Assembly: GCA_015233115.1 (NCBI GenBank)
Contig: JADFYJ010000003.1
Location: 40,536-104,535, forward strand
Source of the DNA: Candidatus Omnitrophota bacterium
GTDB taxonomy: Bacteria; Omnitrophota; Gorgyraeia; Zapsychrales; Zapsychraceae
DNA length: 64,000 nucleotides
Direction: 5' to 3'
Under the pieces are notes generated by a model that saw only the letters and a list, made by a program, of their open reading frames with translations, was not told the origin of the DNA and made no database searches. The position numbers were made by a program, and so were the translations under genes. How positions within the stretch are numbered: the first letter of the stretch is position 1; each line of letters begins with the position of its first letter. Shown one piece after another: positions 1 through 64,000 of the stretch.

Positions 1-420
1 CAGTTTTTAAGAGATTTCAGCGTTAAAGTCAAATTGAATCCTATCCGCAATGTCCTGAAAGATAAGCGAGTGATTGTCGTGGATGATTCCATTGTGCGAG
101 GAACTACGTCGAGAAACCGGGTGGAAGCTTTACGAGCTGCTGGCGCGAAAGAAATTCATATGCGCATCAGCTGTCCCCCTATTGTGTCGCCGTGTTTCTA
201 TGGAATTGATTTTCCGAGCAAAAAAGAATTGATCGCGTCTGACCATACGGTCAAAGAAGTCGCGGATTACATTAAAGTCGATTCTTTGGCGTATTTGAGT
301 TTGGAAGGCATGCTGGCTGAAGTGAAGAACCGGGAGCAGTTCTGCACCGCGTGTTTTACGGGAAAATATCCGATTAATATACCGAAAACCCAAAGCAAAT
401 ATCTTCTGGAAGGAAAATAA
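1..420 (+). CDS. purF: Amidophosphoribosyltransferase, C-terminal fragment (5' end lies outside the window)
   Basis: The frame is open from nt 1. The motif [16 protein letters not shown] is the PRPP-binding loop and it is followed by a PurF-type C-terminus. The track's start at 34 is an internal TTG. Confidence 0.8.
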
Positions 421-425
421 CTTCT

Positions 426-2033
426 ATGGGTAAATATATTTTTGTGACAGGTGGAGTGGTTTCAAGCTTAGGAAAAGGGTTGGCCGCTGCGTCAATCGGC
501 AAACTTCTCGAAGCGCGGGGGTTGACCACGACTATGATCAAGTGTGATCCCTATCTCAACGTGGATCCCGGAACCATGAGCCCTTTTCAGCACGGGGAAG
601 TGTATGTCACGGATGACGGAGCGGAAACAGATTTAGATTTGGGGCATTATGAAAGATTTACTAACGGGACATTTACCAAAGATAATAATATCACGGCCGG
701 AAAAATTTATTATTCAGTGATCACGAAAGAACGCCGCGGAGATTATCTGGGTAAAACTGTGCAAATCATTCCGCATATTACAGACGAGATTAAACGCGCG
801 ATTAAAAAAGTGGATAAAGAACGGGAAGTGGATGTGACGATCGTCGAGATCGGCGGGACAGTGGGCGACATTGAAAGTTTGCCTTTTTTAGAGGCGATTC
901 GTCAGCTGCGCTGGGAAGTGGGAGAAAATTTCGCGTTGAATATTCACGTGACATTATTGCCGTATATTAAAGCGGCGGATGAGCATAAAACCAAGCCTAC
1001 TCAGCATAGTGTCGGAAAATTGCGCGAAATTGGTATTACACCAGATATTTTATTGTGCCGGATGGAAAAGCATATCACGAAGGAGCAGCGGGATAAAATT
1101 TCATTGTTCTGCAATGTGGAACGCGAATCCGTCGTTGAAGCCGTGGATGTTAAGTGCATTTATGAGGTTCCTTTGTGTTTTAGAAAGGAAGGGCTGGATA
1201 ATCTTATCTTAAAAAAATTGCATATCAAGCGCGAGGATAAAGATCTGAAGGGTTGGGCAGATTATGTAGTCCATCGGATGAAACATCCTAAACATGAAGT
1301 TAAAATTTATGTCGTCGGAAAATATGTGGCATTGCAAGACGCGTACAAATCTATTTATGAAGCTTTAGTTCACGGGGGAGTTGCAAATTTTGCTAAAGTG
1401 AACATCGTCAAAGTTGACTCGGAATTATTGGAAGACGAAGATGTGGCGAAACGGTTAGAAGGAGCGGATGGGATTTTGATTCCGGGCGGGTTTGGCGATC
1501 GCGGCATTGAAGGAAAAATCCAGGCTGTTCAATATGCCCGTGAAAAAAACATTCCTTATTTTGGAATTTGTTTGGGCATGCAGGTGGCGACGATCGAATA
1601 CGCACGGCATATTTTAAAAATGGAAGATGCCAATTCGACGGAATTTAATAAAGAAACCACGTATCCGGTCATTTCATTATTGGAAGAACAGAAGGACGTT
1701 AAGAATATGGGCGCGACCATGCGTTTGGGCGCTTATCCTTGCAAACTTGAAAAACATACTAAGAGTTTGCGCGCATACGGAAAAGAAGAAATTTCCGAAC
1801 GACATCGTCACCGCTATGAGTTTAATAATGAATACCGTCAAACATTTATCGATGGCGGAATGGTTTTTTCAGGACGCAACGCGGCGCAGGATTTGGTGGA
1901 AATTATCGAACTTCCTGACCATCCTTGGTTCGTCGGGTGCCAATTTCATCCGGAATTTAAATCTAAACCGGATGCCGCGCATCCGTTGTTTAAGGATTTT
2001 ATTAAAGCAGCCGTAGAGAAAAGTAAAAAGTAA
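426..2033 (+). CDS. pyrG: CTP synthase
   Basis: N-terminus [18 protein letters not shown]. Glutamine amidotransferase signature GICLGMQ. 535 aa, the typical length. Confidence 0.95.
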
Positions 2034-2043
2034 ATAAATTAGC

Positions 2044-2125
<82 letters not shown>

Positions 2126-2142
2126 TTTAAAAGTAAAATATT

Positions 2143-2865
2143 ATGCCTAATAAAATCCAAATCAGCGCGAGCATTTTGTCTTCTGACTTTACCCATCTGG
2201 CCGATGAGATTAAAAAGATTGAAGATTCCGGCGCGGATATGGTTCATGTTGATGTCATGGATGGGCATTTTGTTCCGCCCATTACCATTGGCAGCGTTAT
2301 CGTCAAGGCCATTCGGCCGCTGACCAAGCTTCCTATTGATGCCCATCTTATGGTTCTTTATCCCTGGTCACAGATTGATGATTTTATCCGTGCGGGCGCA
2401 GATATTATTAGCATCCATGCGGAATGTTATGGAGAGTTGCGGCCGCCATGCAAAGGTCCCGGACAATTTCCGAAAGAAGTAGATCACGTCAATTCTGAGC
2501 TCATGCGACAGGATATAAAAAAAATTCATGCGGCTGGACGGAAAGCGTATGTGGTGTTGAATCCCGGCACGCCTTGTTGCATCGGCGGGTTACTTAACGA
2601 AATTGATGGGGTATTGGTGATGTCTGTGAATCCAGGTTTTGCTAATCAAAAATTTATGCCCGAGGTTTTACCTAAATTGCGTGAACTGAGAAAACAATTT
2701 TCCGGGTCTATTATGGTTGACGGAGGAGTAAAAGAAGATACTGCTTTGTTGATTGTTGATGCGGGGGCGGATATTTTGGTGAGCGCGAGTTATTTTTTTG
2801 GATCGAAAGATCCGCGGGCGGTTATAAAATATTTAAAAAGTTTGTCAAAGGACAACAAAAAATGA
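2143..2865 (+). CDS. rpe: Ribulose-phosphate 3-epimerase
   Basis: Motifs ISASILSSDF, HVDVMDGHFVPP and MSVNPGF. The stop overlaps the next small ORF as ATGA. Confidence 0.9.
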   Translation: MPNKIQISASILSSDFTHLADEIKKIEDSGADMVHVDVMDGHFVPPITIGSVIVKAIRPLTKLPIDAHLMVLYPWSQIDDFIRAGADIISIHAECYGELRPPCKGPGQFPKEVDHVNSELMRQDIKKIHAAGRKAYVVLNPGTPCCIGGLLNEIDGVLVMSVNPGFANQKFMPEVLPKLRELRKQFSGSIMVDGGVKEDTALLIVDAGADILVSASYFFGSKDPRAVIKYLKSLSKDNKK

Positions 2866-3017
2866 AACTAAACCAAAGAGCGCAATCAGCGGTTGAATAT
2901 ATGTTGTTATATTCGATTGTTTTGGCTTTGGTGCTGGTGAGTTTTAAATATTTTATGGATAAGACCCGTTCCCACACAGAAACCTATAGTAATAGTATTA
3001 GAAAAGACCTCAAATAA
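2862..3017 (+). CDS. Small (51 aa) hydrophobic protein with a Flp-pilin/class-III-signal-like N-terminus (AVEYMLLYSIVLALVLV)
   Basis: Its ATG overlaps the rpe stop (ATGA). It has a single TM helix. The E-Y motif is followed by a hydrophobic stretch as in Flp-type pilins. It is absent from the ORF track because it is under 60 aa. Confidence 0.3.
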   Translation: MKLNQRAQSAVEYMLLYSIVLALVLVSFKYFMDKTRSHTETYSNSIRKDLK

Positions 3018-3029
3018 TTGTAATGCTTT

Positions 3030-3956
3030 TCAAATCCTCCGGTCACGCACGTAATTACTCTTATCAAAAGTTTTGGCGTATTTTTTTAAGTCAGCGCCTA
3101 ATTCGGCGATTTGCGCGACGTGGGTAATCGGTTGGTATTTATTGCTCACCACAGCGATGGAAATGGCTAAGAGACTGAATTGCTGATATTCGCCTTGCCG
3201 GTTTTTGGCAATAATAAAACCGCTGCCTCGGTCATCGTCTGTATAAAAGCCAGGGACTAAAGCATCGAAATCTTTAATAATACCTTCGCAAATCTTATCC
3301 GTTGGTTCATCCGCCGCCACGAACACAAAATCATCGCCGCCGATATGACCGACAAACGTGTTGAGGCCGCCGATTTCCCTGACATTTTTGATGATGGTAC
3401 GCGCCGTGGCTTTAATAACTTCATCGCCTTTTTCAAAACCATATTTGTCGTTGTAAGCTTTAAATTTGTCTAAATCCGCATAACCAACGGCAAAAGTAAT
3501 TTTCTTGTCAATGTTGGCTTGAAGTTCTTCCATGATCGACGTGTTTCCGGGAAGATGTGTTAATGGGTTCGCGTCTAAGCTGCGGACTGTCCGGCGCAAG
3601 ATCATTTGAATTTTAGCTATGAGAATGTCGGGAGCAAAAGGTTTAACCAAATAATCATCGGCCCCAGCTTGAATGCCTTTGATTTGGTCTTGAGCTTCGC
3701 CTTTGCCGGTCAGCATAATAACCGGAATGTGCTGAAGTAAAATATCTTTTTTCATCTCTTTGCAAAAATCAATGCCGTTCATGACGGGCATCATATAATC
3801 ACAAACGACCAGGTCCGGTAATTTTTGTTGAACCATTTTTAAACCTTCAAGCCCATTAGGGGCCTGAAAAACATCATAATTTTCCGAGAGAGTCAGTTCC
3901 AAGACATCTAGAATGTCGGGATCGTCGTCTATAGTAACTATTTTTTCGCGTTTCAT
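3030..3956 (-). CDS. Response regulator with receiver domain plus GGDEF-type diguanylate cyclase domain (GGDDF variant)
   Basis: Receiver domain: DDDPD...VVCDYMMP...LTGKG. GGDEF-domain signatures: LTHLPGN, ADLDKFKAYNDKYG, IGGDDFVFV. Confidence 0.85.
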   Translation of the reverse strand: MKREKIVTIDDDPDILDVLELTLSENYDVFQAPNGLEGLKMVQQKLPDLVVCDYMMPVMNGIDFCKEMKKDILLQHIPVIMLTGKGEAQDQIKGIQAGADDYLVKPFAPDILIAKIQMILRRTVRSLDANPLTHLPGNTSIMEELQANIDKKITFAVGYADLDKFKAYNDKYGFEKGDEVIKATARTIIKNVREIGGLNTFVGHIGGDDFVFVAADEPTDKICEGIIKDFDALVPGFYTDDDRGSGFIIAKNRQGEYQQFSLLAISIAVVSNKYQPITHVAQIAELGADLKKYAKTFDKSNYVRDRRI

Positions 3957-3967
3957 AAAATATCTTT

Positions 3968-5485
3968 CTAGGCCGTTTCTTCGTGTTTAATATTGTGAGG
4001 ATCGAGCGGTAGGGTAAAATGAAAACTGGTTCCCATATTGAGCTGACTGGTGACCCAGATTTTGCCATGGTGCGCCTCAATAATTTTTTTGACCAGTGAT
4101 AACCCGAGCCCGGTGCCTTTCACGCTTTGGTTGATTTTGTTATCTATACGGTAAAATTCCGTAAATAATTTTTTCATGTCATCATTGCTCATCCCAATGC
4201 CGGTATCCACGACTTCGGTCTCAATGATTTGTTTGGCGTTGTCGTATTTGGCTTTAATCGTAATATTTCCGTGTTCCGGCGTAAATTTAATGGCGTTACT
4301 AACTAAGTTAGTAAAAACCCGGTCAATTTGTCCTTTGTCTAATAAGAGCTCCGGTATTCTAGCGTCTATTTCCGTGTACCAGTCAATATCTTTGGTTTTC
4401 ATAAGAGGGGTTAATACATCATGGACGTCTTCGATGATTTTAGCCATTTCATTTTTTGTGAACAACATTTCCGCTTTACCAGATTCAATCCGGGCTATAT
4501 CGAGCAGGTTATTGATCAGTTTAACCAGGTTATCAGAGTGGGTATTAATTTTTTCAAGGCGATTTTTTACAGATTCTGGAACTTCTCCGAGTTTGCCGGT
4601 CATGAGAATTTCCGCGTAACCTTTAATCGAGGTTAGCGGGGTGCGTAATTCATGGGATACCGCAGAAACGAATTCAGATTTTTTAAGACTGATATCCTGA
4701 ACTTCTTTTAAAGCCTGCTCAAGTTTTATTGTCCGGTCTTGTACTTTTGATTCCAGGATTTGAGTCGATTTGAAAACCTCTTCAAAGAGCCGGGCATTGC
4801 CAAGAGACTGGCCTATTTGACTGGCTAAAATAGAAATAACTTCTTCGTCCGCCCGGGTGATAGTTTCCGCATTGGATTGATTGCCGACGAAAATAATGCC
4901 GATCAATCCGTTTTGGTTTAAAATGGGCGCAATCACAAAATATTCGACAGTAAAAATGTGCTTGATCATCTCTTGTTTCTGCACCGGGGCAGTCGCGGAT
5001 GAAAAGGTGTGGCCTTCCTGGAAAGTTTTGACCAGGTCAGGATTTTTATTAATATCTGTGAGAATAAAATAAACGTCTTCAGTCTGGATGCCGACATTTA
5101 AGCGGGATTGTAAATTGTGATTATCGTCATAAAGAAAAATTAATTTTTTTTCATAACTGAGATTATTGGCCAAAGAATGCTGCAGGCGGTGAAAAATTTC
5201 ATTTTCATCTAAGGTGGTACTGATCAGGCGGGAGGTTTTTTGTAAAGATTCCAATCCGTTTAAGCGCCGGTCTAATTCTTCTTGAGCCTGGTTTATTTTG
5301 ATATCGGTTTTGATTATTTCTTTGGCTTCTTTATCCAGATTTTCAAAAGTGGATTTCAGTTGGTCGAGAGAGGTAGAGGCGGCTTCTAGTTTTTCGGATT
5401 TGCCCATGAGGATCGCGGCTAAAACCCCGGCAATGATCAACATGACGCAGATTCCAATCAATAAAATATATGAAATAATATCCAT
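3968..5485 (-). CDS. Sensor histidine kinase with N-terminal TM, coiled coil and GAF domain
   Basis: H-box SHELRTPLTSIKGYAEIL. N-box NLVSNAIKFT. G-boxes DTGIGM and GTGLGLSLVKKIIEAHHG. Confidence 0.85.
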   Translation of the reverse strand: MDIISYILLIGICVMLIIAGVLAAILMGKSEKLEAASTSLDQLKSTFENLDKEAKEIIKTDIKINQAQEELDRRLNGLESLQKTSRLISTTLDENEIFHRLQHSLANNLSYEKKLIFLYDDNHNLQSRLNVGIQTEDVYFILTDINKNPDLVKTFQEGHTFSSATAPVQKQEMIKHIFTVEYFVIAPILNQNGLIGIIFVGNQSNAETITRADEEVISILASQIGQSLGNARLFEEVFKSTQILESKVQDRTIKLEQALKEVQDISLKKSEFVSAVSHELRTPLTSIKGYAEILMTGKLGEVPESVKNRLEKINTHSDNLVKLINNLLDIARIESGKAEMLFTKNEMAKIIEDVHDVLTPLMKTKDIDWYTEIDARIPELLLDKGQIDRVFTNLVSNAIKFTPEHGNITIKAKYDNAKQIIETEVVDTGIGMSNDDMKKLFTEFYRIDNKINQSVKGTGLGLSLVKKIIEAHHGKIWVTSQLNMGTSFHFTLPLDPHNIKHEETA

Positions 5486-5488
5486 ATT

Positions 5489-6682
5489 CTAGCCTATCGC
5501 GCAAATGACCACACTGCCATTTTGTAAGTGGGTCCGTTTTGAGGCATCACCGTTTTCCGAAGGACAAAATTCCCCGTTTGAATAAAAACCAATTGTTGGA
5601 ATTTCTGAATTAAAAATTTTATTGAAACCTTCATGTTCCTGGTGAGCAGAGTGGCCGAAAAGTTTTAGGCGGCTCATGGATTCAATGACCAGGAGGAGTT
5701 GAGGTTGTTTACCCCTTAATCCCGTTAATGCCTCATTAGCGGCAAATTCAAAAGCTGATTTGCACGATTCTTTATTTCCGATCATGATGTGGACTTCAGA
5801 GCCTTGAGCCACGTCTCCCTGACATAAGATACTCCCATCATAAAGAATGTCAATAGGATTCCGGAGTAAATATTCACCTGTTTCATAGCTGAGCAGTCCT
5901 AAAGGATATAAGATGGTCATTTTGCCTATGGGATCATTACGCAAATCATCCATTTTTTGCGCAAAAAATTCTTCATAAAGACTAGCCGCGGGTTTTTTAT
6001 CAATGGTATAGATGACGTTGCCGATTGATTTGGTTACTATGCGGGGTTTTCCGATCGGTCTCCAGCCGTGAGCGCTGCCAATGGAAACGGATATGCCGGG
6101 ACAGCCTAGCAGCAGTCCGACAGCACTATTAAGAAGAACTTCGTCTTGAAATATTTGAAAAGTTTTTCGAAAATGAAAATCATCACAACTCCCTGCGCCG
6201 ACCACGGGAAATACATTACCGAAAACAGAGCGTAACCCCATCAAAAGAAGAGATAGGTTTTCAATAACACCTGGAGTAAAGCATAAAAAAAGATCCCGGG
6301 ATTGGCTGGGGAAATCCTGTAATGTTTGTTGAGCGAGAAGGGCGCCGGCTTTAGAAATGTCTTGATAAGAATCAATGGACGCAATTTGTCCGATACCGAC
6401 CGTAAGTTCCGGATGATGAATGGTTAAAACGCCTAATCCGCGGGTAGAAATGGAATGCGGCAGAATGATACCGGCTGTTGAACAGCCAATAATTTTTGAT
6501 TCCGTGAAACTTTGACGGATAATAGGAAGAGTGATTTCTGGAGGATAATGGATGGTTGAAAATACAATGGTAATGGATGGACGCTTGCCGATTAATCCCC
6601 GACGAGCTTCAATCGCGGCTTTGCGCGCGGCCAGTTCGATATTCGGGTCTTTATTAAAACCGATCCCTATTTGAAAAGACAC
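5489..6682 (-). CDS. FIST-domain sensory protein (FIST_N/FIST_C-like)
   Basis: About 400 aa, cytoplasmic. Pattern ITIVFST...IIGCSTAGII...GFYSNGEF is typical of FIST proteins. It is operonic with the HK and the GGDEF RR, 3 nt upstream of the HK start. Confidence 0.5.
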   Translation of the reverse strand: MSFQIGIGFNKDPNIELAARKAAIEARRGLIGKRPSITIVFSTIHYPPEITLPIIRQSFTESKIIGCSTAGIILPHSISTRGLGVLTIHHPELTVGIGQIASIDSYQDISKAGALLAQQTLQDFPSQSRDLFLCFTPGVIENLSLLLMGLRSVFGNVFPVVGAGSCDDFHFRKTFQIFQDEVLLNSAVGLLLGCPGISVSIGSAHGWRPIGKPRIVTKSIGNVIYTIDKKPAASLYEEFFAQKMDDLRNDPIGKMTILYPLGLLSYETGEYLLRNPIDILYDGSILCQGDVAQGSEVHIMIGNKESCKSAFEFAANEALTGLRGKQPQLLLVIESMSRLKLFGHSAHQEHEGFNKIFNSEIPTIGFYSNGEFCPSENGDASKRTHLQNGSVVICAIG

Positions 6683-6866
6683 TTTTCCCCCTTTATTTAA
6701 GCAATAATATATTAATTTTATAGATGGGTTTCAAGAGTGTCAATAGGAATAACATTAATATTGACGAGAAAACAAAATATGTTATTATTGATGCGGTTTA
6801 AATTTGGGACACAAAACTTAATTCGATAAAAATAGTTTGAATTAAGTATTATGTCCCTTGTTTCCT

Positions 6867-6940
6867 GGCCCCATCGTCTAGCCTGGTTAGGACGGAAGAT
6901 TCTCAGTCTTTAAACACGGGTCCGAATCCCGTTGGGGCTA
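6867..6940 (+). tRNA. tRNA-Glu (anticodon CUC as folded by eye); integration target of the downstream element
   Basis: Acceptor stem GGCCCCA/TGGGGCT with discriminator A. D-arm GTCT..GGAC. Anticodon stem GAAGA/TCTTT with loop TTCTCAG. T-arm ACGGG-TCCGAAT-CCCGT. No CCA is encoded. Confidence 0.75.
6892..6940 (+). repeat. attL core: 49-bp 3' portion of tRNA-Glu, directly repeated at 15974-16022
   Basis: ACGGAAGATTCTCAGTCTTTAAACACGGGTCCGAATCCCGTTGGGGCTA is identical at both sites. Confidence 0.85.
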
Positions 6941-7041
6941 TTTGTACAATTTGTCGACGGAAATCGTACTAAACACACGGTTTCCGTTTTTTGGTCTATT
7001 TCCTGATTTTTCCCCTGTTTTTCCTGCTTTTACCATAGCTT

Positions 7042-7064
7042 GGGTTACAATTTGGGTTACAAAA
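7042..7064 (+). promoter_or_regulatory. Putative recombinase arm-type binding repeat (GGGTTACAA x2), left copy; right copy at 15924-15946
   Basis: GGGTTACAATTTGGGTTACAAAA lies ~100 nt inside attL. GGATTACAATTTGGGTTACAAAT lies ~30 nt inside attR. Confidence 0.4.
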
Positions 7065-7480
7065 TTTTTAAGCCTTCAAGGTTATTTCTTGAGGGCTTTT
7101 TTGTTTAATACCGCTTTTTTTGACCTCTGGGTTTGGCGGAATATAAATCAAACTTGGAACGATACGGCTCGTGTTGTGCCTTTCCGAACCACCGAAAACA
7201 AACGTCTTTGGGTGAGACAGCTAAGCTGTTCAAGAATCCTGAACGGTGCGAGGGAAGAAATAACTAAGAAAGAGTTTTGACCAACCAACCTGCATACATC
7301 TGGTCAACACTTAACTTAGTGTTTAGATATATTCATACAAGCAGAAAAGAACAGTCTGCAGGGAGGGGTGAACTATGTCGCTAGCGCTCAGAAAAGCCTA
7401 TGCACAATTCAATAAACGTGTTGGGGGTCAAATTAACTATAAAGGAAATCTAGTTCCATTCAAACCAAAGGAGCCTAAAA

Positions 7481-8095
7481 ATGAAAAACATCGGAATCTA
7501 CGCCCGCGTAAGCACCGGAGATCAAACCTCGGAGCAACAATTAGCCGTATTAAGGAGTTATTGCGAGAACGCGGGGCATAAAATTGCAGATGAATATATT
7601 GACGAAGGAGAAAGCGCGTTAAAGCAGAATCGGCCTCAATATTTACGATTATTAGATGATGCCCGAAAACGAAAAATAGACACGATTCTGGTTTATAAAT
7701 TGGATAGGTTTAGCAGAAGCTTAAAGGAGCTGGTTAATACGATTAGTACGATTAAAGGCTATGGGGTTAATTTTATCAGCTACACAGAAAAAGATTTTGA
7801 TACAACAACCGCAACCGGCCAGCTTATGTTTCATATTGTCTCTGCCTTTGCCCAATTTGAACGGGATATGATTTCAGAAAGAACAAAACTCAAACTCGCT
7901 TATTTAAAAAGCAAGGGCGTTAAACTTGGCCGTCCTCGTAAGGTTGAATATGATAAGGTTTTTGCTTTAAGGGCCAGAGGGCTGTCCTTGAGCCAAATAG
8001 GAAAAGAATTCAGCTGTGGTAGGGCAACAATATGTAAGGCGTTAAAAAAACGTATTTTTGATGAAAAGAAACAGACCGTGGCGGTGGTGGGGTAG
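7481..8095 (+). CDS. Small serine recombinase (resolvase/invertase family)
   Basis: N-terminus IGIYARVSTGDQTSEQQ contains the catalytic Ser. The C-terminus has an HTH. SD AAAGGAG. Confidence 0.85.
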   Translation: MKNIGIYARVSTGDQTSEQQLAVLRSYCENAGHKIADEYIDEGESALKQNRPQYLRLLDDARKRKIDTILVYKLDRFSRSLKELVNTISTIKGYGVNFISYTEKDFDTTTATGQLMFHIVSAFAQFERDMISERTKLKLAYLKSKGVKLGRPRKVEYDKVFALRARGLSLSQIGKEFSCGRATICKALKKRIFDEKKQTVAVVG

Positions 8096-8144
8096 TTTTT
8101 TATGTGTTTAGCCGCAAGAATGTGAAGAAAGGAAACCCATTAGG

Positions 8145-8504
8145 ATGGATGATCGTGATTTAAAGGGACGGTTTAAAAAAGGGAGCAACGCTAATCCTAA
8201 AGGAAACAACCAATTCACCTCGATTGTTCCAATGATAGAAGCTTTAGATAAAGTTGGAAAACAAAAAAAAGAGGATTTTTGGGTGATGGTAGCTCGAAAA
8301 GCTTGGGTATCGGATACTGTTTTAGTGCATATTTTGAAAAAGATACTACCAGATCGGAAAGAATTGGCTTATGACGAGAAAGATAATGGATTTAACCGTT
8401 TAGTCAGAAGCGTTTCTGAGATCTCAACTGAAGAATTAAGCGCCATAACTGAAATGTTACGAAATAGCGTTCAGAAAGGTGATCAGAACCAGATCAGGGA
8501 TTAA
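8145..8504 (+). CDS. Hypothetical protein with a phage-associated N-terminal motif (GRFKKGSNANPKG, DUF5681-like)
   Basis: ORF inside the island. No recognisable catalytic motif. Confidence 0.4.
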   Translation: MDDRDLKGRFKKGSNANPKGNNQFTSIVPMIEALDKVGKQKKEDFWVMVARKAWVSDTVLVHILKKILPDRKELAYDEKDNGFNRLVRSVSEISTEELSAITEMLRNSVQKGDQNQIRD

Positions 8505-8598
8505 CAATTGTATTTTTGGAAAAATTAAAATATAATGCATACAGTTTCGTGTGACGCAAGAATATGTTATACTAATTGTAAATTAGGGGGAGAAGTTT

Positions 8599-9255
8599 AT
8601 GGAAATTGAAAATAAATTTTGTAATATTGTTGTATTAGGTAATTTTAATCCTGCCATTCTTACGCACGAATTTTTGGTTGATATCTGTAAAATTGATTTA
8701 GAAAAGCCTATTAATTTGCAATTAACGCCAATACATTCTCAGATAAAATATCAAAAAAATAATATTTCATTTCTAACATCTTTAGATAGGTTTGAAATAA
8801 GCGAATTAAAACCAGAGGTTTTTGAAAATTCTATTATTCCGAAATGCGCAAATTCATATTTGAATGTGTTGAAATATACACCTATGGTTCTTTGTGGTGT
8901 CAATTTTCAGATTGATGCAAAAAATGTTGATTTGGTAAATTTACAGAACAGCTTTGTTAAACAAGGGATTGAGTTAAAAAAATTTTTAAAAGCCAAAAAT
9001 GTGACCAATAGGCATTCAATTGATATTGATGAAGCAAATAAAGAACAATATGTGGGATATGACGTTAAGTTTACGTTGCGGGATGGTATTTCCGGGAATA
9101 TAAGAGTAAAAGTGCTTGGTGAAAAAAATATAAATTTAAACTATAATTTTGAAGTTAGTTTAGAAAACAAAGATAATTTGAAATTGATCCTAGCTGATTA
9201 TTACCAAAGGGCAGTAGAATTTAAAGATTTTATTAATCATTTTATTAAAGGCTAA
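8599..9255 (+). CDS. Hypothetical protein, cargo operon gene 1 (218 aa, no recognised domain)
   Basis: SD GGGGGAG lies upstream. AT-rich. Its stop sits 1 nt before the next gene's start. Confidence 0.5.
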   Translation: MEIENKFCNIVVLGNFNPAILTHEFLVDICKIDLEKPINLQLTPIHSQIKYQKNNISFLTSLDRFEISELKPEVFENSIIPKCANSYLNVLKYTPMVLCGVNFQIDAKNVDLVNLQNSFVKQGIELKKFLKAKNVTNRHSIDIDEANKEQYVGYDVKFTLRDGISGNIRVKVLGEKNINLNYNFEVSLENKDNLKLILADYYQRAVEFKDFINHFIKG

Positions 9256-9256
9256 A

Positions 9257-9949
9257 ATGAATTCTCTTCAAGAATTATCAAGAGTTGCTACAATAACGAA
9301 TTTAAGATTTACAACGCCTAATACGGATGCTTGTAATGAAGCCTTTAAGGTAAAACTTGAAAAGAGAGATGCTCTTTTGTATACGCAATGGACAAGATTG
9401 TTCGGACAAAGCCCTGTTGAGCTAAGAGATTCAAGTGATATAAAGTATGTTGTTAGCGTCGAGAATGATGATATTATGACGACAACTTTAATCAGCGATT
9501 CGTTTTATGTTTACAGTCAAAATTGGCGGCAAAGTACAAATGGTGCAGATTTTGGCGAAATATTCGCTTATGAAAAAGATGACAGCTGCGATGAGATAGA
9601 ACAAATTTATTTTAGTTTAAATTCATCTTTAAATTTGAAGCCAGCTGCCATCGGCGAAGAGATAGAAGACGCGGTTTTTGATTTCTGTAAAAAAGAAAAT
9701 TTATTACAAGAATTTTATGCGTTTGATTGTTTTATTAAAAAATGTTTCATAAATATAATAAATATCAATGTCAAGGCAAAGCCAGATCCGGAAATAAAAA
9801 ATAAAAATCAAGTGATAGTTGAAGTGTTTATTAAGGATTCTATTCGCGGGATTATTGATATGCAAAATAATTTTTTTGAGTTGGTTTTTAAGGAATTTAA
9901 TGGCTCTATTTTCGATAAATTCGTTTTAAAGTGTGAAAAATATGGATGA
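9257..9949 (+). CDS. Hypothetical protein, cargo operon gene 2 (230 aa, acidic, no recognised domain)
   Basis: Translationally coupled to gene 1 (TAAaATG). It overlaps gene 3. Confidence 0.5.
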   Translation: MNSLQELSRVATITNLRFTTPNTDACNEAFKVKLEKRDALLYTQWTRLFGQSPVELRDSSDIKYVVSVENDDIMTTTLISDSFYVYSQNWRQSTNGADFGEIFAYEKDDSCDEIEQIYFSLNSSLNLKPAAIGEEIEDAVFDFCKKENLLQEFYAFDCFIKKCFINIININVKAKPDPEIKNKNQVIVEVFIKDSIRGIIDMQNNFFELVFKEFNGSIFDKFVLKCEKYG

Positions 9950-10346
9950 GATTAATTTTTTGAATTTGGCTAAAGAACTTGATGAACGGCCTCCGGTGAC
10001 CGAAGAAAAAATTCGAACAGCTGTTAGTCGGGCGTATTATTATTTATTTTTAAAAATAAGAGCTTCCTTAGAGTCTGTAGGGTTAAAGTTCAAAAGGGCT
10101 GCCGAAGATCACGACGAAGTAAAAAATATGCTTTTAAAAACTGATATTACTGAAGCTCGAGCAGTTGGACTTTCTTTAGAAGAATTAAGAAGAAAAAGAA
10201 ATGATGCTGATTATGAAATGGAAATAGGAGGGTTTGGATTTGGATCAAACTCTGCTACTTTGGCAATTGCACAAGCGGAGAATGCAGCAGAACAATTTAA
10301 TCGCATAAATCGGAATTGTCTTAAAGAGAAAATTCGCGTAAATTAA
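9942..10346 (+). CDS. HEPN-like alpha-helical protein, cargo operon gene 3
   Basis: VSRAYYYLFL and LRRKRNDADYE resemble the HEPN Rx4-6H region, but Y sits in place of H. The ATG at 9942 overlaps the stop of gene 2. The track offers an alternative GTG at 9933. Confidence 0.4.
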   Translation: MDEINFLNLAKELDERPPVTEEKIRTAVSRAYYYLFLKIRASLESVGLKFKRAAEDHDEVKNMLLKTDITEARAVGLSLEELRRKRNDADYEMEIGGFGFGSNSATLAIAQAENAAEQFNRINRNCLKEKIRVN

Positions 10347-10377
10347 TTTTTAAAAATTATTTATACGCGCGCTTTGT

Positions 10378-10710
10378 TTATTTTCGATGTTCACAAATAT
10401 TTTTATAAATGCTAAGCAGTAGGTGGGCATCTTTGAAATTGTGTTTATTGAGAAGTCTTTTTAATTCTTGAGTAGATTTTGTCGTATCCTCGCTGCTTAT
10501 TACCTCCTCAAATAATTCATTTATTCTTACCTCTAAAGTCTCTGCTATTCGGGTGATGGTGTCTAGGGAAGGTTGTTTAATCCCTCGTTCGATTAATCCG
10601 ATATAGTTGTCGCTCGCTTCAATTTTCTCAGCTAATTGTGATTGAGTTAATCCCGCTTGTTCTCGAAAGAAACGAATCCGTTTGCCTAACATCCGGTAAG
10701 GTTTTTCCAT
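10378..10710 (-). CDS. XRE-family helix-turn-helix transcriptional regulator
   Basis: HTH_3 signature LTQSQLAEKIEASDNYIGLIERGIKQPSLDTITRIA. Divergent from the downstream cargo gene. Confidence 0.8.
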   Translation of the reverse strand: MEKPYRMLGKRIRFFREQAGLTQSQLAEKIEASDNYIGLIERGIKQPSLDTITRIAETLEVRINELFEEVISSEDTTKSTQELKRLLNKHNFKDAHLLLSIYKNICEHRK

Positions 10711-10883
10711 AGTAAACCTCCTTGCCAGATATGATATTCAAAAAAATTATTAAGACCACATACCATAAGTATGTTTTTTGCTGGAAAAAACTATCCATAA
10801 GTTATATTATTGTTAAAATTGGATAAATTTTTCCAATGTAAAGCGACAAAAAATAGAATTGGGTCTTAATAGAGGTTAGGAGT

Positions 10884-11837
10884 ATGCAAAAAAATATTGG
10901 TAAAATTTTAAAAGTTCCTTTACGCAATCTTTGGAAAAAAGAAGATAAGGATTTTACTAAATGGATGGAAGAAAATATTGATTATTTGAATGACATTTTG
11001 GATTTTGAAATTTCAATTGAATCGAGCGAAGAAAATGTTGGCCCCTTCCGCGTAGATCTTTACGGTGAAGATGGTTTTGGGCGAAAAGTTATTATTGAAA
11101 ATCAACTTGAAAAAAGCGACCACGATCATCTCGGTAAACTTTTGACATATTTAATCAATCTTGAAGCTAAAATTGCAATCTGGATTTCTAGCGATCCCGT
11201 TGAGGAGCACTCTGCTGTCATAGATTGGTTAAATGAAGTTGCCCCGGATGATATGCTTTTTTATTTAATTAAGATTGAGGCCATTGAAATAGAAGGGCAG
11301 TCTATGGCTGCCCCACTATTTACAATTGTTAAAGGGCCAACAGCTGAGGCTAAACAGTTGGGAAGTGAGAGGAAAGAATTTGCACAACGTCATATTGTAC
11401 GAAAGCAATTTTGGGAGCAACTTTTAGAGAGAAGTAAGAATAAAACAAAGTTGTTTTCCAATATTTCTCCGAGTATGGATCATTGGTTGTCTACGGGTAT
11501 TGGAAAATCCGGCATTGCATTGAGTTATTTGATTACAAATAAGTACGCTGGTTGTGATCTTTATTTTTCGAGAGGAAGGAATAAGGCAGACGATGAAAAT
11601 GTAAATAAAATTTGGTTTGATGAATTATACAAAAATAAGGATCGGATTGAAAAAGAATTTGGCGCGCCGTTGGATTGGCAGCGATTAAATGATAAATGGG
11701 CTTCAAGGATCGCGTGTCATTACCAAGGCTTGACTTTGCAAGATGAGAAAAATTGGCCTATGATTCAAGATAAATTGATTGAAACAGCAATTCGTATGGA
11801 AAAAGTCTTTGCGCCGTTTATAAAGCAATTGGAGTAA
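10884..11837 (+). CDS. PD-(D/E)xK nuclease-like protein (DUF4268-like pattern)
   Basis: The motif VDLYGED...VIIENQLEKSDHDHLGKLLTY fits D...E-x-K plus the conserved IENQLE.tDHDHLG block. Assigned from memory of the family. Confidence 0.4.
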   Translation: MQKNIGKILKVPLRNLWKKEDKDFTKWMEENIDYLNDILDFEISIESSEENVGPFRVDLYGEDGFGRKVIIENQLEKSDHDHLGKLLTYLINLEAKIAIWISSDPVEEHSAVIDWLNEVAPDDMLFYLIKIEAIEIEGQSMAAPLFTIVKGPTAEAKQLGSERKEFAQRHIVRKQFWEQLLERSKNKTKLFSNISPSMDHWLSTGIGKSGIALSYLITNKYAGCDLYFSRGRNKADDENVNKIWFDELYKNKDRIEKEFGAPLDWQRLNDKWASRIACHYQGLTLQDEKNWPMIQDKLIETAIRMEKVFAPFIKQLE

Positions 11838-11838
11838 A

Positions 11839-12744
11839 ATGAAAAAAATAGTTATTGGTCTTATATTATTTTTGTGCTTTCAAATAGCTATTGTTAAGGC
11901 AGAACCCAATATTTCCATCCCCGAAGATATTTTCAAAGCCTTGGATAATCTCAAAGACGACAATTTGCAATTGAACTGTACGGAAGCCGCCCTTTATCTT
12001 TATGATCGAAGAGAAAAAATTGTTGATATTTTAATAAATGTATTACCGAAACTTGATTGGCAAGGCCAAGATGTCATATTAAAAATACTTACTGAGACCG
12101 AAACCTATAGTCCGAATGAATATATTATAAAACTTATGCTTGAGCGGATTAAAGATGAAAGGAGTCCAAATATACGTAACGCTCACGACATTTATCATTA
12201 TGACTATATTCCTTACATTAGAAAATATGCGAAGCAGTTTAAGGACGAGCTTAGGACATATATAAAGATTGGAAATATTAGACAGCTCTGGGTTGTGACG
12301 CACATACTAGTCAAAGAAAATATTTTTGATGAAATAAGCGATGCTTATAGTCCTAAGTTGATGAATTTTGTAATCAAAAATTTGCGGGATGATAATATCG
12401 ATATGAATGCATCTTATTCGGCAAGAATTTGTTTTTTAATCGGTAAAAATAGTCTTCCGTACCTAAAACAAGAAGTGAAAGATGGCGACGCTCAATCCAA
12501 GGAAATAGCAAAGACTTTAGTCAGATATATTTCTGAAAATCGCCGTTTTAATCCGGATGATTTATGGGAATTTGTTGATGAGCTAAGTGTCTCGGGTGTT
12601 ACATTAGGAAGCACGTATTTAGACAGAATTGAGCGAGAAGGGGCCAGCAAATTGCCGGATTTTTGGTTTGGGTCAAATGTATCTAAACAGCCTAAATTTT
12701 TAATAAGTGGAAAATATACAAACAGACAGCAAATGAGCGAGTAA
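11839..12744 (+). CDS. Secreted hypothetical protein (signal peptide)
   Basis: N-terminus MKKIVIGLILFLCFQIAIVKA. Confidence 0.5.
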   Translation: MKKIVIGLILFLCFQIAIVKAEPNISIPEDIFKALDNLKDDNLQLNCTEAALYLYDRREKIVDILINVLPKLDWQGQDVILKILTETETYSPNEYIIKLMLERIKDERSPNIRNAHDIYHYDYIPYIRKYAKQFKDELRTYIKIGNIRQLWVVTHILVKENIFDEISDAYSPKLMNFVIKNLRDDNIDMNASYSARICFLIGKNSLPYLKQEVKDGDAQSKEIAKTLVRYISENRRFNPDDLWEFVDELSVSGVTLGSTYLDRIEREGASKLPDFWFGSNVSKQPKFLISGKYTNRQQMSE

Positions 12745-12750
12745 TTAAGA

Positions 12751-13431
12751 ATGAAAAGGATATTGATATTTATCATTTTTTTATTTGTTTCAAGCGTATC
12801 TGCCGCACAAGAACTATCGTCTGTAGAAAAGATTAAATTTCAAGAAAAGAAGGGAAGCTGTGAAGTCACTGGGGAGTATCCGCAATTTAAGATCCTAAAA
12901 ATTTCTGCCAACAAACTTAAAAATGTAAATAAAGAGATAAATGTGTTTGCTCGAAGTCTTTTTATAAAGTTTTTAACAAAAGATGCCATCGGACAACAAA
13001 TCAAAGAAGATTTCAAGACAAGCAGTAATGGGAATACGTTTGATATTGATTTTAATGTAATAAGGGCAGATACAAGGTACGTTAGCGTAATTTTTCAAAC
13101 TTATTTTATGCAAGAAAACGCACCTCACGGCGTTGGACATTTTTATGCGTTTAATTATGATGTCGAACATTCAAAAATTATTCATTTAAGTGATCTTTTT
13201 AAGCCGGGTACTGACTATTTAAAACAACTTCGGGGTTTTTGTAATCGCGATCTTGAAAAACAATTAGGGAACGGGTTTTATGATAAGGACGCTGTAAATG
13301 ATAGTACACAATTTACTTTTGACCAAGAAAGTTTAATTATTCATTTTAGTGCTTATGAAGTTGCTTGCTATGCTGCTGGTATGCCAGAAGTCAAAATTTC
13401 ATTTAAGAAGCTGATAGGGCTTAAAGAATGA
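12751..13431 (+). CDS. Secreted protein, DUF3298/DUF4163 (RsiV C-terminal-like) family guess
   Basis: Signal peptide. The ...APHGVGHFYAFNYDV...IHLSDLF pattern resembles DUF3298. Confidence 0.4.
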   Translation: MKRILIFIIFLFVSSVSAAQELSSVEKIKFQEKKGSCEVTGEYPQFKILKISANKLKNVNKEINVFARSLFIKFLTKDAIGQQIKEDFKTSSNGNTFDIDFNVIRADTRYVSVIFQTYFMQENAPHGVGHFYAFNYDVEHSKIIHLSDLFKPGTDYLKQLRGFCNRDLEKQLGNGFYDKDAVNDSTQFTFDQESLIIHFSAYEVACYAAGMPEVKISFKKLIGLKE

Positions 13432-13604
13432 GAATTTGTGGCTGTTAAAAAAAGGGTATCAAAAAGTCCTGTATGAAATTAGCCGATTTATGGCTGTTTC
13501 CAAAACGAACGTTTTTTAAACATTTGGAGAGAATGTTGGTAGAGGTGAGGACGGGCTCAATTATAGCGGTGTGTTATAACGGATGACAGTATAAACAATA
13601 ATAG

Positions 13605-14048
13605 ATGCGAGGTGAAGAAATGAAAATCATTGTCATTGCTTTATTGTCAGTATTTTTAATTGGCTGTTCGGCTGCATATTGGAATCAGGTAGCGGAAAAT
13701 ATGCGGAACAACCCGTATCATCCTCCTCAATATCAATCTCCCCAACAAAATAATCAGCCGTCTATGATTGACCAGTATCATCAAATGCAACAACAAACGT
13801 ATCAAAATCAATATCAACAACAACAGTTACAATTACAGCAACAGCAAATGCAGTTACAGCAACTACAAATACAAGCTCAACAGCGACAGCAGCAGCAACA
13901 AATTGGTCAATATTTAATGCAGCCTTTGTCCCAATATCATCCGTTAAATGTCCCCAATAACGTACCAGAACAGTCGGGAAGGGTAACAACACATTGTACT
14001 TCAGCATCGATAAACGGGGGAGGAGGAATGGATTGTACCTCTTATTAA
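13605..14048 (+). CDS. Gln-rich lipoprotein
   Basis: Lipobox LIGC. Long poly-Q/L region. The true start may be the ATG at 13620 (MKIIV). Confidence 0.5.
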   Translation: MRGEEMKIIVIALLSVFLIGCSAAYWNQVAENMRNNPYHPPQYQSPQQNNQPSMIDQYHQMQQQTYQNQYQQQQLQLQQQQMQLQQLQIQAQQRQQQQQIGQYLMQPLSQYHPLNVPNNVPEQSGRVTTHCTSASINGGGGMDCTSY

Positions 14049-14149
14049 TTAACAAACAAAATTAATCAGTCGTATCAGTTATTTCGGGAAAAGCTCTTCC
14101 GCTTCATTAATTTTAGAAAATATTTTTTTGTTTATGAGACATAAAGAAA

Positions 14150-14641
14150 TTAGGATGGCTTTCGGCTGTCCTTTATTGCTTCTGTAAGTCCTAAATCTTC
14201 ACAATGATTTTTTAAAACCTCTTCGCCCTCTTTGGTTAAATCCAATAAAATTTGTTTATTTTTAGTGTTTGGCATTAAAGATATTTGCGCTTTCAAGTTT
14301 TTAAATATTGAAAGGGCTTGAATAAGACTTGAATACATTGGCAGATTCAAAATCTGTTTCGACAAAGATTTTTTAACATCTTTTAGATCAAAAGGGAAAG
14401 ACCAATTGACGTAGGGGGCTGTTTCTTTGTCATCTAAGACATTAGCAAGGCTAATTGCAATAGGGTAAGATGGCTTTTGTTTGGAGGCTTCTAACCTAGA
14501 AAGATAGCCTTCTGTTATACCGACTTGTTTTGCGACTTCGAGCAAGGATAGGCCTTTATCCATACGAATTTTCCTAATTCTTTGGCCCATCGTTTTGACA
14601 TCTTTTGGATAATCTGATTTTCTCATACGTTTATAATCCAC
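14150..14641 (-). CDS. CI-like XRE-family repressor of the element
   Basis: N-terminal HTH LSLLEVAKQVGITEGYLSRLE plus a C-terminal domain. Divergent from xis-int and shares an operator region with it. Confidence 0.7.
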   Translation of the reverse strand: MDYKRMRKSDYPKDVKTMGQRIRKIRMDKGLSLLEVAKQVGITEGYLSRLEASKQKPSYPIAISLANVLDDKETAPYVNWSFPFDLKDVKKSLSKQILNLPMYSSLIQALSIFKNLKAQISLMPNTKNKQILLDLTKEGEEVLKNHCEDLGLTEAIKDSRKPS

Positions 14642-14642
14642 A

Positions 14643-14718
14643 TTTCTTACCTACTTGTCAAGAAAATAGTTTACAAAAGGGAAATATTGGGGTATAATCT
14701 TACTTGTTAGGTAAGAAA
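14643..14718. promoter_or_regulatory. Divergent switch region: 11-bp inverted repeat TTTCTTACCTA / TAGGTAAGAAA flanking a sigma70-like promoter (TTTACA-17-TATAAT with TG extension) driving xis-int
   Basis: -35 at 14670-14675 and -10 at 14693-14698 with a 17-bp spacer. The inverted-repeat arms are at 14643-14653 and 14708-14718. Confidence 0.45.
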
Positions 14719-14739
14719 CAATAAAAAAGGAGTGTCAAA

Positions 14740-14919
14740 ATGGGTGATTTTATGACGGTTCAAGAAATAGCGGCTAAAGTTAGGAAGGCGACAAAAACAA
14801 TTTATCATTACGTCGAAACTGAAGTAATTCCGGCGAATTTAATTATCCGAGTTGGCAACTCAATTCGTATGCGACCTTCGGATTTTGAAAAGTGGATTGA
14901 AGGACAGCGAGGCAGATAA
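14740..14919 (+). CDS. xis: Excisionase / AlpA-like small DNA-binding protein (HTH_17)
   Basis: 59 aa. MTVQEIAAKVRKATKTIYHYVE fits a MerR-type HTH. SD AAAAAGGAG. Immediately upstream of the integrase. Under 60 aa, so not in the track. Confidence 0.6.
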   Translation: MGDFMTVQEIAAKVRKATKTIYHYVETEVIPANLIIRVGNSIRMRPSDFEKWIEGQRGR

Positions 14920-14920
14920 A

Positions 14921-15919
14921 GTGGCGCATTTTCGTAAAAGAGATAATGGGTTTTACTATGCTTATTGGAAAGAAAAACGTTCTAATGGGTTATGGTACAC
15001 AATGGCTAAAGCATTAAAGACTAAAAATAAATTTGTTGCTCAAAAACGGTTTAATAATTTATTCGCCGAAGATTTGGGAGAAGTTAAAGAGTGTTATGTT
15101 GAAGATTGGGTAGAGCTTTTAAAGCGAAGCTTGGGTACAGAAGACTTAGATTCCAAAACTACAACCAAATATATTTTTCACGCCGAACGATTTATTGGTT
15201 TTTTTAATGGTAGGGTCAGGAAAATGAGCGATTTTAGACACGAACACATTATTGAGTTCATAAATAATTTAAATCAGTCCAATTATTCAAAGAGCACGGT
15301 TGCCGGTTACGGGCGAAGTTTACGAAAAATGTTTAACATTGCTTTGGACTTAGAATATGTCCGCAAGAGTCCAATGAAGAGGTTTAAAGTAGGCAAAATG
15401 GAACAAAGACAAAGATTCTTTAATCCATCGGAGATAATTAAGATACTAGAAGTTGCTAAGGAAGATCAATTTCAATACGCACTTGTTTTGTACTCATTAC
15501 AGACGGGTTTTCGAATTGAAGAGGTTGTGGATTCCTTCTGGGAAAACATTAACCATACAAACAGAACGATTACAGTGATAGGAAAAGGAAAAAAATCCCG
15601 GCGTCAAAAGATTCCGGCGTTAGCATACGAAGCTATAATGAAATTGAATGGTAAATGGCCTACGCTTTTTGGTAAGCAACAAAAGCAGTTGTATCGCGAT
15701 GTAAAGGTTGTTTTAGCAAAAGCTGACGTAAAAGGGTCGCCGCACGTCTTTCGGGACTCCTATGCTACATATTCGATTAAAATAATGCCTTTAAGCACGT
15801 TACGGGAGAGGATGGGGCATAGTAGCTTGCTTCAGACCGATAAATATACGCACGCATTAAATTCGGAAGTTGACCCAGAAGTAATGAAATATTTTGAAGA
15901 TTGGCAAATTCAGAGGTAA
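14921..15919 (+). CDS. int: Tyrosine recombinase / phage integrase
   Basis: C-terminal catalytic residues ...R...HVFRDSYAT...GHSSLLQTDKYTH carry the R, H-x-x-R and Y. The GTG start is coupled to the xis stop. The track's ATG at 14852 would overlap xis by 68 nt. Confidence 0.8.
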   Translation: MAHFRKRDNGFYYAYWKEKRSNGLWYTMAKALKTKNKFVAQKRFNNLFAEDLGEVKECYVEDWVELLKRSLGTEDLDSKTTTKYIFHAERFIGFFNGRVRKMSDFRHEHIIEFINNLNQSNYSKSTVAGYGRSLRKMFNIALDLEYVRKSPMKRFKVGKMEQRQRFFNPSEIIKILEVAKEDQFQYALVLYSLQTGFRIEEVVDSFWENINHTNRTITVIGKGKKSRRQKIPALAYEAIMKLNGKWPTLFGKQQKQLYRDVKVVLAKADVKGSPHVFRDSYATYSIKIMPLSTLRERMGHSSLLQTDKYTHALNSEVDPEVMKYFEDWQIQR

Positions 15920-15973
15920 TTATGGATTACAATTTGGGTTACAAATGGCTAGTTTTAGGTGAAAATAGTATGA

Positions 15974-16022
15974 ACGGAAGATTCTCAGTCTTTAAACACG
16001 GGTCCGAATCCCGTTGGGGCTA
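15974..16022 (+). repeat. attR core: 49-bp copy of the tRNA-Glu 3' end
   Basis: Identical to 6892-6940. Confidence 0.85.
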
Positions 16023-16028
16023 CTAAAT

Positions 16029-16063
16029 AAAAGGGACTGCTTTGTGCAGTCCCTCTTTATTTA
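16029..16063. terminator. Bidirectional rho-independent terminator, probably the original tRNA-Glu terminator displaced by the island
   Basis: Stem GGGACTGC/GCAGTCCC with loop TTTGT. Flanked by A-rich sequence 5' and TCTTTATTT 3'. Confidence 0.6.
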
Positions 16064-16266
16064 ATATGCTTCGCGGAAGACCCACAACGAGTGAAGCGAG
16101 TCGGACCTGAACCAAAATTTCCACCGCAAATTTAGAAAGATTTTTAATCCTCCTATTTCCTCAAACCTTCTTGACATTGTTTAAACTATTAAATATAGTA
16201 AACGTGCATCTGGAGATTTTTCTATATTATTGATATATATAGATTTTCCAAAAATAGGGGGTCAGA

Positions 16267-18435
16267 GTGTTTACAAAATCATTAACGTTTAAAAAAAGTA
16301 TTTTTATTGCGTTGACCGGGATTATTTTTTTGTTTATATCTCCTCTGTATGCTCAAACGGCAGATCCCAAAGCTCCTCTACCTGCTGCGTCAACTCCGGC
16401 ATTGCCGGCTGTTGCTCAGGAACCTGCGGCCCAAAAACAAATTATCGAAGACCCAAAAGCACCAGAAGCAAAAGTTAATGCAGCGGCTGAGACCAAACTC
16501 AAGGCTGACGCTGACGCTAAGCTTAAGGCGGAATTAGACGAAAAACAAAAAGAAGAAACGCATTTTAAAGCGGATCAAGCGGCCCGTATCGCTGAAGAGC
16601 AAGCCATACAACAGAAAATTGAAGTTGAACATTTGAGCATTAAAGAAAATCAAAAAAATCAAGAAAGAAAAAGTATCTGGAAAATAATGATTTTGGGTGT
16701 TGTGGGTTTCATTTTAATATCGGGAGTATTGGTGTTTTTCTTTAAAAAAGGTGAGGTTTTTTTAGGGCAGATTAAATTGGGAACTAAAATGATCGGCGGC
16801 TTTGTGCTCGTGGCTGTGATTGCGGCGATTATAGGAAGTATCGGGATGCTGGGGTTAAAAGATTTGATGAAAAGTAACGATTATTATGGGAAAGTGACAG
16901 TTCCTTCTTTATCTGGGTTGGCTGAGGCTTTGTTTTCTTTTGAAGGAAGCAAGGCCGCTTTACGCACCATTATTAATCCGGAAATGGCGGATAATAATAT
17001 TGAAGAAGCTTTAACGGATTTAGTCAAGTATCGTCAGATGTATAAACATGGTATGGCCATATATGATGTGGCAGGTAGGACCAAAGAAGAAGATGCCGCT
17101 TATCAGGAATTTAAAACTAAATTAGATGAGGTCATGGGTGTTGACGATAAAATTATGGCGCTGGTGGAAGAAGGACGGAAGATAAGCAAGGACGATCCTA
17201 AGCGAGCTACGGTGTATGCTCAGGCAAACGCGTTGGCGGTGGGGCTATCCAATACCGGGTTTAGACGTATACAAGTTTTGTTAGACGCGATATTGAAAAT
17301 CAATATTGATCAGGCGGTGATTGCAGGAACGATTGCGGATCGGGCAATGGCCGACGCGAATTTGGAAATCATCATGGTGACTATCTTTGGGATGATATTC
17401 GCGTTGATATTAGGATTTTCTATGGCGAAATCGACGACCACACCTCTAGCGGCGACAGTATCGGTGATGGCGGCCATGTCAGAAGGAGATTTAACTAAAC
17501 GACTCAAAATGAACCGTAAAGATGAGCTGGGTGTAATGGCTAATGCGATGGACAATTTTTCAAATAAATTGTCAGAGATGATTAGCCGGATTCGCGCGGC
17601 AGCTGGACAATTATCTTCGGCAACAGAAGAAGTATCTTCCGGTTCCCAGCAAATTGCCGACGGGGCGCAACAGCAGGCGGCTTCGTTTGAACAATTATCC
17701 AGCTCTGTTCAGTCGAATTCTGATAATGTCAGATCTGCGAATAGTCTGGCCCAAAATGTGGCGGAAGAAGCAAAAAAGACCGGCAAAACTATGGAGCAAA
17801 GCGTTGACGAGATGGCGAGTATTGAAAAAGGTTCTAAGCAAATGTCCGAGGCTGTCGCATTGATTACAGAGATTGCGGATCAGACGAATTTGCTGGCTTT
17901 AAATGCAGCGATTGAAGCTGCCCGGGCAGGAGAGCACGGAAAAGGTTTTGCGGTGGTCGCGGATGAAGTCCGTCATTTGGCAGAACGCAGTGCCACGACG
18001 GCTAAAGAAATTAAAATGTTGATTAAAAATAATTTAAAACAAGTGGAAAGCGGCGTTAATATTTCAAAACTGGCAGGGCAAAGCACGCGGTTGATCGTTG
18101 AAGATATTAAGAAAATTGCGGAGCAATTGCGGTCCGTAGCGGAAAACACTCAGGAACAGGCTGCGGCTATGGAAGAAAATATGGCTATCACCGAATCGAA
18201 TTCTTCTTCATCAGAAGAATTGGCTGGCTCCGCGGAGGAAATGGCATCGCAAGCCCAGTCTTTGCAAAATATGGTAGTTCAGTTTAAAACGATAGAAAGT
18301 TCCGCGCCTGTTCGTCAGGCAGCAGCGCCGGTGCAGTTGAAAAAAAATGAAAAAATTAAAAAAACGGTTTTAAAACCTGCGGCTAAGCCTAGAGAAAAAC
18401 ATGGCCCTAGTGAAGAAGCGTTGAGAATCGGATGA
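16267..18435 (+). CDS. Methyl-accepting chemotaxis protein with an atypical Ala/Pro/Lys-rich N-terminal region
   Basis: HAMP domain followed by the MCP signalling domain ([38 protein letters not shown]). GTG start with SD-like GGGGG. Confidence 0.85.
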
Positions 18436-18926
18436 TTTGTAAAAAAGTTATGCGATTAGATGACAATACATATATGAGGATGGCCATTGAAAAAGCTAGG
18501 GAAGGGGTATCTCAAGGCCAGACTCCTTTTGCTGCGTGCATTGTGCTTAATGGAGAAGTATTGAGTTGTTGTCATAATGTGGTTTGGCAGACTACGGATA
18601 TTACCGCGCATGGGGAAATCCACGCGATTCGGCAGGCTTGTCTGAACGCAAAAACTATTGATTTATCTGGAGCAGTGCTTTATTCTACGTGCGAACCTTG
18701 CCCCATGTGTTTTGCGGCTATTCACTGGGCCAGAATTGCTAAGGTCATCTACGGCGCGACCATTGCTGACGCGAAGCAGGCGGGTTTTCATGAATTGACC
18801 ATTTCTAATGAACAAATGAAAAGTTTAGGTGGCAGTGAAGTGGAAATCGAAGGTGGATTTTTAAGAGAAGAAAACGTGAAAGTGTTCGAATATTTTTTAA
18901 GCAGGGCAAATAAAAAGGTGTATTAA
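18432..18926 (+). CDS. CDA-fold nucleoside/nucleotide deaminase (TadA / guanine deaminase family)
   Basis: HGEIHAI plus TCEPCPMC zinc-binding motifs. The start overlaps the MCP stop (ATGA). Confidence 0.7.
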
Positions 18927-18927
18927 C

Positions 18928-19386
18928 ATGAAGCGAGTTTGTTTATTAATTTTATTATGCGTTGGTCTTTATGGGTGCGTGACAGTTGAGAAAGAAGATC
19001 GTCCGCCTGCAAATACCGCTGAGCACAAACAATTGATACCTGTTAATTTAATTCGACCGGGCATGAGTTCAGCAGAAGTAAAATCTGTATTGGGAAATAA
19101 TATGGTGATCGGATATCAAAAAAAGGACAAAACAGGGATTTATGAACCCATTAATATGGCGATCCCTTTAAAAAGCGAAGATTTTAAGAGAGCTCAAGAA
19201 AAATATCGAGCTGATTTTTATTATGTGGAGGTGAGATTACCAGACGGGATTATTTCTGACGAAGAAATAACGCCCGTTGTTTTCAAAAATGATTTGGTGG
19301 TGGGGATCGGTTGGGATTTTTACAAGAGTTTAAAAATAGGGGACAGCGCCCTATTTCTCAAGGATAAAAAAAATGATGAGAAATAG
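18928..19386 (+). CDS. Lipoprotein, hypothetical
   Basis: Lipobox LYGC. The C-terminus (IGDSALF) is encoded by the palindromic repeat element. Confidence 0.5.
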   Translation: MKRVCLLILLCVGLYGCVTVEKEDRPPANTAEHKQLIPVNLIRPGMSSAEVKSVLGNNMVIGYQKKDKTGIYEPINMAIPLKSEDFKRAQEKYRADFYYVEVRLPDGIISDEEITPVVFKNDLVVGIGWDFYKSLKIGDSALFLKDKKNDEK

Positions 19387-19402
19387 GGCGCTGTCCCCTA
19401 TT
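19335..19402. repeat. Palindromic repeat element copy A (22-bp arms AATAGGGGACAGCGCCCTATTT / AAATAGGGCGCTGTCCCCTATT, 24-bp spacer)
   Basis: The arms are a perfect reverse complement. It spans the lipoprotein stop and the trmB start. Confidence 0.75.
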
Positions 19403-20314
19403 TTGGTGGATTTTGACAGTTTCCCCAGGCCGTTAAACTGGCCGGAGATTTTTGGCAGGCCGGGAAAAATTGTCGTCGAGATCGGCTTTGGCATGGGCGA
19501 GGTTCTGATCCGGGAAGCGGGAAAAGATCCTCAGGTTAATTTTATCGGCATTGAAGAGCATTGGACGCGTATCACCCGAACCATGACAGGTATTTCTCGT
19601 CAACAGGGTGTGGTTGGAGGATTGGATAACATCCGGATTTTGAAGTTAGACGCATGGGTGGCTTTTGAGCGGTTGTTTTCTCCGCAGAGCATTGATCATA
19701 TTTTTTGCTTGTTTCCATGTCCGTGGCCAAAAGAAAAACACGAAAAACACCGTTTATTCTCTCAAAAATTTTTACGCTTAGTAAATAGCCGCCTGAAAAC
19801 GGGCGCGGCGCTGCGGATTGTTACGGATTTTAGGCCTTTTTACGATTGGGTGCTCAGTCAGAATGTGGATGCCGGATTTGCTTCTGCGGTTACGGCAACA
19901 CTTGAACCGCAATTTAATACTAAGTTTGAAAAAAAATGGGCGGCGCAAGGACAGGAAAAATTTTTCGAAATTATTTTGGAAAAGCAAAAACATATCGAGG
20001 TGCCGGTTGAGGAGGACAAGGAGTTGAAGGTTTACAAATTAAAAAATTTTGATCATAAGAAATTCGTGTTTCAGGATCACATTGGAGAGGTCACCGTGAT
20101 TTTAAAAGGATTTTTTTATGATGCTGAACAAGAAAAAGCTCTGGTTCAGCTTTTGGTGGCAGAAGAACAGATCACCCAGTATTTTTGGGCTATGATTGGG
20201 AAGCGTAAAAATGATTGGTTTCTTCAAAAAGTGGAAGGCCAAAGGTTTTTTGCGACGCCGGGAATCACGTTGGCGTTAGATTTAGTTTATCAGGCAGTAG
20301 AAAAAATAGCATAG
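19373..20314 (+). CDS. trmB: tRNA (guanine-N7)-methyltransferase with C-terminal extension
   Basis: Motifs VVEIGFGMGE and FIGIEEH. N-terminus MMRNRALSPIL is encoded by the repeat element. Confidence 0.7.
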   Translation: MMRNRALSPILVDFDSFPRPLNWPEIFGRPGKIVVEIGFGMGEVLIREAGKDPQVNFIGIEEHWTRITRTMTGISRQQGVVGGLDNIRILKLDAWVAFERLFSPQSIDHIFCLFPCPWPKEKHEKHRLFSQKFLRLVNSRLKTGAALRIVTDFRPFYDWVLSQNVDAGFASAVTATLEPQFNTKFEKKWAAQGQEKFFEIILEKQKHIEVPVEEDKELKVYKLKNFDHKKFVFQDHIGEVTVILKGFFYDAEQEKALVQLLVAEEQITQYFWAMIGKRKNDWFLQKVEGQRFFATPGITLALDLVYQAVEKIA

Positions 20315-20337
20315 GGGGCAATTCACTATTCGCCTTT

Positions 20338-20463
20338 TAAAGCGCGCGGGTTGGGCGGTTTGCATTTAAACCGAATCCTTCGCTCAAACAACCTTGGCGA
20401 AGCGCCAAGGAAACTCGCTCGGGGATTCGGTTTTAACGCCAACCTTGTGTTTGGGCACGCGGT
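20338..20463. repeat. ~125-nt highly structured intergenic repeat, copy 1 (copy 2 at 63947-64000, cut by the window end)
   Basis: ~54 nt align at ~90% identity between the two copies. Nested stems: AAACCGAATCC/GGATTCGGTTT, CCTTGGCG-AAG-CGCCAAGG, GGTTGGGCG/CGCCAACC. Confidence 0.5.
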
Positions 20464-20501
20464 TAGAGGTTAGAAAATTTTAAAAATATTAGGATAAGAT
20501 A

Positions 20502-21353
20502 ATGTTACAAAATATGTCATTGAAAATTTATAAAATAGGGATTTTTGTTTTATGCTGTTGTTGTCTGGCCGTTGTTTCCGCGGATGCCCGACGGCATAAG
20601 AAAATACGGTATACGAAAATTAAAAATGGAGTCACCTGTAAAGCTGCTTTATTTTCCGACAGTACAGAATCGCTGCGGCTTTATGGGAAAAACGTTGAAA
20701 CACCGATTTTGCCTGCGAGTACCACTAAGCTTATGACCGCCCTTCTGGTATTAGAAAAGCTGCCTATGGATAGTTATGTGACCGTGAGTAGTTATGCGAC
20801 GACTCCTCAGCCTTCAAAAATAAACGTAAAAGCGGGGGAACAATTTTTGGTCAGAGATCTCATGTATGCGATTTTGCTCAATTCTGCTAATGATGCCAGC
20901 ATTGTATTAGCGGAAGCGGTGGGTGGGAGCGAAGCGGGTTTTGTCAGTATGATGAATAACCGGGCAGCAGAATTAGGGGCAGATCAAACCCGTTTTGCGA
21001 ATTCCAACGGACTGCCTTCTCCGCGAGGAACTCAATATAGCACCGCGTATGATATGTATTTAATTTTCCGGGAAGCCATGAAATATCCTTTTTTTCGTCA
21101 GGTTATTAAGACGCCGTATAAGCAGATTCAGAGTAAAGAGGGTAGGATCGTCAATTTAAAGAGTCATAATAAAATGTTATTCGATAAAAATTTAGATGAA
21201 CCCATCCAGGGGAAAACTGGATACACCCGCTCGGCAGGAGAGTGCTTTGTGGGCACAGTTCAACAGGGTGATCGGGATTTGATCCTGTCAATATTTAATT
21301 GTCCTGATCGATGGAATGATATAAGATATTTGGTTAAAAATTATGGAAAATGA
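20502..21353 (+). CDS. dacA: D-alanyl-D-alanine carboxypeptidase (PBP5/6, S11 family)
   Basis: SxxK (ASTTK), SxN (SANDAS) and KTG (KTGYT) motifs. Signal peptide. Confidence 0.85.
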   Translation: MLQNMSLKIYKIGIFVLCCCCLAVVSADARRHKKIRYTKIKNGVTCKAALFSDSTESLRLYGKNVETPILPASTTKLMTALLVLEKLPMDSYVTVSSYATTPQPSKINVKAGEQFLVRDLMYAILLNSANDASIVLAEAVGGSEAGFVSMMNNRAAELGADQTRFANSNGLPSPRGTQYSTAYDMYLIFREAMKYPFFRQVIKTPYKQIQSKEGRIVNLKSHNKMLFDKNLDEPIQGKTGYTRSAGECFVGTVQQGDRDLILSIFNCPDRWNDIRYLVKNYGK

Positions 21354-22131
21354 AATCGGAGGTTTTATGGATAAACGAAGAATTTTGAATATCATCCTCG
21401 GACTGGTTATTGTTGGCGCGGTTATTGCTGAAGGGGCGGCTTTTGGCAAAATGTTTTCTCAGCAAAAAACGCTTTTAGTTGAATTGAAAAGCGTAAAAAG
21501 TCAATTAAATGAGATTCAAAAAAATACCAAAGAGTTTTCCGCTTTTCTGGCTAAGGTTGAGAGGCAGCAGCCGGAGCGTCAACAACGGGCAGAGGCTGAT
21601 TACGATAAGGTTTACTCTATTGAGGTAGGAAATTCTTATTTGATTGGGTCGAAAGACGCGAAAGTGACGGTGGTGGAATTTGTGGACTTTGAGTGCCCTT
21701 TTTCTGGTCGTTTTTTCAAGCCGATGATTGATTCTGTCGCGGCTTATTCGGGAAAAGTAAATTATATGATCAAGAATTTTCCATTGCCATTTCATCCTAA
21801 CGCGCGTTCTGCCGCCAAAGCGGCCTTGGCCGCTGGTGAGCAAGGCAAATACGCGGCAATGGCGACGGAGTTGTTGAAAGACAATAAGAATTTTAGCGCG
21901 GATAAATATAATGAAATCGCGAAACTGGTTGGTTTAGATATGGCGAAATTTCAGCAGGACTTAAAAGATAAAGACGCTGCTTATGAACAGATTTTAAATG
22001 AGGATATGGCATTGGGCCAAAAAGTAAGCGTACGCGGAACTCCGACCTTTTTTATCAATGGCAAACAAACCCGCGCCCGTGATGTGGATAGTTTTAAAAA
22101 AGAATTTGAGGCGATTTTAGGCGCCCAATAA
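21343..22131 (+). CDS. DsbA-family thioredoxin-fold protein with CPFS (CxxS) active-site variant
   Basis: VVEFVDFECPFSGRF ... VRGTPTFFINGK. The real start is probably M at 21367. Confidence 0.65.
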   Translation: MENEIGGFMDKRRILNIILGLVIVGAVIAEGAAFGKMFSQQKTLLVELKSVKSQLNEIQKNTKEFSAFLAKVERQQPERQQRAEADYDKVYSIEVGNSYLIGSKDAKVTVVEFVDFECPFSGRFFKPMIDSVAAYSGKVNYMIKNFPLPFHPNARSAAKAALAAGEQGKYAAMATELLKDNKNFSADKYNEIAKLVGLDMAKFQQDLKDKDAAYEQILNEDMALGQKVSVRGTPTFFINGKQTRARDVDSFKKEFEAILGAQ

Positions 22132-22257
22132 TTACATTTGCTATTTATTTCACTTTATAGTATATTTGTTGCCTCATATTGGTTCGCTCAGATCACTTAG
22201 TTCGCCTGTTGGGCTCTCTAAGTGATGAGCTCATTTAATAATAAGGAGGAAGGTTCA

Positions 22258-22572
22258 ATGTCAAGAAGAGGCGGTTTATCAGCGGTATTTTATCGCGAAA
22301 CTCGCGGGGTTAAAGTTTCCGGCGGTCAGCAAGTTAAGTCGGGAACAATTTTGACCCGTGAAGGTCATAAATGGCAAAAAGGTTTGAATGTGAATGGCTC
22401 GTCTAGTCTGGTAGCTGGCATTGACGGCGAAGTGTATTTCACGCGCAAGAAGAACAGTTATAACAAAATCATCACCGTGGTTAACGTCAAGCCGTCTGAA
22501 ACTGCGCCTGTAAAGGCAGAAAAACCGGTTAAAGCAGTAAAGACCGTAAAAACAGTCAAGGCAGCTAAGTAG
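22258..22572 (+). CDS. Ribosomal protein L27-like protein, divergent N-terminus, Lys/Ala/Val-rich C-terminal tail
   Basis: GVKVSGGQQVKSGTILTREGHKWQKGLNVNG...DGEVYF matches the bL27 fold pattern. Strong SD AAGGAGGAAGG. Not next to rplU. Confidence 0.5.
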   Translation: MSRRGGLSAVFYRETRGVKVSGGQQVKSGTILTREGHKWQKGLNVNGSSSLVAGIDGEVYFTRKKNSYNKIITVVNVKPSETAPVKAEKPVKAVKTVKTVKAAK

Positions 22573-22789
22573 TAAAAAATATCGGGAGTGAGCGCTTTTT
22601 TGTCAGAAGATATAAAAGCCTCGCTCCTTTATATTTAGTTTATGGTAATCCCGCTACGGCCGCTGGGTCGCGGCTTTGCCTGACCGGCAAACTACGCGTT
22701 GCTTTAGCTTCGCGGGATAAATTCGTGCGGCTGACTTGATGTCGCTATAAATCGCTCCATAAGTCAGGCACTCATAATAAGGACTTATT

Positions 22790-24619
22790 ATGTGCGGAAT
22801 TATTGGATATGTTGGTTTTCGGAACGCTGTGCCAATTTTGATTGGCGGACTCAAGAAGTTGGAATATCGTGGTTATGATTCCAGCGGCGTTAGTGTTTTA
22901 TCTCCGGAAAATGATATTATTGTCCGTAAAAGTAAAGGCAAGATTGCTAATTTAGAAGAATTGATTCTGCAAAAACCGATTGTGCATTCTACGTTGGGCA
23001 TCTCACATACCCGTTGGGCGACTCATGGCGAACCTAATCATATCAATTCGCATCCTCACACAGACTGTTCTCAATCTATAGTCGTGGTTCATAATGGTAT
23101 TATTGAAAATTATGAATCATTGAAGGCACAGTTGCAGGCGAAGGGCCATAAATTTGTTTCGCAGACAGATACCGAAGTAATCGCGCATCTCATTGAAGAA
23201 TATTATAAAGGGGATTTGTTTGCGGCTGTCAAAAAAACTATTCTTGATCTTAAAGGCGCGTTCGCATTGGGTATTATTTCCAAAAACCATCCTGATTTGC
23301 TTATTGCCGCTCGCGTGGGTTCGCCTTTGATTATTGGTTTGGGTAAGGGCGAAAATTTTATTGCCTCAGATGTGCCGGCGATTTTAGATCGCACTAAAAA
23401 AATTATTTATTTACAAGACGGGGAAATGGCGTGCATTTCGAAAAAAGAAGTTAAGGTGTTTAAATTTTCGGGCGAAAAAGTTATTCCTAAGGCGCAAATT
23501 GTTAAATTCAGCGTCGATGCGGTTAAAAAACAGGGGTTCGCGCATTTTATGTTAAAAGAAATGCATGAACAGCCGCACGTGATCAGCGAGATGGGTAAGC
23601 GTTATATTAAGAACGGAAAAGTTGATTTGGGTGATTTTGGTTTGACTCCGGCGCAAATTAAAGCTATTACGAGAATTGATATTGTGGCTTGCGGGACCGC
23701 TTATCACGCGGGCATGGTGGGAAAATACGCCATTGAAAAAATGGCTAAAATTCCCGTTACGATTGATGTTTCTAGCGAATTCCGTTATCGGGATCCTATC
23801 GTGGATAAAAACACCATGATTATCGCGATAAGCCAATCCGGAGAAACCGCGGATACGCTGGCCGCCGTAAAAGAAGCGAAACGTAAAGGCGCGAAAATTG
23901 TTTCGATTTGTAATGTGCTGGGTTCCTCCCTGGTGCGGGAATCCGATGCTGTTCTGTATACGCACGCGGGCCCGGAGATTGGTGTGGCATCAACAAAAGC
24001 CTACACAGCGCAATTAGGCGTGTTATTTATGCTGGCTGTGAAATTGGCCACAGTTAATAAAACGATGTCACCTGGAGAGATTAAAGAATTTCTAGACGCG
24101 TTTAAAAAAATTCCGACTTCCATTCAGGCGTTTCTGGCTGACCAGAAAACTGTCGCGCGGGTAGCGAAACGTAATTCCCATTTCGGCTGTTTTCTGTTTT
24201 TGGGACGAAATATTAATTTTCCCTCTGCTTTGGAAGGCGCGCTTAAACTCAAAGAAATTTCTTACATTCCCGCGGAAGGTTACGCGGCTGGCGAGATGAA
24301 GCATGGACCCATTGCCCTGATCGATGAGTACCGGGCTGTCGTGTGCATTGCTCCGGCGTCGGATGTGTATGAAAAAATTATTTCTAATATGCAGGAGATC
24401 CGCGCGCGTAAAGGAAAAATCATTGCGATCGCGACCGAAGGCGACCAGGATATTAAAAATCACGCGGATGATGTTTTGTACATTGCCGCGACCCATGATC
24501 TTCTAACGCCCTTATTAGCCGCTTTACCTTTGCAATTAATCGCTTATCACATTGCCGTGCAATTAGGATGCGATGTGGATCAACCACGGAATTTGGCGAA
24601 GAGCGTTACGGTGGAGTAA
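22790..24619 (+). CDS. glmS: Glutamine--fructose-6-phosphate aminotransferase
   Basis: N-terminus MCGIIGYVG. Two SIS domains. 609 aa. Confidence 0.95.
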   Translation: MCGIIGYVGFRNAVPILIGGLKKLEYRGYDSSGVSVLSPENDIIVRKSKGKIANLEELILQKPIVHSTLGISHTRWATHGEPNHINSHPHTDCSQSIVVVHNGIIENYESLKAQLQAKGHKFVSQTDTEVIAHLIEEYYKGDLFAAVKKTILDLKGAFALGIISKNHPDLLIAARVGSPLIIGLGKGENFIASDVPAILDRTKKIIYLQDGEMACISKKEVKVFKFSGEKVIPKAQIVKFSVDAVKKQGFAHFMLKEMHEQPHVISEMGKRYIKNGKVDLGDFGLTPAQIKAITRIDIVACGTAYHAGMVGKYAIEKMAKIPVTIDVSSEFRYRDPIVDKNTMIIAISQSGETADTLAAVKEAKRKGAKIVSICNVLGSSLVRESDAVLYTHAGPEIGVASTKAYTAQLGVLFMLAVKLATVNKTMSPGEIKEFLDAFKKIPTSIQAFLADQKTVARVAKRNSHFGCFLFLGRNINFPSALEGALKLKEISYIPAEGYAAGEMKHGPIALIDEYRAVVCIAPASDVYEKIISNMQEIRARKGKIIAIATEGDQDIKNHADDVLYIAATHDLLTPLLAALPLQLIAYHIAVQLGCDVDQPRNLAKSVTVE

Positions 24620-24629
24620 TTTTGACGAG

Positions 24630-24657
24630 TATGTAGTATGTGGCATGTAGCATGTAG
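24630..24657 (+). repeat. Heptamer tandem repeat (TATGTAG TATGTGG CATGTAG CATGTAG) followed by a conserved AAAAACGATTGRTG box
   Basis: Starts 11 nt after the glmS stop. Related arrays at 32424-32451, 42963-42983 and 61161-61181. Confidence 0.7.
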
Positions 24658-24710
24658 TGAAAAACGATTGATGTGAAAAACGAATAATCAAAAATCGAAA
24701 AACCAGTAAC

Positions 24711-25379
24711 ATGTTATATGTCGTCTCCACTCCTATAGGTAATTTAAAAGACATCACTCTGCGCGCTTTAGAAGTTTTACAAGACGTTGATCTCATTGCC
24801 GCGGAAGATACTCGTCATACTGCCAATTTGTTGAAACATTTTAATATTCAAAAACCCCTGATCAGTTATTTTGAGCATAATGAAGATAAGCGCGGACAGG
24901 AATTGCTGGAAAAACTTCAGGCAGGAAAAAAAATCGCTTTAGTGACTGACGCGGGAACGCCGGGCATTAGTGATCCGGGTTACCGGATTATAAAATTAGC
25001 TCGCGAGCATAATATTCCCATGACGGTGGTGCCCGGCCCCAGCGCGGTGATTGCGGCTTTATCTCTTTCAGGTCTTCCGTCGAACGCGTTTATATTCGAA
25101 GGTTTTTTGCCGGTCAAATCCGGCGGCAGACGCAAAAAACTCGAAGAACTTAAAGCGGAAAAACGCACAGTTATTTTTTATGAATCCCCGCACCGCATAT
25201 TAAAAACTTTGGAAGATATTCAAGCTATTTTAGGTGATCAGGAAATCGTGATCGTCAGGGAAATTACCAAAACCTTCGAAGAAGTCCGCAAAGGTTCCGC
25301 GCAAACATTATGCCAGCATTTTACCACTCATCCGCCTAAGGGCGAATTCGTTGTATTATTTAACTTATCCCTATCTTAA
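24711..25379 (+). CDS. rsmI: 16S rRNA (cytidine1402-2'-O)-methyltransferase
   Basis: MLYVVSTPIGNLKDITLRALEVL and AEDTRHT. Its 3' end overlaps mutL convergently by 9 nt. Confidence 0.8.
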   Translation: MLYVVSTPIGNLKDITLRALEVLQDVDLIAAEDTRHTANLLKHFNIQKPLISYFEHNEDKRGQELLEKLQAGKKIALVTDAGTPGISDPGYRIIKLAREHNIPMTVVPGPSAVIAALSLSGLPSNAFIFEGFLPVKSGGRRKKLEELKAEKRTVIFYESPHRILKTLEDIQAILGDQEIVIVREITKTFEEVRKGSAQTLCQHFTTHPPKGEFVVLFNLSLS

Positions 25380-27161
25380 AAATTGTTTAGCGAGAAAAGA
25401 TTCACTGATTTCTATGATCGTGGGCCGGCCATGCGGGCAGGTGAAAGGATCGAGGCAATTTAAAAGTCTTAGATGCAAAGCCTTGATTTCCGGCTCAGAC
25501 ATTTTATCGCCAGCCATGACAGATCCGCGGCAGGCGCGTCTGGCTATGGTATCGAAGTCACAAGCGTCGCTTGAGCCCGCACTTAATATTTGGCGTAAAG
25601 CTTGTTCAGGATTTTTAATCAGCGCTGGATGAGTATGCAGTCCTATGGCGTCATTCCCCAACGGGGTGGTTTCAAATCCACTTTCCCCTAGTTTGTCTTT
25701 AATTTCTTCCCAGAGTAAAAATTCCGGTATGGTGAGGTTCAGAATATAGGGCGTTAATAAATGTTGAACCTCTAAAGTATGTTTTTGCATTTGAGTGATG
25801 ATTTGTTCAAAAGTAATTCGTTCTGCGGCGGCGTGCTGGTCTATGACCAATAGCTCTGTATCTGCTTCTAATAAGATATATTTATTTTGAAACACGCCGA
25901 TCAGTTTCGCGTTGGTCAGTTTGTCAGACAAAGAATTTCGCGACGTAGAAAATGTCCCAAAAAATTCGGATTGTTCCTGGGCCAAATCTTGGGATGAGGG
26001 GACAGTATATTCCTGGTGAAAAACCGGTTCATTATACGCTTGGCCGGGTTCGCGGAGCATATCATGAGGGGCATCGGCTTCAAATGAGGAACCAGTATAA
26101 GCTGACCGTGAAGATTTATCGGATTGCGTATTGGGAATAGAAAAGGGACTGCTGATTTGTTTGGTCCCTGATGATTTCATCAGGCATTGTTCAACAGCTT
26201 GGCGCAAAAGCGCGCAAAGAAAATTTTCGTTTTTGATTTTGACTTCGCGTTTCGTGGGATGGACATTAGCGTCAATATCTTCCGGCGGCATGTGAATGAA
26301 CACGGCAAAAAAAGGATAAGCCCCTTGCGGCATAATTAAACGGTAGACGTTATTGATATGATAACTGATATTTTTATTTTCCACCGGGCGGCCATTAATA
26401 AAAACATATTGCAGGTCACGCCGGGTCCGGGTGATGTTGATGTCGCCTAATACCATTTCAAGCGTGACATCCTGATTTAATTTTTGTTCACCATAAATAA
26501 GGTTTTGTTCTTCGAGATTAAGGACTTGGCTAATACGGCTGACCAGGCTGTCTGTTTCGGCCAAATCAATCAAAGTTTTATTTTGATGGGAAAGGCTAAA
26601 GCGGATGTTTTTGTGCAGCATGGTATAAGGCGTAACCAAATTTAAAATATGATTGATTTCAGCGCTATTGCTTTTGAGAAATTTTTTGCGTGCGGGAGTA
26701 TTGAAAAATAATTCACGGACTTTGATCTCGGTGCCGCGTTTGTTAAAGGAACAGGGTTTAAGCCCAACGCGTTCACAGCCTCGGATATGGATTTCCCAGC
26801 CGGTTTTTTCATCTTCAGTTTTACTTTGCATGATCACATCTGCGACCGCGCCGATCGAATAGAGCGCTTCTCCCCGGAACCCTAAAGACATAATGGCATA
26901 AAGGTCATCAATATTTTTAATTTTGCTGGTAGCGTGGCGGTTAAAGATTGTTTGCAAATCATCATGGTCAATGCCGGTACCGTTATCTTTGATATGAATC
27001 AGGGTTTTTCCCGCGTCTTCTAAGATAAGTTCGATATAAGACGATTTAGCGTCAATGGAATTTTCCAACAGCTCTTTGATAACGGACGCCGGTCGTTCAA
27101 TGACTTCACCGGCTGCGATTTTACTGATAATATCTGGAGAAAGAATGTTTATTTTTGACAT
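25371..27161 (-). CDS. mutL: DNA mismatch repair protein MutL
   Basis: N-terminus IAAGEVIERPASVIKELLENSIDA is the GHKL ATPase. Confidence 0.9.
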   Translation of the reverse strand: MSKINILSPDIISKIAAGEVIERPASVIKELLENSIDAKSSYIELILEDAGKTLIHIKDNGTGIDHDDLQTIFNRHATSKIKNIDDLYAIMSLGFRGEALYSIGAVADVIMQSKTEDEKTGWEIHIRGCERVGLKPCSFNKRGTEIKVRELFFNTPARKKFLKSNSAEINHILNLVTPYTMLHKNIRFSLSHQNKTLIDLAETDSLVSRISQVLNLEEQNLIYGEQKLNQDVTLEMVLGDINITRTRRDLQYVFINGRPVENKNISYHINNVYRLIMPQGAYPFFAVFIHMPPEDIDANVHPTKREVKIKNENFLCALLRQAVEQCLMKSSGTKQISSPFSIPNTQSDKSSRSAYTGSSFEADAPHDMLREPGQAYNEPVFHQEYTVPSSQDLAQEQSEFFGTFSTSRNSLSDKLTNAKLIGVFQNKYILLEADTELLVIDQHAAAERITFEQIITQMQKHTLEVQHLLTPYILNLTIPEFLLWEEIKDKLGESGFETTPLGNDAIGLHTHPALIKNPEQALRQILSAGSSDACDFDTIARRACRGSVMAGDKMSEPEIKALHLRLLNCLDPFTCPHGRPTIIEISESFLAKQFLR

Positions 27162-27168
27162 AATTTTA

Positions 27169-29778
27169 TCACCGCGTCGGGGAGTTTTGGTCCACCGACG
27201 CGGTGGTTTTTAACTCGTTTATTAAGTTTAAAGCTTCGATCGGCGTTAAATTATTCACGTCGATGCTGTCCAGTTTATCCATAATGGCTTGCGATTTATG
27301 GTCTGGCGCAGGTGTTGTGAACAGGGTTAGCTGTTCTTGCCCACAACGCGCGTTTCTTAAGCTTTCCTTGAGATCTTGCTTTAACTCCAGTTTGGTTAAA
27401 ATAGTTTTCGCGCGATCAATGATGGTTTTAGGGATGCCAGCCAGTTTCGCGACGTATATTCCATAACTATCGTCTGTACTGCCGGGCACGATTTTGTGTA
27501 AAAAGATAATTTCTTCATCCCATTCTTTGACTGCCACATTGTAATTTTTTACGCCAGAATGTTCATCAGCCAAAGCCGTCAGCTCATGAAAATGGGTGGC
27601 AAATAAAGTACGTACTTTGGCGCGTTGTAGATGTTCAGCTAACGCCCAGGCCAGGCTTAATCCGTCATACGTGCTGGTGCCGCGGCCAATTTCGTCGAGA
27701 ATGACCAAACTGCGGTCGGATAAATTGTGCAATATATCCGCGGCTTCATTCATTTCCACCATAAAAGTGCTTTGTCCTTTGGAAATATCGTCGTGCGCGC
27801 CAATGCGGGTAAAAAATTTATCAATGATGCCGATATGAGATTTTTTAGCCGGGATATAGCTTCCGGCCTGCGCCATGATGGCGAGAATCGCGGTTTGGCG
27901 GATGTACGTAGATTTGCCGGACATATTAGGGCCGGTTAAAATGATGAGTTGATTGTCCTCACGATCGAGCAGGGTGTCATTCGCGATAAAGGTGTCAGAC
28001 AAGTGTTTTTCGACCACCGGGTGCCTGCCTTCTTCAAGCGAGAGGGTAAAATCATCACTGATTTCCGGGCAGGTATAGCCGTGATTTTGCGCGAGCGCGG
28101 TTAAAGAATATATCGCGTCAATTGAAGCAATATTTTGGCACAAATCATGCAGCACCAAAGAATGCCGCAGGATTTCTTGTTGAATTTCTTTGATAATGGT
28201 ATTTTCAATGGCTAGAATTTTATCTTGCGCTGTCAGAATTTTTTCTTCGTATTCTTTTAATTCTTGGGTAATATACCGCTCACCATTGACCAGGGTTTGT
28301 TTGCGGATGTAATGCGAGGGAACAGACGCCAGATTGGTTTTGGTGATCTCAATGTAATAGCCGAACACTTTATTAAATCCGACCTTAAGGGAATTTATGC
28401 CTGACCGCTTGATTTCATCTTCTTGAAATTTTTTAAGCCAGGCGTGGCCGTTATTCTGTATGTTCTTAAGATCATCGAGTTCCGCGTTAACCCCGGTACA
28501 AATAACTTTGCCTTCGGGTTTTGCCAAAGGGATGTCATCGTTAATCGTTTGAACCAGCTTTTCGCGTAGATCAGCAATGTCGGTCAAAGTAAAAAGAATA
28601 TTATCTTGTATTAGTTGGGACAAGAGGATCGCCATGTCCGGAATCAAAGCGAGAGTGTTGCGGATGGCTAATAGATCTTTGGGGTGTGAATAGCCACAGC
28701 TTAAGCGGGAAATATTTTTTTCCAAATCAGGAATTTTATCCAGGAAAATTTTTAAAGACGGCAGAATTTTTGAATTGTTTTTTAACAAAGTCACCGCAGA
28801 CAAACGCTGTTCAATCCGGTCTTTATTTTTTAATGGATGAAAAAGCCAAAACCATAATTTACGTTTACCCAGAGCCGTGCGGGTGTTATCAATAGCTTGG
28901 AAGACCTGGTCGAGCTCTAGTCCGCGCTGGGCAGCAGGAGAAATGAACGCGAATTCTTCATCCGTATACAGGGAAATCCGGTCGATGTGATGCAGTGGTT
29001 GTTTGTTCATCTCCTTAAGATATTGCAGTAAAGCTCCGACTGCGCCGACACAGAGCAGTTTATTTTCTAGGCCAAATCCGTGTAAGTTTAAAACTTTAAA
29101 ATGTTCGATGATGGTTTTGCGGCTGATTTCCGGGTTAAAACTCCATGTTCCATAAGGACTTAAGGTTATAGCCTTGGAACGCAGCAGGGGGGATTTGAGT
29201 AAAGTCTTGAAATGATCCGCATCATGGTCTGGAAACACACATTCATATATAGGTAAGCGGCAAAGAATTTGGATCAGCTGATTTTCATTTAAAAGTAATT
29301 CTTGTGTTTGGATGGTTCCATTGACCGGATCAGTAAAGGCCAAGCCATAAGCTTTTTTATCGCGCCATACAGCGAGGATATACCGTGTGGCATCGTCTGT
29401 TTCATCCAAATATGTCCCTGAGGTGATCACGCGGATAATGTCCCGTTTAACAATACCTTTGGCTAAAGCCGGATCTTCTAATTGTTCACAGATTGCGATT
29501 TTAAAGCCGGCTTTAACTAACCGGGCAATGTAACTTTCACTGGCGTGATGAGGAAAGCCGCACATGGGGACGTGGTTGGCAGACCCTTTTCCCCGGGATG
29601 TTAAGACTAGATCCAGGACGCGGGATACGGTTTTAGCGTCATCAAAAAACATCTCATAAAAATCACCGAGCCGGAAAAATAAAATACAATCGCGGTGCTG
29701 GGATTTAATTGAATGATATTGCCGCAGCATAGGCGTCATACTTGTTTCATCGGAAGGTATTATTTCTGCCGGATTCAT
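27169..29778 (-). CDS. mutS: DNA mismatch repair protein MutS
   Basis: Walker A GPNMSGKSTYIRQ. 869 aa. Confidence 0.95.
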   Translation of the reverse strand: MNPAEIIPSDETSMTPMLRQYHSIKSQHRDCILFFRLGDFYEMFFDDAKTVSRVLDLVLTSRGKGSANHVPMCGFPHHASESYIARLVKAGFKIAICEQLEDPALAKGIVKRDIIRVITSGTYLDETDDATRYILAVWRDKKAYGLAFTDPVNGTIQTQELLLNENQLIQILCRLPIYECVFPDHDADHFKTLLKSPLLRSKAITLSPYGTWSFNPEISRKTIIEHFKVLNLHGFGLENKLLCVGAVGALLQYLKEMNKQPLHHIDRISLYTDEEFAFISPAAQRGLELDQVFQAIDNTRTALGKRKLWFWLFHPLKNKDRIEQRLSAVTLLKNNSKILPSLKIFLDKIPDLEKNISRLSCGYSHPKDLLAIRNTLALIPDMAILLSQLIQDNILFTLTDIADLREKLVQTINDDIPLAKPEGKVICTGVNAELDDLKNIQNNGHAWLKKFQEDEIKRSGINSLKVGFNKVFGYYIEITKTNLASVPSHYIRKQTLVNGERYITQELKEYEEKILTAQDKILAIENTIIKEIQQEILRHSLVLHDLCQNIASIDAIYSLTALAQNHGYTCPEISDDFTLSLEEGRHPVVEKHLSDTFIANDTLLDREDNQLIILTGPNMSGKSTYIRQTAILAIMAQAGSYIPAKKSHIGIIDKFFTRIGAHDDISKGQSTFMVEMNEAADILHNLSDRSLVILDEIGRGTSTYDGLSLAWALAEHLQRAKVRTLFATHFHELTALADEHSGVKNYNVAVKEWDEEIIFLHKIVPGSTDDSYGIYVAKLAGIPKTIIDRAKTILTKLELKQDLKESLRNARCGQEQLTLFTTPAPDHKSQAIMDKLDSIDVNNLTPIEALNLINELKTTASVDQNSPTR
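27170..27205. repeat. CACCGCGTCGG...CCGACGCGGTG palindrome inside the last 12 codons of mutS (related copy forms the leuS terminator)
   Basis: 11-bp arms. Encodes TTASVDQNSPTR on the minus strand. Confidence 0.6.
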
Positions 29779-29920
29779 AAGAAAATAGTTATAGCATAAA
29801 AGTAAAGGTCTTAAAAGGAAAAGTCATGTGGTAAAAAAATGCTTAGTAAGAAACCGTTTTCCCATTAGGCCCTTTAGCCCCTTGTTTCCCCTCTTTTCAT
29901 AAGATATATTTTATATTAGG

Positions 29921-30763
29921 TTGTTAAATGGAGTACCGGTAATGGAGGGGGATATGAAAATACATAAAATATTGATCATGATTGGCTTTTTATTCGCGGG
30001 AATTTATCCGGCCCAAGCGGCTTTGGAAACCACCACGGATACTTTTCAATTTATTGAGAACACCCGCGCCGTGGCAGACGTGTATCTAAGCCTGGCTATC
30101 TGCGCATATAAGAAAAAAAATTATGTTTCGGCAAAGGAAGAATGCGAAAAAGCGTTAAGAGTGGATCCGAATAATTGTAAGGCCATTGACTTAATGAATA
30201 AACTTGCGTCGAAATCAGGAAGGATTCCTGATCGTAAGATTTTGCAAAGTCAAGTTGAGGAATATCAAAAACAAATTTTGGATTTAAAAATGGAAAAGGC
30301 GTCCTTAGAGGCAGAGTACAGTCGGAAGTTGCAAAAGTCTCAGATGCTGGCTAAACAGAATAAACAAACAGCTGACCGTTACGGCCAAGATATGGAAGCA
30401 TTAAAAAATCGTTTTAATACGAACGTCGCGGAGTCAGTTAAATATCAAGCCCAGTTGTCAGAATTAAACACAAAACAATTGGCGCTTAACAGTACAAAAG
30501 ATCAAGTGTTTTATACCAAGAATGAAGTGTTTGCCGCGGTAGATAATTATGCTTTGGTTCAAAATAACAAGTTACAAGAAATTGGAGATGTGACTCTGGC
30601 GAGCGCTGCGTCTTTGCAAAAAAACGCGGACAATATTGAGGAGCAGAAAAAAATTATTGATGAGCTTTCGCAACAATTGGATACGTACAAGAAAAATATA
30701 GAGGAGCAGAGGAAAATTTTGTTCCGTCAAACCCATCGATTTGAACTGATGGAGGTTAAATGA
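29921..30763 (+). CDS. Secreted coiled-coil protein with a TPR-like segment, hypothetical
   Basis: Signal peptide ILIMIGFLFAGIYPAQA. Long coiled-coil region. Confidence 0.45.
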   Translation: MLNGVPVMEGDMKIHKILIMIGFLFAGIYPAQAALETTTDTFQFIENTRAVADVYLSLAICAYKKKNYVSAKEECEKALRVDPNNCKAIDLMNKLASKSGRIPDRKILQSQVEEYQKQILDLKMEKASLEAEYSRKLQKSQMLAKQNKQTADRYGQDMEALKNRFNTNVAESVKYQAQLSELNTKQLALNSTKDQVFYTKNEVFAAVDNYALVQNNKLQEIGDVTLASAASLQKNADNIEEQKKIIDELSQQLDTYKKNIEEQRKILFRQTHRFELMEVK

Positions 30764-30805
30764 TTTTTTGTTGTTAAAATATGATAAGCCGTGTAAAATT
30801 TTTGC

Positions 30806-32404
30806 ATGAGAAAAATTTATTCCGTTTGGGGGTCTGGTCTTTTATTCTTAATTGTGATCGGTGCCTTATTTTATAAATCGCTTTTTTTTGGTTTAACCTA
30901 TCTTGACGACCAGGTTTGGACCTTGGATTACCAATGGTTTTTAGTTAATTGGCTCAACGCGGTTAAATTTTTTACCAAACCAGATTTTATTTCTCCATGT
31001 TTTTACCGTCCGTTTTTAGATCTTTCCTTTATGATCGAAGCTCATCTGGGTCATTTTCAAATTTGGGTATACCATTTTACCAATATTTTATTGCATTTTT
31101 TGGGGACCTGTTTCGCGTACAAATTTTTTGAACATTTTTTAAAAGATAAAAAACCGGCTTTGATTTTGGCTTTGGTTTTTGCCGTTCATCCGGTGTTAAG
31201 TTTAGCAGCCGCTTGGATTCCTGGGCGGACAGATTCTATATTGGCGGTATTTGCGTTGCCCGCATTTTTATGTTTTGTCAATTACCTGGATCAAAGAAAA
31301 AAAATATTATGGATTGGTTATGTGTTGCTGACTGCGGGCGCTTTTTTGTGTAAGGAAACAGCCTTGGTTTTACCGGTTATGTGTATTTTGTACTTGTTGA
31401 TCTATAAAAAAGAGTGGGGTTTTAAAAATTATACGGGCTTGTGGATTTTTTGGGGTTTAGGGATCACGGGTTTCTTAATTTTACGAAAATCGATTCTGGC
31501 TTTGCCGGCCAGCACGATTTCATGGGACCGTTTATTCACGTCGTTTTTTCAAAATTTACCGACTCTTATTTTAGGCTGGGGCAAGGCTTTTTTTCCGGTC
31601 AACGTGTCAGTTTTACCAACGCTGGGAGATTCTTCATTAGGAATAGGAATCGCAGCCTTAACAGTTATGATTGTGTTGCTGCTGGTGACCAAACAAAAAG
31701 TGTGGCCGAATATAATATTTGGCGGAATATGGTTTGTGTTTTTTTTATTGCCGTCTTTAATTTTGAGTTTTATTGAACATGAATATCGTCTTTATTTATC
31801 ATTATTGGGCTTTATTTTAATTTTAGCTCAGACGGATATTTTCAGATGGAGCATGCAGGGCCGGAGAGTTTGGCTTTGGGCGCTTATTATTATCGCTTTG
31901 GCAGGTAAGAGTTTTTATCATATAGACCATGTGCGGAACCGGTTGGAATTTTGGAAAACAGCGGTTATTAATTCTCCGCATTCCCCTCTGGCGCATCGTA
32001 ATTTAGCGGCCATGTATTTTTTGGATAAAGATTTAGATCGGGCAGAAGTAGAGTTTAAAAAAGCCGCGGATTTAAATTTTCAAGAACCAATGGTCCACAA
32101 TAATCTCGGACTTATTGATATGAACCGAGGGCGCTTCACGGAAGCAGAGAAAGAATATTTATTAGAAATTAAATTTAATCCGGCTTATGGGAATGCATAT
32201 TACAATTATGGTTTATTAAAATTTATGCAAAAGCAATATGCCGACAGCGCCAAGCTTTTCGAACAAGCTGTTTATTATGATCCCAAACATGTGGACGCGG
32301 TAAAAATGTTGATTCAGTATTATCACTTTTCTAACGATGCAACACGGGCTCAATACTGGGAAGAATATTTGCGGCGCAATGGGGTAACCCTAAGTACGAA
32401 TTAG
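30806..32404 (+). CDS. Polytopic membrane protein with C-terminal TPR repeats (GT-C glycosyltransferase-like, PMT/ArnT-type architecture)
   Basis: About 11 TM helices followed by TPR repeats (NLAAMYFLDKDLDRAEVEFKKA...). Confidence 0.5.
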   Translation: MRKIYSVWGSGLLFLIVIGALFYKSLFFGLTYLDDQVWTLDYQWFLVNWLNAVKFFTKPDFISPCFYRPFLDLSFMIEAHLGHFQIWVYHFTNILLHFLGTCFAYKFFEHFLKDKKPALILALVFAVHPVLSLAAAWIPGRTDSILAVFALPAFLCFVNYLDQRKKILWIGYVLLTAGAFLCKETALVLPVMCILYLLIYKKEWGFKNYTGLWIFWGLGITGFLILRKSILALPASTISWDRLFTSFFQNLPTLILGWGKAFFPVNVSVLPTLGDSSLGIGIAALTVMIVLLLVTKQKVWPNIIFGGIWFVFFLLPSLILSFIEHEYRLYLSLLGFILILAQTDIFRWSMQGRRVWLWALIIIALAGKSFYHIDHVRNRLEFWKTAVINSPHSPLAHRNLAAMYFLDKDLDRAEVEFKKAADLNFQEPMVHNNLGLIDMNRGRFTEAEKEYLLEIKFNPAYGNAYYNYGLLKFMQKQYADSAKLFEQAVYYDPKHVDAVKMLIQYYHFSNDATRAQYWEEYLRRNGVTLSTN

Positions 32405-32423
32405 AAAACAGAAATTAGGGGAG

Positions 32424-32451
32424 TATGTCGTGCGTAGTATGTGGTATGTGG
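32424..32451 (+). repeat. Heptamer tandem repeat (TATGTCG TGCGTAG TATGTGG TATGTGG)
   Basis: Lies 20 nt after the stop of the preceding gene. Confidence 0.6.
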
Positions 32452-32610
32452 TTGTTGAAAATTTTCACCCTTTGGGTGAAGAAAAATTTTTATTCGGAAT
32501 TGGGGGGGGAAGTTTTTTAAAAAATTGGTGCCGGCTAGCATTATTTTGGGATATAATAATAAAATTCAGATAAATTCCCGCAAGTCAGGCACTCATTTAT
32601 AGGAGGCAGT

Positions 32611-33012
32611 ATGGCTAACTTAATAGCGCCCAGGAAAGTGCTTTTTAACGTCAATAAATATCAACAAATTTTGTTTTATCCCACCATATTGGTGTTTATG
32701 ATCGGGTGCATGATGGCGTGGCTGTGTTTGATGTATTTTATGCTAACGGATTATCTGGCTAATCCAGGGCTGGGGCAGATTCACCGTTTGATTCCTTATA
32801 TGTTGGTTATTTTGGCTGCGGCATTAATTTTGGTGATTATATGGCAGAGTAAATTATCCAATCGCGTGGTAGGGGCTTTTGGACGAGTGGTTAGGGAAAT
32901 GGATGAAGTGATTGAAGGAAAAAGGCCAGGACCGATCATGGTCCGGGAACGTGATGAAATGTTTTATGAAATTGTGAAGCGGGTTAATTTGCTGATCGAT
33001 AAGAAGAAATGA
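32611..33012 (+). CDS. Membrane protein, hypothetical
   Basis: Two TM helices. SD AGGAGG. Confidence 0.45.
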   Translation: MANLIAPRKVLFNVNKYQQILFYPTILVFMIGCMMAWLCLMYFMLTDYLANPGLGQIHRLIPYMLVILAAALILVIIWQSKLSNRVVGAFGRVVREMDEVIEGKRPGPIMVRERDEMFYEIVKRVNLLIDKKK

Positions 33013-33024
33013 AAGCGAGGCAAT

Positions 33025-34428
33025 ATGATGGGGCGGGGACTTTATAATTTTTTAATTTTAGGATTGATTTTATTAACCACAAATGTTTATGCCGAAAAAA
33101 TTTTATTTAAAGACGGCAAAGAAAAAATCGGCTTGATCACGGAGCGGAAAGCTGATTCTGTCCGGATCGATGTGGATAATTTGGGTGTACCCATCACGTA
33201 TTATTTGGATGAAATTGACAAAATTCTGGATGATAATGGCAAACAAATTTATGGCGGGGCGAGTGTGGCTAAACCGGCCGCTAAAGTGAATGAACTGAAG
33301 GGCACAGAAACGAAAGTGTCTCCTGCGCAAATGCCGGATGGGCCATATAAAATATATTACGATAGCGGCAAATTGAAACAATCGGTTGGCATTAAGAACG
33401 GCAAGCGCGTGGGCTTGTTTCAGGAATACTTTGAAAGCGGAAAATTAAAGGTGGAGGTAGAGTATAAAGACGATGTGCGGGTCAGTGATTATAAGGAATA
33501 TTTTGAAGACGGAAAATTGGCATATAAAGAGCAGTATAAAAATGGATTGGTCGACGGATTGATGCAGGAATATTATCCCAGTGGTAATTTGATGAGGGAG
33601 GTTAATTTCCAAAATAATTTGCGTAACGGGCTGGCGCGGGAATACTCGGATAAGGGAAAACCCGCCGTGGATGTTACTTTTGTGAATGATGTCCGGGAAG
33701 GGCCATACGCGGAATACGACGAAAATGGCAGCAAAGTCGTGGAGGGAATTTATAAAAACGGAAAAAAAGAAGGATTATATAAATATTATTCCAAGGACGG
33801 AAAGTTGTTCGCGGAAGCCATATATGCCGCGAATAAACAAAATGGGGCATACAAAGAATATTACCCCAATGGTCAATTAAGTGTGGAGTTAAATTTTAAA
33901 GATGGTTTGAAGACTGGGCCATTTCAAGAGTTTGATGAGAAAGGCCAGGTGACCTTTAAAGGGAATTATGTTAAAGATCAAGTCGACGGATTAGTTTCGG
34001 AATTCAAGGACGGTGTTTTAGTTAAAGAAACAACTTATGAGAATAGCAAGAAAAATGGGGCATATAAAGAATTCTACAATGGAAAAAAAGTAAAATCGCA
34101 AATCATATTTAAGGATGATGTCCGTGCGGGTTATCAGGAATTTTATGAAGATGGGAAACTGCAATATGATGAAAAATATGTGGATGGAAAAGTCAGCGGG
34201 ATAGTTAAAGAATATTATCCTAACGGCCAGCTTTTAAGAGATCTGACCTACGTCGAAGGAAAGAAAGACGGGATTTATACTGAATATTCTCCAGAAGGCA
34301 AAGTGTTAGTCGAAATCACCTTTAAGCAGGATCAGGAAGTGGACCGGAAAGTCCATAACGAAAATTTACCGGCTGGAACAGCAGAAAAACCAGAGCTACC
34401 AGCTTCTGATGTCTTGCCCCAAAAATGA
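33025..34428 (+). CDS. Secreted MORN-repeat-variant protein
   Basis: Many repeats of Y.EY..nGkL...y.nG...G. Confidence 0.6.
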   Translation: MMGRGLYNFLILGLILLTTNVYAEKILFKDGKEKIGLITERKADSVRIDVDNLGVPITYYLDEIDKILDDNGKQIYGGASVAKPAAKVNELKGTETKVSPAQMPDGPYKIYYDSGKLKQSVGIKNGKRVGLFQEYFESGKLKVEVEYKDDVRVSDYKEYFEDGKLAYKEQYKNGLVDGLMQEYYPSGNLMREVNFQNNLRNGLAREYSDKGKPAVDVTFVNDVREGPYAEYDENGSKVVEGIYKNGKKEGLYKYYSKDGKLFAEAIYAANKQNGAYKEYYPNGQLSVELNFKDGLKTGPFQEFDEKGQVTFKGNYVKDQVDGLVSEFKDGVLVKETTYENSKKNGAYKEFYNGKKVKSQIIFKDDVRAGYQEFYEDGKLQYDEKYVDGKVSGIVKEYYPNGQLLRDLTYVEGKKDGIYTEYSPEGKVLVEITFKQDQEVDRKVHNENLPAGTAEKPELPASDVLPQK

Positions 34429-34551
34429 TATTGTTTGATGCTAAAATAGTGTCCTAGTTTGTCTGGCAGTGTCTACTTGACAATGGTAAAATTATTAGGT
34501 ATCTTTATCATTCAACTTTTGAATTAAATAATAATATGTAAGGAGAAACAG

Positions 34552-35157
34552 ATGAAAAAATTATTGTTATCAGTATTAGCAGGAATTGCGGTGAGTGTGT
34601 TCAGCGCAGGCGTTGCGCATGCCACGGTTATTAATTTTAATGATCTAGAGCAGGCAGGGACAGGGTACCAGGATATGTCTACCTATTCCAATAGCGGATT
34701 TACATTTACAAGTAGTGTTGGGGCTAGCAGCATTGCTTTTGCCAGTGCACAACAAAGCGCCCCGTTTTATTTTGGCTCGGCTAATTTGTTAAATAATTTG
34801 GATGGGCAAGTGACAGCTCTGGCTTTTGTAGACGGTGCTTTTACTGTCAATTCGATGGATGTGCATGGCTTGTATGATAAGGGACAAGCGCTTGATTTTT
34901 ATGCTTATTCGGGCAGTTCACAGGTAGGACATTTAAGCTATGTTATACCTGATTTAAATTGGGAGACTGTAAATTTCGGTTCAGATTTTCAAAATATCAC
35001 GTCATTACAATGGGCGCAAAATTCGCCATATCATGCGTTCGACAACATTGTTTTAAATGGTGGTTCTCCGACCAATGCTGTCCCTGAACCCGCGACCATG
35101 GCTTTGTTAGGCAGTGGTTTAGTGGGTATGTTTTTTAGACGTAAAAATAGAGCTTAA
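34552..35157 (+). CDS. PEP-CTERM sorting-domain protein (exosortase substrate)
   Basis: Signal peptide. C-terminus VPEPATMALLGSGLVGMFFRRKNRA. Confidence 0.8.
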   Translation: MKKLLLSVLAGIAVSVFSAGVAHATVINFNDLEQAGTGYQDMSTYSNSGFTFTSSVGASSIAFASAQQSAPFYFGSANLLNNLDGQVTALAFVDGAFTVNSMDVHGLYDKGQALDFYAYSGSSQVGHLSYVIPDLNWETVNFGSDFQNITSLQWAQNSPYHAFDNIVLNGGSPTNAVPEPATMALLGSGLVGMFFRRKNRA

Positions 35158-35173
35158 TAAATAGTTTAAAAAG

Positions 35174-35220
35174 AAACAGGCGCCGATTTTTAATTAAAAA
35201 ATGGTGCCTGTTTTTTTTTA
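35174..35220 (+). terminator. Rho-independent terminator
   Basis: Stem AAACAGGCGCC..GGTGCCTGTTT followed by T9. Confidence 0.65.
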
Positions 35221-35325
35221 TTATAGATCAGCGTGGGTTTACTTACTTATCGGAAATTTATTGGCATTTTATCGGCCATTTGGGTAAAATATTATTTTCT
35301 ATCAAGCAACCCTGAAGGAGGCCGC

Positions 35326-36764
<1,439 letters not shown>

Positions 36765-36784
36765 AATAAAAATTCCTAATGATT

Positions 36785-36976
36785 TTAGTCGGTAATGGAC
36801 AAATAATCAATTTTTTCCATTTCTGATAAAATTTCTAAAGATATCTGAGCAGTGGCGCGGGACTCTAAGGCTAATTTTTTCTCGAGTGCGCGTCTGGGGG
36901 ATATGTGAATGGTTTTAACCATGCGGTCAGTTTTTTGTAAAATTTTTTTATCGAGCTTTAAAGATAAATTTTTCAT
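36785..36976 (-). CDS. Small hypothetical protein (possibly a ribbon-helix-helix type)
   Basis: 63-aa ORF from the track with no strong signals. Confidence 0.25.
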   Translation of the reverse strand: MKNLSLKLDKKILQKTDRMVKTIHISPRRALEKKLALESRATAQISLEILSEMEKIDYLSITD

Positions 36977-37028
36977 AAATGACTGCCCCCTTTAATATTA
37001 CTAAAATATATCCCAAGGGATTTTTTTG

Positions 37029-37976
37029 TCAAGAGGTTAAGCGTCCCATCAATTGGAACGCCTTTTTTTCAAATTTCGAAAAAGCGAACCATTTTTTGCC
37101 TAAATCTTTCAACGATGCGCCGATGTGATAGACGTCCTTGTTATCTAATATCAAAAATCTATCATGTGCATTTTTGAATTCTTTAATTTCTATAGGCGGA
37201 TATTGCGCGTTGTATTTTTTAACGTCTAAAGCTAGTTGTGGAAAAATTTTGTTTGTAAAGATTGTGACTGCAACGTTCTTGTTTCTTTTTGCGAGGACAT
37301 TAAGGACGGAATCATCAATATAATTGTCTATGATCACAATTGATTTTTTTGCGCTGCGGATAAGATCAGACACGAATTTATAAGCATCAAAAACCTGCCC
37401 ATCGAAAAATATGCCTTTTTGAGGAATAATTTCTTTTTGCTCGATCGCGTCAAACACCCGCTTAAATTTTTCATCAGACTCGGATTTGAATTCGATTTGT
37501 TTTTTCTCAATACTATCCAGCCGGTGAAATAACTGGCCGTTCACAAGAAGAAACCTGCGCATAGCGACAAAAGCCCGCATAATTTGGATATTAACTTCAA
37601 TGGCTCTGTCGCTAGTGAGGACAGCTGATACTGCAGCGACGCCTTGCTCTGTGAAGGCATACGGTAAAGATCCTCCTAAGTATTGTTTTGAAGGTATCGC
37701 ATTTTGCGACACCATACTTTCGACCTCTTGTTCCGTTAATTGAAACATGAAATCAGAAGGGAAGCGTTTTATGTTTCTTTTGGCTTGTTCTCTTAAACGG
37801 ACAGGTTTCACCAAATAAAATTCTGCCAAATCTCTGTCTAACATTACTTGTAGTCCGCGTATTGTATAAATTTTGTTTTGAATAAAATCGGGTTTTAATA
37901 CTTCATTGTCTATCATTAGTATTAACCTTTCTAAGGTCGCATTTTGCGACCATAAAGAACTATTCTTTAAGATCAC
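37029..37976 (-). CDS. ORF6N-domain (KilA-N-like DNA-binding) protein with an uncharacterised C-terminal domain
   Basis: IRGLQVMLDRDLAEFY...KRNIKRFPSDFMFQLT...LPYAFTEQGVAAVSAVL. Confidence 0.6.
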   Translation of the reverse strand: MILKNSSLWSQNATLERLILMIDNEVLKPDFIQNKIYTIRGLQVMLDRDLAEFYLVKPVRLREQAKRNIKRFPSDFMFQLTEQEVESMVSQNAIPSKQYLGGSLPYAFTEQGVAAVSAVLTSDRAIEVNIQIMRAFVAMRRFLLVNGQLFHRLDSIEKKQIEFKSESDEKFKRVFDAIEQKEIIPQKGIFFDGQVFDAYKFVSDLIRSAKKSIVIIDNYIDDSVLNVLAKRNKNVAVTIFTNKIFPQLALDVKKYNAQYPPIEIKEFKNAHDRFLILDNKDVYHIGASLKDLGKKWFAFSKFEKKAFQLMGRLTS

Positions 37977-38084
37977 AAATTGTGACCTTAAAGAAGCAGT
38001 TACTTTTTTTAATTTTTAAATCATTTTAAAAAAGAAAGACGTCTCCCTTCACCCCGCCCTCTCCCCAGAGGTAGGAGAGGGATA

Positions 38085-39605
38085 CTACCATTTCCTATCC
38101 AAACTTCTGTACTGAATGGCCTCTGCAATGTGAGAGGTTTGAATGTGTTCGGATCCCTCGAGATCAGAGATAGTTCGGCTCACCTTGAGAATTTTATTAT
38201 AGGCCCGGGCTGACAAGCCCAATTCTTCAATCGCTTGTTTGAGCAGGTTTTTTCCGTCGTCATTTATTTCACAAAATTTTTTGATCTGCCGGGAGGACAT
38301 AAAGGCGTTGGCAAAGGTTTGGTCGTCTTTGAAGCGTTCTTTTTGAATTTCGCGAGCTTGCCCGGTTCGTTTTTTAATTTCGCTTGAATTTTCTTCATCG
38401 GTAGTTTTAAGTAAAGAGAGCGTGTCTAAAGCTGGAACATCTAAATGGATATCGATCCGGTCCAGTATGGGGCCGGAAATTCTTGATACATATTTTTCGA
38501 CCTGTAAAGGGTTACAGCGGCAAGCTTTTTTTTTATCGGCCAAGTGTCCGCACGGGCAAGGATTCATCGCGCAGACTAACATAAACTTGGCGGGAAATTT
38601 TAAAGATGTAGCGGCCCGGGAAATGGTGACCACATGGTCTTCCATGGGTTGCCGTAATGATTCCAAAACAGTCCGGTTAAATTCTGGAAACTCGTCGAGA
38701 AATAGCACGCCGTTATGGCCCAGCGTGATTTCTCCCGGCTTGGGTATGGTGCCGCCTCCCACAATGGCAGCGCTTGAGGTGGTATGATGCGGAGAGCGAA
38801 AGGGGCGCTGACTGACCAGCCCTTTTTCTTTAGCCATTAAGCCAGCGACAGAATGAATTTGGGTGGTTTCCATGGCTTCTTCCCAAGTCATATCGGGTAA
38901 TATGGTAGGTATGCGCTGAGCCAGCATGCTTTTGCCGCTTCCCGGCGGCCCGATCATCAGGACATTATGCGCGCCGGCAGACGCCACTTCTAACCCGCGT
39001 TTGACATGGCGTTGACCTCTGACTTCACAGAAATCCACCAGATAAGGACAGGCTGTTTCTGTTTTGGGTTCCGGTTGAAAGGGGGTAATAAATTCAACGT
39101 TGTTTAAAAGATTAATCACATCGTTTAACGTGTGGACAGGGAAGATGCGGGTTTTATTGAAGATGGAGGCTTCCTCGGCATTTTCAAAAGGAACAATTAA
39201 GCCTTCAAATTTATCTTTGTACGCAGCCATGGAAATGGGCAGAGACCCTTTGATGGGTTTAACTTTTCCATCTAATGACAGTTCGCCAACCATGGCGAAT
39301 TTATGCAAGTGTTGTCCATTAATCTGTTCCGACCCGGCTAAAATTCCTAAGGCCATAGGCAGGTCAAAGGAAGGGCCTTCTTTTTTAATATCAGCGGGAG
39401 AAAGGTTAATGGTGATTTTGCGAGGGTCGAAAGCATAGCCGCTGTTTTTGATAGCGGACCTGACCCGTTCTTTACTTTCTTTGATGGCATTGTCCGGCAG
39501 TCCTACAATGGTATTGCACGGAAAGCCTTTGCAAACGTCGGTTTCAATGGTCACTAAAAAAGCGTCTAAGCCGATAATACCGTAACTGTAAGTTTTGGAT
39601 AACAT
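38085..39605 (-). CDS. comM: Mg-chelatase-like AAA+ ATPase ComM/YifB
   Basis: Walker A GPPGSGKS. ChlI-like core. 506 aa. Confidence 0.9.
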   Translation of the reverse strand: MLSKTYSYGIIGLDAFLVTIETDVCKGFPCNTIVGLPDNAIKESKERVRSAIKNSGYAFDPRKITINLSPADIKKEGPSFDLPMALGILAGSEQINGQHLHKFAMVGELSLDGKVKPIKGSLPISMAAYKDKFEGLIVPFENAEEASIFNKTRIFPVHTLNDVINLLNNVEFITPFQPEPKTETACPYLVDFCEVRGQRHVKRGLEVASAGAHNVLMIGPPGSGKSMLAQRIPTILPDMTWEEAMETTQIHSVAGLMAKEKGLVSQRPFRSPHHTTSSAAIVGGGTIPKPGEITLGHNGVLFLDEFPEFNRTVLESLRQPMEDHVVTISRAATSLKFPAKFMLVCAMNPCPCGHLADKKKACRCNPLQVEKYVSRISGPILDRIDIHLDVPALDTLSLLKTTDEENSSEIKKRTGQAREIQKERFKDDQTFANAFMSSRQIKKFCEINDDGKNLLKQAIEELGLSARAYNKILKVSRTISDLEGSEHIQTSHIAEAIQYRSLDRKW

Positions 39606-39834
39606 GAGACTCCTCTAAGTAGTTGATAATGAATTACTTAGAGGGTTGTAAGGGGCAAGCGAGATAAAGTGTTGCTTTTATTTTTTCAAATAATATAATG
39701 TAACCTATCATATCAGTTTAAAACCGTCAATAATTAAATAAATCTAAATAGCATGTGGCTTGTTGTGGAAAAGCTATTGGTGTTATAATAAAAAATGGTT
39801 GATTGGAAAGAATAGAATTGCCTAATAAGTTTTA

Positions 39835-40695
39835 ATGTTTAACTATACGGGAGGGTTTGTGAATAAACGTAATTTAATTATCGCAGGGATCGCTGTGATC
39901 ATCGTGGCTTTGATTTGGCTGGGTGTGGCTAAAAAACACGCCGAATCTGTGCCGGTAGTTGAAGCCGCTTCAAGCACGACTGAAAAGAATTCTTCAGCCC
40001 GGGATATGTATCAAAAAGCCGTTGAACTGCAAAAAACCGGCAAACAAGAAGAAGCTAAAAAAGTTTATCAAAATATAATGACTGAGCATCCTGATTTTGA
40101 GCAGATCGAGACTGTTCAAACTTCATTAGGGTCATTGAATGTGGAGCAAATTTTTTCCAAAAAAATGATTGATGGTAAAACGGTAGAGTATGAAATTGCT
40201 CCGGGAGATTCATTAGCCAAGATCGCTAAAAAATTTGGGACAACGATGTCTTTAGTCAAGCGTAGTAATGGCATGAAAACAGATACAGTCCGTTTGGGTC
40301 AAAAGTTGAGGATATGGACGGGTAAATTTAACATTTTGGTCAACAAGGCGCAAAATGTTTTGATGCTCAAGGAAGGCAATGAGGTTGTTAAAGTTTACCG
40401 CGTCTCTACTGGAAAAGAAAATTCAACACCTGTGGGAACATATAAAATCAAGGTCAAACAGGTGAATCCAGTTTGGTATAGCAAAACAGGAGTGTATCCT
40501 CCAGAAAGTCCTGAGAACCAATTGGGAAGCCGCTGGATGGGATTTGACCTTGAAAGTTATGGAATTCATGGTACTATAGCCCCCGATAAAATTGGCCAGC
40601 AAGTTACCGCTGGATGTGTACGTATGGCCAATCCGGATGTAGAAGAATTGTACGATTTAGTTCCGCAAGGGACGGAAGTGCGGATAATTGATTAA
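39835..40695 (+). CDS. LysM-domain L,D-transpeptidase (YkuD/ErfK family)
   Basis: LysM: YEIAPGDSLAKIAKKFG. Catalytic GIHGT...TAGCVRM. Confidence 0.8.
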   Translation: MFNYTGGFVNKRNLIIAGIAVIIVALIWLGVAKKHAESVPVVEAASSTTEKNSSARDMYQKAVELQKTGKQEEAKKVYQNIMTEHPDFEQIETVQTSLGSLNVEQIFSKKMIDGKTVEYEIAPGDSLAKIAKKFGTTMSLVKRSNGMKTDTVRLGQKLRIWTGKFNILVNKAQNVLMLKEGNEVVKVYRVSTGKENSTPVGTYKIKVKQVNPVWYSKTGVYPPESPENQLGSRWMGFDLESYGIHGTIAPDKIGQQVTAGCVRMANPDVEELYDLVPQGTEVRIID

Positions 40696-40697
40696 AA

Positions 40698-40916
40698 GTA
40701 ACCGAGTAACCGAGTAACCGAGTAACCGAGTAACAGAGCAAAAGCGAACGGGGACAAAAATTTAAAGAACACGATAAAAGAAGACTCGGAAATAAAAACA
40801 TAAAAGCTCGGATAATCGGAATATAATTAATTTTTTGTAATTTTTAGTTTTTTTGCGAATCGTTTTTTGTTGTTTCTTTGTTACTTTGTTACTCTGTTAC
40901 TTTGTCACTTTGTTAC
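40698..40916. repeat. Inverted arrays of GTAACCGAG/GTAACAGAG units (5 units, 40698-40742) and their complements TTTGTTAC-type 8-mers (5 units, 40877-40916) bracketing the accA upstream region
   Basis: Direct reading. The left array starts 3 nt after the stop of the transpeptidase gene. A second, related element lies at 49971-50106. Confidence 0.65.
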
Positions 40917-40937
40917 TATTAAAATTGGAGACAGTGA

Positions 40938-41888
40938 ATGGCTATTTTGGAATTTGAAAAACCTATATATCAGATTGAAGAAAAAATTCAGGAATTGCGG
41001 GATTTGGGAGAAAAAAATTCAGCAGGTATTTCACCGGAAATCAAGCGGTTACATAAAAAGCTTGAGCAATTGAAAAAAGAGATTTATGGGAAGTTGACGG
41101 TATGGCAGAGAATTCAAGTTGCCCGCCATCCGGATCGTCCTTATATGCTGGATTATGTCCGTGCCATGATGACGGATTTTGTGGAATTGCATGGGGACCG
41201 GCAATTCGCGGATGATTTTGCGATGCTCGCTGGTTTTGCCATGTTTGAAGGTGAAAAAGTGATGGTGATTGGCCAGCAAAAAGGCCGTGATACCAATGAA
41301 AATATTAAACGTAATTTTGGCTGTGCTCATCCGGAAGGATACCGGAAAGCTATGCGGATGATGCGGTTGGCTGAAAAATTTCACGTTCCCATTTTAGTTT
41401 TTGTGGATACTCCAGGTGCGTATCCGGGCGTAGGAGCTGAAGAGCGCGGGCAGGCTCAGGCCATTGCGGAAAATTTACGGGATATGATGCTGATTAAGAC
41501 ACCTATTATCGCGACTGTGATTGGTGAAGGCGGCAGCGGCGGTGCTTTAGGGATAGGTGTAGCGGATCGAGTGTTTATATTGCAACATGCCTATTATTCT
41601 GTTATTTCACCGGAAGGGTGCGCATCCATTCTTTGGAGAAATGCGGTCAAAGCTCCGGATGCCGCAGAAGCGTTAAAACTTATGGGGGAAGATTTAGTAA
41701 AATTTAAAGTTATCGACGGGATCATTCCTGAGCCGTCCGGCGGAGCGCATCGTGATCCGGAATTGGTTTGCAGCGGTATGCGGAAATCCTTTCTTGAAAA
41801 TTTGGCAGCGCTCAAAGCCTTATCCACCCAAGATCTCCTGGATAAACGCTACCAGCGGTTTCGTCAAATTGGCGAATTTATAGAATAG
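40938..41888 (+). CDS. accA: Acetyl-CoA carboxylase carboxyltransferase alpha subunit
   Basis: LDFEKPIYQIEEKIQEL...ARHPDRPY...FVDTPGAYPG. Confidence 0.9.
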   Translation: MAILEFEKPIYQIEEKIQELRDLGEKNSAGISPEIKRLHKKLEQLKKEIYGKLTVWQRIQVARHPDRPYMLDYVRAMMTDFVELHGDRQFADDFAMLAGFAMFEGEKVMVIGQQKGRDTNENIKRNFGCAHPEGYRKAMRMMRLAEKFHVPILVFVDTPGAYPGVGAEERGQAQAIAENLRDMMLIKTPIIATVIGEGGSGGALGIGVADRVFILQHAYYSVISPEGCASILWRNAVKAPDAAEALKLMGEDLVKFKVIDGIIPEPSGGAHRDPELVCSGMRKSFLENLAALKALSTQDLLDKRYQRFRQIGEFIE

Positions 41889-41955
41889 AAACAGGTAAAG
41901 AGGCTATAGGCTATAGGAAAAAAAGCGATTGGTGATTAAATAACGACAAAAACGA

Positions 41956-42969
41956 ATGATAAAAAAAGATATAAAAGATTTATCGCTTAACGAGTTTGGT
42001 TCTTTCCTGCAAAAGCATCAATACCCGCCATTTCGTGCGGCCCAAATTTGGAAATGGCTTTTTCAAAAAGCCGAGCTAGATATAGACCGCATGGTTAATT
42101 TACCTGCTACGCTGCGTCAATTATTAAACGAACATTTTTGTTTTCATTCCTTAACAGAACGGTCAACGCAGACGTCATCCGACGGCACTATAAAAAAATT
42201 ATTCGTATTACCTGACGGGGAATTAATTGAGACAGTGGTGATTCCGGCTGAAGGACGGAAAACTGTCTGCGTGTCAACGCAGGCTGGCTGCAAATTCGGG
42301 TGTAAATTCTGCGCGAGCGGATTAAAAGGATTCAAACGCAGCCTGACTGCAGGAGAAATTTGTGAGCAAATTTTATTAATGGGGCCGGATGTGACACATG
42401 TCGTGTTTATGGGTGTAGGTGAACCTATGGATAACTATGAGAATGTGATGAAAGCGGTACACACGATTAACGCGAAAGAAGGCATGGGTATTGCGGCCCG
42501 GCGGATTACGATTTCAACCTGCGGCATTATTCCCGGTATCGAACGCATGGCTAAAGAAGGGTTGCAGATTGAATTAGCCGTTTCTTTGCACGCTTCGAAT
42601 GATCAATTACGCAATGAATTTATGCCGGTTAATAAAAGATATTCTCTCAAGGATCTTATCAAGTGTTGCCGGCAATATACAGAAAAAACAAACCGTCAAG
42701 TGACCTTTGAATATATTTTAATAAAAGATGTGACGTGCATAGAAAAGGCGGCGGAAGAATTGGGACGGCTGTTAAAGGGAATGTTGTGTAAATTAAATTT
42801 AATTGTTTATAACCCGGTTCCGGAATTTAATTTTCAATCTGTTTCGAAAAAAGAAATTGCCTTGTTTCAAAAATGGTTGACGCAGTACGGTATTCATTCT
42901 ACTGTGCGTGCCTCCCGTGGCCAGGACGTGTCAGCCGCGTGTGGACAGTTAAGAAGAAATAGTATGTAG
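41956..42969 (+). CDS. rlmN: 23S rRNA m2A2503 / tRNA m2A37 methyltransferase (radical SAM)
   Basis: CVSTQAGCKFGCKFCASG radical-SAM cluster. Confidence 0.9.
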   Translation: MIKKDIKDLSLNEFGSFLQKHQYPPFRAAQIWKWLFQKAELDIDRMVNLPATLRQLLNEHFCFHSLTERSTQTSSDGTIKKLFVLPDGELIETVVIPAEGRKTVCVSTQAGCKFGCKFCASGLKGFKRSLTAGEICEQILLMGPDVTHVVFMGVGEPMDNYENVMKAVHTINAKEGMGIAARRITISTCGIIPGIERMAKEGLQIELAVSLHASNDQLRNEFMPVNKRYSLKDLIKCCRQYTEKTNRQVTFEYILIKDVTCIEKAAEELGRLLKGMLCKLNLIVYNPVPEFNFQSVSKKEIALFQKWLTQYGIHSTVRASRGQDVSAACGQLRRNSM

Positions 42970-42983
42970 TATGTCGTATGTAG
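42963..42983 (+). repeat. Heptamer tandem repeat (TATGTAG TATGTCG TATGTAG) overlapping the rlmN stop codon
   Basis: The first unit contains the TAG stop of rlmN. Confidence 0.6.
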
Positions 42984-42991
42984 CGTCGATC

Positions 42992-43528
42992 CTAATTCTT
43001 AATTTTTAATTCGGAATTAGGGTGAGCACCCATTTGTTGCAGCATTTTCTGCATATTGGGATTTTTTAAAAGCTCTTCTGTTTTAGGATTATCTTTAATC
43101 GCCTCAACATTTTGGCTCATGATGGCTTTCATGAATTCAGGATCTTGAATAATATTCATGATTTCTTTGTCATTGATCAGTCCTTGAACTTGCTGCATCA
43201 TGTTGGGATCCGCCAGAATTTTATTTTGCATAGCTTTAATATCCGGACTAGCCGCATTCATTTGATTCTGTAAAACTTGAGGATTTGTTTCTGCTGGCTT
43301 AGTTTGAGGAATAGCGGGATTATTGATGTTAGCCACATCTTCGGCTTTAATGGTTAAATTACCCAGGGTTTCGGTTTTGATGGTGTATAAGCCATTATTG
43401 AGACTGGTGACTTGGCCTTTAATATTGGAACCATCTTTTAGGTGGATGATATTTTCTGCGTTAACGGTGGGGGAGAAACAAAGAGTGAACAGAAAAGTCA
43501 AAACGGGAAGAAATTTTTTAAAGTGCAT
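42992..43528 (-). CDS. Secreted/periplasmic hypothetical protein
   Basis: Signal peptide LFTLCFSPTVNA. Gln/Met-rich. Confidence 0.45.
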   Translation of the reverse strand: MHFKKFLPVLTFLFTLCFSPTVNAENIIHLKDGSNIKGQVTSLNNGLYTIKTETLGNLTIKAEDVANINNPAIPQTKPAETNPQVLQNQMNAASPDIKAMQNKILADPNMMQQVQGLINDKEIMNIIQDPEFMKAIMSQNVEAIKDNPKTEELLKNPNMQKMLQQMGAHPNSELKIKN

Positions 43529-43574
43529 GAGGGCTCCTTTGTTCGAGTCACTTCGATTCTTTATTTATAAAAAA

Positions 43575-43658
43575 TGCCGGGGAAGGGAATCGAACCCACA
43601 TGAGCTTGCGCTCACTGGTTTTTGAGACCAGCGCGTCTACCAATTTCGCCACCCCGGC
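43575..43658 (-). tRNA. tRNA-Leu (anticodon CAA), type II
   Basis: The reverse complement folds as acceptor GCCGGGG/CCCCGGC, anticodon stem CTGGT/ACCAG with loop CTCAAAA, and a long variable arm. Confidence 0.8.
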
Positions 43659-43669
43659 GTGTAATAAAA

Positions 43670-43687
43670 TCGAAAAATATGGAGCTG
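43670..43687 (-). repeat. 18-nt duplicate of the tRNA-Ala 3' end (TGGAGCTGAGGGGGATCG), a possible att remnant
   Basis: Identical to 43787-43804. The two copies are separated by a 99-nt non-tRNA segment. Confidence 0.5.
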
Positions 43688-43786
43688 AGGGGGATCGGCG
43701 CCCTACGGGTCGGCCACTCGCCTCATAAGCCAGATGCTCCTATTCGTCGCATCTAATCGGCTCTCTTCGTTTCCCCTTAACAGCAA

Positions 43787-43859
43787 ATTTTATAAATGGA
43801 GCTGAGGGGGATCGAACCCCTGGCCTATTGCATGCCATGCAATCGCTCTCCCAGCTGAG
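43787..43859 (-). tRNA. tRNA-Ala (anticodon GGC) with G3:U70
   Basis: The reverse complement is GGGGCTGTAGCTCAGCTGGGAGAGCGATTGCATGGCATGCAAT...CAGCTCCA. Confidence 0.85.
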
Positions 43860-43956
43860 CTACAGCCCCTAGTGTCCTGGGCAAAAAAGCTGACCCAATA
43901 TAACACTCAATATTTTTATTGTCAATAGATTGGCTGGGTCTGTATACTGATCTCTT

Positions 43957-44700
43957 ATGAAAGATTCAAATTTAAAAACTCGATATATCGGCCAGCCCAT
44001 GAAATGGTTTGAAGAGGTTTCTTCCACCATGGATTTGGCCATGAAATGTGGATTGGATGGCGCGGCCGAAGGATTGGTAATCGGAGCGGACAGACAGACT
44101 GCGGGCAGGGGCAGGTTTAACCGAAAATGGGAATCTCCGGCAGGAACAGGTTTGTATTTTTCAATTGTGCTCCGTCCATATATCGACGGAAAAGAACTTT
44201 TTGCTTTAACGTTTTTATCAGCTGTGGCGGTTTGTGAAGTATTGCGGGCTTTAGGCGTGAACGCTGCCATTAAATGGCCGAATGATATATTGGTTGAAAA
44301 TAAAAAAATTTGCGGTATTTTGACTCAGGCTGAATTTAAAGGCAGTAGTCTGGAATTTGTGGTTGTGGGTATAGGCGTAAACGTGAATACAGCGGAAAAA
44401 GATATGCCAGCAGGTGGCGGTTCAATATTTTCCGTGACCGGACAGATGTTTGACCGGGAAAATATTTTGGCGGGGATTCTGGCGCGCGTTGAATTTTGGT
44501 ATGACTGTTTGAAAAAAGAAGGCAGTCAGCCGATCTTGAAATCCTGGAAAGGGTTGTGCGGGACTTTAGGAACTTATGTTAAAATAACGGATGCGCAGAA
44601 AACCGTGGAAGGGCAAGCGGTGGATGTGGCAGATAATGGCGCTCTTTTAGTTGAGCAAAAAGATGGGAACAGAATAAAAGTATTAACGGGAAACATATAA
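43957..44700 (+). CDS. birA: Biotin--protein ligase (group I, no N-terminal HTH)
   Basis: GRGRFNRKWESPAGTGLYFS biotin-binding loop. Confidence 0.85.
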   Translation: MKDSNLKTRYIGQPMKWFEEVSSTMDLAMKCGLDGAAEGLVIGADRQTAGRGRFNRKWESPAGTGLYFSIVLRPYIDGKELFALTFLSAVAVCEVLRALGVNAAIKWPNDILVENKKICGILTQAEFKGSSLEFVVVGIGVNVNTAEKDMPAGGGSIFSVTGQMFDRENILAGILARVEFWYDCLKKEGSQPILKSWKGLCGTLGTYVKITDAQKTVEGQAVDVADNGALLVEQKDGNRIKVLTGNI

Positions 44701-44704
44701 ATTT

Positions 44705-45523
44705 ATGCCTTCGATAAAAACAAATCATCATATTAACTGGAATTACGAAACAGAAGGAACAGGTAAGGACTTGCTTTTTATTCATGGGTGGGGTGTGGAT
44801 TTAAGGATTTGGCGTCAGCAGCTTAAATATTTTTCGACACATCGACGGGTGATTAGTGTTGATCTTCCTGGGCATGGCTCGACCGACTGGCAGCCTGATT
44901 TTACTTTAGCCCAGATTGCCGAAGACGTCATAACGATTTTGGAAGCTGAAGAAGCGCAGGATGTGGATGTGGTGGGAAGCTCATTGGGAGGATTGGTCGC
45001 TTTAAAAAGTTTTGAAGCTGACCCTGCCATGTTTGGTTCTTTAATTTTTGTCGGATCTATGCCGCGGTTTTCTAAGACCTCGGAGTATCCGTATGGCGTG
45101 GATGTACAACAAATGTTGAAAGTGTCCCGCCAATTGCAGATGAAATTCCCGGATGTTCTGAAATCTTTTTTTCGGTCTACCTTTACTTTTGAAGAACGCC
45201 AGTCGCGCCGGTTTAAGTGGATGGAACGTTTCCGTAGGGATGCTGAGCCGCCCAATTTAAACGCTATTAAAGAATATTTGGAAATTATATATGATGAAGA
45301 TTTGCGGGACGTGCTGATGCGGGTGAATATTCCGGTCGCGTTTTTTTACGGAGAAGGAGATGTGATCTGCCCCCTTGCCGCGATGGAAGAAATGAAAAAA
45401 ATTGTTCCTGCCGGGACATTTCAAAGTTTTGAAAAGCTAGGCCATTTTCCTTTTTTAACCGCGCCGGATCAATTTAATGAAGTTTTGGATGGGTTTTTAA
45501 AGCTACGAGGTAATAGGCAATAG
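44705..45523 (+). CDS. Alpha/beta hydrolase, BioH-like (pimeloyl-ACP methyl ester esterase candidate)
   Basis: HGWG, nucleophile elbow GSSLGG, C-terminal His. Adjacent to birA. Confidence 0.55.
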   Translation: MPSIKTNHHINWNYETEGTGKDLLFIHGWGVDLRIWRQQLKYFSTHRRVISVDLPGHGSTDWQPDFTLAQIAEDVITILEAEEAQDVDVVGSSLGGLVALKSFEADPAMFGSLIFVGSMPRFSKTSEYPYGVDVQQMLKVSRQLQMKFPDVLKSFFRSTFTFEERQSRRFKWMERFRRDAEPPNLNAIKEYLEIIYDEDLRDVLMRVNIPVAFFYGEGDVICPLAAMEEMKKIVPAGTFQSFEKLGHFPFLTAPDQFNEVLDGFLKLRGNRQ

Positions 45524-45537
45524 GTTATGGCGCTTTA

Positions 45538-45687
45538 GTCGTAGGGGCGATCTCCTGATCGCCCGAACTATAAAGATTTATAAATTTAACATTCTAGGGC
45601 AGTTGTTTTGATTTGGTCTGAAATGTTTAATTGAAATATAAAAACAAATATTTTTTAAGCGGGCGATCGGGAGATCGCCCCTACGAC
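45538..45687. repeat. MITE-like element: 28-bp inverted repeats (GTCGTAGGGGCGATCTCCTGATCGCCCG / its complement with 1 mismatch) around a 94-bp AT-rich core
   Basis: The arms are at 45538-45565 and 45660-45687. Each arm is itself a hairpin (GGGCGATC-N4-GATCGCCC). Confidence 0.5.
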
Positions 45688-45693
45688 AAAAAT

Positions 45694-46767
45694 ATGAAAA
45701 ATATTATAACTAATAAATGTGTTGCTGTCGCCATGAGCGGGGGGGTGGATTCTTCCGTTACCGCGGCGATCTTAAAAGAAAAAGGCGCTAAGGTTTTTGG
45801 AGTGACTATGCGGTTTGCGTGCCGGCATCCTTTTTCCGGGAAAAATTTTTCCTGGGGAGATGAAGGCGTTGTAAAAGCCCAAAGGGTTGCCGCGATTTTG
45901 GGAATTGAGCATCATACATTGGATTTATCCGGTGCCATGGATGAATACGTTATCCGTTATTTTACGTCGGAATACATGAATGCCCGCACGCCTAATCCGT
46001 GCGTGATGTGCAACCGAAAAGTCAAGTTTGACGCGTTGTGGGCAGAAGCAAAAAAGTTGGGTGCTGAGTTTTTAGCGACCGGTCATTATGCCCGTATTGA
46101 AAATATTTCTGGAGAATGGCGAATTAAAAAGGCGGTTGATCCTAAAAAGGATCAGTCCTATTTTTTATGGGCCATCGATAAAAATGTTCTTCCGTTTATT
46201 TTATTTCCATTGGCTGATTTGACTAAGCCTGAAGTCCGTATTTTATCGGAAAAATACGGTTTGCCCTCGCATCAACAAAAAGAAAGCCAGGATATCTGTT
46301 TTGTGCCGGATGGGTATAAAAAATTTTTAGATGAACAAATAGATACATCTATTTTTAAGCCTGGAAATTTTATTGATCAGAACGGCAAAGTGGTTGGTCA
46401 GCATCAGGGAATTTTAAATTATACGGTAGGGCAAAGAGAAAATTTGGGCATCGCCCTCGGTCACCGGGTCTATATATCAAAAATTGATAAAGAAAAAAAT
46501 GAAATTCACTTGGTCCTTAAAGATCAAGTTTATTCAAATGAGCTGGTTGCAGATCAGGTGAATGTGTTGTCGGATAAGTTGCGCGATTTGAAAACAGTAC
46601 AAGCCCAGGCTCGTTATGGTGCGCCTATCTGTGGTGCGGCAGTCACGTGGATCAATAATGCTCAGGTAAAAGTTATTTTTGATGCCCCGCAGTTTGCCAT
46701 CACCCCAGGGCAATCCGTTGTGTTTTACGATCAGGATGTTTTGCTTGGGGGAGGGATCATTGTTTAA
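45694..46767 (+). CDS. mnmA: tRNA-specific 2-thiouridylase
   Basis: PP-loop VAVAMSGGVDSSV and catalytic cysteines. Start placed at ATG 45694; the track's start at 45631 would translate the right arm of the inverted repeat. Confidence 0.85.
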   Translation: MKNIITNKCVAVAMSGGVDSSVTAAILKEKGAKVFGVTMRFACRHPFSGKNFSWGDEGVVKAQRVAAILGIEHHTLDLSGAMDEYVIRYFTSEYMNARTPNPCVMCNRKVKFDALWAEAKKLGAEFLATGHYARIENISGEWRIKKAVDPKKDQSYFLWAIDKNVLPFILFPLADLTKPEVRILSEKYGLPSHQQKESQDICFVPDGYKKFLDEQIDTSIFKPGNFIDQNGKVVGQHQGILNYTVGQRENLGIALGHRVYISKIDKEKNEIHLVLKDQVYSNELVADQVNVLSDKLRDLKTVQAQARYGAPICGAAVTWINNAQVKVIFDAPQFAITPGQSVVFYDQDVLLGGGIIV

Positions 46768-46819
46768 GATTGATTTTATTGTGTTATTATGTTATTATTT
46801 TATTGGAAGGAGATGAGAT

Positions 46820-47062
46820 ATGGGGAATAAATCAAATTTAAATATTACTTTGGATAAAAAGATTATTTACTCGGTCGATTTGTGCCGAGGACAGTTGCCA
46901 CGTTCGACTTTTATTAATAAAATTTTGGATGAGGCGCTGAAAAAAGAACAGGATGCGTTTGATTGGGGTACTGAAAATGGATTGGCGGAAGCTGACATTA
47001 AAATGGGTAAAGTAAAGAAATTCACACATAAATCCGAGGCCATGAAATGGCTAAAGAGCTAG
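46820..47062 (+). CDS. Putative antitoxin of a RelE/ParE-type TA pair
   Basis: 80 aa. SD GGAGATGAG. Overlaps the downstream toxin gene by 16 nt. Confidence 0.45.
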   Translation: MGNKSNLNITLDKKIIYSVDLCRGQLPRSTFINKILDEALKKEQDAFDWGTENGLAEADIKMGKVKKFTHKSEAMKWLKS

Positions 47063-47316
47063 TCTTCACGGAACGTTTTAAGAAAAATTTCAAAGATCTT
47101 CCTCTTAATATTCAGGAACGTTTTGAAGAGAAACTCGAAATTTTTCTGAGTAATCCGAAACACCCATCGTTGCAAATCCACCGCTTCACGGGAATAGACG
47201 GGGTCTGGGAAGTATATGTGACTCAAAAATACCGTTTTACTTTTTCAGTGACAAAAGAGAGTATAATGTTTCGTAATATCGGCGGCCACAGGATTATTGA
47301 CCGAGGGAACGTTTAA
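47047..47316 (+). CDS. RelE/ParE-family toxin
   Basis: 89 aa. ...GVWEVYVTQKYRFTFSV...NIGGHRI pattern. Confidence 0.6.
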   Translation: MAKELVFTERFKKNFKDLPLNIQERFEEKLEIFLSNPKHPSLQIHRFTGIDGVWEVYVTQKYRFTFSVTKESIMFRNIGGHRIIDRGNV

Positions 47317-47334
47317 CCAGCATCAAATGATAGA

Positions 47335-49842
47335 TTGTCGAATATGTCATACAATACCAATGAAATTCAAAGAATAGAAACCAAGTGGCAGAAGATTTGG
47401 GATGAGAAAAAGATATTTAAATCCGGAGTAGATAATGGCCGGGAAAAATATTATGTCTTAGAAATGTTCCCTTATCCGTCGGGGAAAATACATATGGGCC
47501 ATGTGCGGAATTATACGATTGCGGATGTCATTGCGCGGTTTCGCATGATGCAGGGATTGAATGTACTGCATCCGATGGGCTATGACGCTTTTGGCCAGCC
47601 GGCTGAAAATGCGGCCATCAAACGCGGGGTTGATCCGGCTGAATGGACTTATGGCTGTATTGATGAAATGACGCATGAATTAAAACGCATGGGTTTTTCC
47701 TATGATTGGGATCGGAGTTTGTCGACTTGCGACGCGGAATATTACAAATGGAATCAATGGATATTCTTGAAGATGTTCGAGCGTGGTTTGGCGTATAAAA
47801 AAGAGTCGCCGGTGAATTGGTGCCCGAGCTGTGACACGACGCTGGCGAATGAAGAAGTTATAAATGGCGCGTGCTGGCGATGCAAAAGTGAAGTGCAACA
47901 AAAAAATTTAAGCCAATGGTATTTGAAGATTACGGATTACAGCGAGCGGTTGCTCAAAGATTTAGATTTATTGACGCAATGGCCGGAACGCGTCGTGACT
48001 ATGCAGAAAAACTGGATCGGCAAAAGTTTTGGCGTAGAAATATTCTTTAGAATAGGGGACAGCGCCCTATTTCAAGAAGGAAATAGGGCGCTGTCCCCTA
48101 TTCTTAAAGTTTTTACCACCAGGCCGGATACGATTTTCGGCGCAACGTATGTGGTTTTAGCTCCTGAACATCCTTTGGTTGATGCGATCACAACGCCGGC
48201 GAACAAAGCGTCTGTAGAGGCTTTTAAAAAAGAAGTGGCGGGTGTCAGTAAAAGCGAACGGGTATCTGGCGATTTAGAGAAAAAAGGAATTTTTACCGGT
48301 AGTTATGTGGTCAATCCGGTGAATCAGGAATTGATACCGGTATGGATCGCGGATTATGTATTAATGGATTACGGTACCGGCGCGATCATGGCTGTTCCGA
48401 CGCATGATCAACGTGATTTCGAATTTGCTAAAAAACATCAGTTGCCGATGAAAATTGTTATTCAAGATCCGGCGTGGCCTGATTTAAAAGTTGAACAAAT
48501 GGATGCTGCTTATGTAGAGCAAGGGAATTTGACAGGCTCTGCCCAATTTGACGGTATGAATAATCAGGACGCAATGCAGGCGATTGGCGAATGGATGGAG
48601 AAATCCAATATTGGCAAAACCACGGTGCATTGGCGCTTGCGTGATTGGCTGATTTCCCGCCAGCGGTATTGGGGCACGCCAATCCCGATGATTTATTGTG
48701 ATACCTGCGGGGTAGTTCCGGTGCCGGAAAATCAATTGCCGGTTGAACTGCCGAAAAAAATTCAGATTACCGGACAGGGCGGAAGTCCATTAGCGTATTG
48801 CCAGGATTTTGTTAATGTGAAATGCCCGAAATGCGGTAAGCCTGCCCGCCGGGAAACCGATACCATGGCCACCTTTTTTGATTCGTCGTGGTATTATTTA
48901 CGTTTTTGTTCAGCGCGGAATTCGTCTCAGGTTTTTGATAAGCAGGAAGCCAAGTATTGGATGCCGGTTGACCAATACATCGGCGGGATTGAACACGCGA
49001 TCCTGCATTTATTGTATTCCCGTTTCTTCACGAAATTTTTTAAAGATTTGGGATTGGTTGATTTTGATGAACCGTTTGTGCGTCTCTTGACCCAGGGTAT
49101 GGTGTTAAAAGACGGGGAAGTCATGTCTAAGTCCCGCGGCAACACGGTTGACCCGGATACAATTTTAGTGAAATACGGCGCTGATCCTTTGCGCGTATGT
49201 ATTTTGTTTGCCGCGCCTCCGGAAGATCAGCTGGAGTGGAGCGACGGCGCAGTGGACGGTTCGTGGAAATTTTTAAATCGTTTGGATCGATTGGCTGATG
49301 AACGATTCAAAGGGGTAAAGGTGGGTTATGATTTTAAAACTTTATCCGGCGCGGCTCAGGAATTAGAGCGCGAGCGCAACGCGACCATTAAAAAAGTGAC
49401 TGGTGATTTGGAAACGTATAAATTTAATACGGCAGTCAGCGCCATGATGATCATGTTAAATTCGATCGAGAAATTTGTGCCGCAAAATGAAATCGATCAA
49501 GCGGTATTCGACCAGACTTTGCGCTCCTTCGTATTGATGTTGGCGCCGTATGCCCCGCATTTGTGCGAAGAGCTTTGGCAGAAAATGGGATCAGATGTGA
49601 CGAGTGTCAGCCAAGTCAAATGGCCGCAATATGATGAGGCTTCATTACAGCGTGCCGTGGTTGAAGTCGTTGTGCAGATCAACGGAAAACTGCGTTCCAA
49701 ACTGGAAGTCCCTGTTGAGCTCAACGAAGCCCAAGTCCGCGAATTAGCTTTAAAAGATGAAAAAATTCAAAAGTGGGTTGAAGACAAGCCGGTGCGGAAA
49801 TTTATTTATGTGCAGGGAAGATTGATTAATATAGTCGTATAA
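47335..49842 (+). CDS. leuS: Leucine--tRNA ligase carrying an in-frame palindromic-repeat insertion
   Basis: HMGH and KMSKS (VMSKSRGN) motifs. 835 aa. Confidence 0.95.
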   Translation: MSNMSYNTNEIQRIETKWQKIWDEKKIFKSGVDNGREKYYVLEMFPYPSGKIHMGHVRNYTIADVIARFRMMQGLNVLHPMGYDAFGQPAENAAIKRGVDPAEWTYGCIDEMTHELKRMGFSYDWDRSLSTCDAEYYKWNQWIFLKMFERGLAYKKESPVNWCPSCDTTLANEEVINGACWRCKSEVQQKNLSQWYLKITDYSERLLKDLDLLTQWPERVVTMQKNWIGKSFGVEIFFRIGDSALFQEGNRALSPILKVFTTRPDTIFGATYVVLAPEHPLVDAITTPANKASVEAFKKEVAGVSKSERVSGDLEKKGIFTGSYVVNPVNQELIPVWIADYVLMDYGTGAIMAVPTHDQRDFEFAKKHQLPMKIVIQDPAWPDLKVEQMDAAYVEQGNLTGSAQFDGMNNQDAMQAIGEWMEKSNIGKTTVHWRLRDWLISRQRYWGTPIPMIYCDTCGVVPVPENQLPVELPKKIQITGQGGSPLAYCQDFVNVKCPKCGKPARRETDTMATFFDSSWYYLRFCSARNSSQVFDKQEAKYWMPVDQYIGGIEHAILHLLYSRFFTKFFKDLGLVDFDEPFVRLLTQGMVLKDGEVMSKSRGNTVDPDTILVKYGADPLRVCILFAAPPEDQLEWSDGAVDGSWKFLNRLDRLADERFKGVKVGYDFKTLSGAAQELERERNATIKKVTGDLETYKFNTAVSAMMIMLNSIEKFVPQNEIDQAVFDQTLRSFVLMLAPYAPHLCEELWQKMGSDVTSVSQVKWPQYDEASLQRAVVEVVVQINGKLRSKLEVPVELNEAQVRELALKDEKIQKWVEDKPVRKFIYVQGRLINIVV
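48051..48102. repeat. Palindromic repeat element copy B inside the leuS coding sequence (same 22-bp arms as copy A, 8-bp spacer)
   Basis: Encodes RIGDSALFQEGNRALSPIL between GVEIFF and KVFTTRPDT, i.e. ahead of the CP1 editing domain. Confidence 0.75.
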
Positions 49843-49852
49843 ACCGTTGGAC

Positions 49853-49899
49853 CACCGCGTCGGTGATCCAAAGGTCACCGACGCGGTGATTTTGTTTGG
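49853..49899 (+). terminator. Rho-independent terminator of leuS built from a CACCGCGTCGGTGA palindrome
   Basis: Perfect 14-bp stem with 8-nt loop, then ATTTTGTTTGG. Confidence 0.7.
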
Positions 49900-49970
49900 C
49901 TTTGACATTTAGATTTTTTTTCATATAATGAAACTATCTCGCAGTTCCTGATCAACCCCCGCAAAAAATA

Positions 49971-50106
49971 GTAACATAGTAACCGAGTGACAGAGTAACA
50001 GAGTAAAAGCAAAAAAACAAAAAGAAAAAAACCTGTGTTTTTTGTTCTAATGTTTTTATGCCAATAGTTTTTTCTCTGTTACTCTGTCACTCGGTTACTC
50101 GGTTAC
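49971..50106. repeat. Second inverted array of GTAACNGA octamers (left arm GTAACATA GTAACCGA GTGACAGA GTAACAGA, mirrored right arm) upstream of comEA
   Basis: A ~135-bp imperfect palindrome with a ~65-bp A/T-rich centre. Confidence 0.65.
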
Positions 50107-50125
50107 TTTCGAAACGGGCAAGCAT

Positions 50126-50464
50126 ATGTTTTTTCTTAATAAGCAGGAATCAGTCACGCTGATTGTGGTTTGCGGCGTGATTATCGGGGGTTCTGTTCTG
50201 CAGTTTGTTTCCACGCATTTCCCTTATCAATGGCGGCAGTTGGATTTTATTTCCGGGAATAAATGTTTTATTAAGGTTAATGTCAATCAGGCGACACCGG
50301 AAGAATTGGATAAGGTTCCGAATTTAGGATTGAGTACGGCTGGTCGTATTGTTTCTTACCGCAATGAACATGGCCCTTTTAAGTCCATCGAAGAAATTAA
50401 AGACATTCCGGACATCCGCAGTAAAAATTTTGAAGAATTTCAGCCTTACCTGGAGGTCAAATGA
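50126..50464 (+). CDS. comEA: ComEA-like DNA-binding helix-hairpin-helix protein
   Basis: VNVNQATPEELDKVPNLGLSTAGRIVSYR. Confidence 0.8.
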   Translation: MFFLNKQESVTLIVVCGVIIGGSVLQFVSTHFPYQWRQLDFISGNKCFIKVNVNQATPEELDKVPNLGLSTAGRIVSYRNEHGPFKSIEEIKDIPDIRSKNFEEFQPYLEVK

Positions 50465-52035
50465 AAGCGGTTTATACTCACCGTCCTTTTGTGGCTATCG
50501 CTATTAGTTTTTGTCTGGGAATTGCGGCAGGATATAAGCTGCCGGTTCCGGCTTGGATTTGGTGCGTGTCCGCTCTCAGTATGCTTTTGGTGTGCTGGCG
50601 GGTTTATTTAAAATTTCCTCCATTTCTAATTTTTTTATTAATTGGTTTTTCAGGTGCTGTTTATACCAATATTTATCAGGCTGCTATCCGCGATGATTTT
50701 GCGCGTCAAAAATTGTTAAACGCCCAGCAAGTTTATATCGAGGGTGTGGTTGCTGCAGACCCGATTTTTCGTGCCATGCGATATACAGAGAAAACAGTTT
50801 TTACGGTAGAGCTTAATCGGGCCAGGATTGTTGATAAAAATCCGCCGGAAAAATTTATTCCCATGCAAGGTAAAGTTTTGGTCAATGTGTTCCGGAAAGA
50901 AGAGGTGATTTACGGCGAGAAGTTGGGTTTAAAGGGAAAATTTAGCCGGCCGATGGAATTCGGGAAGAAAGGGCAATTTTCTTACCGGGATTATTTGGCG
51001 CGGGCCGGCATTGGTTACACATTAAATGTAAAAAAAGCTGAACCTTTAAAGCGTCTTGGGAAAGATCAGGGGCAATGGGTGGTGCGGCTGGCGTATGCTG
51101 TGCGCAAACATTTCCGCCGGATTTTTGATAATAATTTTTCGCCGGATGAATCTGGCTTAGTCAGGGCGCTCATGTTAGGCGACAGAACAGGTGTTCCGTT
51201 TTTCATATCCGACATCTTCATGAAAACTGGCACCACGCACATTTTAGCGATCAGCGGTTTTAACATCGCGATTTTGGCTGTGATGGTTTTGGTGTTTTTA
51301 AAATTTTTTCCGTTTCACCGCAACATCATTATGTCGCTCGCTGTTATTTTTTTAATTTTTAATATGATCATGACGGACATGTCCGCGTCTGTGGTCAGGG
51401 CGACCATAATGGCGTCGGTCGTTTTGATCGCGTTCATGGTTGAGCGGCCCAAGGATCATTTTAATATATTAGGCGTGGCCGCGTTTGTGGTTTTGATATT
51501 TGATCCGTTATATTTGTTTGACATCGGGTTTCAGCTGTCGTTTGTTTGCGTGTTGTCCTTGATCGTGCTCCAACCCAAAGTAAAGGCAGCGGCAGAAAAA
51601 TTGTTAGGAACACCAAAAAATAAAGTGGTTTCATGGTTGTCCGAGTCATTGCTGGTATCTTTAGCCGTTTGGATCGGCGTGATGCCGCTCATTATTTATT
51701 ATTTTCATCTCATTTCTTTTGTCTCACTTTTGGCAAACCTGCTGATTCCCTTTCTAATGTCCCTCGCCATGTTCCTAGCTATGGGCGTAATGTTTTTTTC
51801 TTTTTTCTCGGTGTATGTCATGAAATGCTTTGTAATCGTCCTGAAATTATTATTAAATCTCACCATAGGCGCCACCTTTCTGTTTGCCGAGTGTCCGTAT
51901 GGCTACGTTCAAACCAAAGAGCAAAATGGATGGTTTATTCTGGGTTACTACCTAATGTTAGGGGTCATTTTATATAAAATAAAAGAGACTGAAAAAATTC
52001 AACTTGTAAATAGTACCAAAAATGGTACACTTTAA
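50461..52035 (+). CDS. comEC: ComEC/Rec2-family membrane channel (DUF4131 plus competence domain, no metallo-beta-lactamase domain)
   Basis: Polytopic. Overlaps comEA by 4 nt. Confidence 0.7.
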   Translation: MKAVYTHRPFVAIAISFCLGIAAGYKLPVPAWIWCVSALSMLLVCWRVYLKFPPFLIFLLIGFSGAVYTNIYQAAIRDDFARQKLLNAQQVYIEGVVAADPIFRAMRYTEKTVFTVELNRARIVDKNPPEKFIPMQGKVLVNVFRKEEVIYGEKLGLKGKFSRPMEFGKKGQFSYRDYLARAGIGYTLNVKKAEPLKRLGKDQGQWVVRLAYAVRKHFRRIFDNNFSPDESGLVRALMLGDRTGVPFFISDIFMKTGTTHILAISGFNIAILAVMVLVFLKFFPFHRNIIMSLAVIFLIFNMIMTDMSASVVRATIMASVVLIAFMVERPKDHFNILGVAAFVVLIFDPLYLFDIGFQLSFVCVLSLIVLQPKVKAAAEKLLGTPKNKVVSWLSESLLVSLAVWIGVMPLIIYYFHLISFVSLLANLLIPFLMSLAMFLAMGVMFFSFFSVYVMKCFVIVLKLLLNLTIGATFLFAECPYGYVQTKEQNGWFILGYYLMLGVILYKIKETEKIQLVNSTKNGTL

Positions 52036-52047
52036 AGGAGGAAAAAT

Positions 52048-52386
52048 TTGGGGCCGATAAAAGTTGTTTTTTACGCAACGTGGACAGGCCGTGAACCTGT
52101 CAGGGAATGGTTGCAGTCATTACAAAAGGACGAAAAGAAACAAATTGGAGAAGATATTAAGACTATTCAATTCGGTTGGCCCATTGGAATGCCTGTGGTT
52201 GAGAAATTGGATCGTGATCTTTGGGAAGTTAGAACTGTAATGCGAAATAAAATTGCGAGAGTTTTATTTACAATCTATGAGAATCAAATTGTTTTGTTGC
52301 ACGGTTTTATTAAGAAGAACCGAAAAATTTCTGTTGAAGATTTGGCTTTGGCGCAACAACGATTAGGAGAAATCAAGAGAGGATAA
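52048..52386 (+). CDS. HigB/Gp49-like RelE-superfamily toxin
   Basis: TTG start with SD AAAGGAGG. Followed by an HTH partner. Confidence 0.55.
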   Translation: MGPIKVVFYATWTGREPVREWLQSLQKDEKKQIGEDIKTIQFGWPIGMPVVEKLDRDLWEVRTVMRNKIARVLFTIYENQIVLLHGFIKKNRKISVEDLALAQQRLGEIKRG

Positions 52387-52390
52387 AAAC

Positions 52391-52675
52391 ATGAAAAATA
52401 AACATGTTGGAAGTAATTTTGATGATTTTTTAAAGCAGGAAGGCATCCTGGAAGAAACAACAGCGGCTGCAACGAAAAGAGTTATTGCTTATCGCGTGCG
52501 GCAAATTATGAAAAAGAAACATCTTACTAAAAGAGCTATGACTGAACGCATGGGAATTAAGAGCCGAATCCAGCTGGACCGGTTGTTGGATCCCTCCAAT
52601 GCGTCTGTTACGTTGTTGACTTTGGATAAGGCCGCGCAAGCTCTGGGAAAGAGGCTTCGAATTCAGTTTGTTTAA
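52391..52675 (+). CDS. HigA-like XRE HTH antitoxin
   Basis: LTKRAMTERMGIKSRIQLDRLLD. Confidence 0.55.
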   Translation: MKNKHVGSNFDDFLKQEGILEETTAAATKRVIAYRVRQIMKKKHLTKRAMTERMGIKSRIQLDRLLDPSNASVTLLTLDKAAQALGKRLRIQFV

Positions 52676-52791
52676 TAAGGCTCATCACTCTCAGCCTGCT
52701 TAAATCCTCCCCAAGTGGCAAATTAAAGAAATATAGTATATATTTAAACATATTCAAAAGACACCTCCATATAATTTTTAACAGGTTTATT

Positions 52792-55700
52792 ATGAAATCG
52801 CGCGAAGCAAATATAGGGCGCAAGATTATTGCGTCATTTTTAATTTTTACATTCATGATTTCCAATGGAAGTGTGCCAGTCCGCTATGCCAACGCGCAAG
52901 AATCATTTACTTCGGGTGTAGGATTAAGTGCCGCATTTACACCGTCGCTTCTTAAAGGCGTAAAAATATACGCAGACAATCCATTTCGGTTAGATTTCAT
53001 CTTGGATAAGGGCGGCACAAGCTCACAACGTGACATGAAAATCGAGTCGGAAAGGCTAATCAAATATTTTCTCGCCGCAGTAACTGTCCCTGAAAAAGAT
53101 TTGTGGGTTAACTTGTCGCCTTATGAAAAAAACCGCATTATTCCTGATGCCTTTGGCGTAACACAAATGGGCCGCGATCTTTTGGCTCAGGATTACATCC
53201 TTAAACAAATCACCGCATCTTTAACTAATCCTGAAGGAGAAATCGGACGGGAGTTTTGGAATAAGATTTATTCATCACTATCTCGTGATCCCTGCCTTCG
53301 CGGGGATGACAACTCTTTTAACATTCCAACCGACATCTTAAGTAAAGTCTGGATCGTGCCCGAAAAAGCAGTTGTTTATGAAGCCAAAGATTCCGCCTAT
53401 GTCGTCGAAAGTAAATTGAAAGTAATGACGGACCAAGATTATGCTTTATCGGTCGGGACAGGTCCCCTTCCTGTCCGGATGGAAGAATCTACCCAACAAG
53501 TCATTCGTGAGGTGATCATCCCTCTTTTGGAAAAAGAAGTCAACACTGGCAAAAATTTCGCCCAGCTCCGGCAGGTTTATAATTCGCTTATTCTGGCCAT
53601 GTGGTTTAAAGATAAAATCAAGGAAAGCATATTCGGCAAAGCCTATGTCGATCAAAACAAAACCGGCGGCATTGATATCGCGGACAAAAACGAAAAAGAA
53701 AAAATCTGGGCCAAGTATGTCGAGACATTTAAAAAAGGCGCGTATAATTACATCAAAGAAGAATACGACCCTAATATCCAACAGATAATCCCCAGAAAAT
53801 ATTTCTCCGGCGGATTTACCGCTTTAGGGCTTCAGCATAATCTGATCAGGACGCATGATAGGGCGATGCTTCAGCCAGCAGTTTTGGACAATGCCATGAT
53901 TGTTAAAACAAATTTTACCGCTACGAATCAAAATACAGATAAGGTTGCCATGATAATGTTGGATCGCGGATTGGAATTGACGGTCTTTCGCCGGCCTGAA
54001 CCGGCCATGGTAAATAATTTTTCCTGGGAGGATATTTATTCCGGAGGCCGACTGGCTTTTGGTGATAAGGAAGATGTTGATGCCCGGGTTAAGCAAATTT
54101 TATCTTCTGTCATGTGGAAAGAATTAGAAAACGCCTTGCCTTACGTGGATCAATTTGTTGACCGTATCTTTGCGGAGTATCCGGATTATACGATTATTGT
54201 CGCTGGCCGTGATGGTGAAATTTTTTATGACGCTTTATCGTGGAAGAAACTGCCTGCCACAAAAGTACGATTGATACACAGCGGCCATTTTCTTTTATCA
54301 GATCTGATTCATAAACAAGAGGCGGCGGCAGAAAAAGGCCTCATTGATCCGGTGGTAAAGAAATTTTTGGAAGACGCGGGATTAACTCCCCAGGCTATTA
54401 AAAATAAAGAAAAATTTTTATTTGTAGATACGGGTTTCCGCGGATCAGCCGGACAAATTCTTAAGGAAATTTTTTGGTCTGTATTTCCTCATGCCGAAGG
54501 CTTGCGTTTCGAATCTGTTTTAATGGCAGGCTGGGATCCAAAACTCACGTACTTGCGGCCCATTTATGCCGAGCCGTTGATTTTTTTTGACGTACCGAAA
54601 GATAAACTAGTACATGATTTTAGCAGATCATACGCGTTGATTCCCCAAGAATATAAAAATAAAACGACGCCGTACACAACAAATTTTACTTTGGGCACGG
54701 TGCTCCAGCTTCTTCCGCGGTATCATGGACATTCTCTCAGTGCTATTTTGTCCCACGATGGAAGACTTGAGATCAAGTTTACGGAAGTCCCGGTTAATTG
54801 GGACATGGACACGATTGATTATAGAGGTTTTGACAGCGATATAGTTAATCCGCTCGCCGCGCTCATGGTACAAAAAAGAACTCTTGAATATTTTGCGGCT
54901 AAGCAACGGACTGTTTTAGGCCCTGACCGCGCGATGATGCGCGATTATGAAAAAGATGATTCAGTCGCTTTCGCGCTCAAGTCGCGTAAAATAAGTCATT
55001 CTTTAGAGGCGGCAGATGAGAATAATCCATATTCTAATATGTTTGAAATTAAATCATCCGGGTTTGTGAGTCATAGCCAAATCCATTCGTATCTTGGAGA
55101 AGATTTCGACCGGATTGTCGCGGAAAATTATTCAAAATATATTCCACAAGGCGGGCGGGTTCTGGACTTGATGAGCGGGTACCATACTCACATTGGGGAA
55201 AATCTAAATCTTAATCAAGCCGCTGGGGTTGGATTAAACGCGTATGAAATGTATGCTAATCCAAAACTGACATCTTTCAATCTTCAGGACCTTAATACAA
55301 ATCCGAAGTTTCCCTCAGATTGGAATGAACATTTTGACGCGGTTATTATGACGAGCGGAATAGCTTATCTTACTAGTCCGCAAGATGTTTTTAGATCTGC
55401 CGCCAAAACTCTAAAGCCCGGCGGAGTTTTTATGCTGGCTTTTGACCGGCATTTTTTAGTGCCTGAAGCTATGCCTCTATGGGAAACTTTTTCCAACGAG
55501 GAGCGTTTGGCTTTTGTCTTGAAAAAGCTTGAACTGGCTGGAGGTTTTAAAATTACGGAGCATAAAATTTATCCTCAAGACGGAATAACTATTATCGTTT
55601 GCCGTAAGTCTGCTATCTCCGGCCAAGAATCTGAGACACAAACACTTCCGTTGAAAGAATCTTTTCAGAGGACACAGCTCAGGACTCAGGATATGGATCC

Positions 55701-58700
55701 CATCTTTGTAGAAGCTGAACGGTTTAGCGGGGGCCCAAAAATGAAAGTTAAAATGCCGGCCGCGGTTTATCAGCGGATAGAGACCCGGGACAAGGGAGCT
55801 TTTTTTATCAAAGGGCTTGAGTCGTTGATTGGCGAGTGTTTTTACGAAATCAATCGAAAGACCAGGGCTTTGGAAATTAAGCAAATTTCACCGGAAAGAG
55901 TTAGTTTTCATGGATGGCAATATTTTAGTATGTTGCTCCATATCTTAAGAACAGCGGTCACGATAAGTCTCAAAGAGGAGGACACGAAGGGCGCCGTGAC
56001 AGTCCGGCTCACGAATCTCAATAATAATAAACAAGTTGGAGAACTGGCTTTGCGTTTAAACGGAATTTTGAATGTGAGGCTTTTCAATACCAACGTTCAA
56101 GAATGGAGCATCAGCGCTGAAAGAACGAGAGAGTTTCTTGACGCAACAAAAAAAATTTTAGACGAACAATTCAAGACTTTGCCTGATTTTGCGGCTGACC
56201 GCGCGATGATACAGGCTTCTATGATAAAAGACGGAAATAAATTTCAATCTTTTCAACTTGCGCCCCGGACTGCGCTTTACCCCGGCGGGTTGGATTTTAG
56301 AATTTTTGATTTGTTCCCGAATCTTGAGGTTGCGCATTTTGTCAATAACCGGCCTTTTCGAGTTGAATTTTTAATGGAGAATTTGTTTTTTTACGACATA
56401 TCACCATATTCAAATTTTTTCGGTCATCTGGCATATAAACAAATGATGGTGAGATATCTCCAATCTTCAGCTGATTATTTTATTAGTGATGACCTTCAAG
56501 ATTCAATAATGTATGGCACATATCTTCAAATGCATTGGGACAAGATTCAAATAGGAATGGAACCTTTTGTTTTGGCGGAACTGGAAAAGCGTGAGGCGAA
56601 GAATATCCAGGTTAAACAAATTAATGAAGATGTTTGGACTGGAAAATTATTTCAAATTGAATTCGATGATAAGACTGGCCGTCATAGAACAGTTTATTAT
56701 CATGAAACCGACGCTTTTAAAGCGCCGGGCAATAAAATTTTATCTGATGGAATAGCCAATGGCGCGGATTTAGTTTTTTTAAAGGGATGGAATGTTGAAA
56801 AATATCCGTCGATGGTCGGGCAAATATTAAGACCCGGAACAATTATTGCTCAGGATAGAACGGAAAAGCGCGAAGACTATAAAGTGTTGGGCCGGCTGGG
56901 TGGGGTTGCTTCATATTGGGGGCAATTAGGCCATAATAATTATATGCGGGTTTACGAATATCAGCCTTTAGCGGGCGACTACATGATAAAGCGGAGTCCA
57001 GCAGATGCTGCGCCGATGAGTCATGACCAGGCAATGAACAGTCTCCTTGATAATGTTATTTTTATTAATAACTTAACGCAAGCGGGTTTGTCAGGATATC
57101 TGAAAACTTTCAGAGACGTCTCTCCTAATAAAGGCAGACAGCTTGCCGGAATGGGACGGGAAGTTTTGGGTACATTTTATTTTGGATCGCAAGGGACCGA
57201 AAAGCCAACGTTGATTTTAGCGTCGAGAACTAAAAATAGTGAGGGCATAAATTCACATAGAGAATTGGCCGGGTTAATTGGCCAGGATGAAAATGCCGGG
57301 GTGCCATTTATATGGCATTTTGACGATAAGAAAGATCCGAAAGAGCTCATTCTTTTCAGTAGTAAAGATAAAGATATTAGTGAACATGAAAAGCGCGGAC
57401 AAATTATTTTTTCCGCGAAGATTTTGTTAAAAATGATACAAGGGGTATACCCCCAAGCAGACGATTGTTATCTGATCAGATTGGCAGTCCAAGAGAATGT
57501 GCTGACAAAAGAGGATATGGAAAGCCTAAGCTTTTCTCAATATCCAGGAGGTCTTTATGACCTTCGGGCGATTGCGAATCTCCCAATGGAGCATGATCCG
57601 GTAATGAACATTTTCCCTCCTCGCGTGGCAGAGCGGGCCCAAGCCTTGCGCGATACTATTGCGCAAGTCCGCAAAGAACAGCCGGATTCAGCAATCCATT
57701 TTGAAAATACTGTTGATGAACACGGCGAACTGCCGGAAGAGGAATTGGTTGCAGACCCAAAACAAAAATTATTGAACGACGAGGAGTCAGAGAGATATGG
57801 CGACCGGGAGAATCGGATAGCTTATTGGGCGAATCAATATGACGTGAAAATTGAATTTCTTAAACTTGTTCGGGATTATCAATCAGGTCAGATTAAAAAT
57901 ATAAAAGATTTTGAAAGCAGGCTTCTAAAAATGCATCGAGTCCTACTTCTTGGATACGATGGACAATCTCTTTATGCTCCACAAACTTTTTTACATTTCC
58001 ATATCAAGTCTAGGATGGAATTAAAAAATGAAATAGATGCAATAGCAGGGAGGTTTTTTGATCGGCTGCCGGATAATAAGGTAAAAATTATTTATGAAGA
58101 TTTTCAAAGACTCATGAAATATTTTAATTCAGTAAATTTAACAATTGAATTGAATAGTTTCACGGCTGATTTAAGCCGGTTCTATTCAAATTTTTTAGGA
58201 GATTGGCAAACCACGGGTTATTTATTTGAGTATGGAAATAATTCATTGGTAATGAATATGTTTAATGGGTTTTTGCGTCTAGCTGATTTTAAAGGAATCT
58301 CCCATAATGAGTTTGATTCAGAAGCTTATGACTTAACGAGAGGTTTGCGGTATGCAAAAATTGCGGCAATTAGAATGGGGACTAAGGTAGAGCTCCAAGA
58401 GTCAGATATACCACCAGTGTATAAATCTTTTTTAACGGCCATAAAGGCAGCAAATGATCGCGACCGCGCGCAAACAAGTAACACCGGCGGTATTGATTTA
58501 ACCCGTGATAAAATGGGACTGCAGGTTCGGGGCACGGGAGACGGTGTTCAGTTTAAATTTGATGCTGCTATGATTCAAAAATTACAAAATGCTTCAGGCC
58601 TCACGCCCGTTATCATCGACATTCGACCTATGACTACGACTGTGCCGGTGTTTTTAGGTTTGAGTGAAGAAATTCCTGCCGCGAAATTAAGCATGAGATA

Positions 58701-58701
58701 G
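52792..58701 (+). CDS. Giant (1969 aa) secreted protein of unknown function with an embedded class I SAM-methyltransferase-like domain (~nt 55100-55560)
   Basis: Signal peptide FLIFTFMISNGSVPVRYANA/QE. MTase motifs GGRVLDLMSG (I), FDAVIM, LKPGGVFMLAF. Confidence 0.6.
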   Translation: MKSREANIGRKIIASFLIFTFMISNGSVPVRYANAQESFTSGVGLSAAFTPSLLKGVKIYADNPFRLDFILDKGGTSSQRDMKIESERLIKYFLAAVTVPEKDLWVNLSPYEKNRIIPDAFGVTQMGRDLLAQDYILKQITASLTNPEGEIGREFWNKIYSSLSRDPCLRGDDNSFNIPTDILSKVWIVPEKAVVYEAKDSAYVVESKLKVMTDQDYALSVGTGPLPVRMEESTQQVIREVIIPLLEKEVNTGKNFAQLRQVYNSLILAMWFKDKIKESIFGKAYVDQNKTGGIDIADKNEKEKIWAKYVETFKKGAYNYIKEEYDPNIQQIIPRKYFSGGFTALGLQHNLIRTHDRAMLQPAVLDNAMIVKTNFTATNQNTDKVAMIMLDRGLELTVFRRPEPAMVNNFSWEDIYSGGRLAFGDKEDVDARVKQILSSVMWKELENALPYVDQFVDRIFAEYPDYTIIVAGRDGEIFYDALSWKKLPATKVRLIHSGHFLLSDLIHKQEAAAEKGLIDPVVKKFLEDAGLTPQAIKNKEKFLFVDTGFRGSAGQILKEIFWSVFPHAEGLRFESVLMAGWDPKLTYLRPIYAEPLIFFDVPKDKLVHDFSRSYALIPQEYKNKTTPYTTNFTLGTVLQLLPRYHGHSLSAILSHDGRLEIKFTEVPVNWDMDTIDYRGFDSDIVNPLAALMVQKRTLEYFAAKQRTVLGPDRAMMRDYEKDDSVAFALKSRKISHSLEAADENNPYSNMFEIKSSGFVSHSQIHSYLGEDFDRIVAENYSKYIPQGGRVLDLMSGYHTHIGENLNLNQAAGVGLNAYEMYANPKLTSFNLQDLNTNPKFPSDWNEHFDAVIMTSGIAYLTSPQDVFRSAAKTLKPGGVFMLAFDRHFLVPEAMPLWETFSNEERLAFVLKKLELAGGFKITEHKIYPQDGITIIVCRKSAISGQESETQTLPLKESFQRTQLRTQDMDPIFVEAERFSGGPKMKVKMPAAVYQRIETRDKGAFFIKGLESLIGECFYEINRKTRALEIKQISPERVSFHGWQYFSMLLHILRTAVTISLKEEDTKGAVTVRLTNLNNNKQVGELALRLNGILNVRLFNTNVQEWSISAERTREFLDATKKILDEQFKTLPDFAADRAMIQASMIKDGNKFQSFQLAPRTALYPGGLDFRIFDLFPNLEVAHFVNNRPFRVEFLMENLFFYDISPYSNFFGHLAYKQMMVRYLQSSADYFISDDLQDSIMYGTYLQMHWDKIQIGMEPFVLAELEKREAKNIQVKQINEDVWTGKLFQIEFDDKTGRHRTVYYHETDAFKAPGNKILSDGIANGADLVFLKGWNVEKYPSMVGQILRPGTIIAQDRTEKREDYKVLGRLGGVASYWGQLGHNNYMRVYEYQPLAGDYMIKRSPADAAPMSHDQAMNSLLDNVIFINNLTQAGLSGYLKTFRDVSPNKGRQLAGMGREVLGTFYFGSQGTEKPTLILASRTKNSEGINSHRELAGLIGQDENAGVPFIWHFDDKKDPKELILFSSKDKDISEHEKRGQIIFSAKILLKMIQGVYPQADDCYLIRLAVQENVLTKEDMESLSFSQYPGGLYDLRAIANLPMEHDPVMNIFPPRVAERAQALRDTIAQVRKEQPDSAIHFENTVDEHGELPEEELVADPKQKLLNDEESERYGDRENRIAYWANQYDVKIEFLKLVRDYQSGQIKNIKDFESRLLKMHRVLLLGYDGQSLYAPQTFLHFHIKSRMELKNEIDAIAGRFFDRLPDNKVKIIYEDFQRLMKYFNSVNLTIELNSFTADLSRFYSNFLGDWQTTGYLFEYGNNSLVMNMFNGFLRLADFKGISHNEFDSEAYDLTRGLRYAKIAAIRMGTKVELQESDIPPVYKSFLTAIKAANDRDRAQTSNTGGIDLTRDKMGLQVRGTGDGVQFKFDAAMIQKLQNASGLTPVIIDIRPMTTTVPVFLGLSEEIPAAKLSMR

Positions 58702-58703
58702 AG

Positions 58704-59107
58704 TTATATCAAGAATTGACGCTCAAATAATGCGGGAGTTAAAACTGAAAGATTTTTATAACCTGCTGTTCTTAATAAGGCTTTGTCGCCGGTTACGATA
58801 ATGGCTTTAACAGTTAAAGCACAGGCAATAAATTTATCATCATCTGGATCGTCGCATACCGCATGAAGGAGAGCTGTTGGTTTTGTCAAACGCACATTTT
58901 TTCGGATAAAAAAGAGAAGGTCTTGTCTGGGTTAAACATTGATTTATTTTGCGCGAGTTCCTGTATGACGCGTTCGTATTCATCTAGAATTTCGGTTGTT
59001 GCAAAAAGCGTGAATTGTCCTGAGTGCCATGCTTTTAGAATACGCGAGGGTGTACCGTTAAAAAATAAACCGGAGATGAGAACATTGGTGTCAAGAACGA
59101 CGTTCAT
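58704..59107 (-). pseudogene. vapC: PIN-domain VapC toxin split by a frameshift (two overlapping ORFs, 58886-59107 and 58704-58895)
   Basis: The N-terminal part carries VVLDTNVLIS and the C-terminal part carries DDDKFIACALTVKAIIVTGDKALL, in different frames. Confidence 0.55.
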
Positions 59108-59370
59108 TTGTAATGTCGAACTTTCTTAATAGCACTAGTAACATCAGCCGGTTTTAACTGAACTTTTCGGGCATAATCTTTCGCTTCAGCAAGGATAATA
59201 TTGAATTCGTCCTTTGAAGGTTCTGGCGTAGCCTTAAAAACGATGGTGTCGTCTTTCCCGTAGACGAGAAATAAATCCCCTGTTTTGAGCTTCAAATTAG
59301 CGCGTATGGCCTCGGGAATAACAACCTGCCCTTTAGATGATAATTTTGTGGTGGCTTTAATCGCGATCAT
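59104..59370 (-). CDS. AbrB/MazE/SpoVT-family antitoxin (VapB-like)
   Basis: KLSSKGQVVIPEAIR swapped-hairpin motif. Overlaps the vapC start. Confidence 0.65.
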   Translation of the reverse strand: MIAIKATTKLSSKGQVVIPEAIRANLKLKTGDLFLVYGKDDTIVFKATPEPSKDEFNIILAEAKDYARKVQLKPADVTSAIKKVRHYK

Positions 59371-59610
59371 ATGTTTCCTTTCTTACTAGTAAGATTATAA
59401 CATGATTTTATAAAAAAACAAGAGCATCTCATTAATTACCCTGAAAAAATGGTGTCAGAAAAAATGGTGTCAGATCTCGACTTGAAACATTTTGTTCGAA
59501 ACGAAAGCTTTTCGCCGGTTAACTGCCAAGCGTCAAAGGTGGGTCGAGGTCAGACACCATTTTTTAGGCTTAAATTGACAAAGCTAAAGGACTATGCTAG
59601 AGTTTTGGCA

Positions 59611-60612
59611 ATGAAAAAATCCCATGTACTACTTATATTATTAGGTTTATTTTTTCTCGCCCAAGATGCTTCCGCATTCTGGATGTGGACCCCGGAAACC
59701 AATAAATGGGTGAACCCCAAATATTCGGTCAAAGATACCCCCAAAGAGCAGTTGGATTTTGCCAAGGGATTTTATGATTCAAAACAATATCCGGAAGCAG
59801 TCCGTGAACTTAAAAAATTAATCAAAAATTATCCTAAATCTCGGGATGCGGCCAACGCGCAATATTATATTGGCCGGTGTTACGAGGATCAGGGAAAACT
59901 ATATTCCGCTTTTAAGGAATACCAACTGGTTTTGGATAAGTATCCGTTTAGTGAGATGTCGCCGGAGGTGATTGAACGGGAGTATAAGATTGGCCAGAAG
60001 TTAATGGATAATCCTAATAAGGGAACCATTTTGGACGCGGTGGCCGGCGAGAAATATGATATTGTCAAAGTGTTCCAAACTATTATTAAAAACGAGCCCT
60101 ATGGTAAATATGCCGCGCCATCCCAGTATAAGATTGGTTTGTATTTGATGGGAAAAGGATTAACTCAGGAAGCCCGGGATGAATTTGAGAAGGTGATTAA
60201 TGATTATCCGGAGAGTGAATGGGTCAAAGCCGCGAAATATCAAATCGCAACCGCGGATTCCAAACGTTCCACCAAGGCGCAGTACGATCAGAAAGTTACG
60301 GGATCAGCTGTCGATGAATTTAAAAATTTTGTCAAAGAATATCCAGACGCTGAATTAACTCAGGTCGCGAAAGATCAGATTCAGGAATTGAGAGATAAAG
60401 AGGCGGAAAATAATTTTGTGGTCGCGGAATTTTATGAGAAGCAAAAAAATTATTCTGCCGCTAAATTATATTATGAAGGCATTGTGACTGATTACAAAGA
60501 TTCTAAGTGGGCGATTAAGGCTTTGCGGAAAGTAAGAGATTTAGGCGATAAGGTTGATAAAGTTGATAAATTTGACAAAATTGAAAATCACGCCTCTAAA
60601 GGAAAAAAATGA
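59611..60612 (+). CDS. TPR-repeat envelope protein (BamD/YbgF-like)
   Basis: Signal peptide LLILLGLFFLAQDASA followed by TPRs. Start placed at ATG 59611; the track's 59449 start would translate an inverted-repeat region. Confidence 0.5.
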   Translation: MKKSHVLLILLGLFFLAQDASAFWMWTPETNKWVNPKYSVKDTPKEQLDFAKGFYDSKQYPEAVRELKKLIKNYPKSRDAANAQYYIGRCYEDQGKLYSAFKEYQLVLDKYPFSEMSPEVIEREYKIGQKLMDNPNKGTILDAVAGEKYDIVKVFQTIIKNEPYGKYAAPSQYKIGLYLMGKGLTQEARDEFEKVINDYPESEWVKAAKYQIATADSKRSTKAQYDQKVTGSAVDEFKNFVKEYPDAELTQVAKDQIQELRDKEAENNFVVAEFYEKQKNYSAAKLYYEGIVTDYKDSKWAIKALRKVRDLGDKVDKVDKFDKIENHASKGKK

Positions 60613-61151
60613 AAAGGCTGATGGGATTTTTGATTGCGCTGGGTTTTCTGTCGGCAGCGGCCGGTTGCGGCTATACGACGGCCGGAGCTTTGCCTTCCAA
60701 TTATCATACGCTTTGGGTGAAAAACTTTGAAAATAAAGTTCAATTTACCACGGATGTTGGCCAGTCTAATTATTTTCCTTTGTTAGAAGTAAAAGCTCAT
60801 GATGCCATCATTCGTCGTTTTCTGTTTGATGGTCATTTAAAAGGTGCTCATGAAGATTCTGCGGATTTGATTTTAACCGGTGTCTTGAAAAGTTATGAGA
60901 AAAAGCCTTTGCGATTCACAGATAATGAAGATGTGCAGGAATACCGGGTTTACATTACAGTCGCGTTGGAATTAACTGAACGAGAAACCGGGAAAGTGGT
61001 CTGGACAGAACCAAGTTTTACGGGGGAAGGAACTTATTTATTGCAAGGGACAGTTTCGCCTAACGTGGCAGGATCAGAACAAGGCGCAGTGGATTTGGCT
61101 ATTCAAGATTTGGCTAACCGGGTGGTTGAGCGCACGATTGAGAATTGGTAG
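60609..61151 (+). CDS. lptE: LPS-assembly lipoprotein LptE (RlpB)
   Basis: Lipobox AAGCGY. About 180 aa. Conserved lptE-holA synteny. Confidence 0.55.
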   Translation: MKRLMGFLIALGFLSAAAGCGYTTAGALPSNYHTLWVKNFENKVQFTTDVGQSNYFPLLEVKAHDAIIRRFLFDGHLKGAHEDSADLILTGVLKSYEKKPLRFTDNEDVQEYRVYITVALELTERETGKVVWTEPSFTGEGTYLLQGTVSPNVAGSEQGAVDLAIQDLANRVVERTIENW

Positions 61152-61160
61152 TAATAACAG

Positions 61161-61181
61161 CATGTCGCATGTTGCATGTAG
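61161..61181 (+). repeat. Heptamer tandem repeat (CATGTCG CATGTTG CATGTAG) followed by an AAAAAACGATTGGTG box
   Basis: Lies 10 nt after the lptE stop. Confidence 0.6.
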
Positions 61182-61302
61182 AAAAAACGATTGGTGAAAA
61201 GCGAGACATGTCGCAGATAATAAATATAAACAGCAATCGCAATAGAATTTATTTTCGCCCTGAGCCAATGGCCAGGGCGTTCTTATATAGTCGGGAGAAG
61301 AT

Positions 61303-61965
61303 ATGATTTATGTGTTTTTGGGTGACAAGGTTGAGTTGAAAGATGAAAAACTTTCACAGATCAAGAAATCTGTTTTGAAGGATTCTGTTGAGGCTGAAAA
61401 TTTTGATTATGAAGTTTTTTACGCGGATGACCTTTCAGCGGATGACCTCAAAAAATCACTGATCACTTTGCCCGCGGTTGCTTCTCACCGGGTGATTGTT
61501 ATAAAAAATATAAAAAAATTAAATAAAGCTTCGCAAGAGGTGCTTTTGGCTTTTGAAGGTTCGGGGGCAGATCATGCGTATTTAATTTTAGACGGTGATA
61601 CTGTTTCTGAAAAAGATGCTTTTTGGTCAAAAATTTTATCTAGCGCAGAAGTGCTGCGTTTGGGATTAAGCGAGAAGTCCAATAATGTTTTTGACATGAC
61701 GCACGCGATACTGGCGAATAATTCCGTTAAAGCCTTGCAGATCATGGAAGCGATATTATCGGAAAAAGGCCAGGACCCGTTAAAAATGATGGGGGCTGTT
61801 TTGTGGGCATGGAAAAACGGCCGCGCTAAGTTGAAAATGGAACAGTATAAAAAAGGCCTCCAGTATATACAGGAGGCCGATTTGAATATTAAACGGAGCC
61901 GTTTGGTTCCGGAACACGCCATGGAATTGTTAATCGTTAAGCTATGCTGTTTAGGAGCTTGCTGA
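61303..61965 (+). CDS. holA: DNA polymerase III delta subunit (short form)
   Basis: N-terminal clamp-loader delta pattern IYVFLGDK...LITLPAVASHRVIVIKN. Sits downstream of lptE. Confidence 0.5.
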   Translation: MIYVFLGDKVELKDEKLSQIKKSVLKDSVEAENFDYEVFYADDLSADDLKKSLITLPAVASHRVIVIKNIKKLNKASQEVLLAFEGSGADHAYLILDGDTVSEKDAFWSKILSSAEVLRLGLSEKSNNVFDMTHAILANNSVKALQIMEAILSEKGQDPLKMMGAVLWAWKNGRAKLKMEQYKKGLQYIQEADLNIKRSRLVPEHAMELLIVKLCCLGAC

Positions 61966-62200
61966 AGCGTGATTTACGACGAGCGGCTGTGTTATCTTTG
62001 ATGATATTGGTCTTAGCGGCTTTGTCGAGTTTTTTGTGTAAAGTTTTTAAGGTTTCTTTCGCGACATCAAGTTTTTTGTCAGCAACAGCTTTTAAGAAAC
62101 TTTTTTCACTTTTTTTGATCACAGTTTTGTGGTCAAGATTATCCATCTTGCGGCTGTGACTTTTACGTAGATCTTTAATACCTGCTTTGCGTTGTGGCAC
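61937..62200 (-). CDS. rpsT: 30S ribosomal protein S20
   Basis: GTG start after SD AAAGGAG. PQRKAGIKDLRKSHSRK...AARRKSRFSKLLNSIA. The track's ORF extends upstream spuriously. Confidence 0.7.
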   Translation of the reverse strand: MPQRKAGIKDLRKSHSRKMDNLDHKTVIKKSEKSFLKAVADKKLDVAKETLKTLHKKLDKAAKTNIIKDNTAARRKSRFSKLLNSIA

Positions 62201-62280
62201 TGTAAAACTCCTTTCTTGAAAACATTCCCACAGGGCTTTCCTGTGGAAGAGAGGCACAAATATAGCAAAAAGGATTTGGG

Positions 62281-63921
62281 ATGTCAATCAATAAATTTGA
62301 ACCAGCAAAACCTAAAGTCCGGGAACGGTGGAACCTGTCTTTTTTAAAAGGCAAAGACTCGTTTCGATCCATCATGCGTTCCACGTTTTCTATGGCAGTG
62401 GCTACGCTGATATCGCGAATACTGGGATTTGTGCGGGATGTGGTTCTGGCAAAAATGCTGGGGACTGGATTTCAGGCGGACGCGTTTTACACCGGGTTTA
62501 AGATCCCGAATTTATTCCGTTCCTTAGTAGGCGAAGGCGCCATGAATTCGGCGGTAGTGCCGACATTGTCCGGTTACGTGGAAAAAAGGAACCGTGCTAC
62601 GTTTTGGAATTTTGTCAGTGTTTTTTTAAAAGTGATGATGATTGTGCTGATTGTGCTCACGCTTGCCGGCATTATTTTTTCTCCTGCCCTGGTTCGGATC
62701 ATGGTTCCGGGTTTCGTTTCTGATCCGGTTAAGTTTAAAATGACCATTCATTTAACCCAGATCATGTTTCCTTATTTATTAATGACCGGAATCATGGCTT
62801 ATTTTATGGCCGTCCTTTTTACTTTCCGTTCTTTTTGGGTTCCTATGTTTAGTCCGACGTATTTGAACATTTCCATGATTGCCGGCGCGTTGATTTGTTC
62901 GGGGCGGATGAAAGAGCCGGTATACGGAATTGCAATCGCCGTGGTCCTTGGGGGAATATGGCAGGTTATCGCTCATTTTCCGGCGCTAAAAGCCGCAGGT
63001 TTTCGTTATAAAAAACCTAAGACCATGAATCATCCGGGCGTGATAAAGATTGGTAAATTATTAATTCCGCGGGTAATTGGCAGCGGTGTCTACCAGTTGT
63101 CTATTGTTATTGATTCTTTTTGCGCGTCCTTGAGCACCATAGTAGGAATGGGAGGCGTTTCCGCGATTTATTACGCGAACAGGATTGTGCAGTTTCCCAT
63201 GGGTTTGTTCGGCGTGGCGTTAGCCTCCGCGGTTTTACCATCCCTGTCATTATTGGTCAGCCGGAACGACATGGATTCATTCCGGAAAACTTTGGCGTTT
63301 TCACTGGAAAACATGTATTTTGTAATGGCGCCAATGGCGGTATTGATCATGGTGCTGGCTTTTCCCATTACCCGGATATTATTTCAGCGCGGCTTGTTTG
63401 ACGCGTATTCCACACACATTACAGCGTGGGCCTTATGTTTTTCCGCTTTGGGGTTGTTCACGTTTGGCGGCATTAAAATATTAGTTTCCGCTTTTCACGC
63501 TTTGGCGGATACAAAGACGCCGGTGTGGGTGGCGTTCTGGTGTTTAGTGATTAACACAATTTTGAATTTTGTTTTGATGTATCCGTTTAAAGTCGGCGGT
63601 ATCGCTTTAGCCAGCTCTATTGCCGGCACTGTGGATTTCGCAGTTTTATTTTTGGTTTTGCGTAAACGTTTAGGCGGATTAAAGTCGGACCTAAGGTGGT
63701 ATTGGATCAAGGTGACTTTTGTGTGTATACTGCAAGGATATTTGGTTTGGTGGCTGTGGAAAGAGTGGACTTTACCCTGGCCGTGGGTGAAATTATTCGC
63801 GGTAATCGCGATAGGCGCGATTTTTTATCAGGCCGCGTGTATGCTGTTCAAAGTTCAGTCAGCGCAGAAGGTGTGGAGCACGTTGATAAGAAAAATGACA
63901 AGCAACAATGTCGCAGTGTGA
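62281..63921 (+). CDS. murJ: Lipid II flippase MurJ (MviN)
   Basis: Fourteen-TM MOP-family pattern. RSTFSMAVATLISRILGFVRDVVLAKMLG. Confidence 0.9.
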   Translation: MSINKFEPAKPKVRERWNLSFLKGKDSFRSIMRSTFSMAVATLISRILGFVRDVVLAKMLGTGFQADAFYTGFKIPNLFRSLVGEGAMNSAVVPTLSGYVEKRNRATFWNFVSVFLKVMMIVLIVLTLAGIIFSPALVRIMVPGFVSDPVKFKMTIHLTQIMFPYLLMTGIMAYFMAVLFTFRSFWVPMFSPTYLNISMIAGALICSGRMKEPVYGIAIAVVLGGIWQVIAHFPALKAAGFRYKKPKTMNHPGVIKIGKLLIPRVIGSGVYQLSIVIDSFCASLSTIVGMGGVSAIYYANRIVQFPMGLFGVALASAVLPSLSLLVSRNDMDSFRKTLAFSLENMYFVMAPMAVLIMVLAFPITRILFQRGLFDAYSTHITAWALCFSALGLFTFGGIKILVSAFHALADTKTPVWVAFWCLVINTILNFVLMYPFKVGGIALASSIAGTVDFAVLFLVLRKRLGGLKSDLRWYWIKVTFVCILQGYLVWWLWKEWTLPWPWVKLFAVIAIGAIFYQAACMLFKVQSAQKVWSTLIRKMTSNNVAV

Positions 63922-63946
63922 CGATGTCATATTGTTAAGTTTTTAA

Positions 63947-64000
63947 TTAAGCGCGCGGTAGGGCGGCTTGCATTTAAACCAAATCCTTCGCTCAAACAAC
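63947..64000. repeat. Copy 2 of the structured intergenic repeat (5' portion only; the window ends)
   Basis: AAGCGCGCGGTAGGGCGGCTTGCATTTAAACCAAATCCTTCGCTCAAACAAC against 20339-20391. Confidence 0.6.

Follow-up and report, generated by a model that had tools for sequence, protein, structure and literature searches.

We interpret a 9.1-kb segment of the analysed DNA, with a probability of about 0.8, as a site-specific integrative island with a tyrosine integrase under HTH repressor control, residing in the chromosome of an uncultivated Omnitrophota MAG. Within the 64,000-nt stretch analysed (the window), 9,082 bp of low-GC DNA (GC fraction 0.29–0.37, versus 0.39–0.47 in the flanks) are bracketed by an intact tRNA-Glu(CUC) and a perfect 49-nt repeat of its 3' part. 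This is in agreement with an earlier note on this DNA, which had proposed an element integrated at tRNA-Glu between attL and attR; all the sequence features described there are present, at or within 1–2 nt of the positions it gave. The insertion site comprises:

6867–6940, plus strand: tRNA-Glu(CUC), intact, its 3' 49 nt forming the attL core (ARAGORN, Rfam)
6892–6940, plus strand: attL core, a 49-nt identity block that extends from the anticodon stem (5' side) as far as the discriminator base (direct repeat)
6957–6993, plus strand: element-borne replacement terminator 1, hairpin ACGGAAATCGT/ACGGTTTCCGT plus T-run (inverted repeat; T-run read from the sequence)
7070–7106, plus strand: terminator-like hairpin 2 plus T-run (terminator scan)
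15974–16022, plus strand: attR core, the 49 nt of the tRNA-Glu 3' end that were displaced (direct repeat)
16032–16063, plus strand: native terminator of the tRNA, now 9.08 kb away from it (terminator scan; homologous to a hairpin in the related contig L247)

The tRNA, with anticodon CTC in the DNA, is called by ARAGORN at 6866–6941 and matched by Rfam at 6867–6940 with 54.8 bits. The direct repeat 6892–6940/15974–16022 is identical over all 49 nt, at a spacing of 9082 nt, and an exact match to the final 16 nt of the tRNA is found at only two places in the window (3 matches when up to three mismatches are allowed, against 0.44 expected by chance). A second full tRNA gene at attR was considered and ruled out, as the repeat copy gives no ARAGORN call and scores 25.6 bits in Rfam, below the gathering score of 29. 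The native terminator, a hairpin at 16032–16054 followed by a T-run, lies just outside attR, as the earlier note had it. The insertion point given there, between tRNA and terminator, needs correcting: in our reading, recombination took place inside the 3' 49 nt of the tRNA, and the element's own copy rebuilt the gene. Crossover is likely to have occurred in the anticodon stem-loop, because the identity block begins at the anticodon stem. This geometry is reportedly the one described by Williams in 2002 as classic for tRNA islands.

The inverted repeat of terminator 1 spans 11 nt with 91% complementarity, and a hairpin with T-run is found at the same position in four relatives (L006, L008, L009 and L250); hairpin 2 would insulate the recombinase module from tRNA read-through. 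Comparison with a related genome, suggested in the earlier note, revealed the empty attB site: in L247, the closest relative found (80% identity of the neighbouring FIST gene), a tRNA-Glu identical at 72/74 positions runs directly into the homologous terminator, beyond which about 100 nt of flank are homologous to the window.

The attR end of the island carries the integration genes, and both ends carry short repeats that may serve the integrase:

14740–14919, plus strand: excisionase-type HTH_17 protein (xis), 59 aa (Pfam HTH_17, 5.3e-9; phrog_66 excisionase)
14921–15919, plus strand: tyrosine integrase, 332 aa from a GTG two bases past the xis stop (Pfam, homologues, invariant columns)
15923–15945, plus strand: putative P arm-type integrase site, GGATTACAA/GGGTTACAA doublet 4 nt past the integrase stop (repeat)
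7041–7063, plus strand: putative P' arm-type integrase site, GGGTTACAA doublet (repeat; conserved in relatives)
6996–7034, plus strand: pyrimidine-rich direct repeats TTTCCTGATTTTTCC/TTTCCTGCTTTTACC (direct repeats)

Phage_integrase and SAM-like domains are matched by Pfam in the ORF 14852/14921–15919, and the catalytic residues R198, K222, H275, R278, H300 and Y309 occupy alignment columns in which R-K-H-R-H-Y is invariant or nearly so. The HTH_17 protein is 62–81% identical in relatives. Together with the repressor described below, these Pfam matches bear out the earlier assignment of a tyrosine integrase, an xis and an HTH repressor to the attR end. The sequence TGGGTTACAATTTGGGTTACAAA at 7041–7063 recurs at 15923–15945 with 22/23 identity; the 22-bp motif previously reported near both ends does belong to the element ends. 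Exact GGGTTACAA occurs three times in the 64 kb, always within the two doublets, and with one mismatch it is found 14 times versus 14.3 expected, which is chance level; the signal therefore lies in the exact doublets and not in the 9-mer as such. A doublet follows the integrase stop directly, at the same position, in L002–L006, and the GGGTTACAA doublet to the left of the serine recombinase is also found in L005, L009 and L089, with the GGATTACAA variant in L250. In L008, which has a different integrase, TAACGTCAC-type doublets occupy the equivalent positions. Because the doublet is conserved after the integrase stop and swapped when the integrase type changes, the end doublets are best read as arm-type integrase sites. 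The pyrimidine-rich tract (6996–7034), conserved in L005, L006, L009 and L089, contains candidate binding sites for Xis or an accessory protein in the P' arm.

Control of these genes is assigned to a divergent region upstream of xis:

14150–14641, minus strand: HTH_3 (XRE-type) repressor (Pfam HTH_3, 1.1e-10; PHROG transcriptional repressor families)
14633–14739, no strand: divergent control region (promoter scan, inverted-repeat analysis)

The repressor probably starts at the ATG at 14626; the repressors of relatives align from residue 6 of the window protein. P(xis-int), the top-scoring promoter-like site, is TTTACA-17-TATAAT at 14670–14698, and P(rep), read on the minus strand at 14661–14633, is TTGACA-17-GATTAT. 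The 11-bp inverted repeats noted earlier around the former promoter were recovered as TTTCTTACCTA (14643–14653) and TAGGTAAGAAA (14708–14718), candidate operator half-sites that bracket it. Element-specific inverted repeats occur in the repressor/xis intergenic region of four integrase relatives, visibly bracketing the promoter in L002, L004 and L005 and weakly present in L006, while L001 has direct repeats in their place. Region and genes together are consistent with a repressor-controlled xis-int operon. Our data do not lend support to the description of this region as a lambda-like switch, which was overstated: Pfam finds no S24 peptidase and no other known domain in the C-terminal half of the repressor, Cro is absent, and the gene facing away from the repressor belongs to the excisionase-type HTH_17 family.

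Integrase homologues on other Omnitrophota contigs are 64–79% identical to the window protein. The six contigs read (L001–L006; 65–73% identical) share a module of a divergent upstream gene, xis, int, arm doublet and tRNA-Glu 3' fragment, with cargo that varies; in five of them this divergent gene encodes an HTH repressor, and in L004 it gives no family match. Each element's tRNA fragment matches the tRNA version of its own host. The L008 island (6,275 bp) is inserted in tRNA-Phe with a perfect 28-nt repeat. We consider it unlikely that the island has lost its mobility and been domesticated for the sake of its cargo. In favour of that reading, neither a circular form nor polymorphism was seen for this copy, and relatives often have decayed, integrase-less islets at this tRNA; however, the repeats of the window element are perfect (49/49), all backbone ORFs are intact and retain their catalytic residues, arms and operators are intact, and a closely related genome has an empty site.

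The interior of the island is occupied by cargo:

8145–8504, plus strand: ORF of unknown function, 119 aa (in L252/L253, a homologue immediately follows the serine recombinase)
8599–10346, plus strand: three-gene cassette of 218, 230 and 137 aa, the last HEPN-like (PHROG, PADLOC)
10378–10710, minus strand: HTH_3 regulator, 110 aa, divergent from PDC-S11 (Pfam HTH_3, 1.4e-13)
10884–11837, plus strand: PDC-S11/DUF4268 protein, 317 aa, NucS-like nuclease (PADLOC, Pfam)
11839–14048, plus strand: three ORFs with signal-peptide-like N-termini, 301, 226 and 147 aa (translations, Pfam)

By homology, this cargo appears to be mainly of defence type, together with secreted or lipoprotein-like genes. The 317-aa protein matches PDC-S11 over its full length (PADLOC, 1.8e-112) and DUF4268 (Pfam, 6.6e-33), and is a candidate anti-phage defence gene, called "Madara" in the literature. 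Its divergent regulator resembles a control (C) protein (PADLOC HTH_VI, 2e-18; Control_protein, 6.6e-11). The 137-aa protein matches phrog_5176 (3.1e-16) and, weakly, HEPN_IX (PADLOC, 0.0013), and the cassette may be a defence or toxin module; in L252/L253 its 218-aa gene has a syntenic homologue, behind which lie a gene for 179 aa and then one with a weak HEPN match. The 119-aa ORF has no family match in Pfam or PHROG, and is 38% identical (E 1e-14) to its L252/L253 homologue. The 226-aa ORF is DUF3298/PdaC-like (Pfam DUF3298, 1.9e-17), and the 147-aa ORF encodes a Gln-rich putative lipoprotein.

Defence-type cargo, small size, integration in a tRNA, and a repressor divergent from xis-int with repeats that differ between elements in an immunity-like manner would also suit a PICI-like phage satellite, kept repressed until an anti-repressor from a helper phage allows excision and packaging in helper capsids; a relative's serine recombinase moreover adjoins PrimPol-DUF5906, typical of satellites. 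We nevertheless consider this quite unlikely, given that Pfam, NCBIfam and PHROGs identify no replication module, terS, capsid, terminase, relaxase or packaging-redirection gene in the window element, that IMG/VR holds no close relative, and that phage integrases are at most 29% identical to the window integrase. The earlier note had seen no conjugation or capsid genes, and neither capsid nor relaxase families are matched here; its satellite or mobilisable label, resting on such absences, was too strong.

The attL end is organized around a second recombinase, a small serine recombinase that had been recognized before and is confirmed here by Pfam:

7109–7160, plus strand: conserved promoter region of the serine recombinase, TTGACC (7120–7125), 16 nt, TATAAA (7142–7147) (read by eye)
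7177–7321, plus strand: conserved structured 5' leader RNA, six helices, about 145 nt (covariation alignment, single-sequence fold)
7375–7581, plus strand: small upstream ORF, 68 codons (tblastn, alignment)
7481–8095, plus strand: small serine recombinase, 204 aa, resolvase/invertase type, motif YARVST (Pfam, PDB, PHROG)

The protein matches Resolvase (Pfam, 9.5e-44) and HTH_7, Gin invertase (1e-22) and gamma-delta resolvase (1e-19) in the PDB, and a DNA invertase family in PHROG (5.9e-54); some sources name its homologues "Pin-like invertase". Every close homologue with enough upstream sequence, except L252/L253, lies just inside an att site. Homologues of 68–77% identity are found about 180–620 nt downstream of tRNA-Glu (L009, L087, L088, L250), tRNA-Phe (L008), tRNA-Leu(CAA) (L007/L254) or tmRNA (L011), and just after the int-att junction in L006 and L090. 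In L252/L253, where no tRNA was found, a PrimPol-DUF5906 replication module precedes the gene. Both recombinases lie on one 6.6-kb contig in L005, and the serine recombinase persists in L250, which has no integrase left, so its retention is independent of an active island. As judged from these comparisons, the gene is no incidental passenger and belongs to the conserved backbone of a broader set of Omnitrophota islands.

The promoter is absent from the promoter scanner's list because its second hexamer ends in A. The region around it (7109–7160), which is conserved between the window and L005, L008, L009, L011, L089 and L250, also contains a CCGC..GGCGG repeat and the covarying inverted repeat CTGGGTTTG/CAAACTTGG. 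The leader, which precedes the gene in a subset of relatives, shows pairing in 91.7% of cells and compensatory changes at 11 pairs in an alignment of only six distinct sequences from which the structure itself was derived, against at most 55.5% and six such pairs in slid controls. A single-sequence fold gives the same architecture (z = -2.64), and the leader has no hit in Rfam. The upstream ORF has a strong GGGAGGGG ribosome-binding site and runs, in a different frame, past the start of the recombinase gene; conservation covers the first ~35 codons of this ORF, with synonymous third-position changes, and tblastn identities are 55–60% in L007, L008, L011, L250 and L254 and 46% in L089. Leader and overlapping ORF appear to control recombinase expression.

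Res sites lie upstream of the recombinase gene in Tn3, gamma-delta, Sin and beta. By analogy with these systems, 7109–7160 is the best candidate for a binding or crossover (res-like) site. A resolvase-type role is our tentative preference, given the absence of a second inverted site: the window holds no other copy of the conserved upstream region, direct or inverted, and no segment flanked by a strong long inverted repeat (the top candidate has 38 nt and 71% complementarity). The same observations make it very unlikely that the protein is a DNA invertase driving a phase-variable switch inside the island, despite the Gin and invertase-family matches and the Pin-like name; the gamma-delta match is nearly as good. 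That it places islands at tRNA or tmRNA genes, or is a second, independent integrase, is highly improbable: its position beside tRNA, tmRNA or att junctions and its persistence in L250 would fit, but it lacks the large C-terminal domain of serine integrases, the 49- and 28-nt identity blocks and arm repeats are hallmarks of tyrosine integrases, and a different tyrosine integrase goes with different arms and a different target tRNA, with the serine recombinase remaining 70–77% identical.

The anatomy of integration is seen in the DNA itself, and the mechanism that we infer from it would run as follows. An attP in which two arm doublets flank the 49-nt copy of the tRNA 3' end would be recombined by the tyrosine integrase with the 3' 49 nt of tRNA-Glu(CUC); the element's copy would restore the tRNA, and the two element-borne hairpins with T-runs would stand in for the displaced terminator. 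As the conserved arrangement suggests, the HTH_3 repressor would bind the two inverted 11-nt half-sites and keep the xis-int operon off until a signal relieves repression, upon which Xis and Int would release the island as a circle, with int, attP and the recombinase module following one another in this order. A junction organized as int, att and recombinase module is present in L006, with the organization of the predicted window attP and 65% identity to it. The contigs with the L006 and L090 junctions show no terminal overlap, and instead of circles these junctions may represent tandem arrays; remnants in tandem are often found at these tRNA sites. In the least certain step, the serine recombinase may act on a single site in its own promoter region, where it would resolve dimers or tandem island arrays and might exchange modules between islands. 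This resolvase reading draws on the resolvase/invertase type of the protein, the single copy of its upstream region, the PrimPol-DUF5906 neighbour in L252 and the common tandem remnants.

Taken as a whole, the island is, in our reading, an ordinary kind of mobile element with anti-phage cargo; less easily explained is the serine-recombinase module with its structured RNA leader that its relatives have in common. Both recombinase classes are present, as previously described; what merits attention is the serine recombinase as a conserved backbone gene, and not the pairing as such, for which tycheposons, whose hallmark genes include a small serine recombinase, provide a precedent in combining it with a tyrosine recombinase.

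The island is bounded by a complete tRNA-Glu(CUC) gene, called by both ARAGORN and Rfam, and by a perfect copy of its last 49 nt (49/49 identical) lying 9,082 nt downstream, a block that begins on the 5' side of the anticodon stem and ends at the discriminator base. The copy is a fragment, with no ARAGORN call and an Rfam score of 25.6 bits, below the gathering score of 29, and is thus not the second full tRNA gene for which an earlier note on this DNA had left room. A GC-rich hairpin with a T-run stands to its right, and the GC fraction is 0.29-0.37 between the repeats, compared with 0.39-0.47 outside. The delimitation proposed in that note, by an intact tRNA, a perfect 49-bp repeat and a terminator outside attR, is borne out in every part, and Pfam confirms its calls of a serine recombinase, an HTH repressor, an xis-like ORF and a tyrosine integrase. 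The features are as follows.

6867-6940, complete tRNA-Glu(CUC), whose 3' part is the attL core
6957-6993 and 7070-7106, two element-borne terminator-like hairpins
7041-7063, left copy of a 23-nt motif (arm doublet)
7109-7160, conserved region upstream of the serine recombinase
7177-7321, + strand, leader, a candidate structured RNA
7375-7581, small ORF with a strong ribosome-binding site, overlapping the recombinase start
7481-8095, + strand, serine recombinase (Resolvase and HTH_7)
8599-10346, three-gene cassette, the last gene HEPN-like
10378-10710, divergent C-protein-like HTH gene
10884-11837, PDC-S11 gene
14150-14641, - strand, HTH_3 repressor
14643-14653, TTTCTTACCTA, putative operator half-site
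14670-14698, promoter-like site TTTACA-17-TATAAT
14708-14718, TAGGTAAGAAA, putative operator half-site
14740-14919, HTH_17 excisionase-type ORF (xis)
14921-15919, tyrosine integrase, transcribed towards attR
15923-15945, right copy of the 23-nt motif (arm doublet)
15974-16022, 49-nt tRNA-Glu fragment, the attR core
16032-16063, GC-rich hairpin and T-run

Exact-protein look-ups with the two flanking genes gave no match, and an empty version of the site was reached by a homologue search with FIST, the protein-coding gene that adjoins tRNA-Glu on the island's flank. The contig found in this way, L247, belongs to the Omnitrophica MAG GCA_015233195.1 and holds a FIST homologue 80% identical to the neighbour gene in the window, together with a tRNA-Glu identical to the window tRNA at 72/74 positions. 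Directly 3' of this tRNA stand AAAAAGGACTGCCATATGGCAGTCCTTTTTATTTAAT and then approximately 100 nt, both of which align with window 16023-16130. Judged by this alignment, L247 is an unoccupied attB in which the tRNA runs straight into the homologous terminator, and the 9.08 kb in the window are accordingly extra DNA. The non-mobile case considered in the earlier note, in which related strains would carry the same gene content here, is at odds with this empty site. Its placing of the insertion between the tRNA and its terminator is right as to the terminator, which lies outside attR, but the recombination itself fell inside the 3' part of the tRNA, and the element rebuilt tRNA-Glu from its own copy. 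The two element-borne hairpins replace the displaced terminator. Read from its sequence, the island is a real, well-delimited and probably active integrative element; it offers a cleanly bounded mobile element with a matching empty site in uncultivated Omnitrophota, on whose integrative elements literature searches turned up almost nothing.

A palindromic insert of approximately 52 nt (window 6793-6857; arms 6806-6824 and 6839-6857) lies between a promoter-like site of tRNA-Glu (TTGACG-16-TATTAT, 6761-6788) and the 5' end of the tRNA. L247 lacks it; a miniature inserted repeat is one possible identity, a processing hairpin another. A weak third copy of the 23-nt motif (6793-6815, 74%) was rejected as part of the island; it sits in this insert upstream of the tRNA and is missing in L247.

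For the tyrosine integrase (Pfam Phage_integrase), the likeliest start is the GTG at 14921, two bases past the xis stop codon, and transcription runs outward to a stop codon at 15919, 4 nt from the arm site. Residues R198, K222, H275, R278 and Y309 are invariant, and H300 nearly so. A protein encoded on a 169-kb contig of a MAG that NCBI names "Candidatus Omnitrophica" is 100% identical to it. Contigs from metagenomes and MAGs encode homologues 64-79% identical, phage integrases reach 29% identity at most, and in the PDB XerA matches best (E 3e-7). All six integrase-relative contigs read (L001-L006) have the same right end, i.e., a divergent upstream gene, xis-int, an arm doublet straight after the integrase stop, a spacer of approximately 30 nt and a 49-nt tRNA-Glu(CUC) fragment whose anticodon and T stems match the tRNA version of its own host. 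Five of the six encode an HTH repressor as the divergent gene, that of L004 having no family match, and the cargo varies (NYN, SLFN/AlbA_2, AAA_21 with RloB, metabolic genes).

Exact copies of GGGTTACAA number three in the 64-kb window, all within the two doublets of the 23-nt motif, and the position of the motif is kept at both arms throughout the tRNA-Glu family. In L008, where a 6,275-bp island occupies tRNA-Phe, is delimited by a perfect 28-nt repeat and encodes an unrelated tyrosine integrase, the equivalent arm positions carry TAACGTCAC-type doublets instead, and at L090, one of the loci with a serine recombinase homologue, a third arm type, ATCTGTGTAA twice, follows another integrase. 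Since a change of integrase brings a change of repeat, arm-type sites that the integrase would bind are the best reading of the 22-23-nt motif. With att and arm sites, integrase and Xis defined to this degree, the system could be tried as a site-specific integration tool.

The order in L006 is int, arm, core, hairpin, pyrimidine tract, arm and recombinase module, which matches the predicted attP of the window in organisation, with 65% identity, and represents either an excised circle or a tandem junction. The junction in L090 is attP-like and could stem from a tandem array. Terminal overlap was sought in L005 and L006 and none was found, and hence we do not claim circular contigs. The neighbourhood tRNA-Leu(GAG)...FIST-tRNA-Glu recurs with islands of the same kind in L009, L087, L088 and L250, a sample that is biased, since these loci were found by searching with the recombinase.

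The region between repressor and xis had been described as a lambda-like switch. The promoter-like site there is the best in the region, and the 11-nt inverted half-sites that flank it bracket two back-to-back promoter-like sites as putative operators. Element-specific inverted repeats occur in the same intergenic region of L002, L004, L005 and, weakly, L006, and in the first three they stand visibly on either side of the xis promoter; those of L001 are direct repeats. This pattern fits a cognate repressor-operator pair that would diversify as immunity specificities do. The repressor has an HTH_3 domain only (residues 22-70), with no Peptidase_S24 autocleavage domain detected by Pfam, and there is no Cro-like second repressor, the divergent gene being the HTH_17 excisionase-type ORF, followed by the integrase. 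Of the lambda comparison the inverted repeats around back-to-back promoters hold, but not the S24 domain or Cro, and the layout supports a repressor-controlled xis-int operon. The repressor start is probably the ATG at 14626, as relatives align from residue 6; a minus-strand -10-like GATTAT (14638-14633) lies only approximately 7 nt upstream of it, and the repressor mRNA may therefore be leaderless. The lambda cI mRNA from PRM is leaderless.

The serine recombinase is a 204-aa protein with the motif YARVST, in which the Pfam Resolvase match (9.5e-44, positions 3-144 of 145) covers an N-terminal catalytic domain with the active Ser, followed by a C-terminal HTH_7; the large C-terminal domain of serine integrases is lacking. 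Its PDB matches are Gin (1e-22) and gamma-delta resolvase (1e-19), and homologues 68-77% identical are numerous in Omnitrophota and in some candidate-phyla (CPR) assemblies. Genome and metagenome scans with the protein gave 10 close loci, while the remaining approximately 150 were distant resolvases of other phyla and were left out. The earlier note had singled out the combination of two recombinase classes; the pairing is valid, but it has a precedent in tycheposons. Both recombinases are present on the single 6.6-kb contig L005, and tblastn detected no second copy of recombinase or integrase anywhere in the window.

In all but one of the close homologues with enough upstream sequence, the recombinase gene lies just inside the att site. 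It comes after tRNA-Glu in the window, L009, L087, L088 and L250, after tRNA-Phe in L008, after tmRNA in L011, after tRNA-Ala-tRNA-Leu(CAA) in L007/L254, and just past the int-att junction in both L006 and L090. The one deviation is L252/L253: the gene there stands behind a PrimPol-DUF5906 module, and a tRNA was not detected. This near-constant position marks the recombinase, on comparative grounds, as a backbone gene common to islands with differing integrases, arms and targets. In the circular form, it would lie directly downstream of a contiguous int-attP module. The window also contains a tRNA-Ala(GGC) and tRNA-Leu(CAA) pair (43575-43869, minus strand), and the same pair is occupied by an island with a serine recombinase in L007/L254.

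What the recombinase does may be approached from the conserved region upstream of it, where a promoter-like TTGACC-16-TATAAA (read by eye) is accompanied by inverted repeats that make it, by sequence, a candidate res region. For resolvases (Tn3, gamma-delta, Sin, beta), the typical place of the res site is immediately upstream of the resolvase gene itself. Tandem arrays and remnants occur often at these tRNAs in the relatives, and this, together with the res-site analogy and the one homologue that follows a PrimPol-DUF5906 module, favours a resolvase-type role in which the enzyme would resolve dimers or tandem arrays and possibly exchange modules, a tentative assignment to which we give a probability of about 0.35-0.4. 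The protein shares with Tn3/gamma-delta resolvases and Gin/Hin invertases the N-terminal Ser catalytic domain, the C-terminal HTH_7, the length of approximately 200 aa and the conserved, candidate site-bearing region immediately upstream of the gene. Unlike Tn3-type enzymes, however, the window recombinase is not in a Tn3-type transposon, there being no transposase, and unlike for the invertases there is no inverted site pair. An invertase acting on an invertible segment is disfavoured, since the search for a second recombinase site or such a segment was negative and the conserved upstream region has no second copy on either strand of the 64-kb window. A fixed downstream partner protein was dropped, the downstream gene being conserved only in the window and L252.

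Between the promoter region and the recombinase, approximately 145 nt are conserved in the window, L007/L254, L008, L011, L089 and L250, whereas L005 and L009 have a different leader. The segment folds into six helices with variable-length hairpins. In the alignment of six sequences, pairing covers 91.7% of cells and compensatory changes are present at 11 pairs, compared with at most 55.5% paired and 6 compensatory pairs in slid controls, the structure having been derived from the same six sequences on which it is scored. Invariant G-U pairs fit the + strand, which is the strand of the recombinase gene, and a single-sequence fold of the window leader gives the same architecture (z = -2.64). 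No Rfam family for the leader was found in the window or its relatives, and a search of approximately 1 Mb of the loci examined with R1, the covariance model of the leader, returned only the six building sequences and L254, a near-duplicate of L007 from another sample. In L007, a GP20-b match at 3803-3880 (23.5 bits, gathering score 36.2, E 0.34) overlaps with the conserved stretch of promoter and inverted repeats that precedes the serine recombinase, and was taken as probably due to chance. The small ORF downstream of the leader is conserved over its first approximately 35 codons, with synonymous changes. Given the small sample and the shared origin of structure and score, the leader is a good candidate for a cis-regulatory RNA, not an established one.

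To our knowledge, a long structured leader with an upstream ORF is not a feature of Tn3/gamma-delta or Gin/Hin systems. It is conceivable, albeit improbable in our estimate, that promoter region, leader, ORF and recombinase form an undescribed functional unit, with an RNA-controlled, or even RNA-assisted, recombinase recombining islands at the boundary of the integration module. If so, the unit would resolve tandem arrays and swap integration modules or cargo between islands, and would explain how one backbone is paired with several integrases in Omnitrophota. The resolvase-type role is preferred. The recombinase module and its unclassified structured leader are concrete, testable leads within an island of an otherwise ordinary kind.

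Downstream of attR in the relatives, the tRNA 3' end and its flank are repeated at 86-95% identity (L001 4390-5143; L002 6929-10403; L004 7603-8953; L250 12117-15388). The repeats bound islets of 0.7-3.4 kb, several of which carry RHH/ParE toxin-antitoxin pairs, and a composite island seems, from these alignments, to be arising through repeated insertion and decay at one tRNA; the window has no extra tRNA-end remnants. A second xis-int start at the contig end of L004 (15292-15464), 79% identical in DNA to the first, indicates two related islands within 9 kb. In L252 (7270-20464) and L253, a recombinase homologue (72% identical) directly follows the PrimPol and DUF5906 replication module and is itself followed by homologues of a 119-aa and a 218-aa ORF of the window, a HEPN gene, Hypoth_Ymh, UmuD/UmuC-like genes and an IS110 transposase, an arrangement suggestive of a larger relative of the backbone, one that may be replicative. 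L009 and L002 are separate contigs of one MAG (GCA_964487685.1), and an island of this family is split between them, with FIST, tRNA-Glu, arm and serine recombinase (the left end) on the former and xis-int, arm and tRNA fragment (the right end) on the latter. Islands of this type evidently fragment assemblies and can easily be overlooked or binned wrongly.

The cargo includes a full-length match to PADLOC PDC-S11 (E 1.8e-112, residues 1-316 against profile 1-311 of 314), a DUF4268 protein with a NucS-like N-terminus, beside the divergent C-protein-like HTH gene. A 2026 preprint (bioRxiv 10.64898/2026.09.05.749240) reports that PDC-S11 acts against phages in E. coli, where it is linked to BREX, and gives it the new name Madara. 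The candidate defence gene in the window shares the full-length match, DUF4268 and NucS-like N-terminus with that system, but is paired with a divergent HTH gene on a mobile island. The HEPN-like gene that ends the three-gene cassette matches phrog_5176 and, weakly, HEPN_IX, and a syntenic version of the cassette is present in L252/L253. Three further ORFs are secreted- or lipoprotein-like. Four ORFs of the element had no family match in the libraries against which each was scanned, and distant homologues are possible among them.

Sublocation classes of tRNA and tmRNA integration were reportedly defined by Williams in 2002. The island is a textbook tRNA-integrating genomic island, a new example in a phylum with sparsely described mobile elements. 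With classical tRNA/tmRNA islands (Islander/TIGER-type; PMC4383910) it shares the intact tRNA at one end, the displaced 3' fragment as a repeat, the end-adjacent integrase, tRNA regeneration, the GC anomaly and an empty site in a relative. Nothing essential differs; only the integrase lineage and the host phylum, Omnitrophota, appear undescribed.

SGI1 carries the resolvase gene resG beside int/xis and targets trmE. IMEs of this kind resemble the island in combining tyrosine int/xis with a resolvase-family gene on a non-conjugative island that forms tandem arrays at its target, but the window element is much smaller, uses a tRNA and not trmE, and has no detected relaxase, mating-pair or replication genes. 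Pfam, NCBIfam and PHROGs detected no relaxase family in it, the sole trace being MobT (0.0053), confined to the HTH of the repressor (for general IME biology, see PMC5704250). PICIs/SaPIs are alike in size, site-specific integrase, a master repressor divergent from the excision operon and a defence role, but they have a primase or replication origin module and terS/capsid-remodelling genes; in the window element no replication module (primase/replicase and origin) was found with Pfam, NCBIfam and PHROGs, no packaging or capsid-hijacking genes (terS, capsid, cpm-like) with Pfam and PHROGs, and no helper phage was identified. PICI and IME membership fail on the replication, packaging and relaxase genes, and the satellite- or mobilisable-like character suggested in the earlier note goes beyond the evidence. 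A viral or satellite origin was set aside, because IMG/VR does not contain the exact 49-nt core and its relatives of the serine recombinase reach no more than 43% identity.

Closer to the island are the tycheposons of Prochlorococcus, small cargo elements at specific tRNAs, each with the type of integrase that goes with its tRNA; conjugation and capsid genes are lacking, and islands grow from tandem arrays and partial-tRNA remnants (Hackl et al., bioRxiv 10.1101/2020.12.28.424599). Their hallmark genes are xis, regulators and a small serine recombinase (SSR), with primase/helicase optional. The likeness of the two groups lies in small, tRNA-specific cargo elements with tandem remnants, xis, regulator and SSR and no conjugation or capsid genes, in streamlined uncultivated or oligotrophic hosts, and in cargo for niche adaptation or phage interference, represented in the window by PDC-S11 and the HEPN-like cassette. 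Tycheposons are, however, defined by an inward-facing integrase, whereas that of the window faces outward, and we do not file the island among them; a replication module is absent from the window element, where xis, regulator and SSR correspond by family type only. The fixed position of the SSR beside att and the leader RNA are features of the window that the consulted part of the source does not mention for tycheposons. Small tRNA-targeted cargo islands with tandem remnants, tycheposon-like and carrying anti-phage-type genes (PDC-S11/Madara), thus exist also in Omnitrophota, and, likened by layout and gene types and not by integrase phylogeny, the island works most like the cargo-carrying tycheposons as that source portrays them.

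Follow-up and report, generated by a model that had tools for sequence, protein, structure and literature searches.

A widespread, unannotated three-gene family represented on an integrative island of a Candidatus Omnitrophota bacterium, with a HEPN-type last gene and the possible architecture of a tripartite toxin-antitoxin-like module

What is the function of three tightly packed genes carried by a small integrative element of a Candidatus Omnitrophota bacterium? The genes, named A, B and C in the following, lie at positions 8599-10346 of the window, i.e. the whole 64,000-nt stretch of contig JADFYJ010000003.1 that was analysed. A sequence-only reading had taken them for a translationally coupled cargo operon ending in a HEPN-like protein, and for a candidate novel defence, abortive-infection or toxin system. 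The features of the three-gene unit itself are:

8508..8536, + strand: candidate sigma-70-type promoter (TTGTAT, 17 nt, TATAAT), 62 nt 5' of gene A
8599..9255, + strand: gene A, ORF of 218 aa, ATG start
9257..9949, + strand: gene B, ORF of 230 aa, acidic product (pI 4.65)
9942..10346, + strand: gene C, ORF of 134 aa counted from the ATG

The three ORFs are exactly as claimed, and the junctions, read directly from the sequence, consist of a 1-nt gap between A and B (TAA-A-ATG) and of an 8-nt overlap between B and C (ATGGATGA). A GGGGGAG Shine-Dalgarno sequence is found 5' of the gene A ATG. Gene C could also start from the GTG at 9933, but the ATG is preferred because homologues align from it. 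The sequence at 8508..8536 is a possible promoter, in the sense of a consensus match that does not imply function; it was missed by the automatic promoter scan because its -35 hexamer matches at just three of six positions. In the AT-rich stretch the promoter/terminator scan found 20 signals versus 14.9 +/- 3.5 in shuffled sequences, i.e. no excess, and no terminator 3' of gene C, while a search for hints of an RNA antitoxin yielded neither tandem repeats nor Rfam families. The lack of assignable motifs in the first two products stood up to profile searches, in which neither A nor B had a family match in Pfam, NCBIfam, PADLOC or PHROG.

The genes are carried by a 9.08-kb element that has inserted into a tRNA-Glu gene, with perfect 49-nt repeats at both ends and the following layout:

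6866..6941, + strand: tRNA-Glu(CTC), the integration target (ARAGORN; Rfam 54.8 bits)
6892-6940, + strand: attL, the 3' 49 nt of tRNA-Glu, a perfect direct repeat
7481..8095, + strand: serine recombinase of the resolvase/invertase type (Pfam Resolvase E 9.5e-44, plus HTH_7)
10378..10710, - strand: XRE-family HTH gene (Pfam HTH_3 E 1.4e-13; PADLOC HTH_VI E 2e-18)
10884..11837, + strand: PDC-S11 gene with a C-terminal DUF4268 (PADLOC PDC-S11 E 1.8e-112; Pfam DUF4268 E 6.6e-33)
14852..15919, + strand: tyrosine integrase adjoining attR (Pfam Phage_integrase E 2.6e-14, plus SAM-like N-terminal domains)
15974..16022, + strand: attR, a perfect copy of the 49-nt tRNA-Glu 3' end (repeat search, 100% identity, script-checked)

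The two recombinases, the tRNA gene and the att repeats confirm the mobile element that had been proposed, and the AT-richness previously judged by eye could be measured: the GC content of 8599-10346 is 0.305, as compared with 0.418 for the window outside the island, where none of 266 windows of equal length reaches so low a value (mean 0.417, sd 0.019, minimum 0.368). Two statements on the neighbouring cargo had to be modified. The supposed PD-(D/E)xK-like protein is better described as PDC-S11/DUF4268, a phage-defence candidate of PADLOC that also matches phrog_27742 (E 8.5e-33) and has a weak NucS-like match at the N-terminus (E 0.0029). As for the notion that the operon is under a local XRE regulator, the XRE gene is convergent with A-B-C and divergent from the PDC-S11 gene, the two having one intergenic region in common, which makes its control of A-B-C doubtful; it is more likely to serve the PDC-S11 gene, and it is probably mere context, outside the three-gene module.

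In the product of gene C, both segments first singled out, SRAYYYLF and LRRKRNDADYE, are present, and the degenerate HEPN-like nature that had been suggested for it is now supported through its homologues. The protein of the window scores 14.9 bits (E 0.031) against Pfam HEPN PF05168, the gathering score of which is 22 bits; its homologues L005_C (33% identical) and L009_C pass the gathering score with 28.1 and 23.5 bits, respectively, and a profile of five family members matches a PDB chain described as 'HEPN domain-containing protein' (9xbd_A, E 3.3e-6). The sole PADLOC hit is HEPN_IX (E 0.0012 over 47 residues); phrog_5176 is matched with an E-value of 4.8e-16, despite which a tblastn search for C in phages gave no match. 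Homology supports the assignment of C to the HEPN-domain proteins of the HEPN-T (PF05168) type, for which a four-helix up-and-down fold would be expected. The signature is SRAYY ... H57 ... R86-N-D-A-D90-Y91, and the invariance of H57, R86, D90 and Y91 across the family points to a conserved site. The canonical Rx4-6H motif is absent, there being no His at x4-6 after R86, and the invariant H57 lies N-terminal to it; the pattern, R-x3-D-Y plus a distal His, is that of the AF0298-like HEPN-T variant, where an Asp stands in the place of the motif His and a second His has been suggested to provide an alternative active site (PMC3710099). Lacking the canonical His and having a pI of 5.96, i.e. not basic, the C protein of the window could be non-catalytic, a point that counts against reading it as a toxin.

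Gene A, in turn, has no HTH, RHH or AbrB match, and its profile has no match among PDB sequences. The protein, of acidic pI and with no conserved basic residues, is predicted to consist of two tandem beta-alpha-beta4-alpha domains of TBP-like topology. It belongs to a family of 835 clusters at 50% identity, found in Omnitrophota, Nitrospirota, Nitrospinota, Planctomycetota, Chloroflexota, Acidobacteriota, Rhodothermales, Syntrophales and others, and against the family profile all A proteins from the related loci reach 75-221 bits. N-terminal extensions of some homologues (P0048, P0043 and others) were considered as fusions and rejected, as they resemble mis-called starts.

The whole triad, and not only its first gene, is conserved. 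Among 42 non-redundant related loci with an intact A gene and at least 900 nt downstream, drawn from many phyla, 39 show the order A-B-C with neither junction longer than 15 nt (median gaps -1 and 0); translational coupling and the three-gene unit both held up. Co-occurrence outside this genome, on which the earlier proposal hung, is found both in these loci and in Nitrospira contigs, in which all three genes occur together and overlap. A-B-C is a member of a widespread, unannotated three-gene family: A and B have no hits in PADLOC-DB v2.0.0, none of 114 A members matches a relevant model there, and no description of the module was found in the literature searched. A census of 150 flanking ORFs revealed no constant neighbour gene; the flanks are mostly housekeeping genes, with some IS and defence-like genes. 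These mostly housekeeping surroundings count against a conflict module, and so does the lack of matches to A among PLSDB plasmids, INPHARED phages and IMG/VR at the sensitivity used.

What varies among relatives is the third gene, which encodes PIN (12 loci; PF01850 E 4e-10), HEPN (9) or retropepsin-like (4) proteins, or members of two unknown families (11 and 10), one with an invariant Cys-Asp and the other with an invariant Arg and two His; profiles of a ~145-aa and of a ~200-aa C family had no match in the PDB. The switch of the third gene to PIN and other effector types strengthens the toxin/defence reading. On the tree of the A proteins the C classes come out as polyphyletic, and the B classes co-vary with them. 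B-C cassettes have been swapped between close A proteins, as at locus L038, whose A protein shares 61% identity with PIN-type A proteins and whose C is a HEPN protein.

The B proteins record the same exchange. Those of the related loci have a median pI of 4.8 and are acidic in 91% of cases, whereas the PIN and HEPN C proteins have a pI of about 9. The C-terminal ~90 aa of B (about residues 131-230, with a 'DPEI' motif) are common only to B proteins of HEPN-type systems, the domain of the window's B being homologous to those of L005, L060, L061 and L038, while the B paired with a retropepsin-like C has a DUF5678-like C-terminus. L038_B is a chimera, with residues 52-131 matching PIN-type B proteins and residues 141-191 matching the domain of HEPN-type ones. 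B has no match in Pfam; NTP_transf_2 and Polbeta are not matched by its homologues either, a profile search of the PDB found nothing, and AF2 run on the single sequence of B gave no confident fold (pLDDT 34.5, pTM 0.23). On these sequence features, B is predicted to be a modular adaptor/antitoxin.

Whether the three proteins form, in general architecture, a tripartite toxin-antitoxin-like conflict module is, in our estimate, an even bet. The mechanism that we infer, from the toxicity of C and its neutralization by B to the physical interactions, the part played by A and the nature of the trigger, would be as follows. C would be the effector, a small HEPN-T-type protein and probably an RNase, with R86 and the separately conserved H57 taking the place of the Rx4-6H histidine. 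B may act as an acidic two-part adaptor/antitoxin, of which the C-terminal domain, specific for the type of C, would keep the effector inactive while the N-terminal and middle part would pair with A. A, the constant two-domain alpha/beta protein, would most likely be a protein-binding sensor, scaffold or chaperone controlling B, and C would be set free when the cell is infected, for instance, or when the element is lost. The part given to A, taken alone as that of a sensor or chaperone, is put forward tentatively, as possible rather than probable.

Among known systems, the antitoxin of toxin-antitoxin-chaperone (TAC) systems is modular, one part serving the toxin and one the accessory protein, a logic that the L038_B chimera fits. 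Like A-B-C, the TAC systems are tripartite and combine one conserved accessory protein with different TA families (PMC9098466); their third component is a SecB-like chaperone, which A-B-C does not have. With the HEPN-MNT (HepT/MntA, type VII) toxin-antitoxin systems (PMC7641770, PMC11586414), A-B-C shares a last gene encoding a small stand-alone HEPN-T/PF05168 protein, preceded by the presumed neutralizer. However, A-B-C has no MNT, as B is without a nucleotidyltransferase match in Pfam or the PDB, and it differs also by the extra conserved first gene and by the R-x3-D-Y plus distal His motif of C in place of Rx4-6H. In Panacea/PanA and NetFlax (PMC8832971, PMC10440598), the exchange of cassettes has joined one conserved component to many toxin domains that are unrelated to each other, as is seen with A, but these systems are mostly of two genes and the conserved domain is the antitoxin, whereas here A is a third component and the variable, toxin-specific one is B.

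The same tripartite architecture could instead serve addiction, by stabilizing the 9-kb element against loss after excision, with no phage defence involved, an explanation that we regard as rather unlikely but as the best of the alternatives. The position of A-B-C, flanked by both recombinases on a small island that is excisable and has its att sites intact, is what it would lead one to expect, as are the scattered, often housekeeping loci with some IS elements, which would suit selfish TA cassettes; TA modules are known to stabilize genomic islands elsewhere (for example PMC8978831). On the other hand, the island also carries the PADLOC defence candidate and some relatives neighbour defence-like genes, and one module could play both roles.

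Distinctly less probable is a split RnlA-like nuclease, in which A would bind the nucleic-acid substrate and so target the nuclease C, with B as the inhibitor. The precedent is RnlA/LsoA, in which two TBP-like domains precede a HEPN domain in one chain; with their separate inhibitor, the RnlAB and LsoAB antiphage systems (PMC8266594) would resemble A-B-C, where the TBP-like topology of the two A domains is a prediction. In A-B-C, however, A and the HEPN protein are made as distinct chains and the B gene lies between theirs, the HEPN domain of C comes from a different family and A pairs also with non-HEPN effectors; RnlA was not among the structural or sequence matches listed.

Autoregulation is typical of type II TA systems, and in omega-epsilon-zeta and paaR-paaA-parE the first gene represses the promoter. 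That A is such a transcriptional autoregulator of a regulator-antitoxin-toxin operon seems very unlikely. The gene order, with the regulator first, would fit, a TBP-like fold can bind DNA and B has no recognizable DNA-binding domain; but A, with its acidic pI, no conserved basic residues and none of the HTH, RHH or AbrB matches, has none either, and at 215 aa it is far larger than known third-component repressors. That neither B nor A has a recognizable DNA-binding domain also counts against the tripartite toxin-antitoxin-like module, as it gives autoregulation no obvious basis. Highly improbable, finally, is that C is a non-catalytic HEPN protein, binding nucleotides or RNA in a regulatory or housekeeping unit of RNA metabolism with no toxin, for which the missing Rx4-6H histidine, the non-catalytic nature that HEPN domains without the motif can have (PMC3710099) and the pI of C could be invoked, but which is at odds with the invariant R86, D90, Y91 and H57, with the PIN domains and other effectors held by the same slot in relatives, and, as far as housekeeping is concerned, with low GC, a mobile island, patchy spread over more than eight phyla and cassette swapping.

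If the tripartite conflict module is the correct reading, a widespread family would join the small set of three-component TA/abortive-infection architectures. The family would offer a natural experiment in effector swapping, in which the chimeric L038_B allows each half of B to be assigned to its partner, the Cys-Asp and the Arg/two-His families would become candidate toxin families, and the orphan NCBIfam family TIGR04255 would be tied to the same logic. No break with known principles would be implied, PIN and HEPN toxins, acidic antitoxins and accessory third components all being familiar.

A link to a second family, TIGR04255, extends the picture. Operons led by a TIGR04255 gene, seen on Thermus pTB1, Crinalium pCRI9333.03 and Rhodococcus plasmids, resemble A-B-C in that the leading gene encodes a ~250-aa protein and has one or two small genes tightly coupled behind it. 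On pTB1, the genes that follow are homologues of L014_B (30% identity, E 1.5e-10) and L014_C (39%, E 2e-24), and L014 is a locus with an A-family member (151 bits) and a HEPN-type C; the pTB1 operon shows the TIGR04255 gene to be equivalent to A in terms of place and not of family membership. That A is itself a TIGR04255 member was considered and rejected: at the 30-bit cut-off of TIGR04255.1 (NCBIfam), neither the window's A nor the 114 family members gave a hit, as compared with 150.9 bits for the Thermus control protein. Matches of A to TIGR04255 profiles are weak but collinear, with no significant sequence similarity between the two families and an hhalign probability of 0.13%. The TIGR04255 profile had no match in the PDB or in phages, and no mention of the family was found in the literature searched. 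It is a tentative proposal that the A family and TIGR04255 together form a large class, so far undescribed, of conflict systems with three components, made of a constant sensor, a modular acidic adaptor and freely exchangeable effectors (PIN, HEPN, retropepsin-like protease, Cys-Asp and Arg/His families, the last two as new toxin families); were it true, the sensor-adaptor-effector logic would be new and distinct from that of the SecB-type TAC, and TIGR04255 would acquire its first function. For annotation, A and B are now 'hypothetical' or missed, as is the Thermus HEPN ORF, and a profile of A would flag such modules in MAGs. The Thermus HEPN ORF lies, unannotated, 3' of the TIGR04255 gene.

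The operon comprises three genes, here named A, B and C, which belong to a Candidatus Omnitrophica MAG (loci HQL26_02235, 02240 and 02245), where all three are annotated as 'hypothetical protein'. Their open reading frames were recovered at the same coordinates as in an earlier, sequence-only reading of this DNA.

8599-9255, forward strand: gene A, open reading frame, 218 aa
9257-9949, forward strand: gene B, open reading frame, 230 aa
9942-10346, forward strand: gene C, open reading frame, 134 aa

The tight packing claimed in that reading is seen at both junctions, read from the sequence as a 1-nt gap between A and B (TAA-A-ATG) and an 8-nt overlap between B and C (ATGGATGA). Similarly, the AT-richness noticed by eye holds when measured: GC is 0.305 in the operon and 0.418 in those parts of the window that lie outside the island carrying it, and 0/266 equal-length control windows are as low (control minimum 0.368), the low-GC block spanning about 8 to 16 kb of the window. 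The integrative element with two recombinases, also proposed at that stage, was found complete with its attachment repeats.

6866-6941: tRNA-Glu(CTC)
6892-6940: attL, the last 49 nt of tRNA-Glu(CTC), a perfect repeat of 15974-16022
7481-8095: serine recombinase, near attL and separate from the tyrosine integrase
10378-10710, reverse strand: first XRE (HTH regulator) gene
10884-11837: PDC-S11 (PADLOC phage-defence candidate) match with DUF4268, E 1.8e-112
14852-15919: tyrosine integrase, adjoining attR
15974-16022: attR, a perfect 49-nt copy of the tRNA-Glu 3' end

The perfect repeats bound a 9.08-kb integrated element, and positions 6866-16022 of the window form a complete integrative island at tRNA-Glu(CTC). 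The operon had been placed under a local XRE regulator, which is doubtful: the first XRE gene lies tail-to-tail with C and head-to-head with the PDC-S11 gene, so that it more likely regulates PDC-S11 than A-B-C.

Gene C had been described as HEPN-like, with segments resembling a degenerate Rx4-6H fold. Direct matches are sub-threshold (PF05168, 14.9 bits against a gathering score of 22; PADLOC HEPN_IX, E 0.0012), and a match to phrog_5176 (E 4.8e-16) leads to an entry without an assigned function. Support for the description comes from a profile of five C-family members, in which R25, S29-R30-A31-Y32-Y33, H57, R86, D90 and Y91 are invariant, and which matches the PDB chains 9xbd_A and 9xbc_A ('HEPN domain-containing protein') at E 3e-6; both keep the SRAYY...RNxxDY pattern, with Phe replacing the Tyr in the 9xbc chain. 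The C family (five members aligned) lacks the canonical Rx4-6H histidine, and a non-catalytic C is a rival explanation. Such a variant is known: HEPN-T/PF05168 proteins of the AF0298 type have Asp in place of this His; N-terminal to it, in the helix 2-3 insert, lies another strongly conserved His, which Anantharaman et al. propose to form an alternative active site, and the motif variant of C is exactly the one described there (PMC3710099). Profile matches and motif together mark C as what is, by its sequence, a HEPN-T-type protein, for which catalysis is plausible. The usual partners of HEPN-T-type proteins are MNT nucleotidyltransferases; Pfam and PDB searches found no such partner among A-B-C.

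A HEPN of the same type (SR(A/S)YY...R-x3-D-Y) is encoded on the Acinetobacter schindleri plasmid p5AsACE (locus L073, 2222-3378), at a 2-nt gap after the gene of a 258-aa TPR protein and without an A-like gene; this may represent a two-gene version in which another partner is used.

No motifs had been assigned to the first two products, and indeed neither A nor B matches Pfam, NCBIfam, PADLOC or PHROGs. A word-indexed protein search added little, with three homologues for A, one for C and none for B. When A was run as a profile in an exhaustive search, 835 clusters came up at E<=1e-3 (of which 162 pass E<=1e-10 and 59 pass E<=1e-30), nearly all about 215 aa long, and 0/114 members match Pfam, NCBIfam or PADLOC; thus, A represents a real, sizeable, unannotated family. 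The best AF2 model of A (4-sequence alignment; pLDDT 84.6, pTM 0.82; two of five models confident) predicts beta-alpha-beta4-alpha twice over, which we take to be the TBP-like topology of SCOP. Foldseek returned no close solved relative, AdoMetDC being matched in the PDB at E 8e-6 with a TM of only 0.37; in BFVD, the best structural match is an unnamed viral protein (A0A515MGR4, 202 aa; E 3e-10, TM 0.61/0.65), aligned over the whole length at 12% identity. Conserved residues are G14, N17, P18, I20, F25, L26, Y87, L91, T94, P95, G100, N102, N183 and E185. None is basic and the median pI of the family is 5.8, which speaks against nucleic-acid binding and suggests that A may be a protein- or peptide-binding component. 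A rival explanation has A as the substrate-binding part of a split RnlA-like system (PMC8266594); another has it as an autoregulator, beside which the evidence against nucleic-acid binding should be read.

Whether the three genes co-occur outside this genome had been left as a check, and they do. In Nitrospira, the contigs of P0007, the one C homologue from the word-indexed search (Pfam HEPN), carry a 216-aa A homologue and then a 177-aa gene ahead of it; the C-terminal half of the latter matches B of the window, and all three genes overlap. Pattern scans for A gave 19 loci in GTDB species genomes and 44 in JGI metagenomes, in taxa including Nitrospinota, Planctomycetota, Chloroflexota, Syntrophales, Rhodothermales, Bryobacterales and Vicinamibacterales. 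Restricting the set to non-redundant loci in which A is intact and has 900 nt or more of sequence after it leaves 42, and in 39 of these A is followed on the same strand by two more genes, neither junction exceeding 15 nt (median gaps -1 and 0 nt); the other three retain B, with the third ORF displaced or decayed. Flanking genes are housekeeping, IS elements and a few defence-like matches with no constant neighbour, so A-B-C is the unit.

In two syntenic Rhodothermales MAGs (L021 and L022, 4941-5588 in each), A is intact in L022 and broken in L021 into ORFs of 127 aa and 70 aa, which suggests module decay in one lineage.

The third gene is not constant, and BLAST clustering separates the following classes of C.

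PIN: 12 loci (PF01850, E 4e-10)
HEPN: 9 loci, the window among them
Retropepsin-like aspartyl protease: 4 loci, DTGA motif
About 145 aa, family-less: 11 loci, including L022-L027, L048, L050, L054 and L018; invariant Arg and two His
About 200 aa, family-less: 10 loci (L001, L015, L017, L028, L049, L032, L035, L042, L066, L067); invariant Cys-Asp (LLSNTCD)

The last two groups, without a Pfam or PDB match, are candidate new toxin families. When the C classes are mapped on a neighbour-joining tree built from A, they prove polyphyletic: L038_A, the A protein of locus L038, shares 61% identity with PIN-type A proteins, yet has a HEPN C downstream, and L062_A, followed by a PIN C, has HEPN-type A proteins as nearest relatives. 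B classes co-vary with C classes. Furthermore, L038_B is a chimera, its residues 52-131 matching PIN-type B (E 5e-7) and residues 141-191 aligning with the domain at the C-terminus of HEPN-type B (E 6e-6, or 1.5e-8 with a profile). That domain carries a 'DPE' strand-loop-strand motif common to all HEPN-type B, while the C-terminus of B paired with retropepsin-like C is DUF5678-like (22.1 bits vs a gathering score of 23.2). Co-variation, chimera and class-specific C-termini all indicate that B is modular, its C-terminal part following the effector and the remainder following A.

A B-C cassette can, moreover, follow a different first gene. In PLSDB, tblastn with C matched a HEPN ORF without annotation on Thermus brockianus pTB1 (L072 2995-3387; NZ_CP016313.1 about 201170-201562, complement; 130 aa, GTG start, missing from the PLSDB gene table). 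Directly upstream on the same strand lie a gene of the uncharacterised NCBIfam family TIGR04255 (150.9 bits, cut-off 30) and one for a 147-aa hypothetical protein. Locus L014 holds homologues of the second and third Thermus genes, its B at 30% (E 1.5e-10) and its C at 39% (E 2e-24), and its first gene is a solid A-family member (151 bits); hence one cassette can follow either family. Two more plasmid TIGR04255 genes head tight two- or three-gene operons. Merging A and TIGR04255 into one family was rejected, as their sequence similarity is not significant (hhalign probability 0.13%, HMM scores <=9 bits). The weak matches are collinear; the two are treated as positionally equivalent, and are possibly very distant relatives. 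No mention of TIGR04255 was found in the literature searched.

The best-supported model is that A-B-C is a tripartite toxin-antitoxin-like module, in which C would be the toxin, B a modular acidic antitoxin or adaptor, and A a constant sensor, scaffold or chaperone working through B; interactions, toxicity and trigger are all inferred. B proteins have an acidic median pI of 4.8 (91% lie below 7), and PIN and HEPN C proteins a pI of about 9. In function, the module comes closest to the SecB-type toxin-antitoxin-chaperone architecture, although A is not SecB-like. Addiction, serving to keep the island in place, is a rival account of the module's role. Toxins of the PIN and HEPN types, acidic antitoxins and third, accessory components are of known kinds; what is new is A as a conserved family, the three-gene architecture A-B-C, two of the effector families and the connection with TIGR04255, none of them annotated in the 2023-2026 libraries used or found in the literature searched.

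As for the rest of the island, the divergent XRE and PDC-S11 pair (10378-11837) is a second candidate defence unit; the PDC-S11 protein has a weak NucS-like N-terminus and also matches phrog_27742. Between the resolvase and A, a 119-aa ORF (8145-8504) with an N-terminal GRFKKGSNANPKGNN motif has no family match and is not present upstream of A in related loci. Further cargo consists of a second XRE gene and three predicted exported proteins or lipoproteins, encoded successively at 11839-14048 with signal-peptide or lipoprotein-like N-termini, an odd cargo for a small island: (i) 301 aa, without an assigned family; (ii) 226 aa, DUF3298/PdaC-like, resembling RsiV or esterase; and (iii) 147 aa, Gln-rich, with a 21-nt tandem repeat at 13818-13874. 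Finally, a short tandem motif (TGGGTTACAA x2) lies just inside both island ends (7040-7063 and 15918-15945; 96% identity between copies), and could provide putative arm-type recombinase binding sites.

Follow-up and report, generated by a model that had tools for sequence, protein, structure and literature searches.

Inverted octamer arrays upstream of accA and comEA in an Omnitrophota genome: a palindromic, motif-coupled variant of intergenic hepta- and octanucleotide repeats

Two octamer palindromes and their gene context

In the window, i.e., the whole 64-kb stretch of Candidatus Omnitrophota DNA that was analyzed, two gaps between genes contain mirrored arrays of a short tandem unit. Locus 1 lies between a gene for a LysM/YkuD L,D-transpeptidase (ldt) and accA, which is followed by rlmN, and locus 2 lies between leuS and comEA, which is followed by comEC (Table 1). 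All of these gene names hold. The initial annotation had both loci start within a few nucleotides of an upstream stop codon, which is correct for locus 1, where the left arm begins 2 nt after ldt, and incorrect for locus 2, which begins 128 nt after leuS. On the downstream side, 21 nt separate the right arm of locus 1 from the ATG of accA (position 40938), with the Shine-Dalgarno sequence GGAGA (40927-40931) in between, and 19 nt separate that of locus 2 from the ATG of comEA (position 50126).

Table 1. Positions of genes, transcription signals, and repeat features in the window
Feature	Position	Strand	Description
ldt	39835-40695		LysM/YkuD L,D-transpeptidase; upstream of locus 1
accA	40938-41888		Downstream of locus 1
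rlmN	41956-42969		After accA
leuS	47335-49842		Upstream of locus 2
comEA	50126-50464		Downstream of locus 2; then comEC
leuS intrinsic terminator	49853-49898	+	Canonical; 16-bp GC-rich stem (49853-49888) plus T run
Sigma-70-type promoter	49902-49929	+	Perfect TTGACA-16-TATAAT, 12/12
Locus 1 left arm	40698-40737	+	Five octamers: GTAACCGA ×4, then GTAACAGA
Locus 1 center	40738-40876	+	A-rich, then T-rich; decayed octamers at both edges (GCAAAAGC; GTTGTTTC)
Locus 1 inner motif	40853-40869	-	AAAAAACGATTCGCAA; adjoins right arm; same motif family as solo modules
Locus 1 right arm	40877-40916	-	Minus-strand reading: GTAACAAA, GTGACAAA, GTAACAGA, GTAACAAA, GTAACAAA
Locus 2 left arm	49971-50002	+	Four octamers: GTAACATA, GTAACCGA, GTGACAGA, GTAACAGA
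Locus 2 inner motif	50061-50074	-	GAAAAAACTATTGG; adjoins right arm
Locus 2 right arm	50075-50106	-	Four units; left arm mirrored unit by unit, GTGAC variant included
Solo module	24628-24674	+	AGYATGT ×4.4, 8 nt past stop codon, then GAAAAACGATTGATGT
Solo module, accA-rlmN gap	41901-41935	+	AGGCTAT ×2.4, then AAAAAGCGATTGGTGA
Solo module after lptE	61159-61197	+	GCATGTC ×2.9, then AAAAAACGATTGGTGA
Heptamer array	42960-42983	+	TAGTATG ×3.4; rlmN stop codon forms the first TAG; no motif beside it
Heptamer array, AGTATGT type	32423-32452	+	About 19 nt past stop codon; no adjacent motif

Direct reading of the sequence confirmed the arrays as originally described: at both loci, four to five tandem GTAACNGA units are mirrored by TCNGTTAC units. 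TRF gave a period of 8 and 4.2 to 6.0 copies for all four arms, each of which is thus a head-to-tail repetition of a 5- to 11-nt unit in at least three copies. The unit had been called an octamer or nonamer; it is an octamer, the supposed ninth base, G, being the first base of the next unit. Its consensus is GTAAC(C/A)(G/A/T)A, in which a two-fold symmetric GT-N-AC core is conserved in every unit (8 to 10 cores per locus) and three of the eight positions vary freely between arms. The sequence GTRACNNNGTRAC occurs 14 times in the window, always within the two loci, versus 0.06 occurrences expected from shuffled sequences. The arms of locus 1 are each internally uniform, yet they differ from one another at two positions per unit (CCGA versus CAAA); read on the plus strand, the right arm consists of TTTGTTAC, TTTGTTAC, TCTGTTAC, TTTGTCAC, and TTTGTTAC. 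At both loci, the units decay toward the center of the palindrome, and the left arm of locus 2 runs on into the decayed units GTAAAAGC, AAAAAAAC, and AAAAAGAA, where TRF still detects the period of 8.

Both elements are imperfect palindromes, 219 nt long at locus 1 and 136 nt long at locus 2, which bears out the size of about 135 to 220 bp proposed for them. The inverted-repeat arms span 57 nt with 75% complementarity at locus 1 and 39 nt with 92% complementarity at locus 2. The predicted folding energy of the sense RNA is −61.6 kcal/mol at locus 1 (z = −4.85 against shuffled sequences), with the center pairing with itself, and −66.4 kcal/mol at locus 2 (z = −10.8). At locus 1, the predicted fold of the sense strand is 9 kcal/mol better than that of the antisense strand (−52.5 kcal/mol) through G-U pairs; at locus 2, where the antisense value is −69.3 kcal/mol, there is no such asymmetry. 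Both strands of both elements are thus predicted to form hairpins of −52 to −69 kcal/mol, and on the minus strand, T runs (TTTT and TATTTTTT) follow both hairpins.

Two open reading frames (ORFs) of at least 60 amino acids touch locus 1 (40604-40801 on the minus strand and 40867-41073 on the plus strand); they overlap the ldt and accA coding sequences and were judged spurious. No ORF of this length touches locus 2. With terminal inverted repeats, small size, and no coding capacity, both elements carry traits typical of MITEs. Their arms consist of tandem octamers and lack the GTAG-headed palindromic unit of REP, BIME, and REPIN sequences, and no Y1-transposase domain (RAYT) was found in the scanned ORFs of the window. 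A comparison with Rfam 15 returned no family at gathering score for either element. At a permissive threshold, the sole matches were to plant and animal microRNA hairpin models over positions 49957 to 50119; they lay far below the gathering score and are spurious.

The intrinsic terminator of leuS is separate from locus 2 and lies upstream of it. It is followed by the perfect promoter listed in Table 1, which would place locus 2 within the 5′ leader of comEA. No promoter or terminator was predicted in or around locus 1, which is presumably transcribed between ldt and accA. The promoter scan predicted none inside either element, and a lone TATAAT in the center of locus 1 was dismissed as a promoter, having no usable −35 sequence. 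The terminator scan found no intrinsic terminator, i.e., no stem followed by a U tract, on the sense strand of either element.

Tandem arrays and an A-rich motif elsewhere in the window

Counting the two palindromes, seven array loci occupy intergenic gaps of the window. The others are heptamer arrays, all on the plus strand and all starting 0 to 20 nt past the stop codon of a co-oriented gene; four are of the AGYATGT type, and the fifth, at 41901, is made of AGGCTAT. An A-rich motif, AAAAAACGATTGG(TGA), lies directly 3′ of three of these heptamer arrays and, on the minus strand, just inside the right arms of both octamer palindromes; a decayed motif of this type also follows the left arm of locus 1. 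The motif thus accompanies three unrelated array units. Allowing up to two mismatches, its 16-mer was found only next to arrays and was absent from the relatives. As the same motif stands beside different arrays, the unit of the family is a module composed of a tandem array of 7 to 8 nt with a stop codon per unit, followed by the A-rich motif AAAAAACGATTGG, and the two flagged loci are inverted dimers of such a module. The window holds two palindromic copies and three solo modules. When the two palindromes were compared with each other, their inner right-hand regions were identical at 19 of 22 positions (P ~ 0.016), a modest likeness between two copies, and their inner left-hand regions had no significant similarity.

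Stop codons occur in every unit type, as TAA or TGA in GTRAC and as TAG in AGTATGT and AGGCTAT. Since neither 7 nor 8 is a multiple of 3, three consecutive units close all three reading frames. In the left arm of locus 1, TAA is present in all three frames. On the GTAAC-reading strand, each of the three frames contains TAA or TGA, and in the palindromes this strand points outward at either end.

Comparison with relatives and with other genomes

The nearest sampled relatives have AccA proteins that are 70 to 75% identical and, in one contig (L234), a LeuS protein that is 82% identical. Six related contigs (L106, L107, and L110 to L113) keep the row of a chelatase gene (minus strand), DUF212, LysM-YkuD, accA, and rlmN. 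The gap between ldt and accA is 23, 36, 40, or 64 nt in these contigs versus 242 nt here, and it is free of arrays in all six. The gap between leuS and comEA is 84 nt in L234, where the element is absent; this contig retains the TATAAT box and the leader sequence GAAAC.TCGCAGTTCC..CAACCCC, followed by a small stem-loop that extends up to the comEA ATG. The accA-rlmN gap, which houses a solo module and measures 67 nt here, is 3 to 35 nt in relatives and about 240 to 250 nt in L110 to L112, and the lptE-holA junction of L234 contains no module. Arrays are therefore absent at all four junctions compared with relatives, and arrays of this type were not found in L234 or in the other Omnitrophota loci examined. 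The short, array-free junctions of the relatives show that both elements are lineage-specific insertions. A possible target duplication is seen at locus 1, where ATTAAA flanks AGTAAC...GTTACT; at locus 2, the second of only two copies, no direct repeat was found, even with L234 as a proxy for the empty site.

Scanning one genome per species for 2.6 tandem copies of GTAACNGA, with no control scan in this genome collection, returned at least 105 loci. Among the matches listed, most are from Bacteroidota, with others from Planctomycetota, Acidobacteriota, Calditrichota, Chloroflexota, Cyanobacteria, Verrucomicrobiota, Actinomycetota, and Pseudomonadota, and several genomes have multiple loci. As a rule, the listed loci abound in arrays of many different units, with a period of 8 (n = 120) or 7 (n = 63) and in a few cases of 6, 9, or 10. 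About one-third of the listed arrays have an inverted partner within 500 nt, mostly in the arrangement seen in the window, and the arms of such pairs are often very unequal (9 versus 3, 4 versus 13, and 15 versus 3 units among the matches listed). At listed loci of other phyla whose G+C content does not exceed 50%, 58 of 63 arrays lie between genes; of these 58, 21 begin no more than 30 nt past the stop codon of a co-oriented upstream gene, and 22 lie between convergent genes.

Whole elements, including the unique spacer and the flanks, are duplicated in some of the matches listed (L022/L030, L018/L019/L063, and L013). Two Bacteroidota species with 73% nucleotide identity over 3.6 kb carry an inverted pair at the same intergenic site, with 3 + 4 units in one and 15 + 3 units in the other. 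Where inverted arrays are kilobases apart (L013, L029, L101, L003, L041, L055, and L081), the genes between them are housekeeping genes and not transposase genes, and for this reason the idea of a foldback transposon was dropped.

In a viral collection, 2.6 copies of GTAACAGA gave three matches, versus four and zero for two permuted octamers. As the octamer is no more common there than its permutations, we do not claim a sequence-specific family or enrichment across phyla. The first viral scan was dominated by a single phage family in which a 2.6-unit site is conserved, and it was unusable as a census. A metagenome scan with the inner motif TTTWTGCSAATMGTTTTTT returned at least 120 matches, with no adjacent arrays among the matches listed.

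Known repeat classes and candidate explanations

The elements fall into the class of hepta- and octanucleotide tandem repeats between genes (STRR, "long SSRs," and TAACTGA), here in a palindromic, MITE-like arrangement. Such repeats of 7 to 8 nt are abundant in some bacteria, and their origin and function are not known to have been explained since the first cyanobacterial report in 1990. Direct repeats of the heptamer TAACTGA occur in Beggiatoaceae, Cyanobacteria, and Bacteroidetes; they are intergenic, bear stop codons in the forward orientation, are mixed with other heptamers, and do not occur in close relatives that share the gene neighborhood, and no function or spreading mechanism is known for them (MacGregor 2015, PMC4679880). 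The arrays described here are likewise short, intergenic, and present at many junctions of one genome, their stop codons close all frames in the forward orientation, they include mixed arrays with other 7-nt units, and the gaps in the same neighborhood of relatives are shorter and repeat-free. The octamer can be written as G+TAACNGA, one base longer than TAACTGA, with the TAAC..GA core common to both, and is thus related but not identical to the heptamer, which leaves the elements outside the TAACTGA repeats in the strict sense. They also differ in their period (8 versus 7) and in a variable position 6. Inverted pairs form a long hairpin here, whereas only one indirect repeat was reported in BOGUAY (PMC4679880). 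The forward arrays follow stop codons, whereas TAACTGA repeats lie just upstream of start codons. Furthermore, a conserved A-rich inner motif accompanies the arrays, and the host belongs to another phylum, the Omnitrophota. Literature searches with the array sequence strings found nothing relevant, and a search for follow-ups on the TAACTGA repeats found none.

Intergenic heptamer repeats are over-represented in bacteria, and heptamer SSRs, including inverted pairs, are known from Xanthomonas and Nostoc (Rehm 2015, PMC4692102); the STRR heptamers and long SSRs of Mazel 1990 and Mrazek 2007 are referred to here as cited in that work. These repeats, with units of 5 to 11 nt (GGGAATC in Xanthomonas), resemble the elements in being over-represented intergenic units of about 7 nt with no established function, in their strain-specific copy number, and in that some are inverted repeats able to form stem-loops or cruciforms. 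They differ in unit sequence and period; the octamers have no G-quadruplex potential, decay toward the palindrome center, and are part of insertions into conserved operon junctions. What is new here is an octamer-based, palindromic, motif-coupled variant of a known but unexplained intergenic repeat.

Among MITE-like bacterial palindromes, Correia/NEMIS, ERIC/IRU, RUP, and REPIN elements are imperfect palindromes of 100 to 250 bp that are non-coding, intergenic, present or absent between related strains, and co-transcribed into long RNA hairpins. In these families, the terminal sequences are fixed, the target duplication is usually a defined one (TA for Correia), and a transposase is known or suspected (RAYT for REPIN). 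Both flagged elements share the small, non-coding, intergenic palindrome and probably the co-transcription, but their arms are tandem octamers in variable number and their target duplication is inconsistent between the two copies. The foldback (FB) transposons of eukaryotes have long inverted termini of short tandem repeats that vary in arm length and degenerate inward. The arms described here are built and degenerate in the same way, an analogy that implies no homology; FB transposons are eukaryotic elements of kilobase size, some of them with coding sequence.

We consider it probable that the two insertions represent inverted copies of a dispersed repeat module that is selfish or neutral, prone to slippage, and co-transcribed as a long hairpin. 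The modules would spread through some copy mechanism, and their arms would then grow, shrink, and homogenize independently by replication slippage, which has its signature in the uniform but different arms of locus 1, the inward decay of the units, the unequal arms in other genomes, and the differing unit numbers at the site shared by two Bacteroidota species. At gene ends, such elements may be tolerated because their own stop codons end any entering frame and because the downstream ribosome-binding site is left intact. They would be co-transcribed between cistrons at ldt-accA and within the 5′ leader at comEA, and their RNA hairpin may incidentally affect how the mRNA is processed or how stable it is. 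The elements could be accounted for without a dedicated regulatory function, their non-conservation at the junctions of relatives suggests neutrality, and they are unlikely to act as regulators of accA or comEA.

An RNA element under selection, i.e., a hairpin serving as an RNase III or RNase E processing site or as a 5′ stabilizer that tunes or uncouples the downstream gene, seems rather unlikely to us. Correia and ERIC elements have been reported as mRNA processing and stability elements, and several features would suit such a role: the two elements are oriented alike with respect to the downstream gene and stop 19 to 21 nt short of its start codon, locus 2 follows a perfect promoter, the predicted folds are very stable, the sense strand of locus 1 folds better than the antisense strand, the comEA leader of L234 has a small stem-loop in the same place, and two Bacteroidota have kept an array pair at an orthologous site. 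However, the element is absent from the conserved junctions of every relative examined, locus 2 lacks the strand asymmetry of locus 1, and the locus 1 arms are just 75% complementary and have each been homogenized separately; the proximity to the start codons follows from insertion into a very short gap. Transcription termination or bidirectional insulation between neighboring genes is highly improbable. Although a long hairpin stands after a gene end, T runs follow both hairpins on the minus strand, and many of the arrays listed from other genomes lie between convergent genes (22 of 58, as noted above), the sense strand has no U tract, leuS already has its own canonical terminator upstream of locus 2, no minus-strand gene reads into either element, and termination at locus 1, which sits within a conserved gene row, would leave accA without a predicted promoter. 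The original suggestion that the arrays are not simple terminators is therefore supported at both loci.

As a classical MITE, each element would be a deletion derivative of a transposon, with terminal repeats built of octamers, and would be moved by cut and paste by a transposase encoded elsewhere in the genome; this we regard as unlikely. Assignment to a MITE family had been offered in the initial annotation, and part of it stands: the elements are small, non-coding, palindromic, with terminal inverted repeats, and inserted relative to the relatives, they share their inner motif with three further modules, locus 1 has the possible 6-bp duplication ATTAAA, and whole elements with spacer and flanks are duplicated among the matches listed from other genomes. 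Against it, the duplication is confined to one locus, no transposase of a known family is encoded by the 47 window ORFs scanned, housekeeping genes instead of transposase genes lie between the distant inverted arrays of other genomes, the arms resemble slippage-prone simple repeats, and an inner motif common to solo modules with other units is a misfit with a fixed terminal-repeat sequence. The other original suggestion, iterated protein-binding sites of an iteron-like kind, is unsupported and very unlikely, whether as iterons, a partition centromere, or an operator that would be bound cooperatively in the control of accA and comEA or in chromosome organization. Ribbon-helix-helix proteins do use a spacing of 8 bp, as MetJ does on tandem met boxes and ParG on parH, and the same spacing separates the symmetric GT-N-AC cores, which are conserved in every unit. 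Yet the arrays are not conserved at junctions where relatives keep the genes, three unit positions drift, unit numbers vary freely between arms and species, the inner motif also stands beside heptamer arrays without GTNAC, accA and comEA are functionally unrelated, and the neighbors (ldt, accA, leuS, and comEA) include no regulator, replication, or partition gene. Least of all do we expect an inverton, in which a site-specific recombinase would flip a promoter between the inverted repeats. The repeats do enclose an A/T-rich segment of 70 to 140 bp directly upstream of a gene, with a TATAAT hexamer in the center of locus 1, but no promoter is predicted inside the elements and the sole strong one lies outside the repeats of locus 2, accA is an improbable target for phase variation, and the arms, being simple tandem repeats that vary in length, do not form a recombinase core site. 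The only recombinases among the scanned window ORFs, a resolvase (7481-8095) and a tyrosine integrase (14852-15919), lie 25 to 33 kb away in an island.

Beyond copies of a selfish or neutral module, the stop-bearing arrays of 7 to 8 nt could be the mark of some undescribed process that makes or moves DNA, which we hold to be quite unlikely. Plain slippage does not account for the coupling of one motif to three unrelated units, nor for periods 7 and 8 being favored over 6, 9, and 10 in the array-rich genomes listed. Such a process could be, for example, a target-specific element that leaves a duplication of 7 to 8 bp at each visit, or a step in which a polymerase or reverse transcriptase provides a small A-rich core element with heads of simple repeats. 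It would seed gene ends in many phyla, with palindromic octamer dimers as one of its products.

Whichever process formed them, the elements are a clean case for the study of how intergenic repeats arise. The case is compact and well delimited: the filled sites have empty orthologous counterparts for comparison, the solo and inverted-dimer forms of the array-plus-motif module stand side by side, and the transcriptional context is clear, with one element inside a conserved gene row and the other in a leader behind a perfect promoter. This makes it testable how modules are copied and whether they ride passively or reshape operons through RNA hairpins and stops in all frames. If they are selfish repeats only, the value lies in annotation, where regulators, terminators, or small RNAs should not be read into them. 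The sense-strand folding advantage of locus 1 and the persistent pair in Bacteroidota would fit some selection on RNA structure.

Further inverted repeats and a probable integrated island

Besides the two inverted octamer-array palindromes, the window holds other repeats and sites with positions close to, or inside, genes (see the table below). A third inverted-repeat element carries a small palindrome, GGGCGATC-N4-GATCGCCC, within each of its arms, and the 66 A/T-rich nucleotides between the arms immediately precede the probable start of mnmA. The members of a second palindromic family have arms with 96 to 100% complementarity. One of its two copies lies inside leuS, where it is in frame and coincides with a 10-residue insertion (ALFQEGNRAL) found in none of five related LeuS proteins; the remaining copy sits at the junction between two ORFs. 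In its insertion into coding sequence, the leuS copy is reminiscent of Rickettsia palindromic elements.

The low-G+C island is probably an integrated mobile element. Two copies of a 48-nt tRNA 3′-end sequence, in direct orientation, flank it at about 6890 to 6940 and about 15975 to 16024, and in addition to the two recombinases its cargo includes two HTH proteins, DUF4268, and DUF3298.

Repeats and sites in the window and in a phage contig
Feature	Position	Description
Low-G+C island	about 6890-16030	32-36% G+C vs about 42%
Serine resolvase	7481-8095	within low-G+C island
Tyrosine integrase	14852-15919	within low-G+C island
Second palindromic repeat family	19333-19404; 48046-48107	28-nt arms, (A)ATAGGGGACAGCGCCCTATTTC
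Leader motif AAGTCAGGCACTCAT(A/T)(A/T)TA	22760-22789; 32575-32610	common to both sites
(AAGC)11	35326-35420	immediately 3′ of ATG at 35326
Third inverted-repeat element	45534-45691	46-nt arms, 83% complementarity
Conserved site GGTAACCGAGTAACCGAGTAACCCTGAC	e.g., L116 5079-5099	phage contigs; about 30 nt upstream of ATG

A tetranucleotide tract and sites upstream of genes

Downstream of (AAGC)11 lies an ORF (35409 to 36764) whose product has a signal-peptide-like stretch as well as a Laminin_G_3 domain. With the 11 AAGC units present, the ATG and this ORF are in different reading frames; 12 or 9 units would bring the ATG into frame. The arrangement resembles that of a classical phase-variable contingency locus captured in the OFF state.

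The leader motif stands immediately upstream of two genes, which start at 22790 and 32611. At the leuS-comEA junction of the closest relative, L234, the position of the octamer palindrome is occupied by a small stem-loop (CCCCTGT...ACAGGGG) in which the comEA leader ends, followed by TTTTTT and then directly by the ATG (12540 to 12592), an arrangement that resembles an attenuator. Among the viral contigs (L114 to L231), the conserved site GGTAACCGAGTAACCGAGTAACCCTGAC, which may be a phage regulatory site, belongs to one abundant family of about 45-kb phage contigs that makes up most of the at least 120 viral-collection matches listed.

Octamer arrays shared between other genomes

In two Bacteroidota species, an inverted octamer-array pair occupies an orthologous intergenic site (L044, 4073 to 4141; L089, 630 to 798). 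The two species share 73% DNA identity, with 3 + 4 array units in L044 versus 15 + 3 in L089, and the site is either long-lived or re-used. Another pair of loci (L039, 4270 to 4450; L080, 2764 to 2990) is nearly identical across the array region, flanking sequence included. The corresponding MAGs carry the labels of two different phyla (Candidatus Didemnitutus and Ignavibacteria). This near-identity points to a recent transfer or to an error in binning or labelling.

Follow-up and report, generated by a model that had tools for sequence, protein, structure and literature searches.

Two inverted repeat pairs and the genes that carry them

The window (the whole 64-kb stretch of DNA analysed here, part of a 169,320-bp contig with locus-tag prefix HQL26) contains, on the + strand, a lipoprotein gene (18928..19386) whose product has a signal peptide with an LYGC lipobox, the overlapping trmB gene (PF02390; 19373..20314) and, further downstream, leuS (47344..49842; 832 aa counted from NCBI's ATG). 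The initial annotation had pointed to palindromic arms at 48051-48102, inside leuS, and at 19335-19402, and perfect pairs are indeed present at both sites. Positions 48050-48103 are a perfect inverted pair of a 23-nt unit, (A/G)AATAGGGGACAGCGCCCTATTT, the letters at 48051-48102 being AATAGGGGACAGCGCCCTATTT-CAAGAAGG-AAATAGGGCGCTGTCCCCTATT. The arms recur at 19335-19402, where positions 19334-19403 form a second perfect inverted pair of the unit that spans the lipoprotein/trmB junction. A repeat finder stretches the arms to 28 nt at both sites, with 96% complementarity in leuS (48046-48073 / 48080-48107) and 100% at the junction (19333-19360 / 19377-19404). The window holds four units, that is, two such pairs or doublets, doublet size ranging from 52 to 72 bp. 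The 13-mer core has four window matches at up to two mismatches versus 0.5 expected, a number reached in none of 100 shuffles, and a search of the window for degenerate copies at up to six mismatches found none besides the four arms.

Each arm is a hairpin in its own right, a feature missing from the initial annotation. The single 23-nt unit, whose consensus was built from 188 arms, folds alone into an 8-bp stem (AAATAGGG/CCCTATTT) with a 7-nt loop, GACAGCG. In length and shape it is a REP, i.e. a short (20-40 bp) imperfect palindrome; both window doublets overlap coding sequence, however, whereas the REP definition includes an extragenic position. Folded as single-stranded DNA the doublets reach -30.6 (leuS) and -33.3 kcal/mol (junction), with z = -11.5 and -11.9 and no equal among 200 shuffles. 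Folded as RNA they reach -49 and -51 kcal/mol, with perfect stems of 25-28 bp.

In the leuS doublet the left unit (GAATAGGGGACAGCGCCCTATTT, 48050..48072, delimited by the 188-arm consensus and the lone hairpin fold) is translated as (R)IGDSALF, the spacer that forms the loop of the long hairpin (CAAGAAGG, 48073..48080) as QEG, and the right unit (AAATAGGGCGCTGTCCCCTATTC, 48081..48103) as NRALSPI(L). No strand is assigned to units or spacers at either site. The LeuS ORF across the doublet reads ...FFRIGDSALFQEGNRALSPILKVFTTRPD, and the element corresponds to about residues 236-254. The insert is missing from all 59 of the closest LeuS homologues aligned, and an empty site was seen in the DNA of a relative with 82% identity. 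By the homologue alignment the net gain is 10 residues; the in-frame insert originally proposed thus stands, its size of "roughly 11" residues does not. The element-encoded peptides are likewise absent, among the matches listed, from 119 other LeuS, 119 TrmB and 149 lipoprotein homologues, bearing out the suggestion that insertion was lineage-specific. The net gain of 30 nt is smaller than the palindrome (52-62 nt), so that either about 22 nt of host loop was lost or two single units were added; around the spacer, 11 of 18 positions align loosely to the loop codons of the relative. Another Omnitrophota genome (P0056) has a different insert of 14 residues in the same LeuS loop, and an inverted doublet was sought there and not found.

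In the AlphaFold model of LeuS, residues 241-249 have pLDDT < 50 and lie between strands 227-237 and 253-258. The model places the insert at the disordered tip of a surface β-hairpin just ahead of the TTRPDT editing motif (CP1). A loop of comparable length occurs naturally at the same spot in Neisseria gonorrhoeae LeuRS (7NUA).

At the junction, the left unit (AAATAGGGGACAGCGCCCTATTT, 19334..19356) encodes IGDSALF, the start of the lipoprotein tail. The spacer (19357..19380) encodes the remainder of that tail and contains AAGGA (19360-19364) and the trmB ATG (19373-19375), and the right unit (19381..19403) contains the lipoprotein stop codon (TAG, 19384-19386) and encodes TrmB residues NRALSPI. 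The whole forms a 28-bp hairpin with a 16-nt loop. The last 16 residues of the lipoprotein, whose ORF (18928-19386) finishes ...KSLKIGDSALFLKDKKNDEK*, come from the element together with the stop codon, and the ribosome-binding site, start codon and first ~10 residues of TrmB, whose ORF (19373-20314) begins MMRNRALSPIL, lie inside it. The ORF translations agree with the frames first claimed for leuS, the lipoprotein gene and trmB. The right arm, which had been credited with the start of TrmB, does supply N-terminal residues; the ATG and the AAGGA ribosome-binding site are both in the spacer. Lipoprotein homologues are mostly 135-145 aa long and their similarity ends at about query residue 136, the REP-encoded part beginning at residue 137. 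One element thus reshapes both sides of a gene junction, with a tail and a stop upstream and a ribosome-binding site, a start codon and an N-terminus downstream. Both ORFs around this doublet, and the leuS ORF, remain long and intact, and LeuS and TrmB are probably still functional despite the doublets.

Copies in other genomes and the associated transposase

At least 114 stretches contain the exact 19-mer of the unit. They come from at least 54 species-level assemblies whose labels span several phyla, some of these record labels looking unreliable; one assembly has at least 24 loci and another at least 10. The initial annotation had named two outcomes that would speak against its reading, a lack of further copies and a LeuS peptide of ancestral origin; copies are in fact present in all these other assemblies, and the homologues examined lack the insert. 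Tight pairs of the 19-mer are strongly oriented: 61 have one orientation, none has the opposite inverted order and two are direct. The spacer between the 19-mers is 8-84 nt long, mostly 22-25, and differs in length and sequence among copies; within single genomes, too, 22-25 nt is preferred. Singlets are common: of 80 unpaired arms, about 65 lack a recognisable partner within 130 nt. Target-site duplications were sought at five candidate boundaries, and direct repeats measuring 3-6 nt turned up in 0-4 of the 61 pairs.

Many of these copies touch genes. ORFs continue through at least six doublets with 60 or more codons on either side, and at 17 loci that bear a doublet an ORF of 100 codons or more stops at the unit's own TAG. 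At least four further in-frame doublets are in Pfam-confirmed genes, all outside the Pfam domain cores; the hosts are a chorismate-binding enzyme, a GT2 glycosyltransferase and a Proton_antipo_M protein, the last with two insertions. Orthologous doublets are common to two species in two cases (L006/L052 and L039/L110), and in L039/L110 in-frame copies have been kept at orthologous sites.

Which enzyme might move such a repeat? In six other genomes (L015, L023, L031, L051, L058 and L093) an ORF of about 226 aa lies between two inverted units. It matches the Pfam family Y1_Tnp (PF01797, E = 2e-16), and its best NCBIfam model is the REP-associated tyrosine transposase NF047646, at 65 bits (under the family cut-off of 80) versus 27 bits on the IS200 model. 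A PDB search with a single transposase sequence gave no match and a profile was needed; the best solved structure was then E. coli TnpA-REP (4ER8), at a marginal E = 0.005, with HxH, WQxRF and YIxxNPV aligned. Residues H60, H62 and Y119 are invariant. Among transposases found with the identical unit, mutual identity is only 44-58%; transposase homologues number in the thousands. No assembly showed more than one transposase locus in the stretches examined. In the 64-kb window itself, tblastn for the transposase gene gave nothing below E = 0.15.

Relation to described repeat families

Several classes of repeat or structured element were considered and rejected. An Rfam scan of the window at gathering thresholds gave four tRNAs only, and relaxed thresholds brought the element no match other than generic long-hairpin microRNA-precursor models, far under their cut-offs, so that it belongs to no curated RNA family. 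The inverted orientation and irregular spacing of the units rule out CRISPR repeats, and the absence of core sites rules out integron attC sites. The core sequence, searched on either strand in full-text literature, recovered unrelated papers only, apparently through primer or gene sequences.

The element is comparable to the REP/BIME repeats with TnpA-REP (RayT) of E. coli and to the REPIN-RAYT system of Pseudomonas fluorescens (Bertels & Rainey 2011, PMC3116915; Bertels et al. 2017, PMC5581495). As in these, a short self-complementary unit forms inverted pairs that make a long hairpin, a Y1 HUH transposase lies between inverted units, target-site duplications are lacking, and repeats far outnumber transposase genes. 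The differences are also clear. The transposase is ~20% identical to E. coli RayT and has an extra C-terminal region of ~90 residues. Unlike the classified REP superfamilies the unit lacks an unpaired GTAG or CGTC tag, its ATAG sitting inside the stem: since the unit begins AAATAGGG, the TAG belongs to the stem and is not a tag in the sense of the Di Nocera superfamilies. Canonical GTAG-tagged and CGTC-containing palindromes are present elsewhere in the window. Many copies overlap coding sequence, unlike those of the E. coli and Pseudomonas REP systems. Finally, the repeats of described REPIN-RAYT systems are lineage-specific, whereas here an identical unit accompanies diverged transposases in several labelled phyla. 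An invariant repeat beside transposases of 44-58% identity is the unusual trait of this family.

Intragenic elements of this type had been described before, and the remark that finding such a family here would be unusual was an overstatement, because Di Nocera et al. 2013 (PMC3733652) catalogued intragenic REPs in several phyla. The cases described in that text include GTAG- and CGTC-tagged REPs of Opitutus terrae, Thioalkalivibrio, Thauera and Rickettsia conorii, where known genes contain singlets and dimers in frame, a dimer contributing ~20-30 residues. The present copies resemble the REPs described there in being in frame, also at the N- or C-terminal ends of ORFs, and in that some genes have two insertions, but differ from them in repeat sequence, tag and host phylum. 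The main text of the same paper, searched by terms, mentions no aminoacyl-tRNA synthetase as a REP host. The present family is undescribed and unusually widespread.

The initial annotation had likened the palindromes to RPEs. The first-described RPEs (Ogata et al. 2000, as summarised in PMC10969869 and PMC3733652) are ~150 bp long and encode a conserved peptide. The likeness, as far as those summaries describe RPEs, is that both are palindromic repeats in frame within functional genes and thought to occupy tolerant protein positions. RPEs are set apart by description: they are about 100-150 bp long and found in Rickettsia, as against 52-72 bp, two 23-nt hairpins, a link to a Y1 transposase and an Omnitrophota host. 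What survives of the comparison is a selfish palindrome that is repeated, in frame and lineage-specific; identity with RPEs gives way to a REP doublet of the REPIN type. Through the present family, in-frame palindromes of the Rickettsia-RPE kind are tied to an identifiable Y1 transposase, which makes the mechanism testable in vitro.

A Y1 HUH transposase, single-stranded DNA hairpins and a lack of target-site duplication are also features of IS200/IS605 elements and their palindrome-associated non-autonomous derivatives. IS200/IS605 elements end in two unlike hairpins that point the same way, whereas the two ends of the present element are identical and inverted.

Origin and significance of the insertions

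We consider it likely that both sites carry a REP doublet, i.e. a non-autonomous element of the REPIN type, mobilised by the family's RAYT-like Y1 (HUH) single-stranded DNA transposase. The anatomy of the element, its lineage-specific insertion, its repetition, the transposase link in other genomes and the lack of target-site duplications, all directly observed, argue for this reading, and we infer that the doublets were moved by the RAYT-like enzyme. The transposase would recognise the small REP hairpin on single-stranded DNA, and would cut and rejoin without target-site duplication. Insertions that destroyed genes would disappear, and the survivors would be copies in one of the stop-free frames of the element at tolerant positions. 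In leuS, such a translated copy would add 10 residues to the β-hairpin tip ahead of the CP1 motif TTRPDT. At the junction, the lipoprotein would owe its 16-residue C-terminal tail to the left unit and spacer and its stop codon to the TAG in the right unit; trmB would owe its ribosome-binding site and ATG to the spacer, with the right unit replacing the first TrmB residues. Several observations weigh against this reading: the window yielded no transposase gene and just two doublets, the NCBIfam score is under the family cut-off, the 4ER8 match is marginal, the unit is untagged, and the 30-nt gain in leuS fits awkwardly with the palindrome length. Whether the moving entity is the doublet or the single unit is a matter of inference, and the variation of the spacers in length and sequence makes for a weaker fit to a doublet copied as one unit.

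That variation is among the points in favour of a different history, in which single REP hairpins were added one by one, or via gene conversion, on both sides of pre-existing host sequence, the spacers being host DNA. We regard this as fairly unlikely. It would be in keeping with the abundance of singlets, with a junction spacer that has a working-looking ribosome-binding site and ATG, and with a net gain in leuS that is far below even a 52-nt palindrome. The loose alignment of the leuS spacer region to the relative's loop also seems to favour it, but an 11/18 match in A-rich sequence is no better than chance. Moreover, the 61:0 orientation bias and the preferred 22-25 nt spacers in single genomes favour the doublet as the unit, and the transposase gene is flanked by the same arrangement. 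It is also unlikely that the hairpins are domesticated copies kept for host use as an mRNA stabiliser, an RNase III site, a terminator or a lipoprotein/trmB translational coupler. Stable RNA folds with long perfect stems, a hairpin loop holding the trmB ribosome-binding site and AUG, the 17 loci at which a long ORF ends at the unit TAG, and the in-frame copies kept at orthologous sites in L039/L110 are what such uses might lead one to expect. The in-frame host genes are functionally unrelated, however, as those of neutral survivors would be, and retention between species is equally explained if precise excision is difficult.

An ordinary MITE, left by deletion from a DDE-type insertion sequence bounded by terminal inverted repeats, would have the inverted terminal arms and short non-coding interior seen here. 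This explanation was already disfavoured and is highly unlikely, given that target-site duplications are lacking, every arm is self-complementary, and the sole gene found between arms is a Y1 HUH transposase. The sequence comes from a metagenome-assembled genome, and a palindrome can be a chimera; an assembly or amplification artefact is nonetheless extremely improbable with the 19-mer in so many independent assemblies and with long ORFs intact at both copies. Equally improbable is an ancestral LeuS segment, the insert being missing from all close LeuS homologues examined.

With a REP doublet as the preferred reading, it is possible, if doubtful, that the family represents an undescribed and ancient REP-RAYT lineage, whose unit stayed identical across several labelled phyla while the transposase diverged to 44-58% identity, and whose doublets habitually lie in coding sequence and give rise to loops, C-terminal tails, stops and starts. 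Current REPIN-RAYT models would not lead one to expect a repeat that is invariant among diverged transposases and in assemblies with different phylum labels. If the lineage is indeed ancient, it would contradict the view of REPIN-RAYT systems as lineage-specific and extragenic. On the practical side, such elements make lineage-specific indels in marker genes, which annotation pipelines miss silently. In the organism studied here, an essential aminoacyl-tRNA synthetase of an uncultured phylum bears a translated, probably mobile hairpin beside its editing motif; an ancient lineage of such elements would be a general source of small protein insertions in uncultured anaerobes, RPE-like and with an identifiable enzyme.

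Anatomy of the unit and other repeats in the window

Palindromes described in the initial annotation, in leuS and at 19335-19402, are present as stated. The leuS copy (48051-48102, plus strand) reads AATAGGGGACAGCGCCCTATTT / CAAGAAGG / AAATAGGGCGCTGTCCCCTATT, and the copy at the lipoprotein/trmB junction (19335-19402) has identical arms and a longer spacer. A repeat finder extended both to 28-nt arms (48046-48073 / 48080-48107, 96% complementary; 19333-19360 / 19377-19404, 100% complementary). Every arm also folds on itself, a feature overlooked initially: AAATAGGG pairs with CCCTATTT around a 7-nt loop, GACAGCG. Since the arm is itself a hairpin, the two arms differ solely in loop orientation. 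From 188 arms the conserved unit is (a)AA-ATAGGGGACAGCGCCCTAT-TTt, and conservation ends there. With two mismatches allowed, the 13-nt core matches the window four times, where 0.5 matches are expected and 100 shuffles never gave as many; relaxing the limit to six mismatches reveals no additional copies of the unit. Predicted folding energies of the two elements are -30.6 and -33.3 kcal/mol for single-stranded DNA (z about -11.5) and -49.1 and -50.9 kcal/mol for RNA.

The window contains other repeats. A second, CGTC-containing palindrome family (ACCACCGCGTCGG...CCGACGCGGTG) has copies at 27168-27207, encoding the last residues and stop of MutS (...TTASVDQNSPTR*; ORF on the minus strand, 27169-29778) at a distance of eight bases from the start codon of mutL (27161), and at 49851-49890, nine bases past the leuS stop codon. 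A third is a canonical GTAG-tagged REP (GTAG-GGGCGATC-TCCT-GATCGCCC), present upstream of mnmA as an intergenic inverted pair about 90 nt apart (45537-45566 / 45658-45687). Tandem 8-nt units (AGTAACCG and variants, AGTATGTN) form facing inverted intergenic arrays, including just downstream of leuS (40678-40764, 40862-40940, 49951-50029 and 50068-50122; also at 24628, 32429, 42961 and 61159). A 44-nt repeat, 93% identical between copies, lies just past trmB (20349-20392) and at the window end (63957-64000). Finally, 49 nt from the 3' portion of the tRNA-Glu(CTC) gene (6866-6941) recur without a mismatch 9 kb downstream (15974-16022), and G+C is low from 8000 to 16000 (0.32-0.36 versus about 0.42), a pattern resembling an integrated island whose attachment sites are duplicated.

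The family in other genomes

The search for further copies that had been proposed was made by scanning GTDB representatives (one genome per species) for the exact 19-mer ATAGGGGACAGCGCCCTAT. It is carried by at least 114 stretches from at least 54 assemblies, where arithmetic from the collection size gives about 4 by chance; local G+C across these assemblies ranges from 0.35 to 0.63. Among the matches listed, 61 of 63 tight pairs have one inverted orientation, two are direct and none shows the opposite inverted order. About 65 units among the same matches have no nearby partner, so singlets exist as well as doublets. Spacers differ greatly from copy to copy, and no target-site duplication was detectable at doublets.

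In one genome, three elements (L086 3521-3776, L088 1671-1905, L108 5843-6077) have a conserved non-coding interior of about 215 nt between the two units. Each folds whole as a long hairpin, none matches curated RNA families, and they are larger non-autonomous relatives of the doublets. Outer-stem fragments (AATAGGGG... or ...CCCTATT) lie at most 14 nt outside many doublets (those of stretches L014, L025, L032, L037, L044, L048, L059, L083, L084, L101, L104 and L114); these may have been left by previous insertions or by cleavage inside a unit already present.

Copies in leuS, at the trmB junction and in other genes

The window derives from a Candidatus Omnitrophica metagenome-assembled genome, and an NCBI protein matches its LeuS at 100% identity. 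In an alignment of the best 60 LeuS matches (the protein itself and 59 homologues) the extra segment is found only in the window protein, and DNA of the nearest relative (stretch L115; 82% protein identity, FFKVKDSNEVIKVFTTRPD versus FFRIGDSALFQEGNRALSPILKVFTTRPD in the window) has an empty site. The insertion is thus lineage-specific, as predicted, but smaller than the roughly 11 residues initially estimated: the distance from TTTTTT to AAAGTTTTT is 27 nt in L115 and 57 nt in the window, so the net increase is 30 nt (10 codons). In an AlphaFold2 model (43 sequences, mean pLDDT 82.6) residues 241-249 (ALFQEGNRA) have pLDDT below 50 and form a coil between strands 227-237 and 253-258, so that the insert is predicted to be the tip of a beta-hairpin running into TTRPDT, the threonine-rich motif of the LeuRS CP1 editing domain. 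A loop of comparable length occurs naturally here in Neisseria gonorrhoeae LeuRS (7NUA), so the position tolerates length changes. Another Omnitrophota LeuS (P0056, encoded in L123) also has an insert at the same hairpin tip (residues ~241-258), but a different one of 14 residues that is G+C-rich (SYLIASPRSGPAGRQDIL); no inverted doublet was detected there in L123 DNA.

At the junction, lipoprotein homologues are mostly 135-145 residues long, and their similarity to the window protein ends at residue ~136, no more than a few residues from where the homologues themselves terminate. IGDSALF, which the initial annotation had assigned to the left arm, starts at residue 137, so the element contributes a 16-residue tail, and the right unit's TAG (19384-19386) serves as the stop codon. 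TrmB homologues have N-termini equal in length to that of the window protein (e.g. MKLSETSLSPLVDF versus MMRNRALSPILVDF in the window), indicating that the right unit replaces the native N-terminus and does not extend it. The right arm was also thought to supply the start context, but the ATG (19373; the start annotated by NCBI) and the AAGGA eight nucleotides upstream are both in the spacer, which makes up the long hairpin's 16-nt loop. Among the LeuS, TrmB and lipoprotein homologues listed, only the window proteins have the REP-encoded peptides.

How would such copies arise? A Y1 transposase would move REP-bounded DNA via single-stranded intermediates and, within genes, only in-frame copies at tolerant positions would survive. 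A variant is that single units may have been added one on each side of host sequence. The net gain in leuS of only 30 nt against a 52-62-nt palindrome, the wide spacer variation, and the usable ribosome-binding site and ATG inside the junction spacer make this variant possible.

By stop-to-stop ORF criteria, six of 61 doublets lie within ORFs that continue for at least 60 codons on both sides, and several others are placed just within long ORFs, near the 5' or 3' end; at 17 loci with doublets, an ORF of 100 codons or more terminates at the unit's own TAG. Three host proteins of in-frame doublets were confirmed with Pfam: a chorismate-binding enzyme (insert between two domains), a family-2 glycosyltransferase, and a Proton_antipo_M membrane subunit that has two inserts, each conserved at the orthologous position in two species (stretches L039 and L110). 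One orthologous pair in this membrane-subunit gene (L039 5212-5278, L110 6857-6917) has a spacer apparently inverted between the two species (loop peptides STHTHIIHG versus SNLSVGR), the outcome expected of recombination between the inverted arms. Overlap with coding sequence is a habit of this REP family. One frame in three of the unit contains the TAG stop and the other two are open, which is ordinary for a 23-mer and gives no evidence of coding adaptation; selective filtering is a sufficient explanation of the overlap.

The transposase and relation to known systems

At six loci among the matches listed, inverted units 716-840 nt apart surround one ORF encoding about 226 residues; the 64-kb window has no transposase gene. 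The ORF matches Pfam Y1_Tnp (PF01797; E = 2e-16). Among NCBIfam models, REP-associated tyrosine transposase NF047646 scores best, with 65 bits, below the cut-off of 80; the IS200 model gives only 27 bits. For a profile of 25 homologues the best solved relative is E. coli TnpA-REP (4ER8), at a marginal E = 0.005, with the HxH, WQxRF and YIxxNPV motifs aligned; H60, H62 and Y119 are invariant across the alignment.

Transposases flanked by the exact unit share 44-58% identity (one close pair, 85%) and are paraphyletic in a rough neighbour-joining tree of eleven sequences. Nested among them are homologues, 59-65% identical to the protein of stretch L093, flanked by variant units AATAGGGACAGACACCTATT, AAATAGGGACAGCGCCTATTT, AATAGGGACAGATACTATT and ATAGGGGACAGACACTAAT. 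Judging from these sequences, GACAGCGCCC thus appears to be the ancestral form, and a strongly conserved one; horizontal spread is the alternative. Taxon labels are those of the record titles and only partly reliable: near-identical orthologous loci (L006/L052 and L039/L110) occur in assemblies labelled Planctomycetia (CAYVCD) and Omnitrophota (JAPLMH), so some 'Planctomycetales/Planctomycetia' labels among the hits are probably wrong.

In E. coli and Pseudomonas, REPtron/REPIN systems comprise a transposase flanked by inverted REPs and many short doublets elsewhere (PMC3116915, PMC5581495), an arrangement shared by the present family. The unit here lacks the GTAG or CGTC tag, and the transposase shares about 20% identity with E. 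coli RayT. The initial annotation held that a family analogous to the Rickettsia RPEs would be unusual here, but the phenomenon is known: a 2013 catalogue covering Opitutus terrae, Rickettsia conorii and others lists REP singlets and dimers inserted in frame (encoding 20-30 residues), copies at gene ends and genes with two insertions (PMC3733652), and ordinary MITEs likewise produce in-frame fusions (PMC10969869). The specific repeat sequence was not found in the searchable literature. That the element is real and of REP/REPIN-RAYT type, lying in frame within leuS and spanning a gene junction, is well supported. The repeats of REPIN-RAYT systems described so far are specific to their lineage, and inheritance of these systems is said to be mostly vertical (PMC5581495), whereas the exact unit here is invariant across lineages, and it is this invariance that gives the family moderate added interest.
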